A DNA stretch of 64,000 nt. Origin: Candidatus Latescibacterota bacterium. GTDB taxonomy: Bacteria; Latescibacterota; UBA2968; GCA-2709665. The DNA lies in contig CBDDDZ010000005.1 in NCBI GenBank assembly GCA_965226795.1, positions 1,920,001 through 1,984,000 on the forward strand, read 5' to 3'. A program made the translations under genes and the position numbers. The notes below the pieces were generated by a model. That model ran no database searches. It saw only the letters and a program-made list of their open reading frames with translations, and had not been told where the DNA came from. Shown piece by piece: positions 1 to 64,000 of this stretch (position 1 is the stretch's first letter; each line of letters begins with the position of its first letter).

Positions 1-50
1 CCCGTCGACGAACATGGGCGCAGCCCTTTCTTGTGTCAGGGAGAATGCAA

Positions 51-956
51 TTAGAACGTGGTTTGGAGATCCGTCAGAATGCTCGATTCAACTTCCTCTA
101 AGGTGCGCGTCTTTCCTCGCCATTTCAACTTGCCGTCAACAATGGTTCGCTTGGCGTCGTCTACTCCCGCGACCTCATAGTAATCGCCGCCAGTATTCGT
201 CACGTAAAAAAAGCCCGTACAGTTCGACATAGAATATACGACTGCCATATCGTGTCCGACAATCGGCGTTGCCGACAGATGCAAGAGGACCTCTTCCCCG
301 ACCTCAAATTTGGGTTCACCAGAAGAGACTATAACGCTTCTCTCCGAAACCTTTCTACCTCGGACGAGCTTTACGTAAACCGTATTGAGTCCCGTGCCCT
401 TGAGGTATCTGTCAACTTCGATAGCCACCTGGGTTCCGTATGCACACAGTTTTTCTTCCCTAGTGACTGACAAAACCCGTCCGATCACAATCAGATCCGT
501 CATTATCAAGTTCCACTTCACGCTCCTTTTCGGTTCCTTCGCAAACCTATTCCTCATTGCTGAAACTGTCCAAAAGAAACGCTCCACTTGAATTTCTCGT
601 GGTCCGATTTGTATCATCCTCTTTCCGATGGGACTTCGGCCTCTTTCTATCAGCATTTTGCGAATGTATTCATCCTCAAGAATCGAGTCTTTTCCGTCCG
701 CAATGCCCTTTTCAAGCAACCCACTCAGCCATACCATTGCAGCCGAATCGTCCAAAGCCTTTTGTACCTGGCATTGCACATCCGTCGGTTCAACCGCAAG
801 CCACATCACAAGAGCCGCCAATAGCAGGCGCTTTTTCCTACGCATCATCGGCATACCAAGAATCCTCCTGATCATCAAGTAAATACCCGCGACCACTCGC
901 AAAATGATCTCGGATTGAACGACACTCACCATCGGAAAAGCTACGGAAAACCGCAT
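51..956 (-). CDS. Hypothetical, probably exported protein
   Basis: 301-aa ORF in an AT-richer stretch. Internal MMRRKKRLLLAALVMWLA looks like a signal peptide, so the true start is probably near 848. No family recognised. Confidence 0.55.
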   Translation of the reverse strand: MRFSVAFPMVSVVQSEIILRVVAGIYLMIRRILGMPMMRRKKRLLLAALVMWLAVEPTDVQCQVQKALDDSAAMVWLSGLLEKGIADGKDSILEDEYIRKMLIERGRSPIGKRMIQIGPREIQVERFFWTVSAMRNRFAKEPKRSVKWNLIMTDLIVIGRVLSVTREEKLCAYGTQVAIEVDRYLKGTGLNTVYVKLVRGRKVSERSVIVSSGEPKFEVGEEVLLHLSATPIVGHDMAVVYSMSNCTGFFYVTNTGGDYYEVAGVDDAKRTIVDGKLKWRGKTRTLEEVESSILTDLQTTF

Positions 957-1694
957 AGAATCAAACCTTCGGGTTGGCAGGATAACGCGTCAAATTCCAA
1001 AACGTTATTCGGCCAATAGACGCAACGGGATTCGTACGCGACACCCTGACACACGTATTCGCATGCCACCGCTGACTTGAAGTTGCATCACACTATCCCG
1101 ATGACGGTGATCGTGTGCGACGAGACCGGAGATTCCAAACGCCCTCGGTACTTGGCGTTAATTCGACAATATAAGCAGTCGACAATTCAGTAAACCCTAG
1201 AGAAAGGTGGCATTACGGTCGTTCAAATACGTCTTTTCTAAGTTTATAACCGGTGACTTCAACAATCTTCGACGTGCGGGACCAATTCGCCGTTGTGCTT
1301 CCGGCCAAATCCCAGTGAACATCAGCCAAATATGTGTAATTATGGTTAGTCAGAATCAAAACGTAACTTTCAGATCCGCAAGGAGGCTCGCCTCGACCGC
1401 TAGTCGTCAAATAAGCGAGTTTTGTTGTATGCTGAACAGGAAGGCCAATTTGTGTTACGGTTTTGTAGATAGCAATAAACTGGATTCTTGCGGGATATCC
1501 TGCTGACACTCTTGTGTATAACGATTTTTTTCAATTCCGAACGTCTACCCCGATGATTTACCAAACGAGAACCCAAATAGGAACTTTCACTACCATTCAC
1601 CACCACAAAAAAAGCACGCTTAAGACTACCTCCCGATGATTTCGGAATTTGGTTGACGTCCTCGAAGTTTGCCTGAAATCTTATGTACGCTAAC

Positions 1695-2239
1695 TCACCC
1701 ATCCACCGCCCCCACAAGGTTCACACCGAATTCCGCTCCGATTTCGCAGACCATCTGCCACGTCCGGTCGTCCACCTCGATGCCCTCCGTTGCGCGTCGC
1801 TCCGCCGTCCGGAACTCCGGCTCACCAGGGTCGAGGATCTCCTCGAATCCCGGTGCGAGGCGGCTGGATTTCACGTGGCGCATCAAGCCTTCCACTTCGT
1901 CGTAAAACGTCTCCAAATCTGTAAAGTGTTCGATATCGTAGGCATTGATCAGCACGCCGTTGCTGATCATCTCGCGGTCGCCCGCCGCGCACCCCTGGCC
2001 GCTTAGCGCCCCGCCCAATAGTTCGACCATAATGCTCAACCCGTATCCCTTGTGACCCGCTGCTCCCCCCAGCGGCAATATGGCGCCCGGTGGATCGTCC
2101 TTGAAGTCATTCGGCTCCAAGGTGGGCTCCTCCTTTCCGTCGACCAGCCATCCTTCGGGCACCTGGACGCCCTGGTTGATCGCCAACCGGACCTTGCCTT
2201 CGGCCACGACGGACGTCGTCATGTCCACGAGAATGGGAT
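1695..2239 (-). pseudogene. 5'-truncated duplicate (3' half) of the Ldh-family oxidoreductase at 3564-4625
   Basis: Collinear with 3564-4108 at a constant 1869-bp offset, including the stop codon, with scattered substitutions and a different C-terminal tail. The N-terminal half is absent. Confidence 0.85.
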
Positions 2240-2392
2240 GCCCATCCCGCGATCGCGGCGCAGTAGATCGGCAGATTGCTCCAGGTCCGGACTGAAGCGC
2301 CCGAGTTGATCTAATTCAAACAGGACAACACACTACAATAGTGCATTGTCCTGTTGTCGCATTCTCCGCGAAGGGTATTCAGCGAATGGGTA

Positions 2393-3346
2393 TCAGGGCT
2401 GTTCCCGATCCAACAATTGTCCAAATTCCTCCGGACTGGATACCTGGACCGCCGTGCGAAGCAACGCTTTAAGGCGTTGGACGTTGTCAATCGTCTCAAT
2501 GCGAGCAGCCAGAGGATCCGGCGCAGGAAGACCGAATCGAGTCTCCAGTACGGCGAGGATACTCTCCCGGAGCCCTTGCTCAACGCCTCTTTCGATCCCT
2601 TGTTCAATACCTCTTTCGATCCCTCGCTCGATCCCTTTTTCGATGCCTTGCTCGATGCCCTGTCGGGTAAGGTATTGTGCAAAGGATGATTCGCGTATGA
2701 GGTCCATCATGCCCTCCTTCGAGACAATATCAGAAATGGTTTCCGGCGCGTACACCAACCCGCTCAGCAGCGACATACCGGCCAGGTAATCGGCTCTTGC
2801 CGGCATAGCCATTGACCGCGCATTGGCAGTGTGCATACAGTGGCGCAACCATGCCCGTGAAGTCATCCCTTGTGGCGGCCTCATCAAGGGAGCAAAGGCG
2901 ATCAGCCCCGCGTGTCCTGCATCGAGAATCTCTTGACCATGCAGTTCACTCAGCCGAATCACCCTGTACTGCACGTGCACCCGATGGACGGGATGCGACT
3001 GAAGATATTGACCCGGATCCCGTTTACCCGCATCGGGCCGCAGGTAGATGACGCTCGAGTAGACGGCCACGCCATGACGTTCAATGGCCCGCCCGATATA
3101 ACCGGCCATGCGTCGCGGCATGTCCGGATTCGTACTGTCGGTCGTTTGAAATTCGCTGTGGACCAATACCTCAAGGCCATCGACGCGGACGCGAATGAGG
3201 CTGTCGGCGCGGCTTGCCGAAACCGTGAGCTGCTCGGTGTCAATGACTTCAAGAACCTCAACGTCGTCCCGTCCCAGGGTGAAACCAGCGAAGTCGTGGG
3301 GATAGGATTGAATCAGGTGTTTGGAAACCGCATCGAATTGCGCCAT
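2393..3346 (-). CDS. Rpn family recombination-promoting nuclease / putative transposase (PD-(D/E)XK)
   Basis: FDAVSKHLI start, RADSL...HSEFQT...MPRRMAGY nuclease core, GIEQG/GIERG repeats and an LETRFG-type tail. Confidence 0.85.
   Translation of the reverse strand: MAQFDAVSKHLIQSYPHDFAGFTLGRDDVEVLEVIDTEQLTVSASRADSLIRVRVDGLEVLVHSEFQTTDSTNPDMPRRMAGYIGRAIERHGVAVYSSVIYLRPDAGKRDPGQYLQSHPVHRVHVQYRVIRLSELHGQEILDAGHAGLIAFAPLMRPPQGMTSRAWLRHCMHTANARSMAMPARADYLAGMSLLSGLVYAPETISDIVSKEGMMDLIRESSFAQYLTRQGIEQGIEKGIERGIERGIEQGIERGVEQGLRESILAVLETRFGLPAPDPLAARIETIDNVQRLKALLRTAVQVSSPEEFGQLLDREQP
2573..2656. repeat. Seven imperfect 12-bp tandem repeats encoding (G-I/V-E-x)n in Rpn
   Basis: Units such as ccctcgctcgat, gccttgctcgat and acctctttcgat in tandem. 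Confidence 0.85.
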
Positions 3347-3563
3347 TCAGGATGCTCCGGGGAGAGGGACGGCTCCGCGTAAACAAGATACGGGATCGGG
3401 GCGGAAAGTCAATTGCATCCCACGAGTTTTCGGAAATCCGTAAACCGGGGCTGCCAGGCGGCCCGATTAGACCGATCATCAGCCGGCCGCATATGGGCGA
3501 TCATCAACCGCGGGGCACCAGCTCACACCGCTTATATTTGCCCTCGCCGGCCCCAAGACGAAC

Positions 3564-4625
3564 TCAACTCTCCCCCACCTCAGCCAGATCCACCCCAAAT
3601 TCCCCTCCGATTTCGCACACCATTTGCCACGTGCGGTCGTCCACCTCGATGCCCTCCGTTGCGCGGCGCTCCGCCGTCCGGAACTCCGGCTCTCCCGGGG
3701 CGAGGATCTCATCGAATCCCGGCGCGAGGCGGCTGGATTTCACGTGACGCATCAGCCCCTCCACTTTGTCGTAGAACGTCTCCAGATCCGTGAAGTGTTC
3801 GATATCGTAGGCATTGATCAATACGCCGTTGCTGATCATCTCCCGGTCGCCCGCCGCGCACCCCTGGCCGCTTAGCGCCCCGCCCAATAGTTCGACCATA
3901 ATGCTCAACCCGTATCCCTTGTGACCCGCTGCTCCCCCCAGCGGCAATATGGCGCCCGGTGGATCGTCCTTGAAATCGTTCGGTTCCGTTGTGGGCTGAC
4001 CCTTCGCGTCAATAAGCCACCCTTCAGGAACCTGCACGCCCTGGTTGATCGCCAACCGGACCTTGCCTTCGGCCACGACGGAGGTCGTCATATCCACGAG
4101 AATCGGATCGTGGTCACGGCGCGGCGCCGCGAATGCGATCGGATTCGTACTCAACCTGCCGTCAATGCCTCCAAATGGCGAAATCTGGTATCCCAACCGG
4201 CCCGCATTCACGAAAATCTGCCCGATCATCCCCGCCTTTGCGATCATTAACGGATACGCACCCACCCGCCCGATATGGCTCGTATTGCGCAGCACCACGG
4301 TAGCCACCCCGCTCCGGCGGGCTTTCTCCATCGCCAGCCGGGTCGCAAAAGTGGCCCCAACCTGTCCCATGGCGCCGCGGCCGTCCACGACGGCAGTACA
4401 AGCGCGTTCACTCACCACCTCCGGGGACGCATTCGGACTGAACCGGCCGTCCTGCACCGCCTTCGCATACTCGTAAAAGCGGATGGCGCCGTGGGAATCG
4501 TGCCCGTACAGATTGGAATCCACCAGATGGTCCACCACCGTCCGCGCATCCTCGTCGCTGCATCCTGCAGCCCGGAACAGCGTGCACCCCACCTCTCGCA
4601 ATACGTCGGGCTTGAATCTTGGCAC
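3564..4625 (-). CDS. Ldh_2 family oxidoreductase (malate/L-lactate/sulfolactate dehydrogenase-like)
   Basis: GHDSHG, HIGRVG, STNPIAF, DMTTS and GHKGYGL motifs. GTG start at 4625 is preceded by GGAAGGAG. Confidence 0.9.
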   Translation of the reverse strand: MPRFKPDVLREVGCTLFRAAGCSDEDARTVVDHLVDSNLYGHDSHGAIRFYEYAKAVQDGRFSPNASPEVVSERACTAVVDGRGAMGQVGATFATRLAMEKARRSGVATVVLRNTSHIGRVGAYPLMIAKAGMIGQIFVNAGRLGYQISPFGGIDGRLSTNPIAFAAPRRDHDPILVDMTTSVVAEGKVRLAINQGVQVPEGWLIDAKGQPTTEPNDFKDDPPGAILPLGGAAGHKGYGLSIMVELLGGALSGQGCAAGDREMISNGVLINAYDIEHFTDLETFYDKVEGLMRHVKSSRLAPGFDEILAPGEPEFRTAERRATEGIEVDDRTWQMVCEIGGEFGVDLAEVGES

Positions 4626-4654
4626 GTTAACTCCTTCCGGCAAAAAGTATAAGG

Positions 4655-5043
4655 CCGCGCCGGGTGTGGGCATCCACACTCCGGTAGGCTTTGCTTACCG
4701 GTCCAAGACGGAAATAGTTGCCCCAGCCTACCAGCTTTCGGTTCAGGTGGGCAATCCGTTCTTGAAGGTCTTTCAGCAACCACCGTCGCGCTGTGGCCTC
4801 GCTGATGGCCCGACAGATGTGCCGGATGGCCTTCTTTGACGGGCGCGTGCCGATATAGGCCTTGCCCGTCTTTGGCGAGTAACAGCGACCGATGGTGTAG
4901 CCCAGAAAGTCAAATCGTCCTTCTGGAAGCGTGCATACGCTCGTCTTCTGCTCATTGACGGTCAACTTAAGCGCTTTCATGATGGATCGCATCACGCGCA
5001 TCGCTTCTTGTGCGGTGCCGCGACAGCAAATCACAAAATCGTC
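4655..5043 (-). mobile_element. Group II intron reverse transcriptase/maturase fragment
   Basis: DDFVICCR, LKLTVNEQKT, FDFLGY and LNRKLVGWGNYF (late RT blocks plus domain X). Truncated at the YADD motif and at the 3' end. Confidence 0.85.
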
Positions 5044-5390
5044 CCGGCATCAGCGCCGAGCCCGGCATGTACGAGATATTCTACCTGCCTGCTGTGTTTC
5101 ACACGATACGGCCGAACGATAATCCTTTTCCCGACCAGGATCAAGCACAAAGCGATTCTATCGTCGCGGCTGAGGAAAACCGCACGGCAGATGACATGCC
5201 TGTCGGCTGGCGTCAGGCGCGCGCGGATCACCCATTTGAGTGACGACACGCCACCTGGCCACAGGTAAAGGCTTCTGCAACTTCCTAACCTGACCAATTC
5301 ATGAATTGTCACGGTTAGCTGCCTTAGTCGCCAATCAATCAACTCAACCTCCGCATAATGGCTTGTCGAGCCGTTTAGCAAGCGGGCGTG

Positions 5391-5417
5391 AAGGTGGGGC
5401 AGACATTCCTGTCTGCC
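5391..5417 (+). repeat. REP-type palindrome (GTGG guide)
   Basis: aaGGTGGGGCAGACATTCCTGTCTGCC hairpin; inverted partner at 5741-5768. Confidence 0.8.
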
Positions 5418-5477
5418 GTTCTCAATGTCCGTCTCCCGGAACGCAGACAGAAGAAGGGCTTGCGCCGCCTTTATAGC

Positions 5478-5503
5478 GTAGGGGCGACCGGCCGGTCGCC
5501 CCC
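5478..5503 (+). repeat. REP-type palindrome (GTAG guide)
   Basis: GTAGGGGCGACCGGCCGGTCGCCCCC: GTAG tetranucleotide followed by a GC hairpin. Confidence 0.75.
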
Positions 5504-5512
5504 TTCACGCAT

Positions 5513-5710
5513 TCAGGCTTTTGAGGGATCTTCCCACTCGGTGTCAGTCCACGGTTCGGGGTGTCCCTTGAGCCAAAGCTTACGCGCTGCCTTAAAGGCG
5601 CGGCGTTTGTCCCGAGGGATCGCGTCAGCGAGGCGAAACGTGATCCAATAGATAGCGCCGTCCTTCTTCCAGTGCGGGAGACGGCGGCGAGTCGTGGCGT
5701 GCCCGGACAC
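5513..5710 (-). pseudogene. N-terminal fragment of a REP-associated tyrosine transposase (RAYT-like)
   Basis: RRRLPHW..DGAIYWITFRLAD matches RAYT N-termini. It stops before the HUH motif and sits among REPs. Confidence 0.7.
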
Positions 5711-5740
5711 AGGATTCTGAGGTTTCGGTTTAATTTATGT

Positions 5741-5768
5741 GAGCAGACAGGAATGTCTGCTCCACCTT
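5741..5768 (-). repeat. REP-type palindrome, inverted copy of 5391-5417
   Basis: Reverse complement reads aaggtggagcagacattcctgtctgctc. Confidence 0.8.
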
Positions 5769-5866
5769 TTCAAGCTTTGGTTCGAGGTATCGATTGAGCG
5801 CGTGAACCATCTGAGACAAATCGCCTGTATTTGCTTCCACTTTCCGAAGCAGCAAGGTGTCACGTG

Positions 5867-6904
5867 TCAATCCCCGGATACCTCTCCGGTTGTTTGCATG
5901 TGCGTTTCGTACGTTTGTTTCCTGTATTGTACCGCGGTCATTCCGTGTTCCGACATGCGAAGCTGAAAATACTGACGTCCAATGCCGCTTTTTTCGGCTG
6001 CCCGGGACACATTTCCGCTCGTTTGGACGAGTGCCCTGTGCAGATACTCTTTTGTGAACCGGTCCATGCAGACCCTTCGGGCGTCCTTGTACGGCAAACT
6101 ATAGATGCCTCGGTCAGGTCTCATCTCCGCGTCTTGAACCTCGGAGGGCAGGTCGTCAGGCGTTATAACGTCTCCCTCGGTAAGCGCAAGAGTGCCTGCA
6201 ATGGTATGAGCGAGTTCCCTGATATTGCCCGGCCAGTCATAGCCCTCCAGCAAAGCGCCGGTTTCGAGAGAAATCCTGCAGCCTGTTTTTCCGACGTCAC
6301 CGAACTGACCCAGAAAGTGGGCGACCAGAAGCGGAATGTCGCTTCGACGTTCCCTCAGAGCCGGCAGATGCAGATGAATAACCCGGAGACGGTAATATAG
6401 ATCGTTTCGAAAACGCCCCGATTCGACACCCTGCTTCAGATCTCTGTTCGTCGCAGCGACCACCCGGACACCCGCCCTTTTCCAACGGTGATCGCCAACC
6501 GTCCGGTATTCGCCCTCCTGAATCAGGCGCAGCAACTGCCGCTGCAGCGGCTCATCGAGTTCACCCACTTCGTCGAAAAAGAGCGTTCCGCCCCGTGCGA
6601 CCCCTACCAGCCCCGGGCGGGACTCCGTGGCTCCGGTGAACGCCCCCCTGACATGCCCGAACAGTTCGCTCCGCCCCATTTCCTTCGCCAGCATACCGCA
6701 GTCCACAACCACAAATGGCGCGCCGGCACGGGGGCTGTGGTCGTGGACCTCGCGGGCGATGAGTTCCTTCCCGGTCCCGGACTCGCCGGTGATGAGAACG
6801 GGAAGTTCACTCTCTCCTGCGCGGCGCGCAAGCATTCGCACCGCGCAGAACGCGGGATGAACGCCCACCATCGGATCGTTCCTGCATCTGGACCGCTCAG
6901 TCAT
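5867..6904 (-). CDS. Sigma54-dependent activator (bEBP) lacking an N-terminal input domain
   Basis: GESGTGKE, ELFGH..GAFTGA, FFDEV, RVVAATN, DLYYRL, WPGNIREL and a Fis-type HTH. The AAA+ domain begins about 12 aa after the start. Confidence 0.9.
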   Translation of the reverse strand: MTERSRCRNDPMVGVHPAFCAVRMLARRAGESELPVLITGESGTGKELIAREVHDHSPRAGAPFVVVDCGMLAKEMGRSELFGHVRGAFTGATESRPGLVGVARGGTLFFDEVGELDEPLQRQLLRLIQEGEYRTVGDHRWKRAGVRVVAATNRDLKQGVESGRFRNDLYYRLRVIHLHLPALRERRSDIPLLVAHFLGQFGDVGKTGCRISLETGALLEGYDWPGNIRELAHTIAGTLALTEGDVITPDDLPSEVQDAEMRPDRGIYSLPYKDARRVCMDRFTKEYLHRALVQTSGNVSRAAEKSGIGRQYFQLRMSEHGMTAVQYRKQTYETHMQTTGEVSGD

Positions 6905-7006
6905 ATTTCGGCACCGGGTCCGCCCGTCCGGACGTGTGAGGGGAAAATCGGTTTCAAATTACGGTATGCCGGCAATACTCGCGTACATGCTTTAAAGGTT
7001 CCATTC

Positions 7007-7022
7007 TGCAATTGTCGTACCT
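7007..7022 (-). promoter_or_regulatory. Sigma54 (-24/-12) promoter of the short bEBP gene
   Basis: Minus strand AGGTACGACAATTGCA, i.e. GG-N10-GC, close to TGGCAC-N5-TTGCA, about 100 nt upstream of the ATG. Confidence 0.7.
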
Positions 7023-7065
7023 GAAAATAAAAAAACGCCCTGATTTATCACAGACGCTTTAAAAA

Positions 7066-7078
7066 CAATGACTTGATT
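7066..7078 (-). promoter_or_regulatory. IHF-type binding site
   Basis: AATCAAGTCATTG matches WATCAANNNNTTR, in an AT-rich stretch between the palindromes and the -24/-12 element. Confidence 0.55.
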
Positions 7079-7209
7079 ATTCACCCTTAAAGCGTAATCA
7101 ACCGGAGTTCGTCCTTTCGGGTGTTTACTCACGTCGACGCCCACTTTACCGGGAAGAACGACATCACGGAGCGCACGCGTAACCTGTTGATACCAATGAG
7201 GAAATCGAC

Positions 7210-7267
7210 TGTCAACGCGAGTTGACATGAGTCTTGAATACTGCCCGCCTGTCAACCGGCGTCAACA
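7210..7267. promoter_or_regulatory. Putative upstream activator sequences (TGTCAAC-N4-GTTGACA)
   Basis: Perfect palindrome at 7210-7227, imperfect copy TGTCAACCGGCGTCAACA at 7250-7267, weaker copy at 7122-7139. Confidence 0.6.
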
Positions 7268-10200
7268 CGCGTCCCGAAGTCCGTGACGCTCCAGTTTTTT
7301 GTATAGGCCGGATCGCGTAACCCCCAGTTCCGAAGCCGTTCGGGTTATGTTCCCATTGTTCTTGTCGAGAATCTGGGAAAGATACCGCTTTTCTACCGAT
7401 TGCAGAAACACTCTCAAAGTGCCTGCCGTCCCATCATCACCATCCGCTTCATGACGTAGGCGTTCAGAAAGCAATTCCACGTCTAAGACGCCTCCATTCT
7501 CCACCAGCGCCACCGCACGGCGTATCTCGTTATCCAGCTGGCGCACATTACCGGGCCAGCCGTAATTCATCAGTGCCTTCACCGCCCCCTCCGTGAAACC
7601 CGCCACGGCTTTCCCGGCTTCGCGGGCGGCGTTCCGCATCAGATGCTCCGCCAGCAGGGGAATATCGTCCATTCTGTCCCTCAGCGCCGGCATCTTGATG
7701 GGCAGCACCAGAAGGCGATAGTATAGATCTTTCCGAAACGCCCCCGCAGATACAGCCTCCTCCAGATCCGCATTCGTTGCCGCAATGACGCGGACGTTTA
7801 CCTTTCGCGGCACGCTCTCACCCAACCGCCGGACCTCACCGCTCTGCAGCACCCGGAGCAGGCTGGCCTGGACCTCGTGCGAGGCATCTGCGACCTCATC
7901 AAGAAAGACCGTGCCGCCATGAGCGGTCCCAAACAGCCCGGCGCGATCCGACATGGCACCGGTGAACGAACCCTTCTTGTGGCCGAATAATTCGCTATGC
8001 AACAACTCTCCCGATAGCGCTCCGCAATTCTGTGACAGAAACATGCGATCTTTGACGACGCTGTTATCGTGGACGGCACGGGCCGCCAGTTCCTTGCCCG
8101 TTCCTGTCTCTCCCTGTATAAGTACCGTCAAATTCGTATTGGCCGCCCGCTCGATCAGTCGATAGACCGCCTGCATCGCACGACTGGCTCCTACCAGCCC
8201 GCCCAACCCCTTCGTGCCGGACTCAAGATGCTCCCGGTACAATGACCGTTCCTTTAACAGGCTTCTCATCCGGTCCTGAACCACGCCAACGGACAACAGT
8301 CCGGCAAGCGCGATCAGGAATCTCCGGTCCGCTTCGGAAACGGCGTTTCCAATACCGCGACGGTCCAAATACAATGCTCCCACCGAACCTGTCTCTTGAT
8401 GGTATAGCGGCACGCACACCACCGAGCGGACGTCGAGGTCGAACACACTCTGCCGTTTCTTGATTGGCTTATCCGCCGCAGCGTCCGCACCAAAAAACGG
8501 TTCGTTGTTCCCGATTGCCCGCTGCACCACGCCCCGGTTGATGTGCTGCGACGCTGCACTTCCCCCCTCGCGAGACCGTGCCATTCCGGTACGCAACGCG
8601 CCTGACGTGGCATCTTTTAAAACGACCATTGCCCTGTCCGCACCCACCACCTTCAAACAGGCGTCCAGCGTCGTGTCCATCAGTGAAGTCGGATCGAGGC
8701 CCCGACCCAGATCCTCTGCAAGCTCGGAAATGGCCGCTACCCTGTTATTTGTTGGCCGAGACTCTGCTGCACCCACAGATTCAGATCGTTCTTCCAGCCG
8801 TGCCAACCTGGAGAGTAGATTGGACGCTTTCCGGGCATAGAAGGGTGTCTGCAGGGCCTTCGCTTTGCGTTCTGCCGCCTCCAGACGCAAACGCGCCATA
8901 TCCAGATTGCCATGCTCAAGGTAAAATCGACCACCCGCAAGCAACGAGCGGAACCATTCGAACCGCTGGCTTACCTGGTTACTCGCGACCGCCCTGTTGA
9001 ACGCGTCCTCGGCCTCTTCACGTCGTTTCGCAGCGGCTGACGCGACCCCGATGCCGCGCCAGGCCACCGTAGGCGTTTCGCCGGCCATTTCGGTGCCTGA
9101 CCGGGCTCTGTCTGCCCACCTCACCGCTTCGGCGGCATTTCCCAGAGCTGCGTGAGCCTCGGCCATCAGGCCAAATGCCCAGTACAGCTGTTCCGCATCC
9201 TTCACATGCGACAGAATCTCCACGGCCTTTTTTCCGTGCGCCACTGCGGCCTTTGCATCTCTATTCTCCAGCGCAATCGAACCGAGATAAAAATGGCTCA
9301 CGCCTTCTGTCGCCGTTCGTCTCCAATCACGGTTTGACAGTTTCTGTGCCTGAAAGATCTCTTCAGCACGTTCGAAATTGCCGGTTCGAAAGGCGGTCAC
9401 TCCGATCAGGTCCATGTTATCGATATTTCCGGCCGGTTCCCCCGCTTTCTTTGACCACTCCAGAGCAGACTCGAACAGTGTGTGAGCGTCTTCAAGGCGC
9501 CCGTCCAGGTGTGCAATATAAGCGTCGAAATAGCTGGCTCTCGACCTGCCCAAAGCGTCACCGGCCCCTGCGTAATGATCGGATATTAGCTTAATTTGAA
9601 CCCTGGCTTCCTCTCGTCTTTCCATGTGTTCATATAGAGATGCCAACCACCGCCTCGTTTCTCTCTCCTTTCCCGATAGTCCGAGCCTTTGGTAGATGGC
9701 AATAGCGTCCAGAAACGACCGTTCCGCTTGATCGAACGACCGGGAACGGGCGTTTACAATGCCGAGTTGGCACAGAACCAGCGCCTTTTCAACGGGGGTC
9801 TCTTCTGAAACAAGCGACAATGCATCCTGCATTTTTTCATTTGCTTCCTCGATGAAACCACGGGAAGACAAGGCGTTCGAAAAGTCGCAAAGGAACCTGA
9901 CCCTGGATTTTATTTTCCCAATCGGTACACCGGCTAAATCATCCCCTTGAAGACCCGGTTCCGATACGTTCTTAAAAATGCTTAATGCACGGTCAACGGC
10001 ACGTACATTAAGCGCGTGCTTACCGGCCTGAATGAGGTATTGATCGGCCTTCTCGACTTCCCCGGATTTCAGGTAATGAAACGCCAGGTCTTCCACTGCC
10101 TGCGGCCTCGATTCGGAATTCAGGACCTCCAGTGCCCCGGCGACCTCCCGATGCAAGAGAATACGCCTCTCTGCATCCAGACTATTGTAAATCGTGCGCC

Positions 10201-12091
10201 GAAGAAGCATACTGGAAAGTCGGTACTCGCAGGGAGCGTCCGTTCCCGTGCGCTTCCGCAAGAGGTCCAGGCGCACCAGATCGTCCAGGATGCCAACCAG
10301 GTCTGACTCATGCTCCCGCAAGACTCCGGCAATCAGATCAAACGTAAATCCGCTCGTACAGACGGCGGCGTAATCCAAAACCCGATGCGGTATCGGGTGA
10401 ATTGCCTCCAGGCGTCTGCCAATGATCTCCGCCACAGGATCGGGCATCAGTTGCGCAGGAATCGAATCCCACAGCCACTCACCGTCGCCCCCGTTCCGAA
10501 CAACGCCTTCGGCAACCAGAGTACGGACGGATTCGACGATAAAGAGAGGACAACCGCCCGTCTCTTCAAAGAGTCTTCGTACGACTTCCTCGGGGACCCG
10601 CCGTTCGCCAAGGATGGAAGCCACCAGGCGCGCTGTCTCAGTCCGTGTGAGACAACCGAGGTGGATTTTGTGAACCCTGCCGGTCCCTCCGTCCCTGAAA
10701 AGGCTTTTCATGTGTCCGGGCATGGGCGTGTCTACATCGGCTGCACAGGTCACAACGATCATCAGCGGACGATCTTCGACATCGCTCCGGCATCGTTGCA
10801 AAAACCGGACGGTGAGTTCATCTGACCATAGAAGATCCTCGATACACAGCAGGACCGGCTGTATGCCCGCCAGCTTTCGTAAAAAATTCCAGATCCCTTC
10901 CAATGCGTCGCATGAGTCACTATCTTCGGCGCAAAAGACAGGCTCCTGCCGATCGACATCCCGGAGCGCATCCATCAGCGGCGGGGAGACCTCGCGACGT
11001 CCCCTACGGCTTGCGCCTGACAGCACCCGCATACCATATAGTGCCGCATCGCACTGTAATTCTTCCACCAGACGCGACTTGCCCATGCCTTCCTGCCCGG
11101 AAACCAGCACAATCTGCAACCTGCCCTCATATGCCTCCGAGATGATTTTCCGCAACGCCTTCATTTCCGTTTGCCTGCCCGCAAGGGGAGGCTCCAGGAG
11201 ACGTGGTCCTGTTGACACTTGCCGATCGTTCGGTCGCGCACCCTCCGTGACGATTGCGTCAAGTCCCGCGAGAAGTTCGCCCGCAGACTGGAATCGGTTT
11301 TCGGGTTCTTTGGCGAGTAGTTTCATCACCGTTGCCAGTACTGGCTTCCCATGTTTCGGTTCAAGGGCATGCAGTGGCCGCGGCTGTTCCCTCAGATGCC
11401 TCAGGATGACGGCAACCGGACTGTCGCCGGTAAACGGCGGCGCGCCGGCCAGAATTTCGTATAGAACAACGCCCAGGGAATAGAGGTCGGACCGCTCGTC
11501 CACCCATACGCCACGTCCCTGTTCCGGAGACATGTATTCCGCTGTACCCGTCGCTGGAACGTCAAAGGTGGGCGCCGCCGCCCTGGCGCTACTGGAATGC
11601 GCCAGACCCAGATCCAGTATTGCTGCTTCGATCCGCCTGTCCTGCTCCACGATCATGATGTTCGAGGGTTTCAGGTCGAGGTGCAGCACGCCCTGACCGT
11701 GAATGGAGCTCAGTCCATCGGCCAATTGCCGGACGAGCCGCAAGAATTCCGGCCCTAGTAGCGCCTCCCTCTTTCCAATGTCACTCATCATATTCGCCAG
11801 GGTCCGGCCCCCCATACAGTCCATGGAAAAATAAGGCAGACCTTCATGCACACCCCAAGTACGGGTTCTCACAACACGTGGATGCCGAATGCGCGAGAGC
11901 ATGTGAAATTCCCGCATAAACCGCCGCCGAATTTCCCTCGTGTCTACATCCCTTTTCAGCACCTTAAGCGCAACCTCGCCCCCCCGATCCAGATCCCGCG
12001 CCCTGTAGACCACGCCCACGCCCCCGCTGCCAAGGACTTCGAGTGTCTCGTACCGCCCGTCGATTACACTTCCAGGTGTCATCTCTGCCAT
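7262..12091 (-). CDS. Hybrid Ser/Thr kinase - P-loop ATPase - TPR - GAF - sigma54 activator - HTH
   Basis: LGSGGVGVV, VALK, HLDLKPSN, GTAEYMSPEQ; GQEGMGKSRL Walker A; helical repeats; GAF-like RSVVCVPL..GALYLD; GETGTGKE, GSFTGA, WPGNVRQL; C-terminal HTH. Confidence 0.9.
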   Translation of the reverse strand: MAEMTPGSVIDGRYETLEVLGSGGVGVVYRARDLDRGGEVALKVLKRDVDTREIRRRFMREFHMLSRIRHPRVVRTRTWGVHEGLPYFSMDCMGGRTLANMMSDIGKREALLGPEFLRLVRQLADGLSSIHGQGVLHLDLKPSNIMIVEQDRRIEAAILDLGLAHSSSARAAAPTFDVPATGTAEYMSPEQGRGVWVDERSDLYSLGVVLYEILAGAPPFTGDSPVAVILRHLREQPRPLHALEPKHGKPVLATVMKLLAKEPENRFQSAGELLAGLDAIVTEGARPNDRQVSTGPRLLEPPLAGRQTEMKALRKIISEAYEGRLQIVLVSGQEGMGKSRLVEELQCDAALYGMRVLSGASRRGRREVSPPLMDALRDVDRQEPVFCAEDSDSCDALEGIWNFLRKLAGIQPVLLCIEDLLWSDELTVRFLQRCRSDVEDRPLMIVVTCAADVDTPMPGHMKSLFRDGGTGRVHKIHLGCLTRTETARLVASILGERRVPEEVVRRLFEETGGCPLFIVESVRTLVAEGVVRNGGDGEWLWDSIPAQLMPDPVAEIIGRRLEAIHPIPHRVLDYAAVCTSGFTFDLIAGVLREHESDLVGILDDLVRLDLLRKRTGTDAPCEYRLSSMLLRRTIYNSLDAERRILLHREVAGALEVLNSESRPQAVEDLAFHYLKSGEVEKADQYLIQAGKHALNVRAVDRALSIFKNVSEPGLQGDDLAGVPIGKIKSRVRFLCDFSNALSSRGFIEEANEKMQDALSLVSEETPVEKALVLCQLGIVNARSRSFDQAERSFLDAIAIYQRLGLSGKERETRRWLASLYEHMERREEARVQIKLISDHYAGAGDALGRSRASYFDAYIAHLDGRLEDAHTLFESALEWSKKAGEPAGNIDNMDLIGVTAFRTGNFERAEEIFQAQKLSNRDWRRTATEGVSHFYLGSIALENRDAKAAVAHGKKAVEILSHVKDAEQLYWAFGLMAEAHAALGNAAEAVRWADRARSGTEMAGETPTVAWRGIGVASAAAKRREEAEDAFNRAVASNQVSQRFEWFRSLLAGGRFYLEHGNLDMARLRLEAAERKAKALQTPFYARKASNLLSRLARLEERSESVGAAESRPTNNRVAAISELAEDLGRGLDPTSLMDTTLDACLKVVGADRAMVVLKDATSGALRTGMARSREGGSAASQHINRGVVQRAIGNNEPFFGADAAADKPIKKRQSVFDLDVRSVVCVPLYHQETGSVGALYLDRRGIGNAVSEADRRFLIALAGLLSVGVVQDRMRSLLKERSLYREHLESGTKGLGGLVGASRAMQAVYRLIERAANTNLTVLIQGETGTGKELAARAVHDNSVVKDRMFLSQNCGALSGELLHSELFGHKKGSFTGAMSDRAGLFGTAHGGTVFLDEVADASHEVQASLLRVLQSGEVRRLGESVPRKVNVRVIAATNADLEEAVSAGAFRKDLYYRLLVLPIKMPALRDRMDDIPLLAEHLMRNAAREAGKAVAGFTEGAVKALMNYGWPGNVRQLDNEIRRAVALVENGGVLDVELLSERLRHEADGDDGTAGTLRVFLQSVEKRYLSQILDKNNGNITRTASELGVTRSGLYKKLERHGLRDAC

Positions 12092-12174
12092 TGCACACGT
12101 GCCCTTGCAGACAGATTCAGGTTAGCCGTGAATTTAAGATTCGGATGCGTCGCCGTAGACCGATCCCCCAACGC

Positions 12175-14316
12175 TCACCCTCTTTCTCCCCGTTCCATCA
12201 GCAGTTCCAGCGGATGCACCACCTTCAGACCCGTACCCTCGCGCAGATGGATCGCGCACACGCTGCTCTCGGTGACGATGGTGTCCACCTGCGCCTCCTG
12301 AAATGCCTGAAACAGCGGTTCTCCCACGGCCTGTGCAAGTTCGTATCCGAGCAGCCCCTTTTTCAGACCGAACGTACCCGCCATCCCGCAACACGTACCG
12401 GTCTCAATCAACTCGACCTCCGCGCCTCGCCGCCTGATATAGTCCCTAGCCTCCCGACCCGAACCCAGTGGCCGCTGATGACACGAGACGTGGAATCCGA
12501 ACCGCCGGCCATCGAACACAGACGTCTGTTCGGCGTCGCCGGCGAGCGTTTCGAACATTTCCAGGTACGCAAACAGTTCGTGCGTCCGTTCTCCCAGCGC
12601 GCTGGCGTCCGCGCGTCCGTGGAGCAACTTGGGGTACGAAACCTTCAGACAATAGGCCGCCGTCGGCTCGGTGGTTACAACATCGTACCCGGCCTCGACG
12701 TAGGGCGTCATCAGACGCACGTTCTCATCGGCCACCTTCTCGGCTCGCTTCAGGTCGCCATATCCGATATAGGGATAACCGCTGCTGCGCTGCCGGGGCA
12801 GAACGACCTCGCATCCGAGGGCTTCCAGCGCCTCGACAGCCGCCCGGCCGAGTTCCGGCGCATTATAGGCCGCATAGATATCCGCGAAGAATACCACGTG
12901 TCGCACGGGATCCTTCACCCGAGGCGTTGCGCCCCGCTTCCTGAACCATTTCGCCAACGTACGGCGCCTGAAAGGCGGTAACGTTCGCCTCCGGTCGATG
13001 CCGGAAAACACCTCCATCGCCCACCTGAACAGCCCGTTCTTCAGCATCCAGTTGGAGACAGGCGCGGTGGCGCAGCCGAACTTCGCAAATCCCTCCGCGG
13101 CCATCAGCATCCGGTTCACCCGCGGATGCCCGTTTTCCTCCCCGTCTCGATCCTTCACGCCGGCGATCATCATGGGGATATCGATCTCCGCGGGACAGAT
13201 CTCCTTACAGAGCCCGCAGGAAATACAAAGCGGCGCGAATTCGGCGGCCTTCTCCAGTCCGTGAACCTCCGATGTCCACGGAATCCCGATCGGGCCCGGA
13301 TATATATAGCCAAATGTATGCCCGCCCACCACGCCGTAGGTGGGGCAAATATTCATGCACGCGCCGCAACGGATGCAATTCAACGCATCCTTGAACAGGG
13401 GATCTTCACGCATCCGGCTGCGCCCGTTGTCCAGTATGATGATATGCGACTCCCGCGGGCTGCGTCCCGCCCCGGCGCCAAGGGGCGACCTCCCCCCCAT
13501 AATCGTCACATACGTCGTCAAATGCTGCCCGACCGCGCTGATGGGATGCGCAAGCATCATCTGCAATGCATCCTCCACCGTGTCCACGATTTTCTCCCGC
13601 CCCATGATGCAGATATGCACGTCGGGAATACTGGACACGAGGCGAGCATTGCCTTCATTGGTCTCGATGACGATGGCGCCTGTTTCGGCGATCCCCACGT
13701 TGGCGCCGGTCATCCCGATATCCGCATTCAGAAAAATCGGCCGCAGATATTTGCGAACGACCCTCATGATGGCGTCCACGTCATGAGGCACGTCCTGCTG
13801 CGTCACGGCCTGGAATATCTCCGCCACCTCAACCGCCGTCTTGTGGACAGCCGGGAAGACCAGGTGAAAGGGTTTTTCCTTCACCTTCTGAATGATCAGT
13901 TCGCCCAGATCCGTCTCAATCACCTCCACGCCCGCTTCCTCGAGAGGATGATTCACCTCGATTTCCTCGCTCGTCAGGGACTTGGACTTGGCGACGGACC
14001 TGGCGCCGCGTTCCTTCACGATGTCCAGAATGTATGAGATCGCTTCGGGGCCGTCGTTCGCCATGAATACCCGGGCGCCGCGCTCCTCCACCCTGGACGC
14101 GAACCTGTCCACCAGTTCTTCCTGCTGCTCCAGACAACGGACCTTGATCGAACGAACCGTGCCGCGGAACCCCTCGCCTCCCGGCAATGCGCCTACCGCC
14201 TTGTGCCGGCTGTCCCGGCCGCGTTTCATCGCGCGGTAAAGGGCCGTCCCTCTGGATCGCTCTTTCAGTGCCCGACCGATCTTTTCCTCCAGTCGTTGAT
14301 ACCGACCCTTCAGCAT
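12175..14316 (-). CDS. LutB/LldF-type LUD + 4Fe-4S protein fused to CCG domains
   Basis: KSKSLTSEEI, ETDLGE, NEGNA, CIRCGACMNICP, CISCGLCKEICP and TCCGMAGTFG. Start chosen by RBS; the ORF extends to 14355. Confidence 0.85.
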   Translation of the reverse strand: MLKGRYQRLEEKIGRALKERSRGTALYRAMKRGRDSRHKAVGALPGGEGFRGTVRSIKVRCLEQQEELVDRFASRVEERGARVFMANDGPEAISYILDIVKERGARSVAKSKSLTSEEIEVNHPLEEAGVEVIETDLGELIIQKVKEKPFHLVFPAVHKTAVEVAEIFQAVTQQDVPHDVDAIMRVVRKYLRPIFLNADIGMTGANVGIAETGAIVIETNEGNARLVSSIPDVHICIMGREKIVDTVEDALQMMLAHPISAVGQHLTTYVTIMGGRSPLGAGAGRSPRESHIIILDNGRSRMREDPLFKDALNCIRCGACMNICPTYGVVGGHTFGYIYPGPIGIPWTSEVHGLEKAAEFAPLCISCGLCKEICPAEIDIPMMIAGVKDRDGEENGHPRVNRMLMAAEGFAKFGCATAPVSNWMLKNGLFRWAMEVFSGIDRRRTLPPFRRRTLAKWFRKRGATPRVKDPVRHVVFFADIYAAYNAPELGRAAVEALEALGCEVVLPRQRSSGYPYIGYGDLKRAEKVADENVRLMTPYVEAGYDVVTTEPTAAYCLKVSYPKLLHGRADASALGERTHELFAYLEMFETLAGDAEQTSVFDGRRFGFHVSCHQRPLGSGREARDYIRRRGAEVELIETGTCCGMAGTFGLKKGLLGYELAQAVGEPLFQAFQEAQVDTIVTESSVCAIHLREGTGLKVVHPLELLMERGERG

Positions 14317-14382
14317 CGTCCCTTTCCTTTCGTGCCCGGTTTTAAACACACTCATATTGAATCCATATCGCCAAGTCGTATA

Positions 14383-14949
14383 CTACGGGTCCAGAATAAC
14401 CGCATGAGCCATCTCAGGGCCATGGACACCCAGTGTAAGCCGCATCTCGATATCCGCCGTGCGGCTAGGGCCCGATATGAACGTCACGGTGGCATTCTCA
14501 CGCTGCTTTGTCATAAACTCACGGATCAGGGGTCCGGCATCCATCAGCGTCTCTTTAATCTCCGAGGCCTGAACGACTCCCAGATGTATCCTTGGCAACG
14601 TAGAAACGAGGCGTGTGGCGTCGTTTGTCGCGAATTCCACGAGCGCGCCGGCGTCCGCCACCGCAAACTCCGCCCAGGACACACCGACGTGTGCAGCGTC
14701 GATAGCGCCCGGCAGCGTCCGGGTGTCGTAGGGCGGCTTCAATAGTTCAAACCCCGCATCGGCACACCGCCGCTCCAGTGCCTGCATCAGCGCTTCCGGA
14801 AGCTCGGCCGCGGCCAGGCGGGTCCCCCGGGCCTCGCGAACGACGGAAAGCACCGCCTCCGCTGCGGACTCCATGCTGTCGGCGATGTGTATGCGTCCGG
14901 AAAGCGTTTCATACTTCGAAACAAACCGTTCGATTACTTCGACCGCCAT
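14383..14949 (-). CDS. LutC/YkgG family LUD-domain protein
   Basis: FISGPSRTADIE..LTLGVHGP motif; directly upstream of the LutB-like gene. Confidence 0.88.
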   Translation of the reverse strand: MAVEVIERFVSKYETLSGRIHIADSMESAAEAVLSVVREARGTRLAAAELPEALMQALERRCADAGFELLKPPYDTRTLPGAIDAAHVGVSWAEFAVADAGALVEFATNDATRLVSTLPRIHLGVVQASEIKETLMDAGPLIREFMTKQRENATVTFISGPSRTADIEMRLTLGVHGPEMAHAVILDP

Positions 14950-15255
14950 CGTCCCGTCCCCTATCAATGACATCCCGATACAACGCGTTTCGGGCGCCAT
15001 CAAGGTAAGTGCAAAACGGCCGTGGGTCAACCGTCTCCCGGACGGACTATGCATCCGAACCTGTTCGTTTTCGTTTGGCGCGGTCCCATCGGAAACGTAT
15101 ATTCTTCGGTCCCCTTCGAGACCTCGTTCTGCGCCTCATCCGATCGGCTTCTTTCGGATCAGTACCGGGTGACGCGGTCACACATTCCCGGCGGTTACCG
15201 ATATTTCCGCGCTTCTGTCTTTTTGACTCGTGCGTCAACCCAGGGAGCACTCCCA

Positions 15256-16251
15256 ATGGTGGAGCCTATTCGCATTCTGCATATCGGCCTGGGGCCGCTT
15301 GGCCAGATGCTCGGACCGTATCTGACGGAGAAGGAACACCTGCAGCTTGTCGGCGCTGTGGACATCGATCCTGAAAAGGCCGGCCGGGACCTGGCGACCA
15401 TGTACAGCCTGTGTCGGCCGTTGGACATCGCCGTCGTGGGGAAATTGGACGCCGTGTTGATGGACGCCGCCGATGTGGCCGTTCTCACAACGGTGTCCGA
15501 ACTTCGTGCACTATTTCCCACGCTCGAACAGTTGATCGAAGGCGGCCTCGACGTCGTTTCCACCTGCGAGGAACTGGCGTATCCCTGGATTACAGAGCCG
15601 GAACTTGCCCGGCGCATCGACGCTCTCGCGAAGGCGAACCGGGTCTCAGTCCTGGGCACGGGCGTGAACCCGGGGTTCCTGATGGATTTTCTGCCCACGG
15701 CGGCGACCGCCGTTTGCCGGAATGTGGATTCTATCCTGATCGAACGAATCCAGGACGCCTCCCTTCGGCGCCTGCCCTTCCGTCAAAAAATAGGCGCTGG
15801 TCTTTCCGTCGAAACCTTCAAGAAGCGTGTCAGGAGCCGTCAAATCCGCCACGTCGGATTGACCCAGTCCATGCACATGGTCGCATCCAGACTCGGCTGG
15901 CGTCTGCACAAAACCGAGGATATCGTGGAACCGGTCGTCGCGCGATCGGAGGTGCGTGGGACGGACTGGTCGGTGCCGGCAGGCAGGGCCACGGGCGTGA
16001 ACCAGACCGGCCGGGGTTATGCGGGTAACCGGGAGGTCCTCACGCTCGTGTTTCGCGCGTCCGTGGGCGAGACGCGGCCCAGAGACCGCATCCACGTCTG
16101 CGGCACCCCGGAGATCGATCTCACGATTGCCGGCGGCATAAACGGAGACGTCGCCACGTGTTCCATCGTTACCAATGCGATTCAGGCTATCCATCAGGCC
16201 CCGCCCGGCCTGCGCACGATGGTCGACATCGCCCCCATTTCGGCGTTTTAG
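15256..16251 (+). CDS. NAD(P)-dependent dehydrogenase, DapB-like / 2,4-diaminopentanoate dehydrogenase family
   Basis: GLGPLG Rossmann motif, VSTCEEL.YP, GTGVNPGFLMD and GD.AT; RBS GGGAG before ATG 15256. Confidence 0.8.
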   Translation: MVEPIRILHIGLGPLGQMLGPYLTEKEHLQLVGAVDIDPEKAGRDLATMYSLCRPLDIAVVGKLDAVLMDAADVAVLTTVSELRALFPTLEQLIEGGLDVVSTCEELAYPWITEPELARRIDALAKANRVSVLGTGVNPGFLMDFLPTAATAVCRNVDSILIERIQDASLRRLPFRQKIGAGLSVETFKKRVRSRQIRHVGLTQSMHMVASRLGWRLHKTEDIVEPVVARSEVRGTDWSVPAGRATGVNQTGRGYAGNREVLTLVFRASVGETRPRDRIHVCGTPEIDLTIAGGINGDVATCSIVTNAIQAIHQAPPGLRTMVDIAPISAF

Positions 16252-16361
16252 CCTTCCCCGGCACTCTTGCTGCCACAATTGCCGGAAACTCCGCCTGCAA
16301 CCTCATGTCCGTCCTGAACCCTTTCAGGATCCCCGACCGTACGCAGGAAACCACAAAGCTG

Positions 16362-16390
16362 TTGCAAAATATACACATCTGTGTTATTCT
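16362..16390 (+). promoter_or_regulatory. Putative sigma70 promoter for the BamA-like/NtrYX-like operon
   Basis: TTGCAA-N17-TATTCT in an AT-rich intergenic region; the spacer contains the palindrome ACAC-N4-GTGT. Confidence 0.45.
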
Positions 16391-16552
16391 TTCACAGCAT
16401 CCGGCCATACGACGGTCTTTTTTTCTCGACACAAATGGTTGTTTTTGAATCCCATTCGTGTCTGACGTAAAGCGGTCATGCTGGTACGGTTTTTGCCCAC
16501 TCTGATTAACCTCTCTGAATGTGGTCGACGGATTCCAGCGGAGGCTAGCTCG

Positions 16553-17842
16553 ATGTGGCGCACGATTGTTCTTCTCTCCCTCCTCTTCCCCTGTATGGAC
16601 TCCTCCCTGTACGCCCAGGATGCCACCGGGTACGTGGTCGAACGAATCGAGGTTCGAGGCAATCATAAGACAAAGGCCGACATTATCCTTCGATCCCTTC
16701 CGATCCACAAGGGTGACCGGCTCACACCCGGCAGATTGGATGCCAGCCGGGAATCTTTGTACCGCACCCGCCTCTTCCGAACGGTGCACGTCGCGCCGAA
16801 GCCAGGCACGGAACAGGGCAAGGCCGTGCTGGTGGTTTACGTCGACGAGAAACGGTTCGGCGACGCCGGCGTCAGTTTCGAATATACCGAACTCGATGGA
16901 TTTGGACTTGCCGCTGACGCCTACCACGTCAACCTGGGCGGAGAAGGCAAGACCGTTGGCGCCGAGTACTCGCATGGCGAGCGTCTGACGCGCTTCGGAT
17001 TCAGCTACACCGACCCCTGGCTCACCAGCGACTGTGTCTCCCTTCACGTGAAAGCCCGTTTCTCACGGGCTGACCGGGACATGTATCGTAGTGCCGACCC
17101 GTTAAAGCGCGGCCTGTACGACCTGAACAGAATCGGCGGCGCGGTTGGCGTTGGAAAGCCCATCGGCCAGAAATACCGGCTGGTCGTCCGTTACGCCTTC
17201 GATGAGATTCGCGTCAACGACTTCGACGAGCCGGAGGTCTTCATTTCCGGCCCCGAATTCACCCGGGAAGTCAGCTCGTCCGTGGGCCGCACGCCGATAT
17301 CCACCTTCGGCATCGAACTCGTCCGGCAGCCCTCATCGAGATTCTGGGGCAGTGCACCGGGATTCGATCTCAACTTCCGAATGGAATACGCCCCGGGAGT
17401 CCTGGGCACCAACCCGAGCTACCTCCGGTCCAGAGTGGAAGCCTACCGCCATTTTTCGACCGTGACCGGACAGAACCTGAGCGTTGGCGGACGGGCGGGA
17501 TTGATTTTCGGATCGCCGCCGTTTTTCGAGCGGTTTTACCTGGACGGGCAGAATCAACTCAGGGGGTTCGAACGACGTGCGATCGGCCCCGAGGGCGGCA
17601 CGGAGTTTCTTTCGATAGAAGGTGTCTATTCAATTGCAACCCGACCGATCGGCAGGATCTATTGCTTTGCCGAGTGGGCCGCGATTCGCAGGCCGGTCGG
17701 GGAAAGACATCACAGGGATTCAAACGGCACCTATGGTATCGGCGCGTTACTGTTCAACCGGATCGATATCAGCTACGGCCTGAACAGGGGCACTCTAATT
17801 GTAAAATTCCACCGGTTCGGCGGTATCAATATGGGCTTGTGA
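16553..17842 (+). CDS. BamA/TamA (Omp85) family outer-membrane protein with one POTRA domain
   Basis: Signal peptide, VERIEVRGNHKTK POTRA, FYLDG..QLRGF barrel motif; GGAGG RBS. Confidence 0.8.
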   Translation: MWRTIVLLSLLFPCMDSSLYAQDATGYVVERIEVRGNHKTKADIILRSLPIHKGDRLTPGRLDASRESLYRTRLFRTVHVAPKPGTEQGKAVLVVYVDEKRFGDAGVSFEYTELDGFGLAADAYHVNLGGEGKTVGAEYSHGERLTRFGFSYTDPWLTSDCVSLHVKARFSRADRDMYRSADPLKRGLYDLNRIGGAVGVGKPIGQKYRLVVRYAFDEIRVNDFDEPEVFISGPEFTREVSSSVGRTPISTFGIELVRQPSSRFWGSAPGFDLNFRMEYAPGVLGTNPSYLRSRVEAYRHFSTVTGQNLSVGGRAGLIFGSPPFFERFYLDGQNQLRGFERRAIGPEGGTEFLSIEGVYSIATRPIGRIYCFAEWAAIRRPVGERHHRDSNGTYGIGALLFNRIDISYGLNRGTLIVKFHRFGGINMGL

Positions 17843-17951
17843 GTCGGCCTGATCCGGATGCGAAGTCCCTTGCGTGGAAGGATCACCCGACAAAGACGGA
17901 CGCGGTTCTGGTTGATCCTGACGAACACAAAGAACGGATCGCCCATCAATA

Positions 17952-18656
17952 TTGTACGCAATCGGCGATTCAGCGACCCGCGCACCCGGTTACGTGCCCA
18001 GACGGCAAGACCCTTACCAATCTCCCAAAATGCACATTTATCGAGGCACAGCCGAGGCTTTCGGTCGAAGCGTTACCATTTGCGCATGCCTCTTTTTTTT
18101 TGTTGCAATCCCGGTGCGCTCAGACGCCCGGGGCGTCGTTATCACCGCCCGGACCCTCTACCTGCAGGCGGACACACTCAGACTGGATGTCAAACTGGAT
18201 TCTCTGTTTTCGCGGCGCGCCCTGGACGCCATCGCGTCGGGTCTGATCACCTCCGTGGTCATGGAATTCCGATTGGATTCGGAACGGCAGTCGAAAGCAA
18301 GAGAATTCGCCGTCGGCCTGCGCCTGGACCACGACATCTGGGAAGGACGGTATCAGGTTGTGCGTGAAGCCGGCCGCCGGGATACGCTCCAGACCACCAA
18401 TTTCGACAGTGTCAGTATATTCTGCTCGACGCTTCACGGGCTGGCGCTCGGGCCACCGCCCGAAGGGCGAAGCTTCCAGCTGCATCTTCGCGTTGGCGTC
18501 ACACCCATTTCCATCGAGCAGGAGCAGCGGACCCGCCGTTGGCTCAATGTCCTGCAAAAAGGAAGCCTGTTGGAGCTTTTCTTCTCACTGGACCGCCCCT
18601 CGGAACGGACACCGTGGATCGAAATAGGCCGCTTTTCGCCGGAGGATCTACAATGA
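17952..18656 (+). CDS. DUF4390-like exported protein
   Basis: Hydrophobic N-terminal segment, DAIASG.....F.L and HDIWEGRY; sits directly before an NtrY-like kinase with an ATGA overlap. Start uncertain. Confidence 0.6.
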   Translation: MYAIGDSATRAPGYVPRRQDPYQSPKMHIYRGTAEAFGRSVTICACLFFFVAIPVRSDARGVVITARTLYLQADTLRLDVKLDSLFSRRALDAIASGLITSVVMEFRLDSERQSKAREFAVGLRLDHDIWEGRYQVVREAGRRDTLQTTNFDSVSIFCSTLHGLALGPPPEGRSFQLHLRVGVTPISIEQEQRTRRWLNVLQKGSLLELFFSLDRPSERTPWIEIGRFSPEDLQ

Positions 18657-20149
18657 GATCCCTACCCCTGCGCTGGCGCATCATCATCGCCATCATCGCC
18701 CTGACGCTGGGCACCACACTGGCATTATCTCTGCTTGCACAGCACTTTCTTGAATCCAGCATGCAGTTGCAGGATAACATCAGCACAAGCACGGGCCGGG
18801 CACTGAACGACGCTGTTAAACTGGCGAGGGATCACTACGAAGGCCGCAAGGCCGCACTCACCGACATTGGAAAGCGTCTGTTCCAATCCCCGCTGGCAGG
18901 AGAAGCCGTTCGCACACGAGATCTTCAGCCTATCCGCGCCTTCCTGGACAAGCATGGTCTGGATGACGCCCGCGTCCGGTTCGCGGATGCGAAGGAAATC
19001 GCGTCGCTCAACCCGAAACAGCCCTTCGCCCGCCCCACCGTGCGCAGGGCCGGCGACCGCGATGCGTCGCTGGAACTGTTCGTGCCCGCTGGTCAGACCG
19101 GAACCACTGACGAAGCCTTTATCATTACAAGCCAAATGGTCGAACTGCATCATGTTGAGCAGGCGGTCCAGGCCCATCAGTACCTTCGCATGATCGGGAG
19201 CGACCTTCGGGGGGAGTTTTTCTTCTATTTCCTTGTTGCGATCATAGCCCTGCTCCTGCTCGCCTGCCTGGTGGGTGTTCGCATCGGCTTCGGCGTCACC
19301 CATCCGTTGGATGAACTCGTCAAAGGCACCCGCGAACTGGCCCAGGACAACCTGGACTACCGTATTCCTCCCGGACGGGACGACGAAATAGGCCTTCTGA
19401 TCGGTTCTTTCAATCGGATGGCCGAAGATCTGACGCAGAACCGCAAGCAGCGCGTCGAGGCCGAAAAAATCGCAGCATGGCGTGAAATCGCCAGGCGCCT
19501 GGCCCACGAAATCAAGAATCCGCTCACACCGATACAGCTTACGGTTCAGCAGATCCGTGACAAATATCCGGGCAACGATCCCACCTACCGGAAGCTGGTT
19601 CAGGACTGCACGGAAATCGTTACGGAAGAAGTGGAAAGCCTGAGGAAACTGGTGCAGGAATTCGCCGACTTTGCCCGCATGCCCTCACTGTCCCTGGGAC
19701 GTCACAGCCTGAACGGCGTGATTGCCGATATCGTGCGACTCTACCCCGAAGCCGGAATCGCACTCGATCTCACGCCGGAAATTCCCGATCTGGATCTCGA
19801 TAGCGAACAGATGCGCCGCGTGTTGATCAACCTGATCGAAAACGGCCTTGAAGCCGCCGGCGAGCTGGGCCGGATCGTCATTCAGACCGAAAGTCACCCG
19901 AATGCGGTCAGACTCCTGGTTGCAGACTCGGGACCCGGCGTGCCCGAACAGGATCGGGAGCACATCTTTCAGCCGCACGTGTCTTCCAAACAAAGCGGCA
20001 TGGGCATGGGGCTGGCCGAGGTCCGCAGCATCATCGAGAGCCACGGCGGCCAGATCGTCGCGGCGAACGGGCCCGGAGGGGGCGCTCAGTTCGAGGTCAT
20101 CCTGCCCGTTCCGAGGGAACAGAAAAGAGAGCCGGAGGAGAGAATATGA
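18653..20149 (+). CDS. NtrY-like HAMP sensor histidine kinase
   Basis: Two TM segments, HAMP (DEIGLL..SFNRM), AWREIARRLAHEIKNPLTPI H-box, and N/G boxes. Confidence 0.9.
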   Translation: MRSLPLRWRIIIAIIALTLGTTLALSLLAQHFLESSMQLQDNISTSTGRALNDAVKLARDHYEGRKAALTDIGKRLFQSPLAGEAVRTRDLQPIRAFLDKHGLDDARVRFADAKEIASLNPKQPFARPTVRRAGDRDASLELFVPAGQTGTTDEAFIITSQMVELHHVEQAVQAHQYLRMIGSDLRGEFFFYFLVAIIALLLLACLVGVRIGFGVTHPLDELVKGTRELAQDNLDYRIPPGRDDEIGLLIGSFNRMAEDLTQNRKQRVEAEKIAAWREIARRLAHEIKNPLTPIQLTVQQIRDKYPGNDPTYRKLVQDCTEIVTEEVESLRKLVQEFADFARMPSLSLGRHSLNGVIADIVRLYPEAGIALDLTPEIPDLDLDSEQMRRVLINLIENGLEAAGELGRIVIQTESHPNAVRLLVADSGPGVPEQDREHIFQPHVSSKQSGMGMGLAEVRSIIESHGGQIVAANGPGGGAQFEVILPVPREQKREPEERI

Positions 20150-21528
20150 CCGAACCAACCATTCTGGTGGTGGACGACGAACGTAACATACGGCGGTCCC
20201 TGGAGATGATCCTTTCGGCCGAAGGTTACCGGGTTGTCTGCGCGGCTTCCGGCGGGGAAGCCCTGGCCGCAATGAAATCCGAGCCGCCGCAGGTGGTGCT
20301 GCTGGATATCGTCCTGCCCGGAACCAACGGAATTGAAATCCTGAAAAGCGCCCGGCAGAGCTACCCGAACCTGGCCGTCATCATGATTTCCGGCCACGGG
20401 ACCGTCCACGACGCGGTCGTGGCGACGAAACTGGGCGCCTATGATTTCCTGGAAAAGCCCCTTTCCCGGGAAAAAGTGCTGCTCACCCTCTCCCACGCCC
20501 TCGAGAGTGTCGAACTGACCGAAGAGAATCGCAATCTGCGCCAAAAGATCGAAACACGATTCGAGATGGTGGGCAAAAGCAATGCAATCGCATCCGTACG
20601 CGAACAGATTGGAAAGGTCGCTCCAACGAACGGACGCGTCCTCATCCTGGGCGAAAGCGGTACCGGTAAAGAACTGGTTGCCAGGGACATCCACCGAAAC
20701 AGCCGGCGGTGTAAAGGCCCGTTCGTCAAGGTCAACTGTGCTGCGATTCCTGAAGAACTCATCGAAAGCGAACTGTTTGGCAGCGACCGTGGCGCGTTTA
20801 CGGGCTCGGTGAAAACCCGAGACGGGAAGTTCCTGCTTGCGGATGGCGGAACGCTATTCCTGGACGAAATAGGCGATATGAGCCTGAGCGTTCAGGCCAA
20901 GGTTTTGCGGGCCCTCGAGCAGGGGGAATTCGAGCGAGTTGGCGGGTCAAGGACTCTGAAAGTGGATGTGCGGGTGATCGCCGCAACCAACAAGAACCTT
21001 CAACAACAGGTAGAGAACGGGGCTTTCCGCGAGGACCTCTACTTCAGGCTCAATGTCGTGCCCATTACGGCCCCGCCGTTGAGGGATCGAAGAGAAGACA
21101 TACCCCTGCTCTCTGAGCATTTTCTAACGGGATATGCCGAAGAAAACGACTTCCGTCCCAAAACCCTCACGCCCGGCGCGATAGAGGCTCTGAAGAACTA
21201 CGCCTGGCCGGGCAACATCAGGGAACTCAAGAACCTGATAGAACGCCTCTCCATCATGGTCGCGGAAGATACGGTTGATGTGCATCACCTGCCCGGACTG
21301 GACGGCCCCCAGCTCGCCCAATCCAGCGAGACCCCGGGTGACAAAACCGCACTGCCCGGAGTCGAGTCCGGGAAGAGCCTCCATGAGGTCCGTGAAGCCG
21401 TGGAAAAGGCCTACATCTCAGATGCATTGAACGACAACGCCTGGAACGTCACAAGGGCCGCGAGATTGCTGGGCGTAGACCGCACGAACCTCCACAAGAA
21501 AATCAAGTACTACAATATCGAGCGCTGA
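20146..21528 (+). CDS. NtrX-like sigma54 response regulator
   Basis: Receiver domain (VVDDE, LLD, MISGHG, KP), GESGTGKE, GAFTGS and HTH. Confidence 0.9.
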   Translation: MTEPTILVVDDERNIRRSLEMILSAEGYRVVCAASGGEALAAMKSEPPQVVLLDIVLPGTNGIEILKSARQSYPNLAVIMISGHGTVHDAVVATKLGAYDFLEKPLSREKVLLTLSHALESVELTEENRNLRQKIETRFEMVGKSNAIASVREQIGKVAPTNGRVLILGESGTGKELVARDIHRNSRRCKGPFVKVNCAAIPEELIESELFGSDRGAFTGSVKTRDGKFLLADGGTLFLDEIGDMSLSVQAKVLRALEQGEFERVGGSRTLKVDVRVIAATNKNLQQQVENGAFREDLYFRLNVVPITAPPLRDRREDIPLLSEHFLTGYAEENDFRPKTLTPGAIEALKNYAWPGNIRELKNLIERLSIMVAEDTVDVHHLPGLDGPQLAQSSETPGDKTALPGVESGKSLHEVREAVEKAYISDALNDNAWNVTRAARLLGVDRTNLHKKIKYYNIER

Positions 21529-21600
21529 CAGGGCACGAGATGGTCGCGCTTCTGCACACGCCGACGTCGCGATCGGGCAGTCGGCGCCCAGAGACCGGGA

Positions 21601-22737
21601 TTGAAAGCAGCGTTCCTCATACTTCTCCCTTTTCTTGCGTGGGTATCCGATGCCGGTGCGCAGCCGGAGGACATCTCCTGGTTGGAGAAGCTCTACCGCG
21701 ACGCCCGACTCCGATACAATCGCGTGGAGGGTTCCTACCTGGGGTATCGCCTTTCCGTCAGCCACAAAGACCGGCCGCGACTCACGGTCTTCGCCGAAAG
21801 TGGATATGGCTTTGGCAATGGCTCGCCCAGGTGGGAAGCCGGCTTGAGCTACCGCGGCCCCCCAACCGGCCTGACCGTCGCTGTTTTCGACAGGACCGAT
21901 ACACACGATCGGGACATCGTCGACACCACCGAAAACAGCCTGTTCAGTGTCCTCTTCAAACGGGACCACCGCGACTACTTCCGTGCGAAAAACGGATTTG
22001 AAACGAAGGTTTCCTTCAGGGCGAGACGAACACTCTTCCTACTTGGCGGCCTGACCGCGTACCAATGCGAGCCCATGCCGGTCAGAGCCGCCTGGAGTCT
22101 GTTTTTCAGAAGCCGCCCCTTTAGAATCAACCCGCCTGCCAGACCCGGCGATGTCGGCGTGCTGCACGCCGGCGTTGTGGTCGACACACTCATCAGGGGA
22201 CCGCTGTTACGAAATGCCTGGTACGGCAGGATCCTCTACGAACGCGGCCTTCGCGATTTCGTCTTCCACGGACTCACCCTGGAGGCCAAACGCTATCAGA
22301 AGGTCAGATTCGGCAGACAGGGCCTGATTGTCCGGGCCCGCCTGAGTACCCGGGAGAGCACTGCGCCGCAGTTCCTTTTCGGCATGGGAGGCGTGGGCAC
22401 CCTGCGCGGATACGACATCAAGGAATTCCCTGCCAACCGACTGTTTTTTTTCAACTTCGAATACGCCTTCCGCGGGGACGTCCTTCCTCGAATTCCCATC
22501 AGAGGATTCCATCTGCTCAACCTCACCATTTTCGCCGACACGGGATGGTTCAGAATGGTGCCGGAATCCGCCAATCTGTTTGAAGGATTCGAAGACCTGG
22601 GCCCGACATCCTTCAGGACGAGTACAGGCCTCGGCATTGCCCTTCCCCGGCAACTCCTCCGACTGAACGTCGCCCGCCGGCTGGACAGGGCCGATGACGC
22701 CTGGACCCTTTCCGCCAGACTCAGATTCGATCTCTGA
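21601..22737 (+). CDS. Outer-membrane beta-barrel protein (Omp85-related)
   Basis: Signal peptide, RYNRVEG, GG.GTLRGY..KEF and a C-terminal aromatic motif. Confidence 0.7.
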   Translation: MKAAFLILLPFLAWVSDAGAQPEDISWLEKLYRDARLRYNRVEGSYLGYRLSVSHKDRPRLTVFAESGYGFGNGSPRWEAGLSYRGPPTGLTVAVFDRTDTHDRDIVDTTENSLFSVLFKRDHRDYFRAKNGFETKVSFRARRTLFLLGGLTAYQCEPMPVRAAWSLFFRSRPFRINPPARPGDVGVLHAGVVVDTLIRGPLLRNAWYGRILYERGLRDFVFHGLTLEAKRYQKVRFGRQGLIVRARLSTRESTAPQFLFGMGGVGTLRGYDIKEFPANRLFFFNFEYAFRGDVLPRIPIRGFHLLNLTIFADTGWFRMVPESANLFEGFEDLGPTSFRTSTGLGIALPRQLLRLNVARRLDRADDAWTLSARLRFDL

Positions 22738-22772
22738 TTCGACCCCTGCGCCGCCACCGCGCCGTAGCTGGA

Positions 22773-22806
22773 AATAAAGAAACCCCGGGGATCACTCTCC
22801 GGGGCT
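22773..22806 (-). terminator. Rho-independent terminator after ahcY (possibly bidirectional)
   Basis: Minus strand GCCCCGGAGagtgatCCCCGGGGT followed by TTCTTTATTT, between convergent genes. Confidence 0.65.
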
Positions 22807-22924
22807 TGTTCAATCGATGGAGCGGAATTGCCTTACGGCGGTCAGACGAGGGCCCGACGTGGTTCGCAGGCTCCAAGGCGCATCCAGTTCGTATGAAATC
22901 CGGTTGGAGGGCGGATCGGCCGGT

Positions 22925-24175
22925 TTACGTGCCCTCCTGCCAGGAACTGAGATACCGCTCCTGGTCGTCGGTCAGCGAATCAATCTGTATGTCCATTGCC
23001 TCCAGTTGCAGCCGGGCGACCTCCCTGTCGATCTCATCGGGCAACCGGTACACCCTGGGTTCCAGTTTATCGGCGTTCCTGATGCCGTATTCCACCCCGA
23101 GGGCCTGATCGCAGAACGACAGCGACATCACGGTGGAGGGATGTCCCTCCGCACAGGCCAAGTTCACAAGACGGCCCTCGCCGCACAGGAACAGCGAGCG
23201 ACTGCCCAGGATGTATTCGTGAAACAGAGGCCGCACTTCCTCCTTCTTTTCGGCCATCGCCTCGAGCCCGTCCACGTCGATCTCCAGATCGAAATGGCCG
23301 GCATTGGCCATGACCGTGCCGTTCTTCATGGCCTTCATATGTTCCGCGCTGATGACGTGCTTGTTACCTGTCACCGTCAGGAACAAATCGCCGATCCCGG
23401 CAGCGAGCGCCATCGGCATCACCCGGAACCCGTCCATCCGCGCCTGCAGCGCCCGAAAGGGATCCACTTCCGTTACGATAACCTCCGCTCCCAGTCCTCG
23501 CGCCCTCGATGCCACGCCCTTGCCGCAACTGCCATAGCCCACGACGACGACCGCCCTGCCGCTGATTAACAGGTTGGACGCCCGAATAACGCCGTCCAGC
23601 GCCGACTGCCCCGTCCCATAGTAATTGTCCATCAGGTGTTTGGTATCGCAATCGTTGACGGCAATGATGGGATATTTCAGTGCATTATCCTTCTCCATAG
23701 CGCGCAGGCGTATGATGCCCGTTGTGGTCTCCTCACAACCGCATACAATCTCGGGAATCTGATCCGGGTAATTCGTATGCACCTCGTTCACCAGGTCACA
23801 GCCGTCGTCGATGGTCACGTGCGGCCGGGTCTCTATTACCGCGCGAAGATAACGATAATAATCCTCCCGCGTCTCCCCCTTGTAGGCATAAACGGCGACG
23901 TCCTCGGCAGCGAGCGCCGCCGCCACGTCGTCCTGAGTGGAAAGCGGATTGCAGCCTGTAATCGACACGGTGGCGCCGCCGGCCCGCAGCGTCCGCACCA
24001 GCACCGCTGTCTCTTTGGTTACATGGAGCGCCATGCCGATCCGGTAACCCTTCAGCGGCTTTTCCTGCTCGAAGCGTTCCCGTATCTTCAGCAGGGCGCC
24101 CATCTGCTTCTCGGCCCACTGGATATTTTTGAACCCCTGTTCCGCCAGACCGATGTCCTTAACCTCGTAACCCAC
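22925..24175 (-). CDS. ahcY: Adenosylhomocysteinase
   Basis: CNPLSTQD, EETTTG, DNYYGTGQS, GYGSCGKG and GRLVNL..AEGHP; GTG start after GGAGAGGAG. Confidence 0.95.
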   Translation of the reverse strand: MGYEVKDIGLAEQGFKNIQWAEKQMGALLKIRERFEQEKPLKGYRIGMALHVTKETAVLVRTLRAGGATVSITGCNPLSTQDDVAAALAAEDVAVYAYKGETREDYYRYLRAVIETRPHVTIDDGCDLVNEVHTNYPDQIPEIVCGCEETTTGIIRLRAMEKDNALKYPIIAVNDCDTKHLMDNYYGTGQSALDGVIRASNLLISGRAVVVVGYGSCGKGVASRARGLGAEVIVTEVDPFRALQARMDGFRVMPMALAAGIGDLFLTVTGNKHVISAEHMKAMKNGTVMANAGHFDLEIDVDGLEAMAEKKEEVRPLFHEYILGSRSLFLCGEGRLVNLACAEGHPSTVMSLSFCDQALGVEYGIRNADKLEPRVYRLPDEIDREVARLQLEAMDIQIDSLTDDQERYLSSWQEGT

Positions 24176-24271
24176 GTCCGTCTCCTCTCCATCCTGAGTA
24201 TGCGCCGTTCGGCCTGTCTTCGCCAGGGAAAAACGCAATTTCGAAACCGATCGGGAACCATCCCCCGATGG

Positions 24272-25438
24272 TTACGCCAGATTCGCCGCGGCCTCCTTGA
24301 GGGCTTCCGCCCTGTCCGTTCGTTCCCATGTAAAACCATCCCCCCTCCGCCCGAAATGCCCGTAGGCGGCGGTGGCTTCATATACCGGGCGCAACAGATT
24401 CAGAGTCCGGATGATGCCAGACGGCCGCAACTCGAAATGCGCACGGACCAACGCCGCGATATCCGCATCGCTGATTTTGCCCGTACCGTACGTATCCACG
24501 ACGATGGATACCGGTTCGGCCACCCCGATGGCATAGGCCAGCTGCACCTCGCACCGGCTGGCGAGCCCGGCTTTCACCACGTTTTTTGCAACGTACCGTG
24601 CGGCATAGTGCGCGCTCCGGTCGACTTTGCTGGGATCCTTTCCGGAAAACGCCCCACCCCCGTGCCGCCCGGCGCCGCCGTAGGTATCGACAATAATCTT
24701 GCGGCCGGTCAACCCCGTGTCTCCGTGGGGGCCTCCGACCACGAAACGTCCGGTTGGGTTGATGTGGTATATCGTGTCTTTGTCGAGATAGCGCGCCGGG
24801 ATCACCTTTTTTACGACATGCTGAATCATATCGCGGGAAATGCGGCTGTGCCGCACGTTCGGGTCGTGCTGCGTCGAAATCACGACGGTATGCACGCGCA
24901 CCGGCCTGTCGTCCTCATATTCCACGGTCACCTGCGACTTGCTGTCGGGTCGCAGATAGGGAAGGATTCCCCGGCGGCGGAGCCTCGCCAGGGCCATTAC
25001 CAGCTTATGGGAAAGCATAATGGGCATCGGCATCAACTCGGGCGTCTCCCGGCAGGCGTAACCGAACATCATGCCCTGGTCGCCCGCACCCTGCTCCTGG
25101 TGCAGGCCCTCACCCTCGGTTACTCCCAGGGAGATGTCGGGTGATTGCGTATGCAGCGCAAGAAGCACGCCGCAGGAACGGTAGTCGAATCCATACTCCG
25201 AATCCGTATAGCCGATGCGCCGAATGACATCTCGCGCCAGTTCCTGAATATCCACCTGAGCCCGCGTGGTTATCTCGCCCGCTACAATCACCTGACCCGT
25301 TGTCACCATCGTCTCGCATGCGACCCGCGATTGGAGATCCTCGGTCAGCATCGCATCCAGGACGGCATCGGAAATCTGATCGCAGATCTTGTCCGGATGC
25401 CCTTCGGATACCGACTCTGAGGTAAATAAGCGCCGCAT
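24272..25438 (-). CDS. metK: S-adenosylmethionine synthetase
   Basis: [19 protein letters not shown] and [16 protein letters not shown]. Confidence 0.98.
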
Positions 25439-25530
25439 GAATACCTCTTTTCCTGTCGTGGATGCGGAAATGCTCCAGGCGGATATTCAGGCCGGATGCC
25501 GCGTTGCGCGGTCTGGGTGAACGATGCGTC

Positions 25531-27312
25531 TTATCTCTCGATTCCCGCCGGCTCTTTCTCCAATTCGCCCTGCGTCTTCCGCGGACCATCCAATTTGGAC
25601 AACGCGGCGTGGACGTATTCCCGAACAGCGCCCCGGGTGGGCAGAGCCAGCGCTTCGTCCGCCGTGGCCCTTGCCTCTTCCATGGAGACCGACCGAATCG
25701 CCTGTTTGATCTCGGGAACCATACGCGGGCCGATGCTGAACCCATCCACCCCCAACCCCATCAATAGCACGCAACTGTGGGGGTCGCCAGCCATCTCACC
25801 GCATACCGTGACCGGGATTTCGTGACGGTGGCCGGCGTCCACCACCGACTTGATCAAGCGCAATACGGCCGGATGAAACGGATCGTACAGGTAGGCCACC
25901 CGCTCGTTGCCGCGATCCACTGCCAGGGTATATTGAACAAGATCGTTGGTGCCAATGCTGAAAAAATCCACCTCCTGCGCCAGCTGGTCGGCCACCACTG
26001 CCGCCGACGGGACCTCGATCACCGCGCCCACCTCGCAGCCCTCGTCATACGGCACGCCGGCCCGCTTCAGTTCGGCGCGTGCCTCGGCCAGCACGGACTT
26101 GGCCTCCAGCAATTCTTCCACGCCCGATATCATCGGAAACATGAGCTTGACGTTTCCATGTGCGCTGGATCGGAGGATGGAACGCAATTGAACCCGGAAC
26201 AGGTCTCTGTTTGCCAGGGAATGCCGGATGGCGCGCCAACCCAGAAACGGATTCGTCTCTTCCGCGGAATGCGACGCCTGCGTCAGTTTGTCGCCGCCCA
26301 GGTCCAGCGTGCGCACCACCAGCGGATGAGGCGCCATCTGTAGGGCAAGCCGTGTATACGCGGCCGTCTGTTCGTCTTCACCGGGCAGACTGGAACCCGC
26401 GAGGTAAAGGTATTCGGTACGGTACAGGCCGATGCCCTCGGCCCCGTACGCCAGTGCGGAGCGTCCCTCTTCCGGCAGTTCGATGTTGCCTTGCAGCCAG
26501 ACGCGAACGCCGTCCAGGGTTTCGGCGGGTACGTCGGTGAACTTCAGCAGGCCCTTCTGAGTCTCCGCGAACCGGCGGGCCTCGGCGCGGTACCGGCCAA
26601 GCGTTTCCGGGTCGGGCCGGATACAGACCAGCCCCCGGTTCCCATCCACGATGGCCATATCGCCCGGCTCGGCCGATGCCAGGGCCGCCTCGACACCCAC
26701 AACCGCCGGAATCTCGAGCCCCCGCGCGATGATCGACGCATGCGAAGTCGCCGCGCCCGCTTCGGTGACCATGCCCAGCACACTGTCCCGCTTCAGGCGT
26801 GCCGCATTGGAGGGGGTCAACTCGTGTGCGATCACGATCGCCGGGGCGGTCATCCGTTCCAGCAACGAATCTTCCCGTCGACACAATCTGGCCAGCACCC
26901 GTTTCTCGACGTCCAGAATATCCGCCCGCCTCGCCCGTAAGTAGTCGTCCGGGATGGCGTCGAATTGCCGGCGCACGTTCTGAAGCGTCAGCCAGAATGC
27001 ATACTCGACATTCACCCGATCATCACGGATGGAAGCCAGGGTCGGCTCTCGCAGGGCCGAGTCGTCCAGAATCATTAAATGTGCGTCGAATATCTGGGCG
27101 TGCTCCGGACCCAGCTTTTCCTCGACCCGAGCCCGCGTGATCTTGAGATCTTCCGCTACGGAAGCCAGCGCATCCAGAAACCGCCGCACCTCGACCTCGA
27201 CTGCATCGCCCGCGATGCGCCGGTAGTCCACCCACGGCTCCTCCGGGTCGTGAAGATAAACCGGACCGATGGCGATGCCATTCGATGCCTGGATGCCTTT
27301 CAATACCTTCAT
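25531..27312 (-). CDS. ptsI: PTS enzyme I
   Basis: TSHASI phospho-His, GLYRTE, RTLDLGGDK, SIGTNDL and CGEMAG. Confidence 0.95.
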   Translation of the reverse strand: MKVLKGIQASNGIAIGPVYLHDPEEPWVDYRRIAGDAVEVEVRRFLDALASVAEDLKITRARVEEKLGPEHAQIFDAHLMILDDSALREPTLASIRDDRVNVEYAFWLTLQNVRRQFDAIPDDYLRARRADILDVEKRVLARLCRREDSLLERMTAPAIVIAHELTPSNAARLKRDSVLGMVTEAGAATSHASIIARGLEIPAVVGVEAALASAEPGDMAIVDGNRGLVCIRPDPETLGRYRAEARRFAETQKGLLKFTDVPAETLDGVRVWLQGNIELPEEGRSALAYGAEGIGLYRTEYLYLAGSSLPGEDEQTAAYTRLALQMAPHPLVVRTLDLGGDKLTQASHSAEETNPFLGWRAIRHSLANRDLFRVQLRSILRSSAHGNVKLMFPMISGVEELLEAKSVLAEARAELKRAGVPYDEGCEVGAVIEVPSAAVVADQLAQEVDFFSIGTNDLVQYTLAVDRGNERVAYLYDPFHPAVLRLIKSVVDAGHRHEIPVTVCGEMAGDPHSCVLLMGLGVDGFSIGPRMVPEIKQAIRSVSMEEARATADEALALPTRGAVREYVHAALSKLDGPRKTQGELEKEPAGIER

Positions 27313-27449
27313 CGGTCTGAGACCTCACACGCGAGAAACGACCGGGGTGAACGCCGCGACAGGATCGGGTGCCCGGCCGGCCGGTTGGATCGAAACGGAG
27401 CGGCAGTGCGGGCCTGGGAACGGCCGTGCCGAATCACCTGCACGACGTC

Positions 27450-27710
27450 CTAATCGAACTTGCCTTCGATCATGTGCACGATATCGTCCAGCGCTTCCAC
27501 TTCATCCGGTCCCGCCGCCCGGACGCGAATCTTCGCATCCGTCTCCGCTGCCAGCATCATGACGCCCATGATGCTCTTGCCGTTTACTTCGAGCCCGTCT
27601 TTGATCAGGGTAATCTCCGACACATACTTTGCGGCCGCCTCCACAAGAAGGGCCGACGGCCGCGCATGGATACCCAATCTGTTTTTCACCGTGGCTTCTC
27701 GTTCCGCCAT
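27450..27710 (-). CDS. ptsH: Phosphocarrier protein HPr
   Basis: GIHARPS and NGKSIMGVMML. Confidence 0.95.
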   Translation of the reverse strand: MAEREATVKNRLGIHARPSALLVEAAAKYVSEITLIKDGLEVNGKSIMGVMMLAAETDAKIRVRAAGPDEVEALDDIVHMIEGKFD

Positions 27711-27845
27711 AACCTGTTCATACCGTTATAATAGTCCATATTGGAAGCTTACAATCTATCTAAATCCGGACATCATGTCAAGCGCTGCCGAGCAAGTCCG
27801 TAACCGCCCGCTCCTCCCTAACATGCCCGCCGCCAGGGCCCAGAC

Positions 27846-27876
27846 AAAAAAACCGCCCACTACATTCCTGGCGGTT
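27846..27876 (-). terminator. Rho-independent terminator after the GGGPS gene
   Basis: AACCGCC...GGCGGTT stem followed by a T run on the minus strand. Confidence 0.65.
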
Positions 27877-27906
27877 ACCCTTTGCATTCCCCCGGCCAGC
27901 CGATCC

Positions 27907-28653
27907 CTACTCACCGTGAACGGCGCCGGCAAACTCACGGACCAGAACCGGATCCCGTTGTGCTTCCAGAATACTGCCTACCACAACAAAGTCGGCGCCG
28001 GCTGCCACTTTCGCCCCGGCATCGTGCGGTTTTCGGATGCCGCCGCCGGCAATCACCGGAATGGAGACATTTCCCGAAACCGCCGCGATCATTTCATCGG
28101 ACACCATCTGTTCGGCCCCGCTGCCCGCATCCATATAAACGCATTGCATCCCAAGGTACTGGGCGGCCAGCGCGTGCGCCGTTGCAATTTCCGGCTTGTC
28201 TCTGGGCATCGGTTTGGTATTGCTTATATATTCGGCGGTCGTCTGCCGCCCGGAGTCCACCAGCATATACCCGGTTGAAATCGTCTCCAGGCCGTATGCC
28301 CTGACGATGGGCGCCGCTTTCACCTGCTGTCCGATCAGCAGATCCGGATTTCGCCCGCTGATCATGCACAGAAACAGAATGGCATCGGCGGCCGATGAGA
28401 CCTGGTTCATATCGGGACCGGGAAAAATCAGCAGAGGAATCCCGATGGCCCTCTTGACCTCCCGGACCGCGCGGTCAAATTCGGTATAGAGCAGAAAACT
28501 GCCGCCCATCAACAGGGCGTCGGCTCCGTTTTCGGCGCACATCGTTGCCGAATGGACCACGTCCTGCTTGTCCATTCGGTCCGGGTCCAGAAGGCACAGG
28601 AATCCCGCGCCCCGCTGTCTGAGAACCGCTTTAAGGTGGTTGTACGTCGACAT
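27907..28653 (-). CDS. Geranylgeranylglyceryl/heptaprenylglyceryl phosphate synthase (GGGPS/PcrB family)
   Basis: LLDPD, MGGS, ISGRNPDLLIG, STGYMLV, YMDAGSGA, GGGIR and GADFVVVG. Confidence 0.9.
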   Translation of the reverse strand: MSTYNHLKAVLRQRGAGFLCLLDPDRMDKQDVVHSATMCAENGADALLMGGSFLLYTEFDRAVREVKRAIGIPLLIFPGPDMNQVSSAADAILFLCMISGRNPDLLIGQQVKAAPIVRAYGLETISTGYMLVDSGRQTTAEYISNTKPMPRDKPEIATAHALAAQYLGMQCVYMDAGSGAEQMVSDEMIAAVSGNVSIPVIAGGGIRKPHDAGAKVAAGADFVVVGSILEAQRDPVLVREFAGAVHGE

Positions 28654-28662
28654 GGAGGTGAC

Positions 28663-31284
28663 TTACCTTCCCAGTTGTGACCTGACGATCTGAGGAACTC
28701 GGGCAAGCGCGTCGGACATCTTCTCGGGATGCCTGCCCCCGGCCTGTGCCAGATGGGCTCGTCCGCCGCCGCCGCCGCCCACCAGTTCAGCCACTGCCTT
28801 GACGATATATCCCGCCTGCACGCCGCGCTGGATGAGGTCGTCCGTAACCACCGCGATCAGGGAGGCTTTGCCGTTCAGGGCCGCGCCCAGCACGCCCACG
28901 CCAGAGCCCAGGGTTTCCCGGAGCCGGTCGCCCATCTCCCGAAACGCCTCCATGTCCGCCGGCTGGACGGCCGTAGCCACCACGCGAACCCCCTCCACGT
29001 CCACGGCGGCGTCTGCCAGGTCGCGCATCCGCTCCCCGGCCGATGCGCTGCGCAGCGTTTGAATCGTCCGCTCGAGTTCCTTGCTTCGAGCGATCAATCG
29101 ATCCACGCGATCCGGTAACGCGTCGGCCTCCACGCTCAACATACCCTCCAGCGCGGCAAGGGTGTACCGCTGCCTTTCGATGAGAGCCTCCACGCCTGCC
29201 GCGGTGACCGCTTCCACCCGCCGCACGCCGGCCGCCGTGCCCGTCTCCGCCTTTAACTGCAGCATGCCGATTTGACCCGTCGATCCCACGTGGGTACCGC
29301 CACAGAGTTCCAGGCTGAAATCGCCGACCCGAACCGTCCGTACGATATCGCCGTATTTTTCGGAAAACAACATCCGCGCGCCTGTTCGACGCGCCTCTTC
29401 GAGGCCTACCGTATCGGTTTCAACGCCGAGATCCCGGCGGATCACCCGATTCACGATATGCGCTATCTTCTCCTGCTGGGCGGGCGAAACCGCTTCGAAG
29501 TGGTTGAAGTCGAACCGCAGCCGGTCCGGCGCAACCAGCGACCCGGCCTGATTCACGTGGTCTCCAAGCACCCGGCGAAGTGCCTCGTGGAGCAGGTGGG
29601 TGGCCGTATGGTTGCGGGCGATATCCATCCGGCGTCCGGCATCGACTCTTGTCTCCACCAGCGCGTCTTCCAGGGCGTCGGCACATCCCCGCGCCAGGCG
29701 CCCCCGGTGCACAATGCCAACACCCGACCGGAACGTCTCCTCGACCCGCACCTCCAGATCCCCGTTCCGAATCAGGCCCTGATCGCCCACCTGCCCGCCG
29801 GCTTCGGCGTAGAACGGCGTCTCTTTCAGATAGACGTCCACCCGTCCGTCCGCCGTGGATTTCCATGCCACGACACGCGTGTCGAGCGCCAGACGCTCGT
29901 ACCCGACAAACGCGGAATGTTCCCGCGGAAGGAAATCGTCGGACACCGCCTCCTGAGACGCGAAGACCCGCCGCCCCGCCTCCCGCGAGCGTGCCTGCTG
30001 GGCGGCCATCTCCTTTTTGAACCCGTCCAGGTCCACCTCCAGCCCGCGCTCGGCGCCTATGAGTTGCGTGAGGTCGATTGGAAAACCGTAGGTGTCATAT
30101 AAACGAAACGCATCCCGGCCGGAGATTTTCCCCTCCCGTGAAACGACCTCGAACATTTCCAGCCCCCGGTCGAGCGTCTTCCCGAACCCTTCTTCCTCGG
30201 TACGGATAACCCTGGAAATGTGATCGGCCTGTTCCGCTACCTCGGGAAACACGCCCCCCATGACCCGTGCGACGACAGGCACCAGCCCGTGAATGAACGG
30301 ATCGTGCATCTCCAACGTGCGCCCGTACCGCGCCGCACGCCTCAGGATGCGCCGCAGCACGTAGCCGCGCCCTTCGTTGGAAGGCAGCACTCCGTCCGCT
30401 ATTGCAAAACAGAGTGTGCGGATATGATCGGCGATGACCCGCATGGCCACCCGATGTTCATCGTTGCAGGGTTTCCCGGTGACCTCGCCGATCGCGGCAA
30501 GAATGGGCAGGAACAGATCGGTATCGTAAGTGGATTCCACCCCCTGGAGCACGGTACAGATGCGCTCGAACCCCAATCCGGTATCCACGTGTTTATCGGG
30601 CAACGGATGAAGGGCGCCTTCGGCATCCCGGTTGAACTGGATGAATACCAGATTCCAGATTTCAACCGTATCCGGCCCGGCGAGGTCCGGGCTTTCCCGG
30701 AACCACGACGCAGGATCGTCTCCCAGATAGTAGTGCACCTCCGAACACGGACCGCACGGCCCGGTCTCGCCCATCTGCCAGAAGTTGTCAGCCTTCCCCA
30801 GCCGAAGCACGCGTTCCGCCGGGAGGTCGGTCACCTCCGTCCACAGCGCTTCCGCCTCCTCGTCCGCGGCAAGCCCGTCGGCGGGATCTCCGCCAAATAC
30901 CGTGGCGCAGAGTCGATCCTTGGGAAGCTGCCACACCTCGGTCAGCAACTCCCAGGCCCAGGCGATGGCCTCCCGCTTGAAATAGTCTCCGAACGACCAG
31001 TTGCCCAGCATCTCGAAAAATGTATGATGCTGCGAACTGAAGCCCACCTCCTCCAGGTCGTTGTGATGCCCGGATACACGGATGCATTTCTGCGTATCCA
31101 CTGCCCGGCGGTAGTCCCGCCGGCCGGTACCCAGAAACACGTCCTTGAACTGATTCATCCCCGCATTTGTAAACAGGAGGGTGGCATCGCCTTGCGGCGC
31201 CACCGGCGCGCTCGGGACGATCGTATGACCCTTCCCCTCGAAAAACCGCAGATAGTCCGCCCGTATGTCGGTCGATGTTTTCAT
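28663..31284 (-). CDS. alaS: Alanine--tRNA ligase
   Basis: LLFTNAGMNQFK, HHTFFEMLGNWSFGDYFK, HTATHLLH, ELCGGTH and GGGGG. Confidence 0.98.
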   Translation of the reverse strand: MKTSTDIRADYLRFFEGKGHTIVPSAPVAPQGDATLLFTNAGMNQFKDVFLGTGRRDYRRAVDTQKCIRVSGHHNDLEEVGFSSQHHTFFEMLGNWSFGDYFKREAIAWAWELLTEVWQLPKDRLCATVFGGDPADGLAADEEAEALWTEVTDLPAERVLRLGKADNFWQMGETGPCGPCSEVHYYLGDDPASWFRESPDLAGPDTVEIWNLVFIQFNRDAEGALHPLPDKHVDTGLGFERICTVLQGVESTYDTDLFLPILAAIGEVTGKPCNDEHRVAMRVIADHIRTLCFAIADGVLPSNEGRGYVLRRILRRAARYGRTLEMHDPFIHGLVPVVARVMGGVFPEVAEQADHISRVIRTEEEGFGKTLDRGLEMFEVVSREGKISGRDAFRLYDTYGFPIDLTQLIGAERGLEVDLDGFKKEMAAQQARSREAGRRVFASQEAVSDDFLPREHSAFVGYERLALDTRVVAWKSTADGRVDVYLKETPFYAEAGGQVGDQGLIRNGDLEVRVEETFRSGVGIVHRGRLARGCADALEDALVETRVDAGRRMDIARNHTATHLLHEALRRVLGDHVNQAGSLVAPDRLRFDFNHFEAVSPAQQEKIAHIVNRVIRRDLGVETDTVGLEEARRTGARMLFSEKYGDIVRTVRVGDFSLELCGGTHVGSTGQIGMLQLKAETGTAAGVRRVEAVTAAGVEALIERQRYTLAALEGMLSVEADALPDRVDRLIARSKELERTIQTLRSASAGERMRDLADAAVDVEGVRVVATAVQPADMEAFREMGDRLRETLGSGVGVLGAALNGKASLIAVVTDDLIQRGVQAGYIVKAVAELVGGGGGGRAHLAQAGGRHPEKMSDALARVPQIVRSQLGR

Positions 31285-31443
31285 GGTTCGAATTGGCAAT
31301 GATAAAGGTGTACGCCAATCACGGCACCCGATTCCGGACCGGGGACCGCATGCTTGCCTGTCGGATGCGGACAAAACCGGCCAATGATCCCGCCCTGAAG
31401 GTACGGGCGCCTTCGCGCAGGCGTTTCCAGGCGCGATTCCGGC

Positions 31444-31989
31444 TTACGCATCCGGCGCGCCATCGGGCCCGCTTTCGCCGAACTCCAGCCACGCCCGCTC
31501 CGCCGCGGCACGCGCCACGGCCCCGAGTCCGCGACGCCCCAGGAACCCGCACATCCGGGAAAGCGCCTTCCGCCGTTCAACGCCGTCGTAGCGCCGGCGG
31601 CGCGACCTCAGAAGATCCAGGGCGACCGCTTCGGGATCCACGCCCGCAAACACCTCATCCAGAACGTCCTCCGCGGTTCCCGGGTCGATTCCGCGTTTCT
31701 TCAGGTCGTGCCGGAGCAACGCCCGGCCGGCGGGTCGAAGACGCATGCGTTCCTGCACGAAGCGGAGGGCAAAATCCCGATCGTCAACCAGCTTCATCCG
31801 ACGCAACACATCGAGGGTCTGCTCGATCACGGACTCCTGAAACCCCCGCCGGCGCAGTTTTTCTTTCATTTCCGCGCACGAATACGCACGAGCGCTCAAG
31901 AGTCGAAACGCCGCGTTCTTCGCCTTCTCGAGGGTATCCTGGCGATCCGATGCCGGCACCGGACGGGAATTCGGTTTCATCGGCGGCAC
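31444..31989 (-). CDS. recX: Regulatory protein RecX
   Basis: AFRLLSAR.YS..E, VDDRDFA and FLGRRG; directly downstream of recA. Confidence 0.88.
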   Translation of the reverse strand: MPPMKPNSRPVPASDRQDTLEKAKNAAFRLLSARAYSCAEMKEKLRRRGFQESVIEQTLDVLRRMKLVDDRDFALRFVQERMRLRPAGRALLRHDLKKRGIDPGTAEDVLDEVFAGVDPEAVALDLLRSRRRRYDGVERRKALSRMCGFLGRRGLGAVARAAAERAWLEFGESGPDGAPDA

Positions 31990-32064
31990 CTCGACAATTT
32001 GTAACCGCGATGGCTGGGCCTCCCGGCTTGCCCGTAGAGTCCCCCGGCGCCCGCCACACCCCTT

Positions 32065-33132
32065 CTACCCGCGTGCATTGCCCCGTGCGTCTTCGCCGTT
32101 GTCGCCCGCCTGCGCCGTACCGTTGTCCAGCAGGCCCACGGCCTCCCGCACCCGGGTCTCGATCTGCGCGGCAAGCTCCGGATGTTCCTTCAAATGGTTT
32201 TTCACGTTCTCCCGCCCCTGCCCCAGGCGATCATTGCCGTAGGAAAACCAGGTGCCGCTCTTGCTGACGATCCCATGAAGTTCGGCGATATCCAGAAGAC
32301 TGCCCTCTCTGGAGATGCCCTCGCCGAACATCAGATCGAATTCCGCCTCCTTGAAGGGCGCGGCCATCTTGTTCTTGACCACCCGGACGCGGACCCGGTT
32401 GCCCGTGACTTCCTGGCCGTCCTTTATGGCGCCGATCCGACGGATATCCATGCGCACGGACGCGTAGAACTTGAGCGCGTTTCCGCCCGAGGTGGTTTCC
32501 GGATTGCCGAACATGACGCCGATCTTCATCCGGATCTGGTTGGTAAACATCACGCATGTCTTGGACTTGCTGATCGACCCCGAGAGTTTTCGTAGCGCCT
32601 GAGACATCAGGCGCGCCTGCAAACCCACGTGGGAATCGCCCATGTCCCCCTCCAGTTCCGCACGGGGCACAAGCGCCGCGACCGAGTCCACCACCACGGC
32701 GTCGAAAGCGCTGCTGCGCACAAGCGTGTCGGTGATTTCAAGGGCTTCTTCCCCGGTATCGGGCTGGGAAATGAGCAGATTCTGCAGGTTGACCCCGATC
32801 CGTTCGGCGAGCTCTACATTGAGCGCATGCTCCGCATCGACAAATGCGCACGTACCTCCCATCCGCTGCGCCTCCGCGATGACGTGCAGGGTCAGTGTGG
32901 TTTTGCCGGACCCTTCGGGACCGTAAATTTCTGTGACGCGGCCGCGCGGCACCCCGCCCGCGCCAAGTGCGACGTCAAGCGCGATCGCGCCCGTTGGAAT
33001 CACCTCGACGGCCACCTTCCCTCCCTCTTCGCCACTGAGCCGCATGATGGAACCCTGGCCGAACTGCTTTTCGATTTGTGAGATGGCCAGATCGATGGCC
33101 TTCTCTTTGCTGACGACGTTGCGTTTCGACAT
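32065..33132 (-). CDS. recA: Recombinase A
   Basis: [25 protein letters not shown] and [10 protein letters not shown]. Confidence 0.99.
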
Positions 33133-33241
33133 CGCTTGCCCCTCCTGAGACGAATTCGACTGGACTTGTCTATTGGATCACGTCGCAGCCCACGGCCTGT
33201 GAGGAGCCCGATTTTCTGCGCCGCACGATGTGTCATCGCTA

Positions 33242-33270
33242 AATATAGTGAACATTTGTATATTAGTCAA
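33242..33270 (-). promoter_or_regulatory. recA sigma70 promoter with a candidate LexA box in its spacer
   Basis: TTGACT-N17-TATATT on the minus strand; GAAC-ATTT-GTAT (33250-33261) lies between -35 and -10. Confidence 0.65.
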
Positions 33271-33356
33271 TGCCGTATTTTTAATAAAATTCCCGTTGAG
33301 AAACCGTGCAACGGAACTGGATCGAAAATATAATATATCCGCACGCCAGCCAGAAG

Positions 33357-33983
33357 TCAAGCGCTCCCCGGTTCGGGAAAGCGTTTCCGGCGACGCCCCG
33401 CCGGCAGGGCCGAGAAACCCGGCTCCAGCGACCCGGAAAGAGACGCGTTATCCAGCGCGTTGTACACGGCGCCACCGGGCCTCAAGTCGCTGTTGTACAA
33501 AGTTATACGGTCCACCCTGAAGTGCGCCGCGTCGACTGCGCCGGTCAATCCGGAGGGCAACCGAACCGTCCTTCTTCTTGCTCGCGCAAGCGTCACGTGC
33601 GGATGAAACCCTCGTTCCTCTCTCTCGAACCCGATCCCGAACATCGTGTCCTCCAGGTCCGCCCGAAGCCTGCCCAGAATCCCCGTCTCTCCGCCCACGC
33701 CCATCCAGATCACCCTCGCGCGATCCGGATTCGGCGCGCCCACGTCCGTGGTGCGCAACGCCATCGGCGGCGTCCGCCCGGCCACCGCACGCACGACATC
33801 CATTATGAGCGGTACAGCCGCGGATTCCACGTTACCCAGGAACTTGAGTGTGAGATGCACGCCCTCGGGCCGCACCCAATTGACACGCCCTTCGAGATCC
33901 GCCAGACATCTCCTGGCGCCCTCAAATGCGGGGATCACTGCCCGGGGGAGTTCAACGGCCACAAATGCGCGCAGGGTCGCCAT
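33357..33983 (-). CDS. thpR: RNA 2',3'-cyclic phosphodiesterase
   Basis: Two HxT motifs (HLTLKFLG, HPHVTLAR); upstream of recA. Confidence 0.9.
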   Translation of the reverse strand: MATLRAFVAVELPRAVIPAFEGARRCLADLEGRVNWVRPEGVHLTLKFLGNVESAAVPLIMDVVRAVAGRTPPMALRTTDVGAPNPDRARVIWMGVGGETGILGRLRADLEDTMFGIGFEREERGFHPHVTLARARRRTVRLPSGLTGAVDAAHFRVDRITLYNSDLRPGGAVYNALDNASLSGSLEPGFSALPAGRRRKRFPEPGSA

Positions 33984-34445
33984 CTACCCGCTCCACAGGG
34001 TCAGCGCAGCCCGAAGCAGAAGATTTCCGTATACCCCCGCGATCACGTCGTCCATCACCACGCCCCACCCGCCGGGCCACTTCTCGGACGCCCGGGCCGG
34101 CTGCGGCTTTATAATATCCAGCACACGAAAAATAAAAAATCCGGCAACTCCCACGACCGGTGAAAGCGGCAGGAAAGCTACCGTGATATAGAACCCCACA
34201 AACTCGTCGATGACAACCGGTCCCGGATCCGGACCCCAGGCCCTTTCTCCCGCGGAGGCGGCATAAACCGCCGCCGAAAAAATCAGGATCAGAAACAGAC
34301 ACCACGCCAGGGCCCCGAACCCCGGCGCCAGATAAAAGGCCGCCAGGTACGGAACCAACGCAGCGGCCGTGCCCGCCGTGCCCGGCGCGACCGGGACGTA
34401 CCCGGAGAAAAATCCGGTGGCGAGCAGCCGGGTCCACGGATTCAA
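33984..34445 (-). CDS. pgpA: Phosphatidylglycerophosphatase A
   Basis: APGTAG, DPG.VVIDE, FR.LDI.KP and GVVMDD. Confidence 0.93.
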   Translation of the reverse strand: MNPWTRLLATGFFSGYVPVAPGTAGTAAALVPYLAAFYLAPGFGALAWCLFLILIFSAAVYAASAGERAWGPDPGPVVIDEFVGFYITVAFLPLSPVVGVAGFFIFRVLDIIKPQPARASEKWPGGWGVVMDDVIAGVYGNLLLRAALTLWSG

Positions 34446-34468
34446 GTCAGCGGCCTCCGATCCCCCGT

Positions 34469-35119
34469 TCAGGCCTGGTCGCGGCTATGTTCAACCAGGT
34501 ACAGGACTCCCGAGACGACCGCCAGCAGGGTAACCGCCGCCACCAGGACGTTCAACACCATCTGTGAACCGGTATCCACCAGCACCAGGGGCTGAGAGGT
34601 CAGCTCAGCGGTAATCACACGCACATTGATGAAGACCAGGATGCCGAAAGCCAGCACCAGTTGCAGCATGGTCTTCCATTTCGCCAGCCGGGACGTGACC
34701 ACCGGCCGTCCCTTGCGGATCGCGTACACACGGAGGCAGGTTATCACGGCATCCCGGATCAACATGGCGCCTACCAGCCACGCTTCAACCATCCCCAGGA
34801 GCACGAAGGAAATGAGGGCGGAAGAGACCAGCAGCTTGTCTGCCAGCGGATCCATGAACCGTCCGAGGCTGCTGACCGTTTTGTCACGTCGTGCGAACCA
34901 GCCGTCGAAGAAATCGGTCAGCGAGGCCACGGTGAACACCAGCAGCGCCAGGGTCTTGTTGAATCCGCTTTCCGAAAAAATCAGCACAAGAAACACGGGT
35001 GTGAGAACAATCCGCAGACCTGTGAGTATATTCGGAAATGTGACCATACGGTCGGCGGGCTGCGGCTTGGGCAGCCGGATCCCCTGCGAGCTGCCGCGGA
35101 GTGTGTCGGTACGGTTCAT
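34469..35119 (-). CDS. pgsA: CDP-diacylglycerol--glycerol-3-phosphate 3-phosphatidyltransferase
   Basis: PNILT..R and TDFFDGWFAR...GRFMDPLADK. Confidence 0.92.
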   Translation of the reverse strand: MNRTDTLRGSSQGIRLPKPQPADRMVTFPNILTGLRIVLTPVFLVLIFSESGFNKTLALLVFTVASLTDFFDGWFARRDKTVSSLGRFMDPLADKLLVSSALISFVLLGMVEAWLVGAMLIRDAVITCLRVYAIRKGRPVVTSRLAKWKTMLQLVLAFGILVFINVRVITAELTSQPLVLVDTGSQMVLNVLVAAVTLLAVVSGVLYLVEHSRDQA

Positions 35120-35709
35120 AGTTCTCTGCGTCCATCCAGCGCCCGGGCCAGCGTGACCTGATCCGCAAGGGCAAGGTCGCTGCCCATGGGCAGACCCCTG
35201 GCGATTTGCGTTACGGTCACGTGGTGCGTTTCCAGGATCTGATTGAGGTACTGTGCGGTTGCGTCGCCCTCAACGGTGGGTCCGTTCGCCAGAATCACCT
35301 CGCGAATCCCGCCCTCGTTCAGTCGCGCAACCAGAGATTGAATGTTCAGCTCGTCCGGCCCGATTCCGTCCAGTGGGGAAATCCGTCCACCCAGGACGTG
35401 ATACAGGCCGCGATAGGCTTGCATCCGTTCCATTGCCAGCAGGTCGCCGACGTAGTCGACCACCATCACCTGAGACGGGTCCCGGCGCACATCCCTGCAA
35501 ATCGGGCAGGGATCGCCCTCCGACAGGTTGAAACATGTGCCGCAAGCCCGTACCCGGGTCTTCACCTCCACCATCAATTCGGCGAGCGCGCGCACGTCCT
35601 CGGTCTTCCAGGTCAGTACGTCCAGCGCGATTCGCCGCGCGGACTTTTCGCCGATACCCGGCAGCCGTCCCAACCCGGCCACCAGCCGATCGATGGCGTT
35701 GGAAGCCAT
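35116..35709 (-). CDS. recR: Recombination mediator RecR
   Basis: LPGIGEKSA, C4 zinc finger, YHVLGG.ISP and EGDATA. Confidence 0.95.
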   Translation of the reverse strand: MASNAIDRLVAGLGRLPGIGEKSARRIALDVLTWKTEDVRALAELMVEVKTRVRACGTCFNLSEGDPCPICRDVRRDPSQVMVVDYVGDLLAMERMQAYRGLYHVLGGRISPLDGIGPDELNIQSLVARLNEGGIREVILANGPTVEGDATAQYLNQILETHHVTVTQIARGLPMGSDLALADQVTLARALDGRREL

Positions 35710-35791
35710 TCGGACCCTCCTCTAAAGCGGACACCCGGATCCCGGTGCCGCGAGCCCCGGGTTTTCCGGCGCTTAATGCGATCGGCAGTAC

Positions 35792-36115
35792 CTATATGCC
35801 CAGGTTGACGCCCGGCGGCAACATACCGGCCGTGGCCCTCTGCATTTCGCGGTCGGCCATCTCCTGCGCCTTCTCCCGGGCCTGCCGTATGGCGGCCATG
35901 ATGAGATCTTCCAGCATCTCCACGTCATTGGGATCCACCACCTCCGGGTCGATCCTGATGCCCACAATCTGCTGCTGCCCGTTGGCACGCGCCATCACCA
36001 TGCCGCCGCCCGCCGATCCCTCCACCTCCTTCGACGCGAGTTCCTCCTGTACCTTCGCCAGTTTGGCCTGCAGCCTCTGGGCCTGCTTCATCATGCCCGA
36101 CATGCCCTTCGCCAT
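35792..36115 (-). CDS. ybaB: YbaB/EbfC nucleoid-associated protein
   Basis: MMKQAQ, GSAGGGMV and EMLEDLI.AA; lies between dnaX and recR. Confidence 0.93.
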   Translation of the reverse strand: MAKGMSGMMKQAQRLQAKLAKVQEELASKEVEGSAGGGMVMARANGQQQIVGIRIDPEVVDPNDVEMLEDLIMAAIRQAREKAQEMADREMQRATAGMLPPGVNLGI

Positions 36116-36135
36116 TGCATCCTCCCCGCGTGCAG

Positions 36136-37836
36136 CTATCTGCCTACAACCTCACCATCAAAAATATCGATTGCCATCTGGACGCGTTTGTCGGACGCCG
36201 CTCCTTCATCTTTCCGGGTCGCGCCGCCGCCTTCGTCCTGTTCGAACTCACATCGGATTCTCAGGGAAACGCCTAAGACATCGGCAGTCACCCCTTCCAG
36301 AAACTCCCGGTTGCGCCTGACCTGCTCCGCGTGAAACGCCTTGTCCGCCTTGAAGACCAGATCCAGCCGCAGGTCTTCCAGAGCCGCGGGCATGCCTTCC
36401 GCCAGAAACGTCCCCAGGCCCAGATTTCGCGTCCTCACCTCCTCAACGAGTTCCGGCCACTTCTGCCGAACGGCGTCGATCGTCAGGCCAACCCCCCTGG
36501 ACGGCTCAGGCTCTGCTGGAGGCGGCGCGGCGAGGACCTCGGGGGCGTCGACTTCAGGCGGCGACTTTTCGCTGGCGACAACGGACGAAGCCGACGGGCC
36601 CGCGGGGTGCGGACGAGCCGGCGCGACCGGTTCACGGCGTGCAGCGGCGGGGGGATCGGGCCGCTGTTTCTCTGAAGGCGCGGCCTTACCTGTACGCAAC
36701 ATGCCTTCCAGCCGGTCCAGCCGGGCCATCACCTCATGGACGGCCTGGGAAGGCGCCATCAACACCAGTTTCATCACGGTCAGTTCCAACCACAGCCGTG
36801 GATTCGAGACCCGGCCCAGCTGTGCTTCCAGATCGGTAACCGCCTGCAGCATGCGCAGGAGGTCCTCCTCCTGAAATCGCGCGGCCGTCTCACGGTATCG
36901 CGGCTGGTCGGCGGCGTACAGACCGTCGACGGAAAGGCCGTCGGACACGCACGTCACCAGCAGGCGCCGAACGTGCTCCAGCAACCCCTGGGTGAACTCG
37001 CCGGCATCCCCGCCTCCATCCAGCACACGCTCGACCGCGCGCAACGCCGCGGCCCCGTCTGAATCGAGTATGGCCTGCGTCAGTTCGAAATAGAGATCGG
37101 CCGGAATAACGCCCAGCAACTCCCGTACCGCCTCAGCGGAAATCGACCCATCCGAAAACGCGATGGCCTGGTCCAGCAGATTCTCAGCGTCGCGCAGCGC
37201 GCCGTCGGCCTTTCGGCCCAGCAGAAAAAGCGCCTCGTCTTCCGCCGCGATTTTCTCCGCATCCATGATCTTCCGGAGTTGGCCGACAATGGCATCGGTG
37301 GATATTCGCCGGAAGTTGTATCGCTGGCAGCGGGACAGAATCGTCTCCGGCATCCGGTGCGGCTCGGTGGTGGCCAGCACGAACACCACGTGGCGCGGCG
37401 GCTCCTCCAGGGTCTTCAGAAGCGCATTGAAGGCCTCCGCCGTGAGCATATGCACTTCATCTATGATATAGACCTTGCGCTTGCCCTTGGTTGCCGCAAA
37501 CCCGGCCTCTTCCCGCAACTGCCGGATCTCATCTATGCCCCGGTTCGACGCCCCGTCGATTTCCAGGACGTCCATGCTCCTGTTGTTGGCAATGGCCGCG
37601 CAATAGCCGCACGTGCCGCACGGCTCCGGCGTGGGCCCCTTTTCGCAGTTGAACGCCTTGGCCAGCACCCGGGCCATCGTCGTCTTCCCCGTTCCCCGGG
37701 GCCCGCAAAACAGATATGCCTGGACGACGCGTTCCGTACGAATGGCGTTCTGCAAGGTCTGAACGATGTGGTCCTGACCGACCACGTCCTGAAACACGTT
37801 GGGCCGCCACTTGCGGGCGAGCACACGATAGGACAT
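36136..37836 (-). CDS. dnaX: DNA polymerase III subunit gamma/tau
   Basis: LARKWRP, GPRGTGKTT, IIDEVHML, AFNALLKTLEEPP and SRC. Confidence 0.97.
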   Translation of the reverse strand: MSYRVLARKWRPNVFQDVVGQDHIVQTLQNAIRTERVVQAYLFCGPRGTGKTTMARVLAKAFNCEKGPTPEPCGTCGYCAAIANNRSMDVLEIDGASNRGIDEIRQLREEAGFAATKGKRKVYIIDEVHMLTAEAFNALLKTLEEPPRHVVFVLATTEPHRMPETILSRCQRYNFRRISTDAIVGQLRKIMDAEKIAAEDEALFLLGRKADGALRDAENLLDQAIAFSDGSISAEAVRELLGVIPADLYFELTQAILDSDGAAALRAVERVLDGGGDAGEFTQGLLEHVRRLLVTCVSDGLSVDGLYAADQPRYRETAARFQEEDLLRMLQAVTDLEAQLGRVSNPRLWLELTVMKLVLMAPSQAVHEVMARLDRLEGMLRTGKAAPSEKQRPDPPAAARREPVAPARPHPAGPSASSVVASEKSPPEVDAPEVLAAPPPAEPEPSRGVGLTIDAVRQKWPELVEEVRTRNLGLGTFLAEGMPAALEDLRLDLVFKADKAFHAEQVRRNREFLEGVTADVLGVSLRIRCEFEQDEGGGATRKDEGAASDKRVQMAIDIFDGEVVGR

Positions 37837-37909
37837 ACGGGACCAGCCTCTCACCCAACCATCCTGCACGCACGAACAGGGAAACGATATTGGGAAGGGA
37901 CGTTAATTA

Positions 37910-38182
37910 GGCCGTGCACCCCGCTTCGGCGTTCAGGCCGGGGTATTCGGAAAGCGCCAGCTCCCGCCAGGGGCCCCCGCGGCACACGGGCCGGGTTACC
38001 TACCGCTGCTACCTTCCGGTCCTGACGGGGTTTGGTAATCGTCCGTTGCGCAGGACCTGGCGATCAACACCGCTCACTTTCCGAATCGTGTCCCGAAATG
38101 AAGAGCCTCAGACGAGGAATTCAACCCCGCTATAGCGGATTGCGGGCAACAGGGCACCGCTACCTCCCCGTCTAGCACGACC
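37910..38182 (-). ncRNA. ffs: Signal recognition particle RNA, large (Alu-containing) type
   Basis: 5' GTGCTAGACGGGGAGGTAGCGGTGCCCTG Alu-like domain, TCAGGACCGGAAGGTAGCAGC helix 8, complementary termini; upstream of dnaX. Confidence 0.92.
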
Positions 38183-38237
38183 TGAAAAGTCAATCAGCAG
38201 CCGGCCTTCAGCTGTTGAGGGCCGATGGCTGTATTCC

Positions 38238-38313
38238 TGGTGGAGCTGATGGGGTTCGAACCCACGACTTCCAGAGTGCGATTCTGGCGCTCTCCCAGCT
38301 GAGCTACAGCCCC
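38238..38313 (-). tRNA. tRNA-Ala(CGC)
   Basis: 76 nt, GGGGCTG acceptor with G3:U70, anticodon arm CCAGA-ATCGCAC-TCTGG, encoded CCA. Confidence 0.95.
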
Positions 38314-38366
38314 ACAAATTGCATGACAACCGCGAGGCACCGGAGCAGGACAAGGGCGTCCGCTCT

Positions 38367-38744
38367 TCATGCACCGCTTTTTTCGATTAGGATCCGCGCT
38401 GCCCGAGACGCCGTTTTAAGCGCCTCCACGCCGGAAAGCACACGTCCGATGGGATTCACGGGACTGGCCGGCCGGATCTCGTCCCCCTCACTGGCGGGGG
38501 TTGGACCGTAAAAGATACAAAATGCCTTTCCGGGCGGCCAGTAGGCGAGATCGCCCGCCTCCACCGTTTCCTGCGGATCCTCCGGATCGGCCGTTAGGGG
38601 GATCTGAAAATAAATCTCGTCGCCCCAGGTGTTGAAGCCGCTGGAGACGGGCAACTCGGCCAGCACCCTGGACGCGGTTTCCGATTCGTTCAACTCCGCA
38701 TCCAGTTCGACCTCTCCCACGGTAATCCTGATGGAATGCGCCAT
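38367..38744 (-). CDS. Cyclophilin-like fold protein
   Basis: WGDEIYF and GDLAYWPPGKAFCIFYGPTP. Confidence 0.85.
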   Translation of the reverse strand: MAHSIRITVGEVELDAELNESETASRVLAELPVSSGFNTWGDEIYFQIPLTADPEDPQETVEAGDLAYWPPGKAFCIFYGPTPASEGDEIRPASPVNPIGRVLSGVEALKTASRAARILIEKSGA

Positions 38745-38835
38745 TGAAAGGTTCCGACGTGGTGACGCGAGCGTTCACCAAAAACAGAGCAGATCAGCCG
38801 CAGGGGGCTCGCCGGTGTGCGGCGCGACAGGTTTC

Positions 38836-38928
<93 letters not shown>

Positions 38929-39219
38929 ACAAAAGCGGCTCTAGATTCAGGCAGCGAGGCATCAACGCGTGTATCGTTGCCCCGGCGAAAAGATTGACAA
39001 TTCAGGAATGCCGCGGCGATTCGCCCTCGCCGACAACACCCTCCATTACACGTATTAAGATACAATATTCCACCGACATTCGCAACCTTTTCCCAACCAA
39101 TTCAGGACCCGTCAGCAGGCACTGCGCCGCGCGGATTCTGCTCGGGTATTGGAGTCCGAATTCGCCAAAATGTGAACGTTTTGGGATAGATAACCGAGCC
39201 TGCGGTGGGAAAGGTTCAA

Positions 39220-39770
39220 TCAGCGGGGCGGCAATGTCGACATCCGACCTCTCATTTGTTTAGCTACTCGGCTGAGGGGTACGGGGGGAAGAAGCGAGGT
39301 ATTTGCGCCGCAGGGCCACTCGACTTCCGTCCTACGAGTGTCGACGTTGACCAGTTTCCCATCGAAATGTGCAACGCTGACTGTGAACGACAAACAGCCG
39401 TCGATGCAAACGTGAGCGTAGCTCCTTTCGTCAAAGGCCGTATACACCATTACCGCACAACACATTCCTTTCGCCTTAAGATAATGGATAGTCGCGAAAA
39501 CAGTTTCGCCGTCCCACGCGACGTGAAACCACTCGAAAGGCGAATCTAGCAATTTCGGATCAAGGGAGTCTTCGCTATTGAGCAATGGGCGAACGACGTT
39601 TCTGTGAAGCAGACACTCCTTCGGAAGTACGGTCTGATCGTACTTGAGCTTATGCCTTTCGCTGGCCCTGTCTTGGCCTCCGTACGTACGGTACAAAGCA
39701 CCCAGCATTGAACCGTTAAACCAGCCCGATTTGTCGTTGATATATGGGTATCCATTTTGCCGGAACAATC
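39220..39770 (-). pseudogene. Probable 5'-truncated hypothetical gene cut by the IS1182 end
   Basis: The frame stays open up to the CTAG/IS boundary, has no convincing start or RBS, and is AT-richer than core genes. Confidence 0.35.
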
Positions 39771-39774
39771 CTAG

Positions 39775-41216
39775 GAGTCTGCGCCGCAGGAAAATTCATT
39801 TCAATGGACAGGTAATGGTAGGTATAATGGGTCGTGCAGTTTAGAAATGTCAAGCAGTAAAGAGGTTGAGAGTTGTGTCAACGGAGGGAGCTATCGATGC
39901 CGACGACCTTTCGTGCGTATCACCCGGACCAGATATTGCTGTTGGCGCCTGATCTTCGGGAGTGGGTGCCTGAAGGTCATCTGTCGCATCAGGTGAGCGA
40001 TCTGGTGGATTCACTGGATCTGGGATCATTCTACGCGCCGTATGAAGGCGATGGGCGTCGCAACGCGCCTTATGAGCCATCGATGATGGTGAAGGTATTG
40101 ATATATGGGTACGCGACGGGTGTGTATTCGTCTCGTGCGATCGCTCGGAAGCTGGAGGAGGACGTGGCGTTTCGTATGTTGGCGGCAGGCAATTTTCCAC
40201 AACACCGGACGATCTGCGAGTTTCGTCGTCGTCACCTAAAAGATTTCGGGCGTTTGTTCGTAGAGGTGGTTGGTGTGGCGCGGGAGATGGGTCTGGTACA
40301 TTTCGGGACGCTCTCTTTAGACGGCACGAAGGTACGAGCGAAGGCGAGCAAGCGTAAGGCCATGAGTTACGAGCGGATGTTGAAGGAACAGGCTCGTCTG
40401 GAGAAAGAGATCGAGGCGTTGCTGGCGGGGGCTGTGTCGATTGATGCCGAGGAGGACGCGCGTTACGGCGCGGATGTTCGTGGCGACGAGTTGCCGGTCG
40501 AGTTGCAGCGCAGGCAGGTTCGTCTGGCGGCGATCAGGGCGGCTCGGGAGCGTCTAAAAGCATCGCAACGAGCCGTCGACGATGCGCGCGGGCGCAAGCC
40601 CGGTCAGGATCGCAACCCGAAGGGCGGGCGGCCTTATAAAAGAGCTTATGGCGAGCCCGACCCGAAGGCTCAGAGCAACTTCACGGACCCCGAGTCACGG
40701 ATCATGAAGACGAGCGCGGAGGGTTTCCAGCAGTGCTACAACGCGCAGACGGTGGTGGACGCCGAGCGTCAGATCATCGTGGCTGCGCATCTGGGGTCAG
40801 CGGCCACCGATCAGGGCTTTATGCTCCCTTTGCTGGATGGGGTGCAAGAGACATTCGGGGTCACGCCCGGTGCGGTTCTGGCGGACGCGGGCTACTGCAA
40901 CGAGGAGGACTTGGCCACGCTTGAGGAACGTGGCATCGATGGTTACGTGGCGCTGGGGCGGGAGGGCAAGGAAAGGGTGGACGTCGATTCGGAGACGCTT
41001 CCGGCGACGCATCGCATGGGCGAAAAACTGGCGAGCCCGGAAGGTCGGGGCCTGTATGCGAAGCGCAAGTGGCTCTCGGAGGCGCCCAACGGATGGATCA
41101 AGGAGATATTGGGCTTCCGACGCTTCAGCTTCCGGGGTCTGGAAAAGGTGCGTGCCGAGTGGGACTTGGTCTGCCTGGCGTTGAACGCCAAGCGGATGGC
41201 AGCGTTGACGATGTAA
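39775..41216 (+). mobile_element. IS1182 family element (transposase 39897-41216)
   Basis: YGYATGVYSSR.I, HRTICEFRR, DGTK, TDPESRIMK, YNAQ, ADAGY and GFRRFS.RG. Putative left end GAGTCTGCGCCGCAG follows CTAG; no matching right inverted repeat seen. Confidence 0.9.
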
Positions 41217-41267
41217 TGATCAGTTCGAAGATCGTTGCGACTGTAATGCTGCCGGTCCAATCATTTT

Positions 41268-42587
41268 CTAACGCCGCAGGGATTTCGCTCCCCAATCCTC
41301 CTCAAAACAAAAAACCACGTAGTCGTCGTCCTCATCCACGCCACCTGCTTCAAAGGTCGCTCCTTGTATTGTTCTTCCTGCTGCAGGCCAAACGTGGATT
41401 AGGTTCGTGTTGTTACCGAAAGCCGCGAACTGAAAGTCGGTTGCATCCATTCGACCAGCCATATACTGCTGCAAGAGCCTTGACGATATCTTGATTCGCA
41501 TTGCACCCTCATGCATATCAACCCTTGTACCCTTATACCAGCCGCGGGCGATCGGACGAAACGCGCCTTGTCGGTGGATTTGCCTAACCTGATAGCCTTC
41601 GAAACGCGCGCGGGGGAGTTGAGCCGCCAGCATGTCCAGTCTCTCGTATTCTCCGTCAGCGACACCCTTTCTTGGGTCAAAGTAGGTTACGTTCCAGACC
41701 ACGTCTTGCCGTGGTCCCAAAACGACTCTCCTGTCACGAAAAGGCGAGAATACGCAAACGATGTCAATACCGCTAAGCTTTCTCAGCGCATGCCAGATGA
41801 TCTCCTCTCCACGGGTTTCGCGCCCGAGGTGGACCGCTTGTCCGATGTAGCGAAGCAACTGGCACCCTGCGTCGAAAAGAAAGACTACACGCAGGTGTCC
41901 ACTCCCCGCGTTCTTAATCTGCTTCGACTTCTTCTTGAGTGAATTAAAAATGGGGTTGTCCTCCAAATCATACGCCACCGGAGGCATTCTGCAAAAGACG
42001 GCGGGCTGTCTAGTCGGATGTTCGCGCCAAGCTATGAGCGCGTCTGTGCGACCGCGTGTGACGCGCAAGTTTTGCATGCGATCTGGACACTTCCGCCCGT
42101 TAAGCCATTCACGCAACTGCCCTTCAATATTGGCAGTCATCTGGAAATCCGGATCAACACAGCGGTCGCGCCGGAAGCGACCATCCCAATAGCTACGGTC
42201 CATAAACTCAAATGAAAGGTGGCGTCCGGCGTTCTTCGCAATGCGGTCCGCGCTCGAAGAGATAATGTTCGCCGTCCTTTCCATTGCATCTTGGCCCGAG
42301 AAACTGTCATCGGATAGGGCACGTACCTCCACAACAGCTCTGGCTGATGGGAAGAGATTTCTAGACAGTGCATCGGGTCGGCGGCCATTGCTGAGGACAG
42401 GTTCGAGACTCACATCTGCGACTTGTGCGATTGCCCAGAGCATCGACAACTCCGCCTCAGCTGCCAGCGCGTTGCGCGTGTTTGTGCTCTCCAATCTAGA
42501 AAGCAGATCATTGACTTTGGATGTGCTGGTGAGTAACGAGATATCGTCAATCATCGCGCTCAAACGTCGTCGCGCAAAGATAGGCAT
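41268..42587 (-). CDS. Hypothetical protein with a possible PD-(D/E)XK-like nuclease motif
   Basis: 439-aa intact ORF with AEAEL...RRPDA...VVEVR; downstream of and co-oriented with the Gabija-like pair. Confidence 0.7.
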   Translation of the reverse strand: MPIFARRRLSAMIDDISLLTSTSKVNDLLSRLESTNTRNALAAEAELSMLWAIAQVADVSLEPVLSNGRRPDALSRNLFPSARAVVEVRALSDDSFSGQDAMERTANIISSSADRIAKNAGRHLSFEFMDRSYWDGRFRRDRCVDPDFQMTANIEGQLREWLNGRKCPDRMQNLRVTRGRTDALIAWREHPTRQPAVFCRMPPVAYDLEDNPIFNSLKKKSKQIKNAGSGHLRVVFLFDAGCQLLRYIGQAVHLGRETRGEEIIWHALRKLSGIDIVCVFSPFRDRRVVLGPRQDVVWNVTYFDPRKGVADGEYERLDMLAAQLPRARFEGYQVRQIHRQGAFRPIARGWYKGTRVDMHEGAMRIKISSRLLQQYMAGRMDATDFQFAAFGNNTNLIHVWPAAGRTIQGATFEAGGVDEDDDYVVFCFEEDWGAKSLRR

Positions 42588-42838
42588 GGGCTGTGGTATT
42601 CCTTTCGTCGAGATTCGTCAAGCACCCGACATGGGCGAGCGCATCGTATCTGAACAGCGCCAGAATAGGGAGGCTGCGCATAGAGAGAATACGAGACCAC
42701 GTTGGGCGGCAAAATCTGGTCGGGCTGCTGTTGAAGGTTAGAGGTCCAATCCATCGGATGTGGTACTCGGGACGCGTTTTGTTCCTATCTTGCAGTCATT
42801 CAATCTACTGCTTTCAAACCATGTTTATGCTGTGTACT

Positions 42839-44725
42839 TCACATTCGGACCACCTCTTGGTCCTCGAACCAGCCAACACTGGAGATATGGCTGGCGACCT
42901 TGTCCGCCTCTTTCGTGTACACAATCACGGCGAGGCTCCGCTGAGCCCTGCTGCAAGTAACGTAGAAGAGACGTCGGGTTCTGTCTACGGATGTGTCCTT
43001 CCCTTCACGCCGGTTCTTTTCATCTGTGTTCGTCGGAGCTTTCGCCCCAAGCAACTTCTCATAGCTGAACATGAAACCGCGGGCTTCGTTGTCATCGAGG
43101 ATGACCATGACTCGCGGGAACTGAAGCCCTTTGATGCCTTGATGTGTTCCGAAAGGCGACCTGTCAGAGATGTACTCTGCATAGGCTTCGAACTGACTGA
43201 ACGGGACAGCAAGCGCTTCCCGCCAAGCATCGACCTCAGGATTCCTGTCGTCTTCCGCATCTGCGGGAACTGACTCTACCTCTTCTCCCTGCCCATCAGA
43301 GTCGGACAGGATGGGCGCAAATACATCGGGGATACCGAACAGGCCCTCGTGATCGACTACCTCGAGAATATCCAACAGGATGGGATCTGCGCCATCGTTC
43401 CACAGGGAGAACATGGACTCCACAGACCTCCCAGCCTTGCGGATTTCCTCTAATGAAGTCGTGCTTCCGCTCAGTCTTTCGGGAGACATGATCGGGGAGT
43501 AATCCTTTACGACATGAGCCACAGCAAACCTATCTTCGGATTGCATGGCTTGAACCAATGGAAGAACCTGCTGTGCGAAGAAAGCAATCCCATTCAAAGT
43601 CCCATCAAGCAGACCGGTCCTGAATTTGTCAATGCTGTAAAGCGACTCAAAGAAACGGTCGAAGCCACCCCTGCGCGCGGCCATGTGATGCTCAAGGGTA
43701 AGTACTTTGACCGCCTGTGCGCTCATCCATTCGTCATCGGAAGTGACCTCTGCCATTATCCTGGCCGCTTTCGCTTCGACTTTCAGTTTGTCTAAGTCGT
43801 CAACGTCATTGATTAGAAGCAGTCGCACAACCCCTTCTTGCGCGTCTTGTCTGGGCATCTGCTGTGCGCCGTCCGCTTCCGATCTGATCCGGTTGAGAAG
43901 CGTCACAATTCGTTTGGGACACCTGTGGTTGACGCCAAGCGCTGGTTTCTCCCAGCCTGCCGGGACAGCCTGCTCCAATCCGACTTTCCCGTCCGCGTAA
44001 ATGCGCTGCATCGTGTCACCGAACAGACACAGACTGAATTGGTCGGGATGCTCTGCCTGGAGGGCAAAGAATGCGTCAATCAGGTCTTTCTGAGTGTCCT
44101 GGCTTTCGTCGATGAGCAGGACTGGGTGCTTCCGAATCAGTATCTGACGCATGAGTGGCTTGTCGGAGAGAAACGCTGCTGTGATTGCTATGACCTCAGC
44201 GTGGTTCAGTGAGTTCTTGCCGATGTTTTCGCCGTTTGGGTTGTAGGTGAACTGCTTGATGACATCGAGATGCTGAAGTCGATTCCGCTTTGACTCAATT
44301 TGTACTTCTCGCTCACGGGCTGCCTTTGTTCCCGGCCTCCCGGACGCTTGCTTCTCGCGAAGTTCAGCGATTTCGTTGGACAAACGTAGGCGGAGACAAG
44401 CAGAGATGTCTTTGTGGTATGTGCGGATCTGCTCCCAAGCAAAACTGTGGATCGTGGACACGGCAAAGATGGGATCGAAATCTGTTCTGCGCCTAATCTC
44501 ATCACATGCGGCATTGGTGTAGGTTATGACAGCAACTTTCTGGCCCGACTGCCGGAACTGCGTGCCATAGCGGATCCGAAAGATGTCCATTGCCTCAATG
44601 ACCGCCCTTGTCTTGCCGGAGCCAGCGCCGGCATAGAGGAAGAAGCTCTTGGGCTTCTCCAGGTCGAGACACGCCGCAATCGTCTTTCTGAGTTCATCCC
44701 CTTGAGCGACTGCCTCAGGCATCAT
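42839..44725 (-). CDS. UvrD-like helicase (Gabija GajB-like)
   Basis: AGAGSGKT, ITYTNAA, DESQD, GDTMQRIY, HQGIKGLQF and RRLFYVTCSRA; coupled to an OLD nuclease gene. Confidence 0.88.
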   Translation of the reverse strand: MMPEAVAQGDELRKTIAACLDLEKPKSFFLYAGAGSGKTRAVIEAMDIFRIRYGTQFRQSGQKVAVITYTNAACDEIRRRTDFDPIFAVSTIHSFAWEQIRTYHKDISACLRLRLSNEIAELREKQASGRPGTKAAREREVQIESKRNRLQHLDVIKQFTYNPNGENIGKNSLNHAEVIAITAAFLSDKPLMRQILIRKHPVLLIDESQDTQKDLIDAFFALQAEHPDQFSLCLFGDTMQRIYADGKVGLEQAVPAGWEKPALGVNHRCPKRIVTLLNRIRSEADGAQQMPRQDAQEGVVRLLLINDVDDLDKLKVEAKAARIMAEVTSDDEWMSAQAVKVLTLEHHMAARRGGFDRFFESLYSIDKFRTGLLDGTLNGIAFFAQQVLPLVQAMQSEDRFAVAHVVKDYSPIMSPERLSGSTTSLEEIRKAGRSVESMFSLWNDGADPILLDILEVVDHEGLFGIPDVFAPILSDSDGQGEEVESVPADAEDDRNPEVDAWREALAVPFSQFEAYAEYISDRSPFGTHQGIKGLQFPRVMVILDDNEARGFMFSYEKLLGAKAPTNTDEKNRREGKDTSVDRTRRLFYVTCSRAQRSLAVIVYTKEADKVASHISSVGWFEDQEVVRM

Positions 44726-46957
44726 TTACCTCTGCCACCTCTGTCGAGATAGCGTCAATCTTTCTCGCCTCAAGGTTTTTCTCAAGCCACTTGAGGCCAT
44801 CCGCGATGTAGTTTGGCGGTTCTATAGCTGGTCCGGCTCACTCAGGTAGAGTAGCTCCAAGGCCAACTCAGCCTTGCTGCCCTTCTCCAAGTCGGAAAAC
44901 ATATCGTTGCTGGCATCTTCGAGGGTGTCCTTTCTGAGAGCCGCTTGGAGCTTCTTCAATAGGCCTACCGGTTTTGCATACCCCCGGAAAAGCGCAAGAT
45001 TCGTCAAGGCCAGTGAATCCTCAAACGTATAGGGTATCGCCTCTCCTTCACTTTCACCCTCCTTGTATTCCACAGTGATAGGGCACTGGTATGCGACCCT
45101 GACGAGCCCATCCGCTGTCTGTTTCGCGTTATCCGGCAGATCGAGCAGATCATCAAGTGGTTCCTTCTTGGGCACCCAGTCCTTGAGTGTGGTGTTTCCT
45201 GTTCGGTAGCCTTTGCCGCGCTCCGGACGGGCCTTGGCAGTGTCAGTTTTGTGAATCGAGTCCAAGTCTGTAACGACCAGAGACAGAAGCCCAAGAGTAT
45301 CCAATAGTGGTTTCAAACGATGTGCATGGGCGCCCCCGATCTCAAGAAGCGAGATGTAGCTTTGGTCCAGCTTGGGGAACTTCTCCCGGACGAAGTGGGG
45401 AATCAACATGCGTTCAGCCGAACCCTCCACGAGGATGGCCGCATCGGCGAAAAAGAGATCACAATGGGTTGTCCGAAGATAACGAGTGGCAAACTTCGAG
45501 GTCTCATCGTGGTCGCCGAACGTCTGCGAGAGATTGATAACCGTTGCCGTGGGAATCTCCCCATTCTTCTTGGCTGGTTCCCGACGGAAGTAGCGCAGGC
45601 AAGAGAAGTCCAGTTCATGAGCAATATGTGATGAGTGAGTGCTGACGATCATCTGCGTGCTGAAGGAAGAATCCGCAGGCGCAGCGTGGCGCCGGAGCAC
45701 TTTGTAGGCTTTTTTGATGAATACCTGCTGAACCTGCGCGTGCAGATGAGCTTCGGGTTCTTCAACAAGTACGACGTGCAAGGGTTCAATAGCAGCACCC
45801 TTGGTGTCTTGACTCTCGGCCGCTTTCCCAATCCGCATCCATTCGTCCCTGAATCGGATCAGGTTGAATACCATCGAGATGAGGTTCTGGTAACCCAGTC
45901 CGTTGTATTTCTCGGGCAAGGACAGCGAGTCTGCTCCAGGCAGGTCGAACTGTACTGCGGCCTCGTGATCAAGGCTGTCGCGTGGATCGATCTTGCTTGT
46001 TATGGAGATTTTCGGGTCACTGAATCCCGGATAGTTGAGACCCTCAAGTTCTCCAATGGCAGGCTTGAAGCTCGTCTTTAACGTCTCGTTGAATACCGTT
46101 TTCGCCGCTTCGATCGCCTCCAGAGCCTCGATATCACTCGCCTCCGGGGCCTCTGATGGATTCAAGTGCTTGGAGAAGCAACGGCGCAGCTGAGTCGAAA
46201 GGCTTGCAAAGCCACTGTGTGACTCATCTTCTGTCTTGGGATCGGAAAAGCCTCTTTGGGCAGTGATTACGTCAATCTTGATGAGACCATCGAATGGATG
46301 CTTCTTGAGCGGATCGCTGCCGGGCGGAAGCGACTGAGGCTTGGCGATTCCCTGCACCGGATCTTGGCGCTGCGTGGGGTCGAGAATGTAGGACTGGACT
46401 TCGAACTGGCTGTGAAGCCGTCTGTCCAGAAAGTCCCTCATTGAGTTTGGCCATAGAGACGGCGGTGACTTTGCGTTGGTGGAAGCTAACTCGGCGGCAC
46501 GTGCCGATTTGTAAGCGCTTCGGAAATCCTTGTAAAGTTGCTCCATGTTCTTTGGTGCTAACACAAGCCTGACTCCCAGCAATTCCCTGGGTGTCCAATC
46601 CAGTGTAGGGAGAAGATGCGCGACACGGTGAAGGTCTTTTTCGTCGGCTGTGAGCCAAACATCGATGGAGGGTAGCAGGGGTAGCAATGCGTCAACGGCG
46701 AGTACTGCTTCTTCATTGTCGGCGGAAGCCACCCACTGTGCTCCGAGGTGATTAAAAGACGACCAGTTTGAAAGGGTGAAATCCGTGGTAGCAAAGGCTT
46801 TGCGGCGGCTCTGCTTGAGAAAGAGGATCAGAGCATCCATTGCGGATGTTTTGCCGCTATTGTTCGCGCCGACGAAGATCGTCTCCTGTTGCGCGATCTC
46901 GACGCGGCATGCCTTCAGCTTCCGGAAGTTCTGTATCTCAACAAAGGCAATGTGCAC
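44715..46957 (-). CDS. OLD-family ABC ATPase/TOPRIM nuclease (Gabija GajA-like), frameshifted near the C-terminus
   Basis: GANNSGKT, EEPEAHLH, STHS, VEG..E and TDLD. The ORF stops at 44822, but the PPNYIADGLKWL tail continues in another frame to a TGA at 44715 overlapping the helicase start. Confidence 0.85.
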
Positions 46958-47013
46958 TCGATATTCTCCCATGCGTGGCAGAGTGGTTCAGCCGTTGCAT
47001 GCTCCATATATCT

Positions 47014-49091
47014 TCAAAAAGCCACCAATCTCTCCCCGAATTCGACGCGGAGATTCCATTTCTTCGTCGTATTTAGGGCTGGCTCAAGGCAGACGAAGAT
47101 GCCTTCCATGCCTTTGAGTTTGGCGATTGTCTGTTCCTTCAGATCGTAGTCGAGGCAGACTGTCGCCTCCTTGTGAGAGTCCCACGCGCGGAAGACCACG
47201 TTCTCGGTGAAGTCGGCAAGGGCTTCCGTCTGAACATCGAGCATAAAGCCGTTCTTGAGGAGGACTTCTTGAAGAATTCCCTCCTGGTCGAACGTCATCA
47301 GAAACGCTGCTTCCTTCTCCCGGATATAGGCATCAAGGGCCTCCAAGTTCTCCTCATCCGTCTTCTCTGGATCTGGCACGAACTCGGTTCGGGGAAAGCG
47401 AGACTTGGCGAGTTTGTAGACCTTGAAACCTGGGCGATCGGCGGTGTTCTGCTGAGGGGCGATTCCGGGCAACCGTTGTTTGGCATCGCGGTCCGCCGTA
47501 TCTGCCGTTTCGTGCAACTGCGCGACAACCCGTCTGTTCCGCTCAATGGTAATGTCCGATATTCGGCGATAGCCCTTTTTGTATGCGGGAGTACCCTCGT
47601 CGATGATCTCTGGAATCTGCACGAGAATGAAGGTGCGCGCCCCGCCACTTTTCGCGTTGATTTCCATGACAGCCTGACCGGTCGGGCCTGAACCTGCGAA
47701 GAAGTCTAAGACAAGGTCGCCGGATGTTGTCACATACTCAATAAGACGTGCGAGAATCTCATGGTCTTTTGGATTGTCGAAAATCTTTCCGTCTAGGAGC
47801 TTGCGAAGGTACTTGATCGTCACTTGCGACTGTTTGTATAGAACACTGGGCATGACCTGGAGCCCCATCTCTTCCTCACTACCGTTTTCGTCCGCGTCTG
47901 GCTCGTCGTCGAGGAGTTCCTCCGGGACCGGGATCAAGTGCGCCTTTCGCATAGGTGGTTTTGTGTGGTCCTCACGAAACATGACGAGTCCGAGGTCGAT
48001 CTGGCGTTGCATTGACTCAGAAGTACTGAAACGCCAGCCACTCTCTGGTACCTCACATGATTTTCCCGTGTCAGGATGGATCACGTCATAGCGGGGCCCG
48101 CCTCCGCCAGGCCAAGAAATGTCTCTGTCACGCCACGGTCCCCACTTGTCGATTTGTTTATACCTCGAGAGTTTCTTCGACGGATGCTTTGTTGGGAGAT
48201 CCTTGTACCATTGACGAAGCTCCGTCTCCATGGCCCCATAGTCCTCTCCGTGGACTTCCTTGAGCTCCAGCCACTTTTTGCAGATTTCTTTCGCCCCCGG
48301 CTTCTGCTCACGCCAGACTGTCTTCAAGTCTTTCAAATGCTGGAGGTCGCGAGCGTAGCAGACAACATAGTCGTGCCCCAAACTGAACAGCTTTGCATCG
48401 TTCTTCCGGGTCTTCTCCCATGTGAGCTGAGCGATGAAATTTTCCTCGCCGAAGGCCTCGTCGCACAGCCTGCGCAGGTGATGCGCCTCATTGTCATCGA
48501 TCGATATTAAGATGACGCCATCGGGAAGCAGGAGCTGTCGGGCAAGGAGCAAGCGGGGATAGAGCATGTTCAGCCAGTTGGAATGAAAACGGCCGTCACT
48601 CTTCGTGTTGGTGTCAACTTTCACGCCATCTGCAGTTACCCCAATGTGTTCCCAGTATGTTCCTCTGTCTTCCTTCCATGTGTCGGAATATACGAAGTCC
48701 TTGTCCTTGTTGTACGGCGGATCAATATAGATGCACTTGACCCGGTTGCGGTAGGAGGCGAGCAGACATTTCAAGACTTCAAGATTTTCTCCTTCAATGA
48801 TGGCGTTCCCCTCGGCAAGCCCTGGATTCACAGAGCGCTCGTGATTGTACTCCAAAGATGCGAGCGTCGGCGTGAAGGCGTTGCGCTTCGCGTCGGCCTT
48901 CCCAAACCAACGGAATTCAAAGCGCTCCGACTCCGGCACCAAGTCGGGATCGATGAGGCGTTTCAGCTCGTCCGGGTTGAGAGAGCCCCATCGTTGGTAA
49001 ATAGATCCGGCATAAGCGCTCGGAGTTGCTCCAGACGTTCCTGGTTCACATCCGGCGTGGCCGGCATTCGGTCCATAATGGCCTTGTTCAT
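47014..49091 (-). pseudogene. Type III R-M Mod methyltransferase with a frameshift near the 5' end
   Basis: IYIDPPYN, HSNWLNM, NPKD and DFFAGSG. The N-terminus MNKAIMDRMPAT...LMPDLF is out of frame at GAGAGAG (48979-48985); total length is 2078 = 3n+2. Confidence 0.85.
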
Positions 49092-50284
49092 AACTTGCCT
49101 TCTTCGTTCTCGGAGCGCCATTTCAGAAGCAGTCTGCGGAGCTCTTCCCTGGGCGGGAGTTCCAGCTTGTAACGACTGGCGAAAATACGCTCGTTGCCCT
49201 TGTCGAGCACGTATTCAACGACGGCGTCGTTCTTGTCGGTGCAGAGGATCAAGCCAATCGTAGGGTTGTCCTCCCGGGTGCATACTTCACGATCAAAATA
49301 GTGAACGTACATCTGCATCTGGCCGATGTCGCCATGAGTGAGCTTTTCTGTTTTCAAGTCGATGATCACATAGCACTTGAGGCGCACGTGATAGAAGACC
49401 AGGTCCGCATAGAAATGGTCTCCATCCAGCGTGAGTCGTTTCTGTCGGGCCACGAAGGCAAATCCAGCCCCTAATTCCAGCAGAAACTCCTGCATGTGGG
49501 TCGTAAGGGCCGCCTCCAGATCGCTTTCGAGCAACCGATGCGATTCAGGAAGTCCGAGAAACTCCAGGGCATAAGGGTCTTTGATGATGTCGATGGGGTG
49601 TTCGGTCGCCTGTCCTTCATTGGCGTGTTGCAGCACACCGTCCTTGTCGCGGCTCTTGAGCAGGCGTTCAAAGAGCAGGGTGTTGATCTGTCGTTCAAGC
49701 TGCCGCTTGTTCCAGTGGTTTCGAGCGGTTTGCTGTTCATAGAACTGCCGCGCTTCGTCGTTCTCGACGCGCATCAGCGCGCGATAATGCGACCAGCTCA
49801 GATCGGGATGGAAGCCGGTTGCGGATTCAACGCCCGTTGGGTGCTGTTTTGGTGTCAATTCTCCGCCCGGTGGGTGGGGATTTCCGCTCTTGCCTAATTC
49901 TCTACCCACTGGGGAGAGAATCTTTTGCTGCCTGAATTCTCTCCCCGACGGGGAAAGAATTGCCGCGGCGCGACCAGTGTACGTTTGATAGAACTTCCGC
50001 ATATTCCACAACGATACGGTGGAGTAGCCCTTGCCATAGCGTCCCGTCAGCCGCCTCGACAGATCCTCAATTACGGCCTTGCCGTAGTCAGCCCGTTTCT
50101 GTCCCTTCTGCTCTTCCTCAACGATTTCACGTCCGATCAGCCAATATGCCACCACCATCGCGCTGTTGACCGTTCGGGCGACATGACTGCGTGCTTCCTC
50201 GAGAATGTCGACAATCCGACCGAATAGCGCGGTATCGTCTGGAGCCGGGGTATTCGGGATCTTCTCCCGAACTTTGTCAGGCAT
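49088..50284 (-). CDS. YhcG/DUF1016 family PD-(D/E)XK nuclease
   Basis: YWLIGREIV, LSWSHY, KDPY.LEFL, FLLELG.GF, DLVFYH, IIDLK and GQMQMYV. Confidence 0.92.
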   Translation of the reverse strand: MPDKVREKIPNTPAPDDTALFGRIVDILEEARSHVARTVNSAMVVAYWLIGREIVEEEQKGQKRADYGKAVIEDLSRRLTGRYGKGYSTVSLWNMRKFYQTYTGRAAAILSPSGREFRQQKILSPVGRELGKSGNPHPPGGELTPKQHPTGVESATGFHPDLSWSHYRALMRVENDEARQFYEQQTARNHWNKRQLERQINTLLFERLLKSRDKDGVLQHANEGQATEHPIDIIKDPYALEFLGLPESHRLLESDLEAALTTHMQEFLLELGAGFAFVARQKRLTLDGDHFYADLVFYHVRLKCYVIIDLKTEKLTHGDIGQMQMYVHYFDREVCTREDNPTIGLILCTDKNDAVVEYVLDKGNERIFASRYKLELPPREELRRLLLKWRSENEEGKL

Positions 50285-50960
50285 GCGTGACTCCATTGGC
50301 ACGAGTCTTGAAGACGGAGTACTCCTTGACGGGCGCGTCGTAGTTGACCTGCGCATCGACCCCCAGCGCATGGAAGTGCTTCATGGCGCACTTGATCTTG
50401 TAGACCTCGCTCGCACGAAGTGCCTTCTTGTCCGCAAGCTCGTTCGTGCCCTTTGTTTCAATAACGAAGTAGAACTCGGTCTCTGCGCCGTTGCGCAGGC
50501 GCTTCCGTCGAAGAACAACGCCGAAATCAGGATTGTAGGGGCCGATGGGGGTTGGAATCTGGTAGAAGGCCGGGAGCTTGAGAAAGCAAACGACTTCGTC
50601 GTCGTTGTCCGCAGACCCGGCGAAGTCCCGCTCAATATTGCTGTCGAATACAACACGGTCGTATAGGCCCCGGTTCGGCGTTTCGATGGTGTCCGCGTAG
50701 GTCACGATACTCGGCTCAAGCCGCGAGATGTCGAATTCCTCGCCGCTGGGCGCATAGGTCAAGCCGCGAAGCAGTTCATCCAGTTCAAATTCCCGGATTC
50801 GCGATGACGCTTCGTGAATGAAGCGGGTGGGGTTTGCGGCGATGGCGGCACGGTTGGTTACGTCGCGCAGGATTCGGATCACTGTCGGATAGGCGAGTGT
50901 CGTTCCCTCGCTGATTTCCTCGACCAGATCCACAGCCCCGAACGTGGCACGCAGTCGGCG
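50277..50960 (-). pseudogene. C-terminal nuclease fragment of a type III restriction (Res) subunit
   Basis: FDSNIE..FA, LKLP..Y.IPTPIGPYNPDF and ETKG; the entire helicase region is missing. Confidence 0.85.
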
Positions 50961-51024
50961 GCGTTCTCTGTGTCCATGCCCTCCTGAATAATCGTATTAT
51001 AAACAGTAACTTATATAAAATAAG

Positions 51025-51115
51025 TGGCGGATAGGGTGGGATTCGAACCCACGGTACCTGTGAGGGTACACCGGTTTTCGAGACCGGCCTGTTCAACCAG
51101 CTCCAGCACCTCTCC
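51025..51115 (-). tRNA. tRNA-Ser(CGA), second and possibly degenerate copy
   Basis: Differs from 63619-63709 at two positions (51032, 51059), giving an acceptor-stem G:A and a variable-arm C:A mismatch. Confidence 0.85.
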
Positions 51116-51190
51116 GCTCGAATACAGGGGCACGCCAGGTTTGATTGCGACTTCCGCCATCCGGCCACCGCAATCAATTCCATCGCTAAG

Positions 51191-51352
51191 TTACGGGTTT
51201 TTCTGGCGCAATTTTTGGAAGAACTGCTTCAGAATCTCTGAACAGGGCGCTTCGAGCACGCCTCGACGAACGTCGATTCGATGGTTGAGCCTCGGGTCAT
51301 CGACGACGTTCCGAAGCGAACCGCAGGCCCCGTTTTCGGGTCGTCGCCGCCG
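51191..51352 (-). pseudogene. tadA: 3' fragment of tadA (diverged duplicate of 63799-63961)
   Basis: Encodes CGSLRNVVDDPRLNHRIDVRRGVLEAPCSEILKQFF; carries a 1-nt deletion relative to the right copy and has no 5' half. Confidence 0.85.
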
Positions 51353-51424
51353 GATCTCTATTTAGTTTGATCCAGGAACCGCTGCCGGCCAGTTCACCGC
51401 TGCACAGCCGCCGCTCCCCATCCG

Positions 51425-54400
51425 TTAACCCTTCAGCATGGTCTTCACGTAACTGTCCTTGTCCTCTTCCTGAAAAAGGACGTGCCGCCTTTGCATCTCG
51501 CTCTTCTTCATGCCCCACTGTCTGCGCATCGTCGCGGACGGAGTATTCGAGACGATGAAGGATTGCAAGTGCACGGCCGGATCGCCAAGGCGTTGTTCGA
51601 TCTCCTTGATGGTCTCGTGGAACTGGATCTTGAGATCGCCTGGCCCGAGATTCCGGATCCCCTTGGGGTCCACAAAGATGACGTGCTGCTGACCCCCTGC
51701 GAGCAACCACAAGATGAAGTCGGGGTGGAAGTTGCCGGCTTCGAAGAAGCCCACACCGCGGCCCCTGCTGAGGTTTCGTAGCAGATAGAGTTCGCGGGTA
51801 GCGAAGAAGTCCGTATTACCGTCGTGGAACGCCTTCAGATCCTCAACGAACTCGCGCTCGCCCTTGTTCAGCGGTGCGGGGGTGATCTCGACGATTTTTG
51901 TGTCCAGATAGAGCAGCGGCTGGTAGAGGTGCTTGCCGAACCAGATGGCTTTCATGCCCTGGAATTCCCAAGGCTTCAGCTCACCCTTCCGGATGGCGGC
52001 TTTGAGCTCCTCGAGCTTGGCGACGATCTCTTCCTGCGACTTGTCGATCAGGATGCGGTAGTAACCCTCGTCCGGCGAATCCTTCACGCCGAGGAAGTTC
52101 GGGTCGTCGTCTTCAAGGTAACGGTATTCGAGGTGAGGAAGCTCCCACTCGCGCTTTCGGAAGGTGTAGTAGCGCTCGGTGTACTTCTTGAGCAGCGCAA
52201 CGGCGATCTCCTCCCAGAGGCGCACCTTTTCGTAGGAATCACCTACAAGTTCCTCGCGGGGGATCTGCAAGCGATACCAGCTCCGGTCTCCGAGCAGGGC
52301 CTCGACTCCCTGCCGTGTGAGATTCAGGTTGTACCAGCCGCGCTCGGCCTTGAATCGCTCCAGATCGAAGCAAATGCGGTCGAGATCGAGGAAGGCCGCA
52401 TGGCGGGGTGTCAGGTGGGTCTCGTTCGGCGCGGCATCGGCATCGCCGCCAACCAGACCGCCCGACTTCATCGCCTGGATTTTCGGATACCAGTTGAGCA
52501 CCACCTGGTTTTCCTGGAGGTAGACGGTGCTCCGATCACCGGTGGGGTCCGGCGGCCCGACGGTCGGGATGGGCGCGAGCTTGCGAAACGCGTCTCCGAA
52601 CTCGGTGCTTACGCCGTTGATCGTCTTCTTGAGCCGGATCGTCTTGAGCTTCTGCGTCCCAAGGTCCTTGATGACTGGCAGCAAAAACTCGATGCGGTCG
52701 TCGTTGGTGGGTAGTCCCTCCTCTTCGAGGAAGTCCCGGAACTGCGCCATGTAGTCGGCCTGGATGCCGAAGATGCCGAGCGTCTCCAGGACTGCGATGT
52801 GTTTGGGCCGCTCGAAACCATCGGGTAGATCCGTCTTGCCGCTACGCTTGAGGCTCAGGTCGTAGCCCTTGAGCCGAACGCCGCGTCCGAAGAGCTGGAT
52901 GATCTGCGCGCCTTCCCCCTTGCCCACGTTCATCAGGCCCATCGTCGAAACGCGCCAACTGCTCCAACCCTCTGTGAACTTCTTCGAGCCGATCAGCAGG
53001 TTCACCGTGGAGTACGGCTGGTTGATCTCGTGGAAGAGCGATCCCGAGAACTCGCTCTCGTACCTGGCAAGGCCCTTCTCGTCACAGAGTTTCACCAGTT
53101 TGACGTCGTCGCCCACGTTGATGACGCCGAAGGGTTCGTTCTCGGCGCCCAGCCGAAGGGCCACTTCGCCGGTCACGCCCTTCAGGTTCTCCACATATAG
53201 CTGGCCGCCACCGGGGGCATTGAAGACCGTCGCCAACGTCTCGTCGAAGACCTGCTCCGGCGAGAGTCCACAGGTATTGAGATAGGCGAAGCGCTTGGCG
53301 AACAGGTTCTTGCCCGTTGCGGTGACAAGGCCCTGATTGAGAACCCGGTGGATGCGCTGGATGCTGCCGGCGCGTTCGGCTACGTAACCGGCCAGGAACT
53401 GCAATATTTCCACGATGTCCGACGCGTCCTTCTTCGCGAGCGTCGCCGTCACGCTCCCGCCCACGAAAATCCACAGGGGCTTCTCGATGTTGAACGGCCG
53501 AAAGGAGCCTCCTTGCTCAAGGTAGAGCCTCTGTTGCTGGAAGAAAGAGAGCAGGCAGGCCACGAGATACAGGTCCAGGTGGTTCTGTTGTGTTCCCTGG
53601 TCGAGATTGAGGATCTGGTAGTCCTTGCCGAAGCCGTCCGCGTAGAAATAGCGGTACGAGTAGTCACACAGCGTGCTCTTGGCGTACAGCTCGGTGAGTC
53701 TGGGGCTGCCCTTGACCGCTTGCCCGAAGGTGGCGGAGTACTCGAAGGAGAATCCTTTTTCGCACAGCGCATTGCGAAAACGCATCCACGCGCCTTCTTC
53801 TCCTCCGCTGGCGCCGCGGTGCCCTTCATCCACCAGCACCAGGTTGTTCCCCTCGAAGGCGTCGATGGCGATGGTCCTGTCACCCATCTCGTCGCGCAGC
53901 CGGGTCACTTCGATGATCTCGACCGCCTGCCCGCTGAACAGCCCGCGGCCGTCCTTGTTGAACAGCTCTGCGTCGATGCCGGCCGCCGCGAACTCGCGCA
54001 GATGCTGCTGCGAGAGCCCTTCGTTGGGCGTAAGCAGGAGGATGTGGTTCAGCTCGCGCCGCCGGCCATGCCGGTTCAGTGCGTGCCGGTACTGCAGGAT
54101 GTTGGCGTGCATCAGCAGCGTCTTGCCGCTGCCGGTGGCCATCCAGAAGGCCAGCTTGTTGAGCTGCGGCCAAGCCTCGGCGGCTTCGTCGAACGCGGCA
54201 ATCTGGTCGGCCTCGGCCTTGTTCGCGTTGCAGGCGGCCACCTGCTTGTTCAGATCCCCGAGCAGCGCCTTGGGATCACGGAAGTAGCGGTCGAGATAAA
54301 TCTCGCTGAAGAGCAGCGTCAGGTACTGGAAGTACTTCCAGACGATCGGCTCCTCGCCACGGGTGATCCGCCGTTCGTTCAACCGTTGCGTGTGCCTGAC

Positions 54401-54654
54401 TATGTTCTGGTCGTACTCCAGCAGCAGCTCGGTAGGCAGCCGCGTCAGGTTGAAAAGCTGTGCCGTGAGCGCGTGGTGGAAGTGGTGGATGTTGTTCTCG
54501 TCGAGCCCTTCCAGCGCCTCGTTGCGCAGATGCTCGGCCAAGTCCTCGAAACGCTCCACGTTGAAGAGCGAGAGCAGCCACTGGTTGAGCACCAGCTTGT
54601 GGGCGAACGCCACCTGCGGTTTCTTGGACGTGGCTTTAGCCCTCGTCTTCGCCA

Positions 54655-54658
<4 letters not shown>
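51425..54658 (-). CDS. Type III restriction subunit (Res), SF2 helicase plus nuclease
   Basis: [25 protein letters not shown] and C-terminal FHPDFILW...FVDPKG; overlaps the Mod stop. Confidence 0.9.
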
Positions 54659-57954
<3,296 letters not shown>

Positions 57955-57979
57955 AAGATGTCTTCCTTGTTGACGAAAT

Positions 57980-60211
57980 TCATATGCGGGCGAGCACCTG
58001 TTCGAACCACAGGATGGCCGCCTCGCCCTCTTTTCGCGTAACCTCGTCGACAGATCGACTGTGGCGTATGCCGTTTCGGAGTTCTGCCAACTGGCCGAAC
58101 TTCGCAGACAGCGTCTCCTTATTCACGAATCTCTTCTCGAAATCGTGCCAGAGACTCTTGCTGAGGATGGTATCCTGTAACTCACGCAGATCACAGTACT
58201 CAAGACGTCGGCTCAGTTGCCTGTACTGATCGAGTTCGATGTTGGCGTTCTTCCTTGCAGCAGTCTGGATGCGTTCATCAGCTTTCTGAAGCACGTGCGG
58301 CGGAAGCCGCCCAGCATCGTCTTCGAGTGTTGCGATCACTTGTTCGCGGACAGCGAGCTCAATACCCTCGACCCGTTCGTCCAACTCGCGTAACTGGGGC
58401 GACAGATCGATCCTCTCCTTGATCAGCAGGTTCTCGATCGCCTCCAATAACGTACGCTGGCGCTCGGCAATGAAGGCCTCGTAGTCGTCGGAAGTGAACG
58501 GCTTGCGCAACAGTACGTCCAGGGCCGCCGGTGAGATGAAGTGCGACTCGAGCACGCTGCGCATGGCGTTCGCTCCACTCTGCTCGATCAGCTCCGGCAA
58601 ATATTCGTTCGGGAACCGGTCGCGAATGACCTGTCGATTCGTCTCGGCAGTGAGCGGTGTGCGGTTCAGAATGGAGTGGATCAATCCATCAATTCCGAGT
58701 TCTCTCGCCATCGATGCCGGAATGATGTGATGATCGTCCAGATCATCGTGTTGAGGCACATTTCCGCTCATCCAGTCACGCGCGCCTTGAATAACCAACA
58801 GATTGAAGATGCCGTTATAGACCGACGTGCCGCGCCTGACTTCACGGCGAAGCTCTAAACTCCTGAAGCGCATTCCAAATTCCTGGATCAGCCCAGGTTC
58901 GCTCGCGTCGTCATCCATCCAGGCCTTCAGGTCCAGGAAGTCCCGGGCCGCGGTCGACTCGACAGAACCCGAGTAGCGGTTCAGGAATACCGAGGCCCAG
59001 TACCAATGCCGAATCTTCCGTTGCGCTTGAAGCCTTTGGTTGGGGGGCAAGCCTCTGATGTGGTGTTGGATGGCAGAAAACGCCGGGATGATCGAAACGT
59101 AAGGGAGATAGTTCGAAGAGATCGCCCCGAACTCCTGAGGATGCCGTAAGAGCTTGATCGCACTCTCAATTGCATCGACGGCATCGTTCCAACGATGCGT
59201 GAATGCCGTCGTGTCAGGAACGAGGACTTCCTTGTGGCGTGTCCCATCGGGATCTCGAATCGGTTTCTCCTGTCCGGGAAGAAGGAAGTAGAGGTACTTT
59301 GGCGAGCAGTACCCTTGCCTGAGAATCGACATCACCTGCAAAATGTAGACGTTCATCTTGTTCGAGTCGACGAACTCGAGGCGGGCGGCAGCGTCACGCC
59401 ACATCTGCTTCAACTGCACGCCCTTCGGTCTGAGCAACGCGTTGATGAGGTCGAAGGTGTCGAGCTGAACACCTTTGCTGTTGATTTGCGTGAAAATATC
59501 ACAGACCTTGTCGATACCAAGTTGCTGATCGAGTTCAATATACGAAATCTGGTACTGATCTGTCAGGCCCTTGACGTGCTCGCCAAACGTAGAGCCATTT
59601 TCGGCATACAGAACTGCTTGCTCATATTGGCTCTCCTTGCCGGCTTGCTTGGCCTCGTCCGCAGCCTCGTTCCAGTGCTTTTTGTATCCGTCCACCCACT
59701 CATAGAACGACCACCCGCCGTCGCCGACGACAGCCAACGGAAAGATATGCTCCGCATACTGCTGCTCACGATTGGTGATGAGTTGTGTCCAGCGCTTCGA
59801 CCAATCGTATTCGAACGCGTTGTCGTACTCCTCCGCCATGAAACGGTCGATGCGGACGAAGTAATAGTACCGATTCACGCGTGTGGGCAGTGGGATGTCA
59901 GGCGCCAGAAACGCGTAGTACATGGCGGTAAGTCGCTGCTGTCCGTCCAGCACGATGTACTCGGGTTTTTTTGAACCCTCGTAGCCGTAGACTGGTTCGC
60001 AGGACAGTGCGGCAAAGTTCTCATCCTTGCCCTTCCAGAGCAGCAGGCTCCCAATGTAGTAGTCGAGGAATATCGAGCGCATGAGGTCGCGAACGTCCCA
60101 TGGTTTCCACTCGAACTCGCGCTGAAAGTCGGGAATGACGAAGCGCCCCTCCCGCAAGTGTCCAATTAGCGTGTTTAGGCTGACGTGGTCAGGTTTCTGT
60201 GCATCTTTCAT
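57980..60211 (-). CDS. DUF262 (GmrSD-like) + HNH-like + C-terminal HEPN protein
   Basis: [33 protein letters not shown]...N.......N; helical C-terminus with LRNGIRH (RxxxxH). Confidence 0.85.
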
Positions 60212-60227
60212 ATGATCGTTCTCCAGT

Positions 60228-63146
60228 TCACGTCACCGCCCAGCGGATGGTGAAGAGTGCCTCCGCCTCTATTCGCTGTGCCAGCCGGCGCTCCAGCGAG
60301 TCGATGAGTTGGTCGCGCTTCTCGATGATCTGGTCCTCGGCCTTGAAGATCTCCTGGCGCTGGCGGCGTTGCTGGCGCTCGAGCTTCTGGATCTTCTCCT
60401 GAATCTCGTGCTGCTCGGCGAGCGTGGCCGCCTGCCGCGCCTGACGGCGCAAAGCCTTGATCTGCTCCTTGGTGTCCAGGAGCGCCTTCTCCGCGGAGAG
60501 CACCATGTCGTCAGCCCACCTTTCGAGCTTCTCGCGCGCCTCGTTGAAATGCGTGTTGTTCTGCTCCAGCGAGCGCGTGACCGTGGCCCGCGTGTGGCGC
60601 TGGGAGTCGCCGTCGAGACGTTGCGTCACCGCAGTCGAGATCGTGCCTGCGCCGTCGCCGTCATCGGCGATTCGGCCTGCACAACCGAACAGCTTCTCCA
60701 TCGTCTCCTGGTCGAGCGGCACTCCGGCCTCATCGAAACCGGAGAAAAGCAGGTACTCCTCCCGCTCATAGGAGTCGATCATAAGGCGAGTCAGCCTCAG
60801 ATAACCGGCTTTCCCGCGCAGTGCCTCGATCACGTGGAGACGCGTCGGATGGCTGGTCACGTCGAAGACGATTCGCTCGGGCGGGGTGGAAAGCGCTTTT
60901 GCACCGTCCACGACATGCTCGCCGAGCGGGTGCGCCAAGCGATACAGGAAGACACCCTGGGTCTCGTCGCCGTCCTCATCGGCGCCTGTTCCAGACTTGG
61001 GATGTGACTTCGAGATCAAGTGGTATCGCCCTTTGAGGATCTCGGGACGGGGCGGGAGCTCCAGATCGAAGGCCAGCGCCGCGTCGTCGAACCGTGCCCG
61101 CCCATCGAGCATGAAGCGCGTGAGCGACCAGAACCGCCTACCCACGCGGTCGAGCTGGGCCTGGGCGTCGGCAAGCTGGAGGCGGAGCCGCTGGTGCACG
61201 TCCTCGTCGAAGTGCTCGAAGAGCGTGCGACGGGTGTCGTCGAGCCGCGTTCGGATCTGCTCGTCCATCTCGGCTTGCAGCGTGCGGAAGGCGGCGTCGA
61301 TCTCTTCGGGTGTGCGGCACTGCTGGTAGATGCCCAGGATGCGCTTTTCGAAATCGACACCCGATTCGATGCTGCCGAGCACCTCGTCCGAAGCGCCGAA
61401 AACACCGTTGAAGAGGCTGAACTTCTCGGTTAGAAGCTCCAGGACGCGGCGGTCGGCGTCGTTGCGTTCATTCAGGAAGTTGATCACGACCACGTCGTGC
61501 TTCTGTCCGTAGCGGTGGCACCGGCCGATGCGCTGCTCGATGCGCTGCGGGTTCCAGGGAAGGTCGTAGTTCACGACGAGCGAGCAGAACTGGAGGTTGA
61601 TGCCTTCCGCCGCCGCCTCGGTAGCGAGCAGGATAATTGCCTCGTCCCGGAAGTGCTCGATGAGCGCCGTGCGTACGTCCACCGCCCGCGAGCCTGAGGC
61701 ACGGCCGGTGTCGCGGTTCTCTTCTGCCCAGCGCTGGTAGATCGCGCTGGCCTCCGGCCCACCATTCGTGCCGTTGAAGAGGACGACCTGCCCCCGGTAG
61801 CCATGCGATTCGAGGAAGCCCTTCAGGTACTCCTGGGTCCGACGCGACTCGGTGAAGATCAGCGCCTTGCGCGCGGCGCCCGTCGTGACCATCTGCTCGA
61901 AACCGATCTCCAGCGCCTTGAGCAATGCCTGGGTCTTGGTGTCGATGCCGATGGCGCGCGCCCAAGTGGCGAGACGCTGGAGGACGCCGATCTCCTCTCG
62001 CAGCTTCTGCCGGTCTACGGCGACCGGATGCGCGGGGGGCTGGTCAGCGTCCTCGCTCTCCACGAGGATCTCGTCGAGCAGATCGTCCTCGATTTCCTCG
62101 GCCTCGATGAGTTGCTCCGGGAACTCGGGATCGCTGCTCGCCTGTTCGTCATGCAGCGTCTCGAGGCGTGCCCTCAACGTGTCGAGTGTGGCAGCAATGG
62201 CCTGCGACGACGAGGCGAGCAACTTCCGTAGAATCAAGGCTGTGAGATGCCTCTGCCTCTGGGGGAGTGCGTAACTGTCCTCTCGCTGAAGAAAGCCGGA
62301 AACCGCCTCGTAAAGCGCGTGTTCCTCGTCCGTCGGCTTGAATGGCCGCGTGATCGGGCGCCGCTCCGTGTACCGGATGTACTCCATCACTTCGTTGCGG
62401 AGGGTACGCTTACAAAAGACCGAAAGCCGCTGCTGTAGGGCTTCCAGGTTGCTGCCTGCACTGGCGTACTGAGACCGGAACGAGTTGACATCGCCAAAGA
62501 GACGCTCGTCGATGAGCGTCGAGAGGCCGTACAGCTCAAGGAGTGAGTTCTGCAGCGGCGTCGCGGTCAGAAGCAGTTTGCGACAGTCCTCCGTGGCCCA
62601 GCGGATTCCCTGACCAACCTTGTTCCTCGGACGGTACGCGTTGCGCAGCTTGTGGGCTTCGTCGATGACGACGAGGTCCCAGGCAATCGTCTTGAGTTCC
62701 TCACGCAGGCGGTTCGCATAGTGGTGCGACATAACGACGACGGCATTTGCGCCAAGCGGTGTTTGGCCGCTTCGCCTGGCTTCGCGATAGACCTTCGCGT
62801 CGAGCACCTGCACGGGCAGATTGAACTTCTCCTCCAACTCCAGCGCCCACTGCTTGCGGATGGAAGCCGGGCAGATCACCAGCAGACGGCGCTTGCGTTC
62901 CGCCCAGAACTGACACAGCACAATTCCCGCCTCGATCGTCTTCCCGAGGCCGACCTCGTCGGCCAGGATAACGCCCTTGGAGAGGGGCGATTGCAGGGCG
63001 AAGAGGGCTGCCTCGATCTGATGCGGGTTCAGGTCGACGGCCGCGTCGAATAGCGCCATCGACAGGCGGTCCATTCCGCTGGCGGCACGACGCGTCAGAT
63101 CGTGAGCGAAATACTTCGCGTGGTGAGGGGTGAGCGTCAACTGCAT
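60228..63146 (-). CDS. SNF2-family helicase
   Basis: LNPHQ, ADEVGLGKT, DEAH, LTATPLQN, EGINLQ, DLPWNPQRIEQRIGRCHRYGQ and a coiled-coil tail. Confidence 0.92.
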   Translation of the reverse strand: MQLTLTPHHAKYFAHDLTRRAASGMDRLSMALFDAAVDLNPHQIEAALFALQSPLSKGVILADEVGLGKTIEAGIVLCQFWAERKRRLLVICPASIRKQWALELEEKFNLPVQVLDAKVYREARRSGQTPLGANAVVVMSHHYANRLREELKTIAWDLVVIDEAHKLRNAYRPRNKVGQGIRWATEDCRKLLLTATPLQNSLLELYGLSTLIDERLFGDVNSFRSQYASAGSNLEALQQRLSVFCKRTLRNEVMEYIRYTERRPITRPFKPTDEEHALYEAVSGFLQREDSYALPQRQRHLTALILRKLLASSSQAIAATLDTLRARLETLHDEQASSDPEFPEQLIEAEEIEDDLLDEILVESEDADQPPAHPVAVDRQKLREEIGVLQRLATWARAIGIDTKTQALLKALEIGFEQMVTTGAARKALIFTESRRTQEYLKGFLESHGYRGQVVLFNGTNGGPEASAIYQRWAEENRDTGRASGSRAVDVRTALIEHFRDEAIILLATEAAAEGINLQFCSLVVNYDLPWNPQRIEQRIGRCHRYGQKHDVVVINFLNERNDADRRVLELLTEKFSLFNGVFGASDEVLGSIESGVDFEKRILGIYQQCRTPEEIDAAFRTLQAEMDEQIRTRLDDTRRTLFEHFDEDVHQRLRLQLADAQAQLDRVGRRFWSLTRFMLDGRARFDDAALAFDLELPPRPEILKGRYHLISKSHPKSGTGADEDGDETQGVFLYRLAHPLGEHVVDGAKALSTPPERIVFDVTSHPTRLHVIEALRGKAGYLRLTRLMIDSYEREEYLLFSGFDEAGVPLDQETMEKLFGCAGRIADDGDGAGTISTAVTQRLDGDSQRHTRATVTRSLEQNNTHFNEAREKLERWADDMVLSAEKALLDTKEQIKALRRQARQAATLAEQHEIQEKIQKLERQQRRQRQEIFKAEDQIIEKRDQLIDSLERRLAQRIEAEALFTIRWAVT

Positions 63147-63196
63147 GGCTGCACCCAGACGAAGTTGGCGTAGGGCGGTTTGGCGGGCATGTAGTC

Positions 63197-63446
63197 GGCC
63201 CTTATGCCGGCACGGCTGCGGTCGTTGTCGAACGTGTCCGCGTGCGCGATCTCGCCATGAAGTCGAGGATTCATCCGAAGTACAAGACCAGATATCGCGT
63301 TGGGAATTGGCGGGCGTAAAAGCGAGCGCTCGTGCAGCGCGGCGATGTAGCGCTGTGGCACTCTGGCGATGCGAAGGACGCGTGCAGACCGCCGCCGTCG
63401 GGTCACCCCGAGGGTCAGAAACGGTTCTCCGATTTCGCGATCAAGA
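63197..63446 (+). mobile_element. IS5-family (IS903-group-like) transposase remnant
   Basis: From ATG 63257 it reads MKSRIHPKYKTRYRVGNWRA*KRALVQRGDVALW...GQKRFSDFAI, with an internal stop and a truncation. Left boundary approximate. Confidence 0.75.
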
Positions 63447-63618
63447 AGATGACGAAGACCGGCCGCCGGCGGTGGAAGAAAGCGTCGGGCGAGGATGCTA
63501 CCATGAGCGGAAAGCTGAGCGAACCCGCCACGCCCGTCGGGAATTGAGCATAGAAAGGATACTGTATGATCTACGAATCCGCATAACGCGTCTAGAATGA
63601 ATACTTTGCAAGGATTAT

Positions 63619-63709
<91 letters not shown>

Positions 63710-63798
63710 GCCTCAAACGCGTTGAGCCACCGCCCCTGACACCCCTTCCGTGTTGCACATCTCACAACCCGATTTTCGCCACATGCTGAATCGCGAGG

Positions 63799-64000
63799 TT
63801 ACGACTTCTGCTGACGCAGTGTTTGAAAAAATTGCTTCAGAATCTCAGAACAGGGCGCTTCGAGCACGCCTCGGCGAACGTCGATCCGATGGTTAAGCCT
63901 CGGGTCATCGACGACGTTCCGCAGCGAACCGCAGGCGCCCGTTTTCGGGTCGTCGGCGCCGATCACCAGACGGGACACCCGAGCCAGCACGAGCGCGCCC
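63799..64000 (-). CDS. tadA: tRNA adenosine(34) deaminase, 3' part (runs off the window)
   Basis: GALVLARVSRLVIGADDPKTGACGS...RLNH...GVL...CSEILKQFF. Confidence 0.9.
   Translation of the reverse strand, partial: GALVLARVSRLVIGADDPKTGACGSLRNVVDDPRLNHRIDVRRGVLEAPCSEILKQFFQTLRQQKS

Follow-up and report, generated by a model that had tools for sequence, protein, structure and literature searches.

A three-gene type III restriction-modification operon with a probable GmrSD/BrxU-like cargo gene in a tRNA-Ser island of a Latescibacterota bacterium

Introduction

Four genes filling a tRNA-Ser island of Candidatus Latescibacterota bacterium are best explained as a three-gene restriction-modification (R-M) operon of type III, in which an SNF2 ATPase acts as a loosely coupled motor and a mobile GmrSD/BrxU-like gene has been inserted between SNF2 and mod. 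We give this reading a probability of about 0.72. The island lies in a stretch of 64,000 nucleotides, here called the window (GCA_965226795.1, contig CBDDDZ010000005.1, positions 1,920,001 to 1,984,000). By sequence comparison, its SNF2-mod-res genes belong to the already described three-gene type III R-M systems represented by Eco86II and BspHIV, and are not a new four-part system; the window locus is one more member of a group counted in hundreds of genomes. The original prediction for this DNA was right about the gene classes, their linkage and the distinction from DISARM, and wrong or unsupported in proposing a new four-part system with a dedicated SNF2 subunit and a fixed DUF262 layer.

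Genes and boundaries of the island

The features of the island are as follows.
60228..63146, minus strand: SNF2 ATPase, 972 aa (Pfam SNF2-rel_dom and Helicase_C)
57980..60211, minus strand: DUF262 gene, GmrSD/BrxU-like, likely cargo, 743 aa (Pfam GmrSD_N)
54655..57954, minus strand: long type III Mod, beta-class amino-methyltransferase, 1099 aa (PADLOC MTase_III, PDLC03646)
51425..54658, minus strand: type III Res, SF2 ATPase with C-terminal PD-(D/E)XK nuclease, 1077 aa (PADLOC REase_III, PDLC03654)
63619..63709, minus strand: tRNA-Ser(CGA), host-side copy, downstream of intact tadA (ARAGORN; tadA ORF 63799-64275)
51025..51352, minus strand: cassette-borne second copy of tRNA-Ser(CGA), together with its spacer and a 3' fragment of tadA (tRNA itself 51025-51115)
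63147..63618, no strand given: leader; contains a broken piece of a putative transposase and a short putative hsdM-like remnant; no HTH regulator gene

The four open reading frames are co-oriented on the minus strand in the order SNF2, DUF262, mod, res, with gaps of 16 nt (SNF2/DUF262) and 25 nt (DUF262/mod) and a 4-nt overlap of mod and res, and they occupy 11,722 of the 12,503 nt (94%) between the two tRNAs. In this, the predicted filling of a tRNA-Ser island by four intact genes was confirmed, and each of the catalytic motifs said to be intact could be located in the sequence. SNF2 has the Walker A lysine K69, DEAH D162 and QRIGRCHR at 538, and the DUF262 protein has DGQQR at 89, DDHHI at 492 and RNGIRH at 712 (R712-x4-H717). 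In Mod, DPPY at 511 precedes FAGSG at 804, which is the beta order, and the target-recognition region at about 55660-56820 is variable and of low GC (0.49). Res has GSGKT at 176, DEGH at 277, QLFGRGVR at 588 and PD at 979 followed by DPKG at 997. The leader fragments are presumably a piece of an IS5-like transposase and a scrap of an hsdM-like gene. A conserved HTH regulator was considered for the window's clade and rejected, since HTH genes like those of loci L072, L075 and L078 stand upstream of SNF2 in 2 of the 68 GTDB loci with enough DNA there for the count. A scan of the locus for promoters and terminators stayed at shuffle level (4 against 3.0 and 8 against 10.9).

In sequencing run X1, depth over the unique target-recognition stretch of Mod is 39, compared with 34-41 in its flanks, and X1 contigs cover all 30 bins; this coverage is not independent support, because X1 may be the source sample itself. 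A joint that skips DUF262 occurs in a single X1 contig, whose shorter arm is 33 letters long; it may come from another organism. From RNA runs X5 and X6, low-depth contigs with parts of the cassette were obtained, one of them spanning the DUF262-mod junction, although contigs cannot show transcription.

Two complete tRNA-Ser(CGA) genes bound the cassette (51025-51115 and 63619-63709, ARAGORN), a copy of the 3' end of tadA stands before each, and the repeat comprises the tadA 3' end, a spacer and the whole tRNA (51025-51352 and 63619-63961). Identity of the distal copy is 82% with the host-side copy and 91% with its counterpart in G008, a genome of the same genus that carries the same cassette in the same place and also has the duplicated repeat; each of the six further loci retrieved from the genus has one copy. 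Within the genus, the distance from tRNA-Ser(CGA) to tRNA-Ser(GGA) ranges between 0.5 and about 17 kb, and this interval is a hotspot. On the simplest reading, a circle carrying the cassette together with the tadA end and tRNA of a former host would have entered by one crossover in the tRNA. A tyrosine integrase belonging to the cassette was rejected, as 0 of 4 PF00589 matches lie in or beside the window. Of 168 genomes of the phylum, 2 contain the SNF2 and 7 the DUF262 protein. In G008, mod is split by a 1.9-kb transposase insertion (L083:7812-9699), while SNF2 and res are whole.

Beyond the distal tRNA, a second defence island (window 42839-50933) encodes 218 C-terminal residues of a Res of EcoP15I/StyLT type, a YhcG/DUF1016 protein, an intact 642-aa type III Mod, which may still methylate as an orphan, and a complete Gabija pair (GajA 46972-44822, GajB 44725-42839). 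A 439-aa ORF with no PADLOC match (41268-42587) adjoins a 1.44-kb insertion sequence (39771-41214) with three other genomic copies at 98%. At G000:C3, about 197400-202100, short stretches of DNA match the window mod and res at 68-83%, which hints at a second, related locus on a different contig.

A type III system of the Eco86II/BspHIV kind

Type III R-M systems with an extra helicase-like SF2 ATPase gene 5' of mod have been described in more than 500 genomes by Murray et al. 2021 (PMC8259958). Eco86II of Escherichia coli NCTC86 and BspHIV are members of this three-gene group, both forming m4C (PMC8259958); a member of the group would be expected to place m4C on a single strand of an asymmetric site and to cleave about 25 bp away. 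Full methylation was obtained with mod alone, without the extra ATPase, and a partly purified Eco86II preparation cut DNA partially while no peptides of the ATPase were detected in it (PMC8259958). In the open-access literature, to which searches here and below refer, we found no paper after 2021 on the role of the extra ATPase.

E. coli NCTC86 carries an SNF2-mod-res locus, which we take to be Eco86II because the strain is reported to have one type III system with such an additional gene (PMC8259958). Its SNF2 is 54% identical to the window SNF2 over 974 columns, its Mod 39% and 34% identical in two blocks and its Res 38% identical over 1153 columns, and the best PADLOC profiles are the same for the Mod (PDLC03646) and Res (PDLC03654) of both loci. 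The assignment to type III R-M is borne out by this homology together with Pfam and PADLOC. The original prediction knew of no experimental characterization of the gene combination and named a match to an already described system as what would speak against it; the three-gene core is already in print and has been partly characterized (PMC8259958), and such a match is therefore what was found. The DPPY motif of Mod cannot discriminate between products, and by homology to Eco86II the modification would, at slightly better than even odds, be m4C.

Linkage of the SNF2 ATPase to mod and res

The prediction had left to a neighbourhood survey whether SNF2 is consistently linked to mod-res and whether the second slot varies, and both proved to be the case. 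The GTDB survey comprised 71 loci from the best 80 of 189 confirmed stretches, mostly close relatives. Mod follows SNF2 in 69/71, and the other two end within 5 nt of a contig edge. Res is present in 58/71, and in 58 of the 59 whose downstream DNA reaches 4 kb or more; among the 13 without it, 12 fall short of 4 kb there, and in the remaining one, L054, mod is stretched to the end of the locus by insertions. The order SNF2-mod-res was also found in all four plasmid loci and all four E. coli loci opened, some of which have far shorter Mods and a Res that is not alignable to that of the window. Among 5,426 E. coli genomes, 258 have a match to the SNF2 gene.

Viewed from Res, the association is less strict. 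In a second survey of 80 metagenome loci (the best of 476 confirmed candidates, again mostly close relatives), 37 have 6 kb or more of DNA upstream of res; SNF2 is present in 30 of these, and the other 7, two of them nearly identical, have a whole mod-res without SNF2. Partners are also exchanged between clades. Among 67 loci with both proteins intact, three combine an SNF2 that is 77-79% like that of the window with a Res that is 64-65% like that of NCTC86 and 39-40% like that of the window, and four combine an SNF2 that is 52-53% like the window's with a Res that is 71-82% like the window's. The clades across which partners are swapped are only about 39% identical, and the C-terminal identity of SNF2 is not shifted in the swaps. 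On a quick tree of 26 rows, hand-picked from 73, SNF2s paired with an NCTC86-type Res, a group fixed beforehand by Res identity, require 3 changes, and an AU test on this tree rejects a single clade for them (p 8e-90). In two distant plasmids, of Priestia and Athalassotoga, a UvrD-PD-(D/E)XK helicase takes the place of SNF2 5' of a long mod (L175:3063-6008 and L177:3253-6039), and a UvrD-nuclease-like domain set is fused to SNF2 in two proteins of about 1990 aa (P0173 and P0178). No co-oriented helicase was found directly 5' of mod in a haloarchaeal plasmid. The loci without SNF2 and the swaps between clades make a fixed third subunit unlikely, and SNF2 is probably loosely coupled to Mod-Res. 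The near-perfect linkage of SNF2 to mod is stronger than a loose helper requires, and in this respect counts against the reading that we prefer.

The DUF262-HNH-HEPN gene as cargo

The DUF262 protein consists of a DUF262 NTPase domain (residues 14-260), the motif of a putative DUF1524-type HNH domain (492-525) and a C-terminal HEPN domain (about 600-743), and its motifs are kept in 118-120 of 120 homologues. The NTPase domain is matched by Pfam PF03235 with 116.8 bits, and DGQQR is present in all 120. DHHI is found in 119/120 homologues, with N516 and N525 invariant; no Pfam family matches this region, and the pLDDT is below 50 over residues 454-529. RNxxRH is found in 118/120, the two misses being truncated proteins. 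BrxU is both a profile match and the best fold match (7P9K, Z 11.8), the latter covering residues 114-604. With region 598-743, VIA returned PbAbiF (Z 8.5, rmsd 3.8, 139 residues aligned), AbiA, AF_0298 and the sacsin HEPN domain, with Z values that are moderate for a helical domain, and an Atlas lead for the C-terminal domain pointed to Swt1-HEPN (0.85). The AF2 model is weak (pLDDT 66, pTM 0.45; residues 1-114 and 454-529 below 50), Foldseek gave no match for it at E<=0.001, and Pfam searches with six sub-domain fragments gave only chance-level matches. Judged by fold comparison, the C-terminal domain is a HEPN fold with a conserved Rx4-6H motif, and the original description of a DUF262 protein with a HEPN domain was upheld, as a GmrSD/BrxU-like protein with HEPN at its C-terminus. 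The BrxU-like family with HEPN has at least 120 close members, and no paper on a GmrSD-HEPN fusion was found in the open literature.

The G008 cassette joins SNF2 directly to mod and has no trace of the 2.25-kb DUF262 gene, and GC3 is 0.70 in the DUF262 gene as opposed to 0.82-0.83 in SNF2 and Res. An intact close homologue of the DUF262 protein is present in 0/71 GTDB loci, among which there is one 60-residue DUF262 fragment and one distant DUF262 protein (25%) in the other slot. In eight other genomes with a long homologue (4/168, 2/401 and 2/401, two weaker partial matches being left out), the gene is never in SNF2-mod-res (0/8), and in four of the eight it lies in or beside type I hsdM. 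In L178, L179, L086 and L087, we take the DUF262-HNH-HEPN gene to stand either in the hsdM-hsdS interval or a short way upstream of hsdM, within type I R-M operons. The family in type I R-M operons is an embedded defence candidate. No homologue was found in five genomes behind SNF2 loci, in a search run without a positive control. Against the cargo reading, the exact four-gene order with the same junctions recurs in one of the 80 metagenome loci, L100, which makes the arrangement heritable.

Inserts longer than 300 nt occupy 18 SNF2-mod and 30 mod-res junctions, and 35 of 58 complete triads carry an insert in one of these two slots while 23 have none. Scans of 30 and 11 chosen proteins identified AbiD, SoFic, AlbA, HNH, PDC-S01 and PDC-M30 proteins and transposases, and BLAST identified YhcG, so that many unrelated defence-type genes occur in the slots. 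Because a same-genus cassette lacks the DUF262 gene and all eight other genomic homologues reside elsewhere, we regard it as cargo, likely an independently mobile gene in a three-gene operon; it likely encodes an anti-phage nuclease. The idea that DUF262 is a fixed layer of one system was not sustained, the gene being absent from the G008 cassette and free-standing elsewhere.

Proposed role of the extra ATPase

For the window SNF2, AF2 gave a confident model (pLDDT 89.9, pTM 0.90). Over the full length, RapA matches this model best: it takes Foldseek ranks 1-4, with TM values of up to 0.55, and VIA aligns 649 residues. The N-terminal Tudor domains of RapA and a nuclease motif are absent. RapA recycles RNA polymerase, according to the titles of its structure entries, and the available text of PMC3413136 describes communication between type III enzymes as blocked by protein roadblocks and their turnover as inefficient. 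A scheme can be proposed for the operon. Mod would methylate one strand of an asymmetric site, and Res would cut unmethylated DNA, by homology to Eco86II with ATP-dependent cleavage near inverted sites. SNF2, as a RapA-like translocase on double-stranded DNA, may push proteins off the DNA, and could in this way clear roadblocks between two sites or release Mod2Res after the cut, acting through DNA and transient contacts and not as a stable subunit. By analogy, we tentatively suggest that SNF2 serves as such a DNA-clearing or recycling helper of Mod-Res, with somewhat less than even confidence in this part of the scheme. The inserted DUF262 gene likely acts alone as a back-up nuclease, and GmrSD-like genes are stated in the available preprint text of Payne et al. 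to be often embedded in other systems and to defend alone (bioRxiv 2024.01.29.577857). It would cleave modified phage DNA in the manner of BrxU, by an NTP-gated HNH activity, and its HEPN domain may act as an RNase in abortive defence.

The ietHAS system, also called Liu-DS4, provides the only relative of the window SNF2 with a measured phenotype, and its tie to the family has been inferred from residue numbers and context. The available text of PMC13069673 (NAR 2026) describes ietH as a DrmD-like SNF2 required for T7 defence by ietAS; with ietH K65A or D165A, T7 defence is lost and the system becomes toxic. The construct is described there as three genes with mod and res not mentioned, and the terms 'type III' and 'methyltransferase' are absent from the main text. 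In E. coli, L077:12898-23661 encodes SNF2, IetA, IetS, Mod and Res in this order. Its SNF2, 41% identical to that of the window over the full length, has the Walker A lysine at K65 and the DEAH aspartate at D165, unlike five other family members checked. The whole five-gene block is present in 74/74 E. coli genomes with the SNF2-ietA pair, and the block frequency of 1.4% compares with 'more than 1.5%' in the available text (PMC13069673). By these residue positions and the gene context, ietH is very probably the L077 SNF2, and ietHAS looks like an ietAS module inserted in a three-gene type III R-M operon, whose extra ATPase would be ietH. No paper joining ietH to type III R-M was found in the open literature, and neither IetA nor IetS has a match among the proteins of the window.

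If ietH belongs to the family of the window SNF2, this family may also control nested cargo. SNF2 would then be a guard or licensing factor that holds a toxin-type cargo, here the HEPN/HNH protein, in check and releases it once a phage interferes with the DNA or with the R-M complex, with restriction first and abortive defence second. That one family member acts with its slot cargo keeps this model alive and counts against the reading that we prefer: K65A and D165A of ietH both abolish T7 defence and cause toxicity (available text of PMC13069673), the L077 order is constant in E. coli, and more than half of the complete triads have a slot insert. The same toxicity could come from an ATPase-dead SNF2 itself. 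The cargoes, moreover, are of unrelated families (AbiD, SoFic, AlbA, YhcG, HNH, PDC-S01, PDC-M30), and the many cargo-free triads and the DUF262 homologues living without SNF2 in 8/8 other genomes make the model unlikely for the window locus. We consider it just as doubtful in its general form, in which three-gene type III R-M systems would have, in their extra ATPase, a guard motor of the ietH family that silences slot toxins or nucleases such as IetS and the DUF262-HNH-HEPN protein until a phage blocks restriction. Were it true, restriction operons would have a built-in plug-and-play abortive back-up, and should the ATPase indeed govern nested cargo, an operon that is very common would amount to a platform for two-tier defence.

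The layered system originally envisaged, with SNF2 as a stable, dedicated third restriction subunit and all four genes acting together, agrees with the tight spacing, the near-invariant linkage of SNF2 to mod and the recurrence of the gene order in L100. It is nevertheless very improbable, as Eco86II was active without detectable ATPase peptides and mod alone methylates fully (PMC8259958), SNF2 is missing in 7/37 res loci, partners are swapped across clades of about 39% identity with no shift in SNF2 C-terminal identity, and the sister cassette of G008 has no DUF262 gene. Still further from the evidence is an SNF2 that is an autonomous defence or mobility gene travelling at the head of the island. 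Its lack of a nuclease motif, its freely swapped partners and its occasional fusion to UvrD-nuclease or other domains (P0173, P0178) would suit such a gene, whereas it never occurs without mod where DNA is available (69/69), across four very different Mod/Res clades. For the three-gene operon with a loosely coupled motor and an inserted cargo gene, these comparisons narrow the role of the extra ATPase: it is probably not a stable subunit, swaps partners, has a RapA-like fold and can be replaced by a UvrD nuclease.

Comparison with known systems

The window locus shares with Eco86II and BspHIV an SF2 ATPase without a nuclease motif 5' of mod, a long beta-class Mod and a Res with GSGKT, DExH and PD-(D/E)XK motifs. 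It differs from them by the 2.25-kb DUF262-HNH-HEPN gene between ATPase and mod and by a different target-recognition region in Mod. With ietHAS, it has in common a DrmD-like SNF2 directly upstream of a defence module, and the L077 locus continues into type III mod-res. However, the cargo of ietHAS is the IetA ATPase and the IetS protease as opposed to DUF262-HNH-HEPN, and the Mod (542 aa) and Res (956 aa) of L077 belong to a clade other than that of the window.

The short form of DrmD from class I DISARM is the best profile match over the ATPase core of the window SNF2 (residues 31-668; PADLOC PDLC02619, 662 bits), but the score with NCBIfam DrmD_b, 672 bits, is below the cut-off of 950. With no drmA, drmB or drmC at the locus, DISARM was rejected. 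The absence of its DUF1998 and PLD genes had been predicted and was borne out, with no match to DUF1998 (PF09369) in the genome, which is 96% complete, and five genomic PLD matches of which none is within the window. RapA resembles the window SNF2 in fold over its full length, although its N-terminal domains are missing from the latter. The DUF262 protein has in common with the type IV restriction enzymes BrxU, GmrSD, HEC-05 and HEC-06 a DUF262 domain with DGQQR, a serine aligned to the RLFDS motif of BrxU and the motif of a putative DUF1524-type HNH domain. At only about 16% identity, it differs from them by an additional C-terminal HEPN domain with an invariant RNxxRH motif. It also shares with this group the habit, described in the available preprint text (bioRxiv 2024.01.29.577857), of nesting inside other defence operons.
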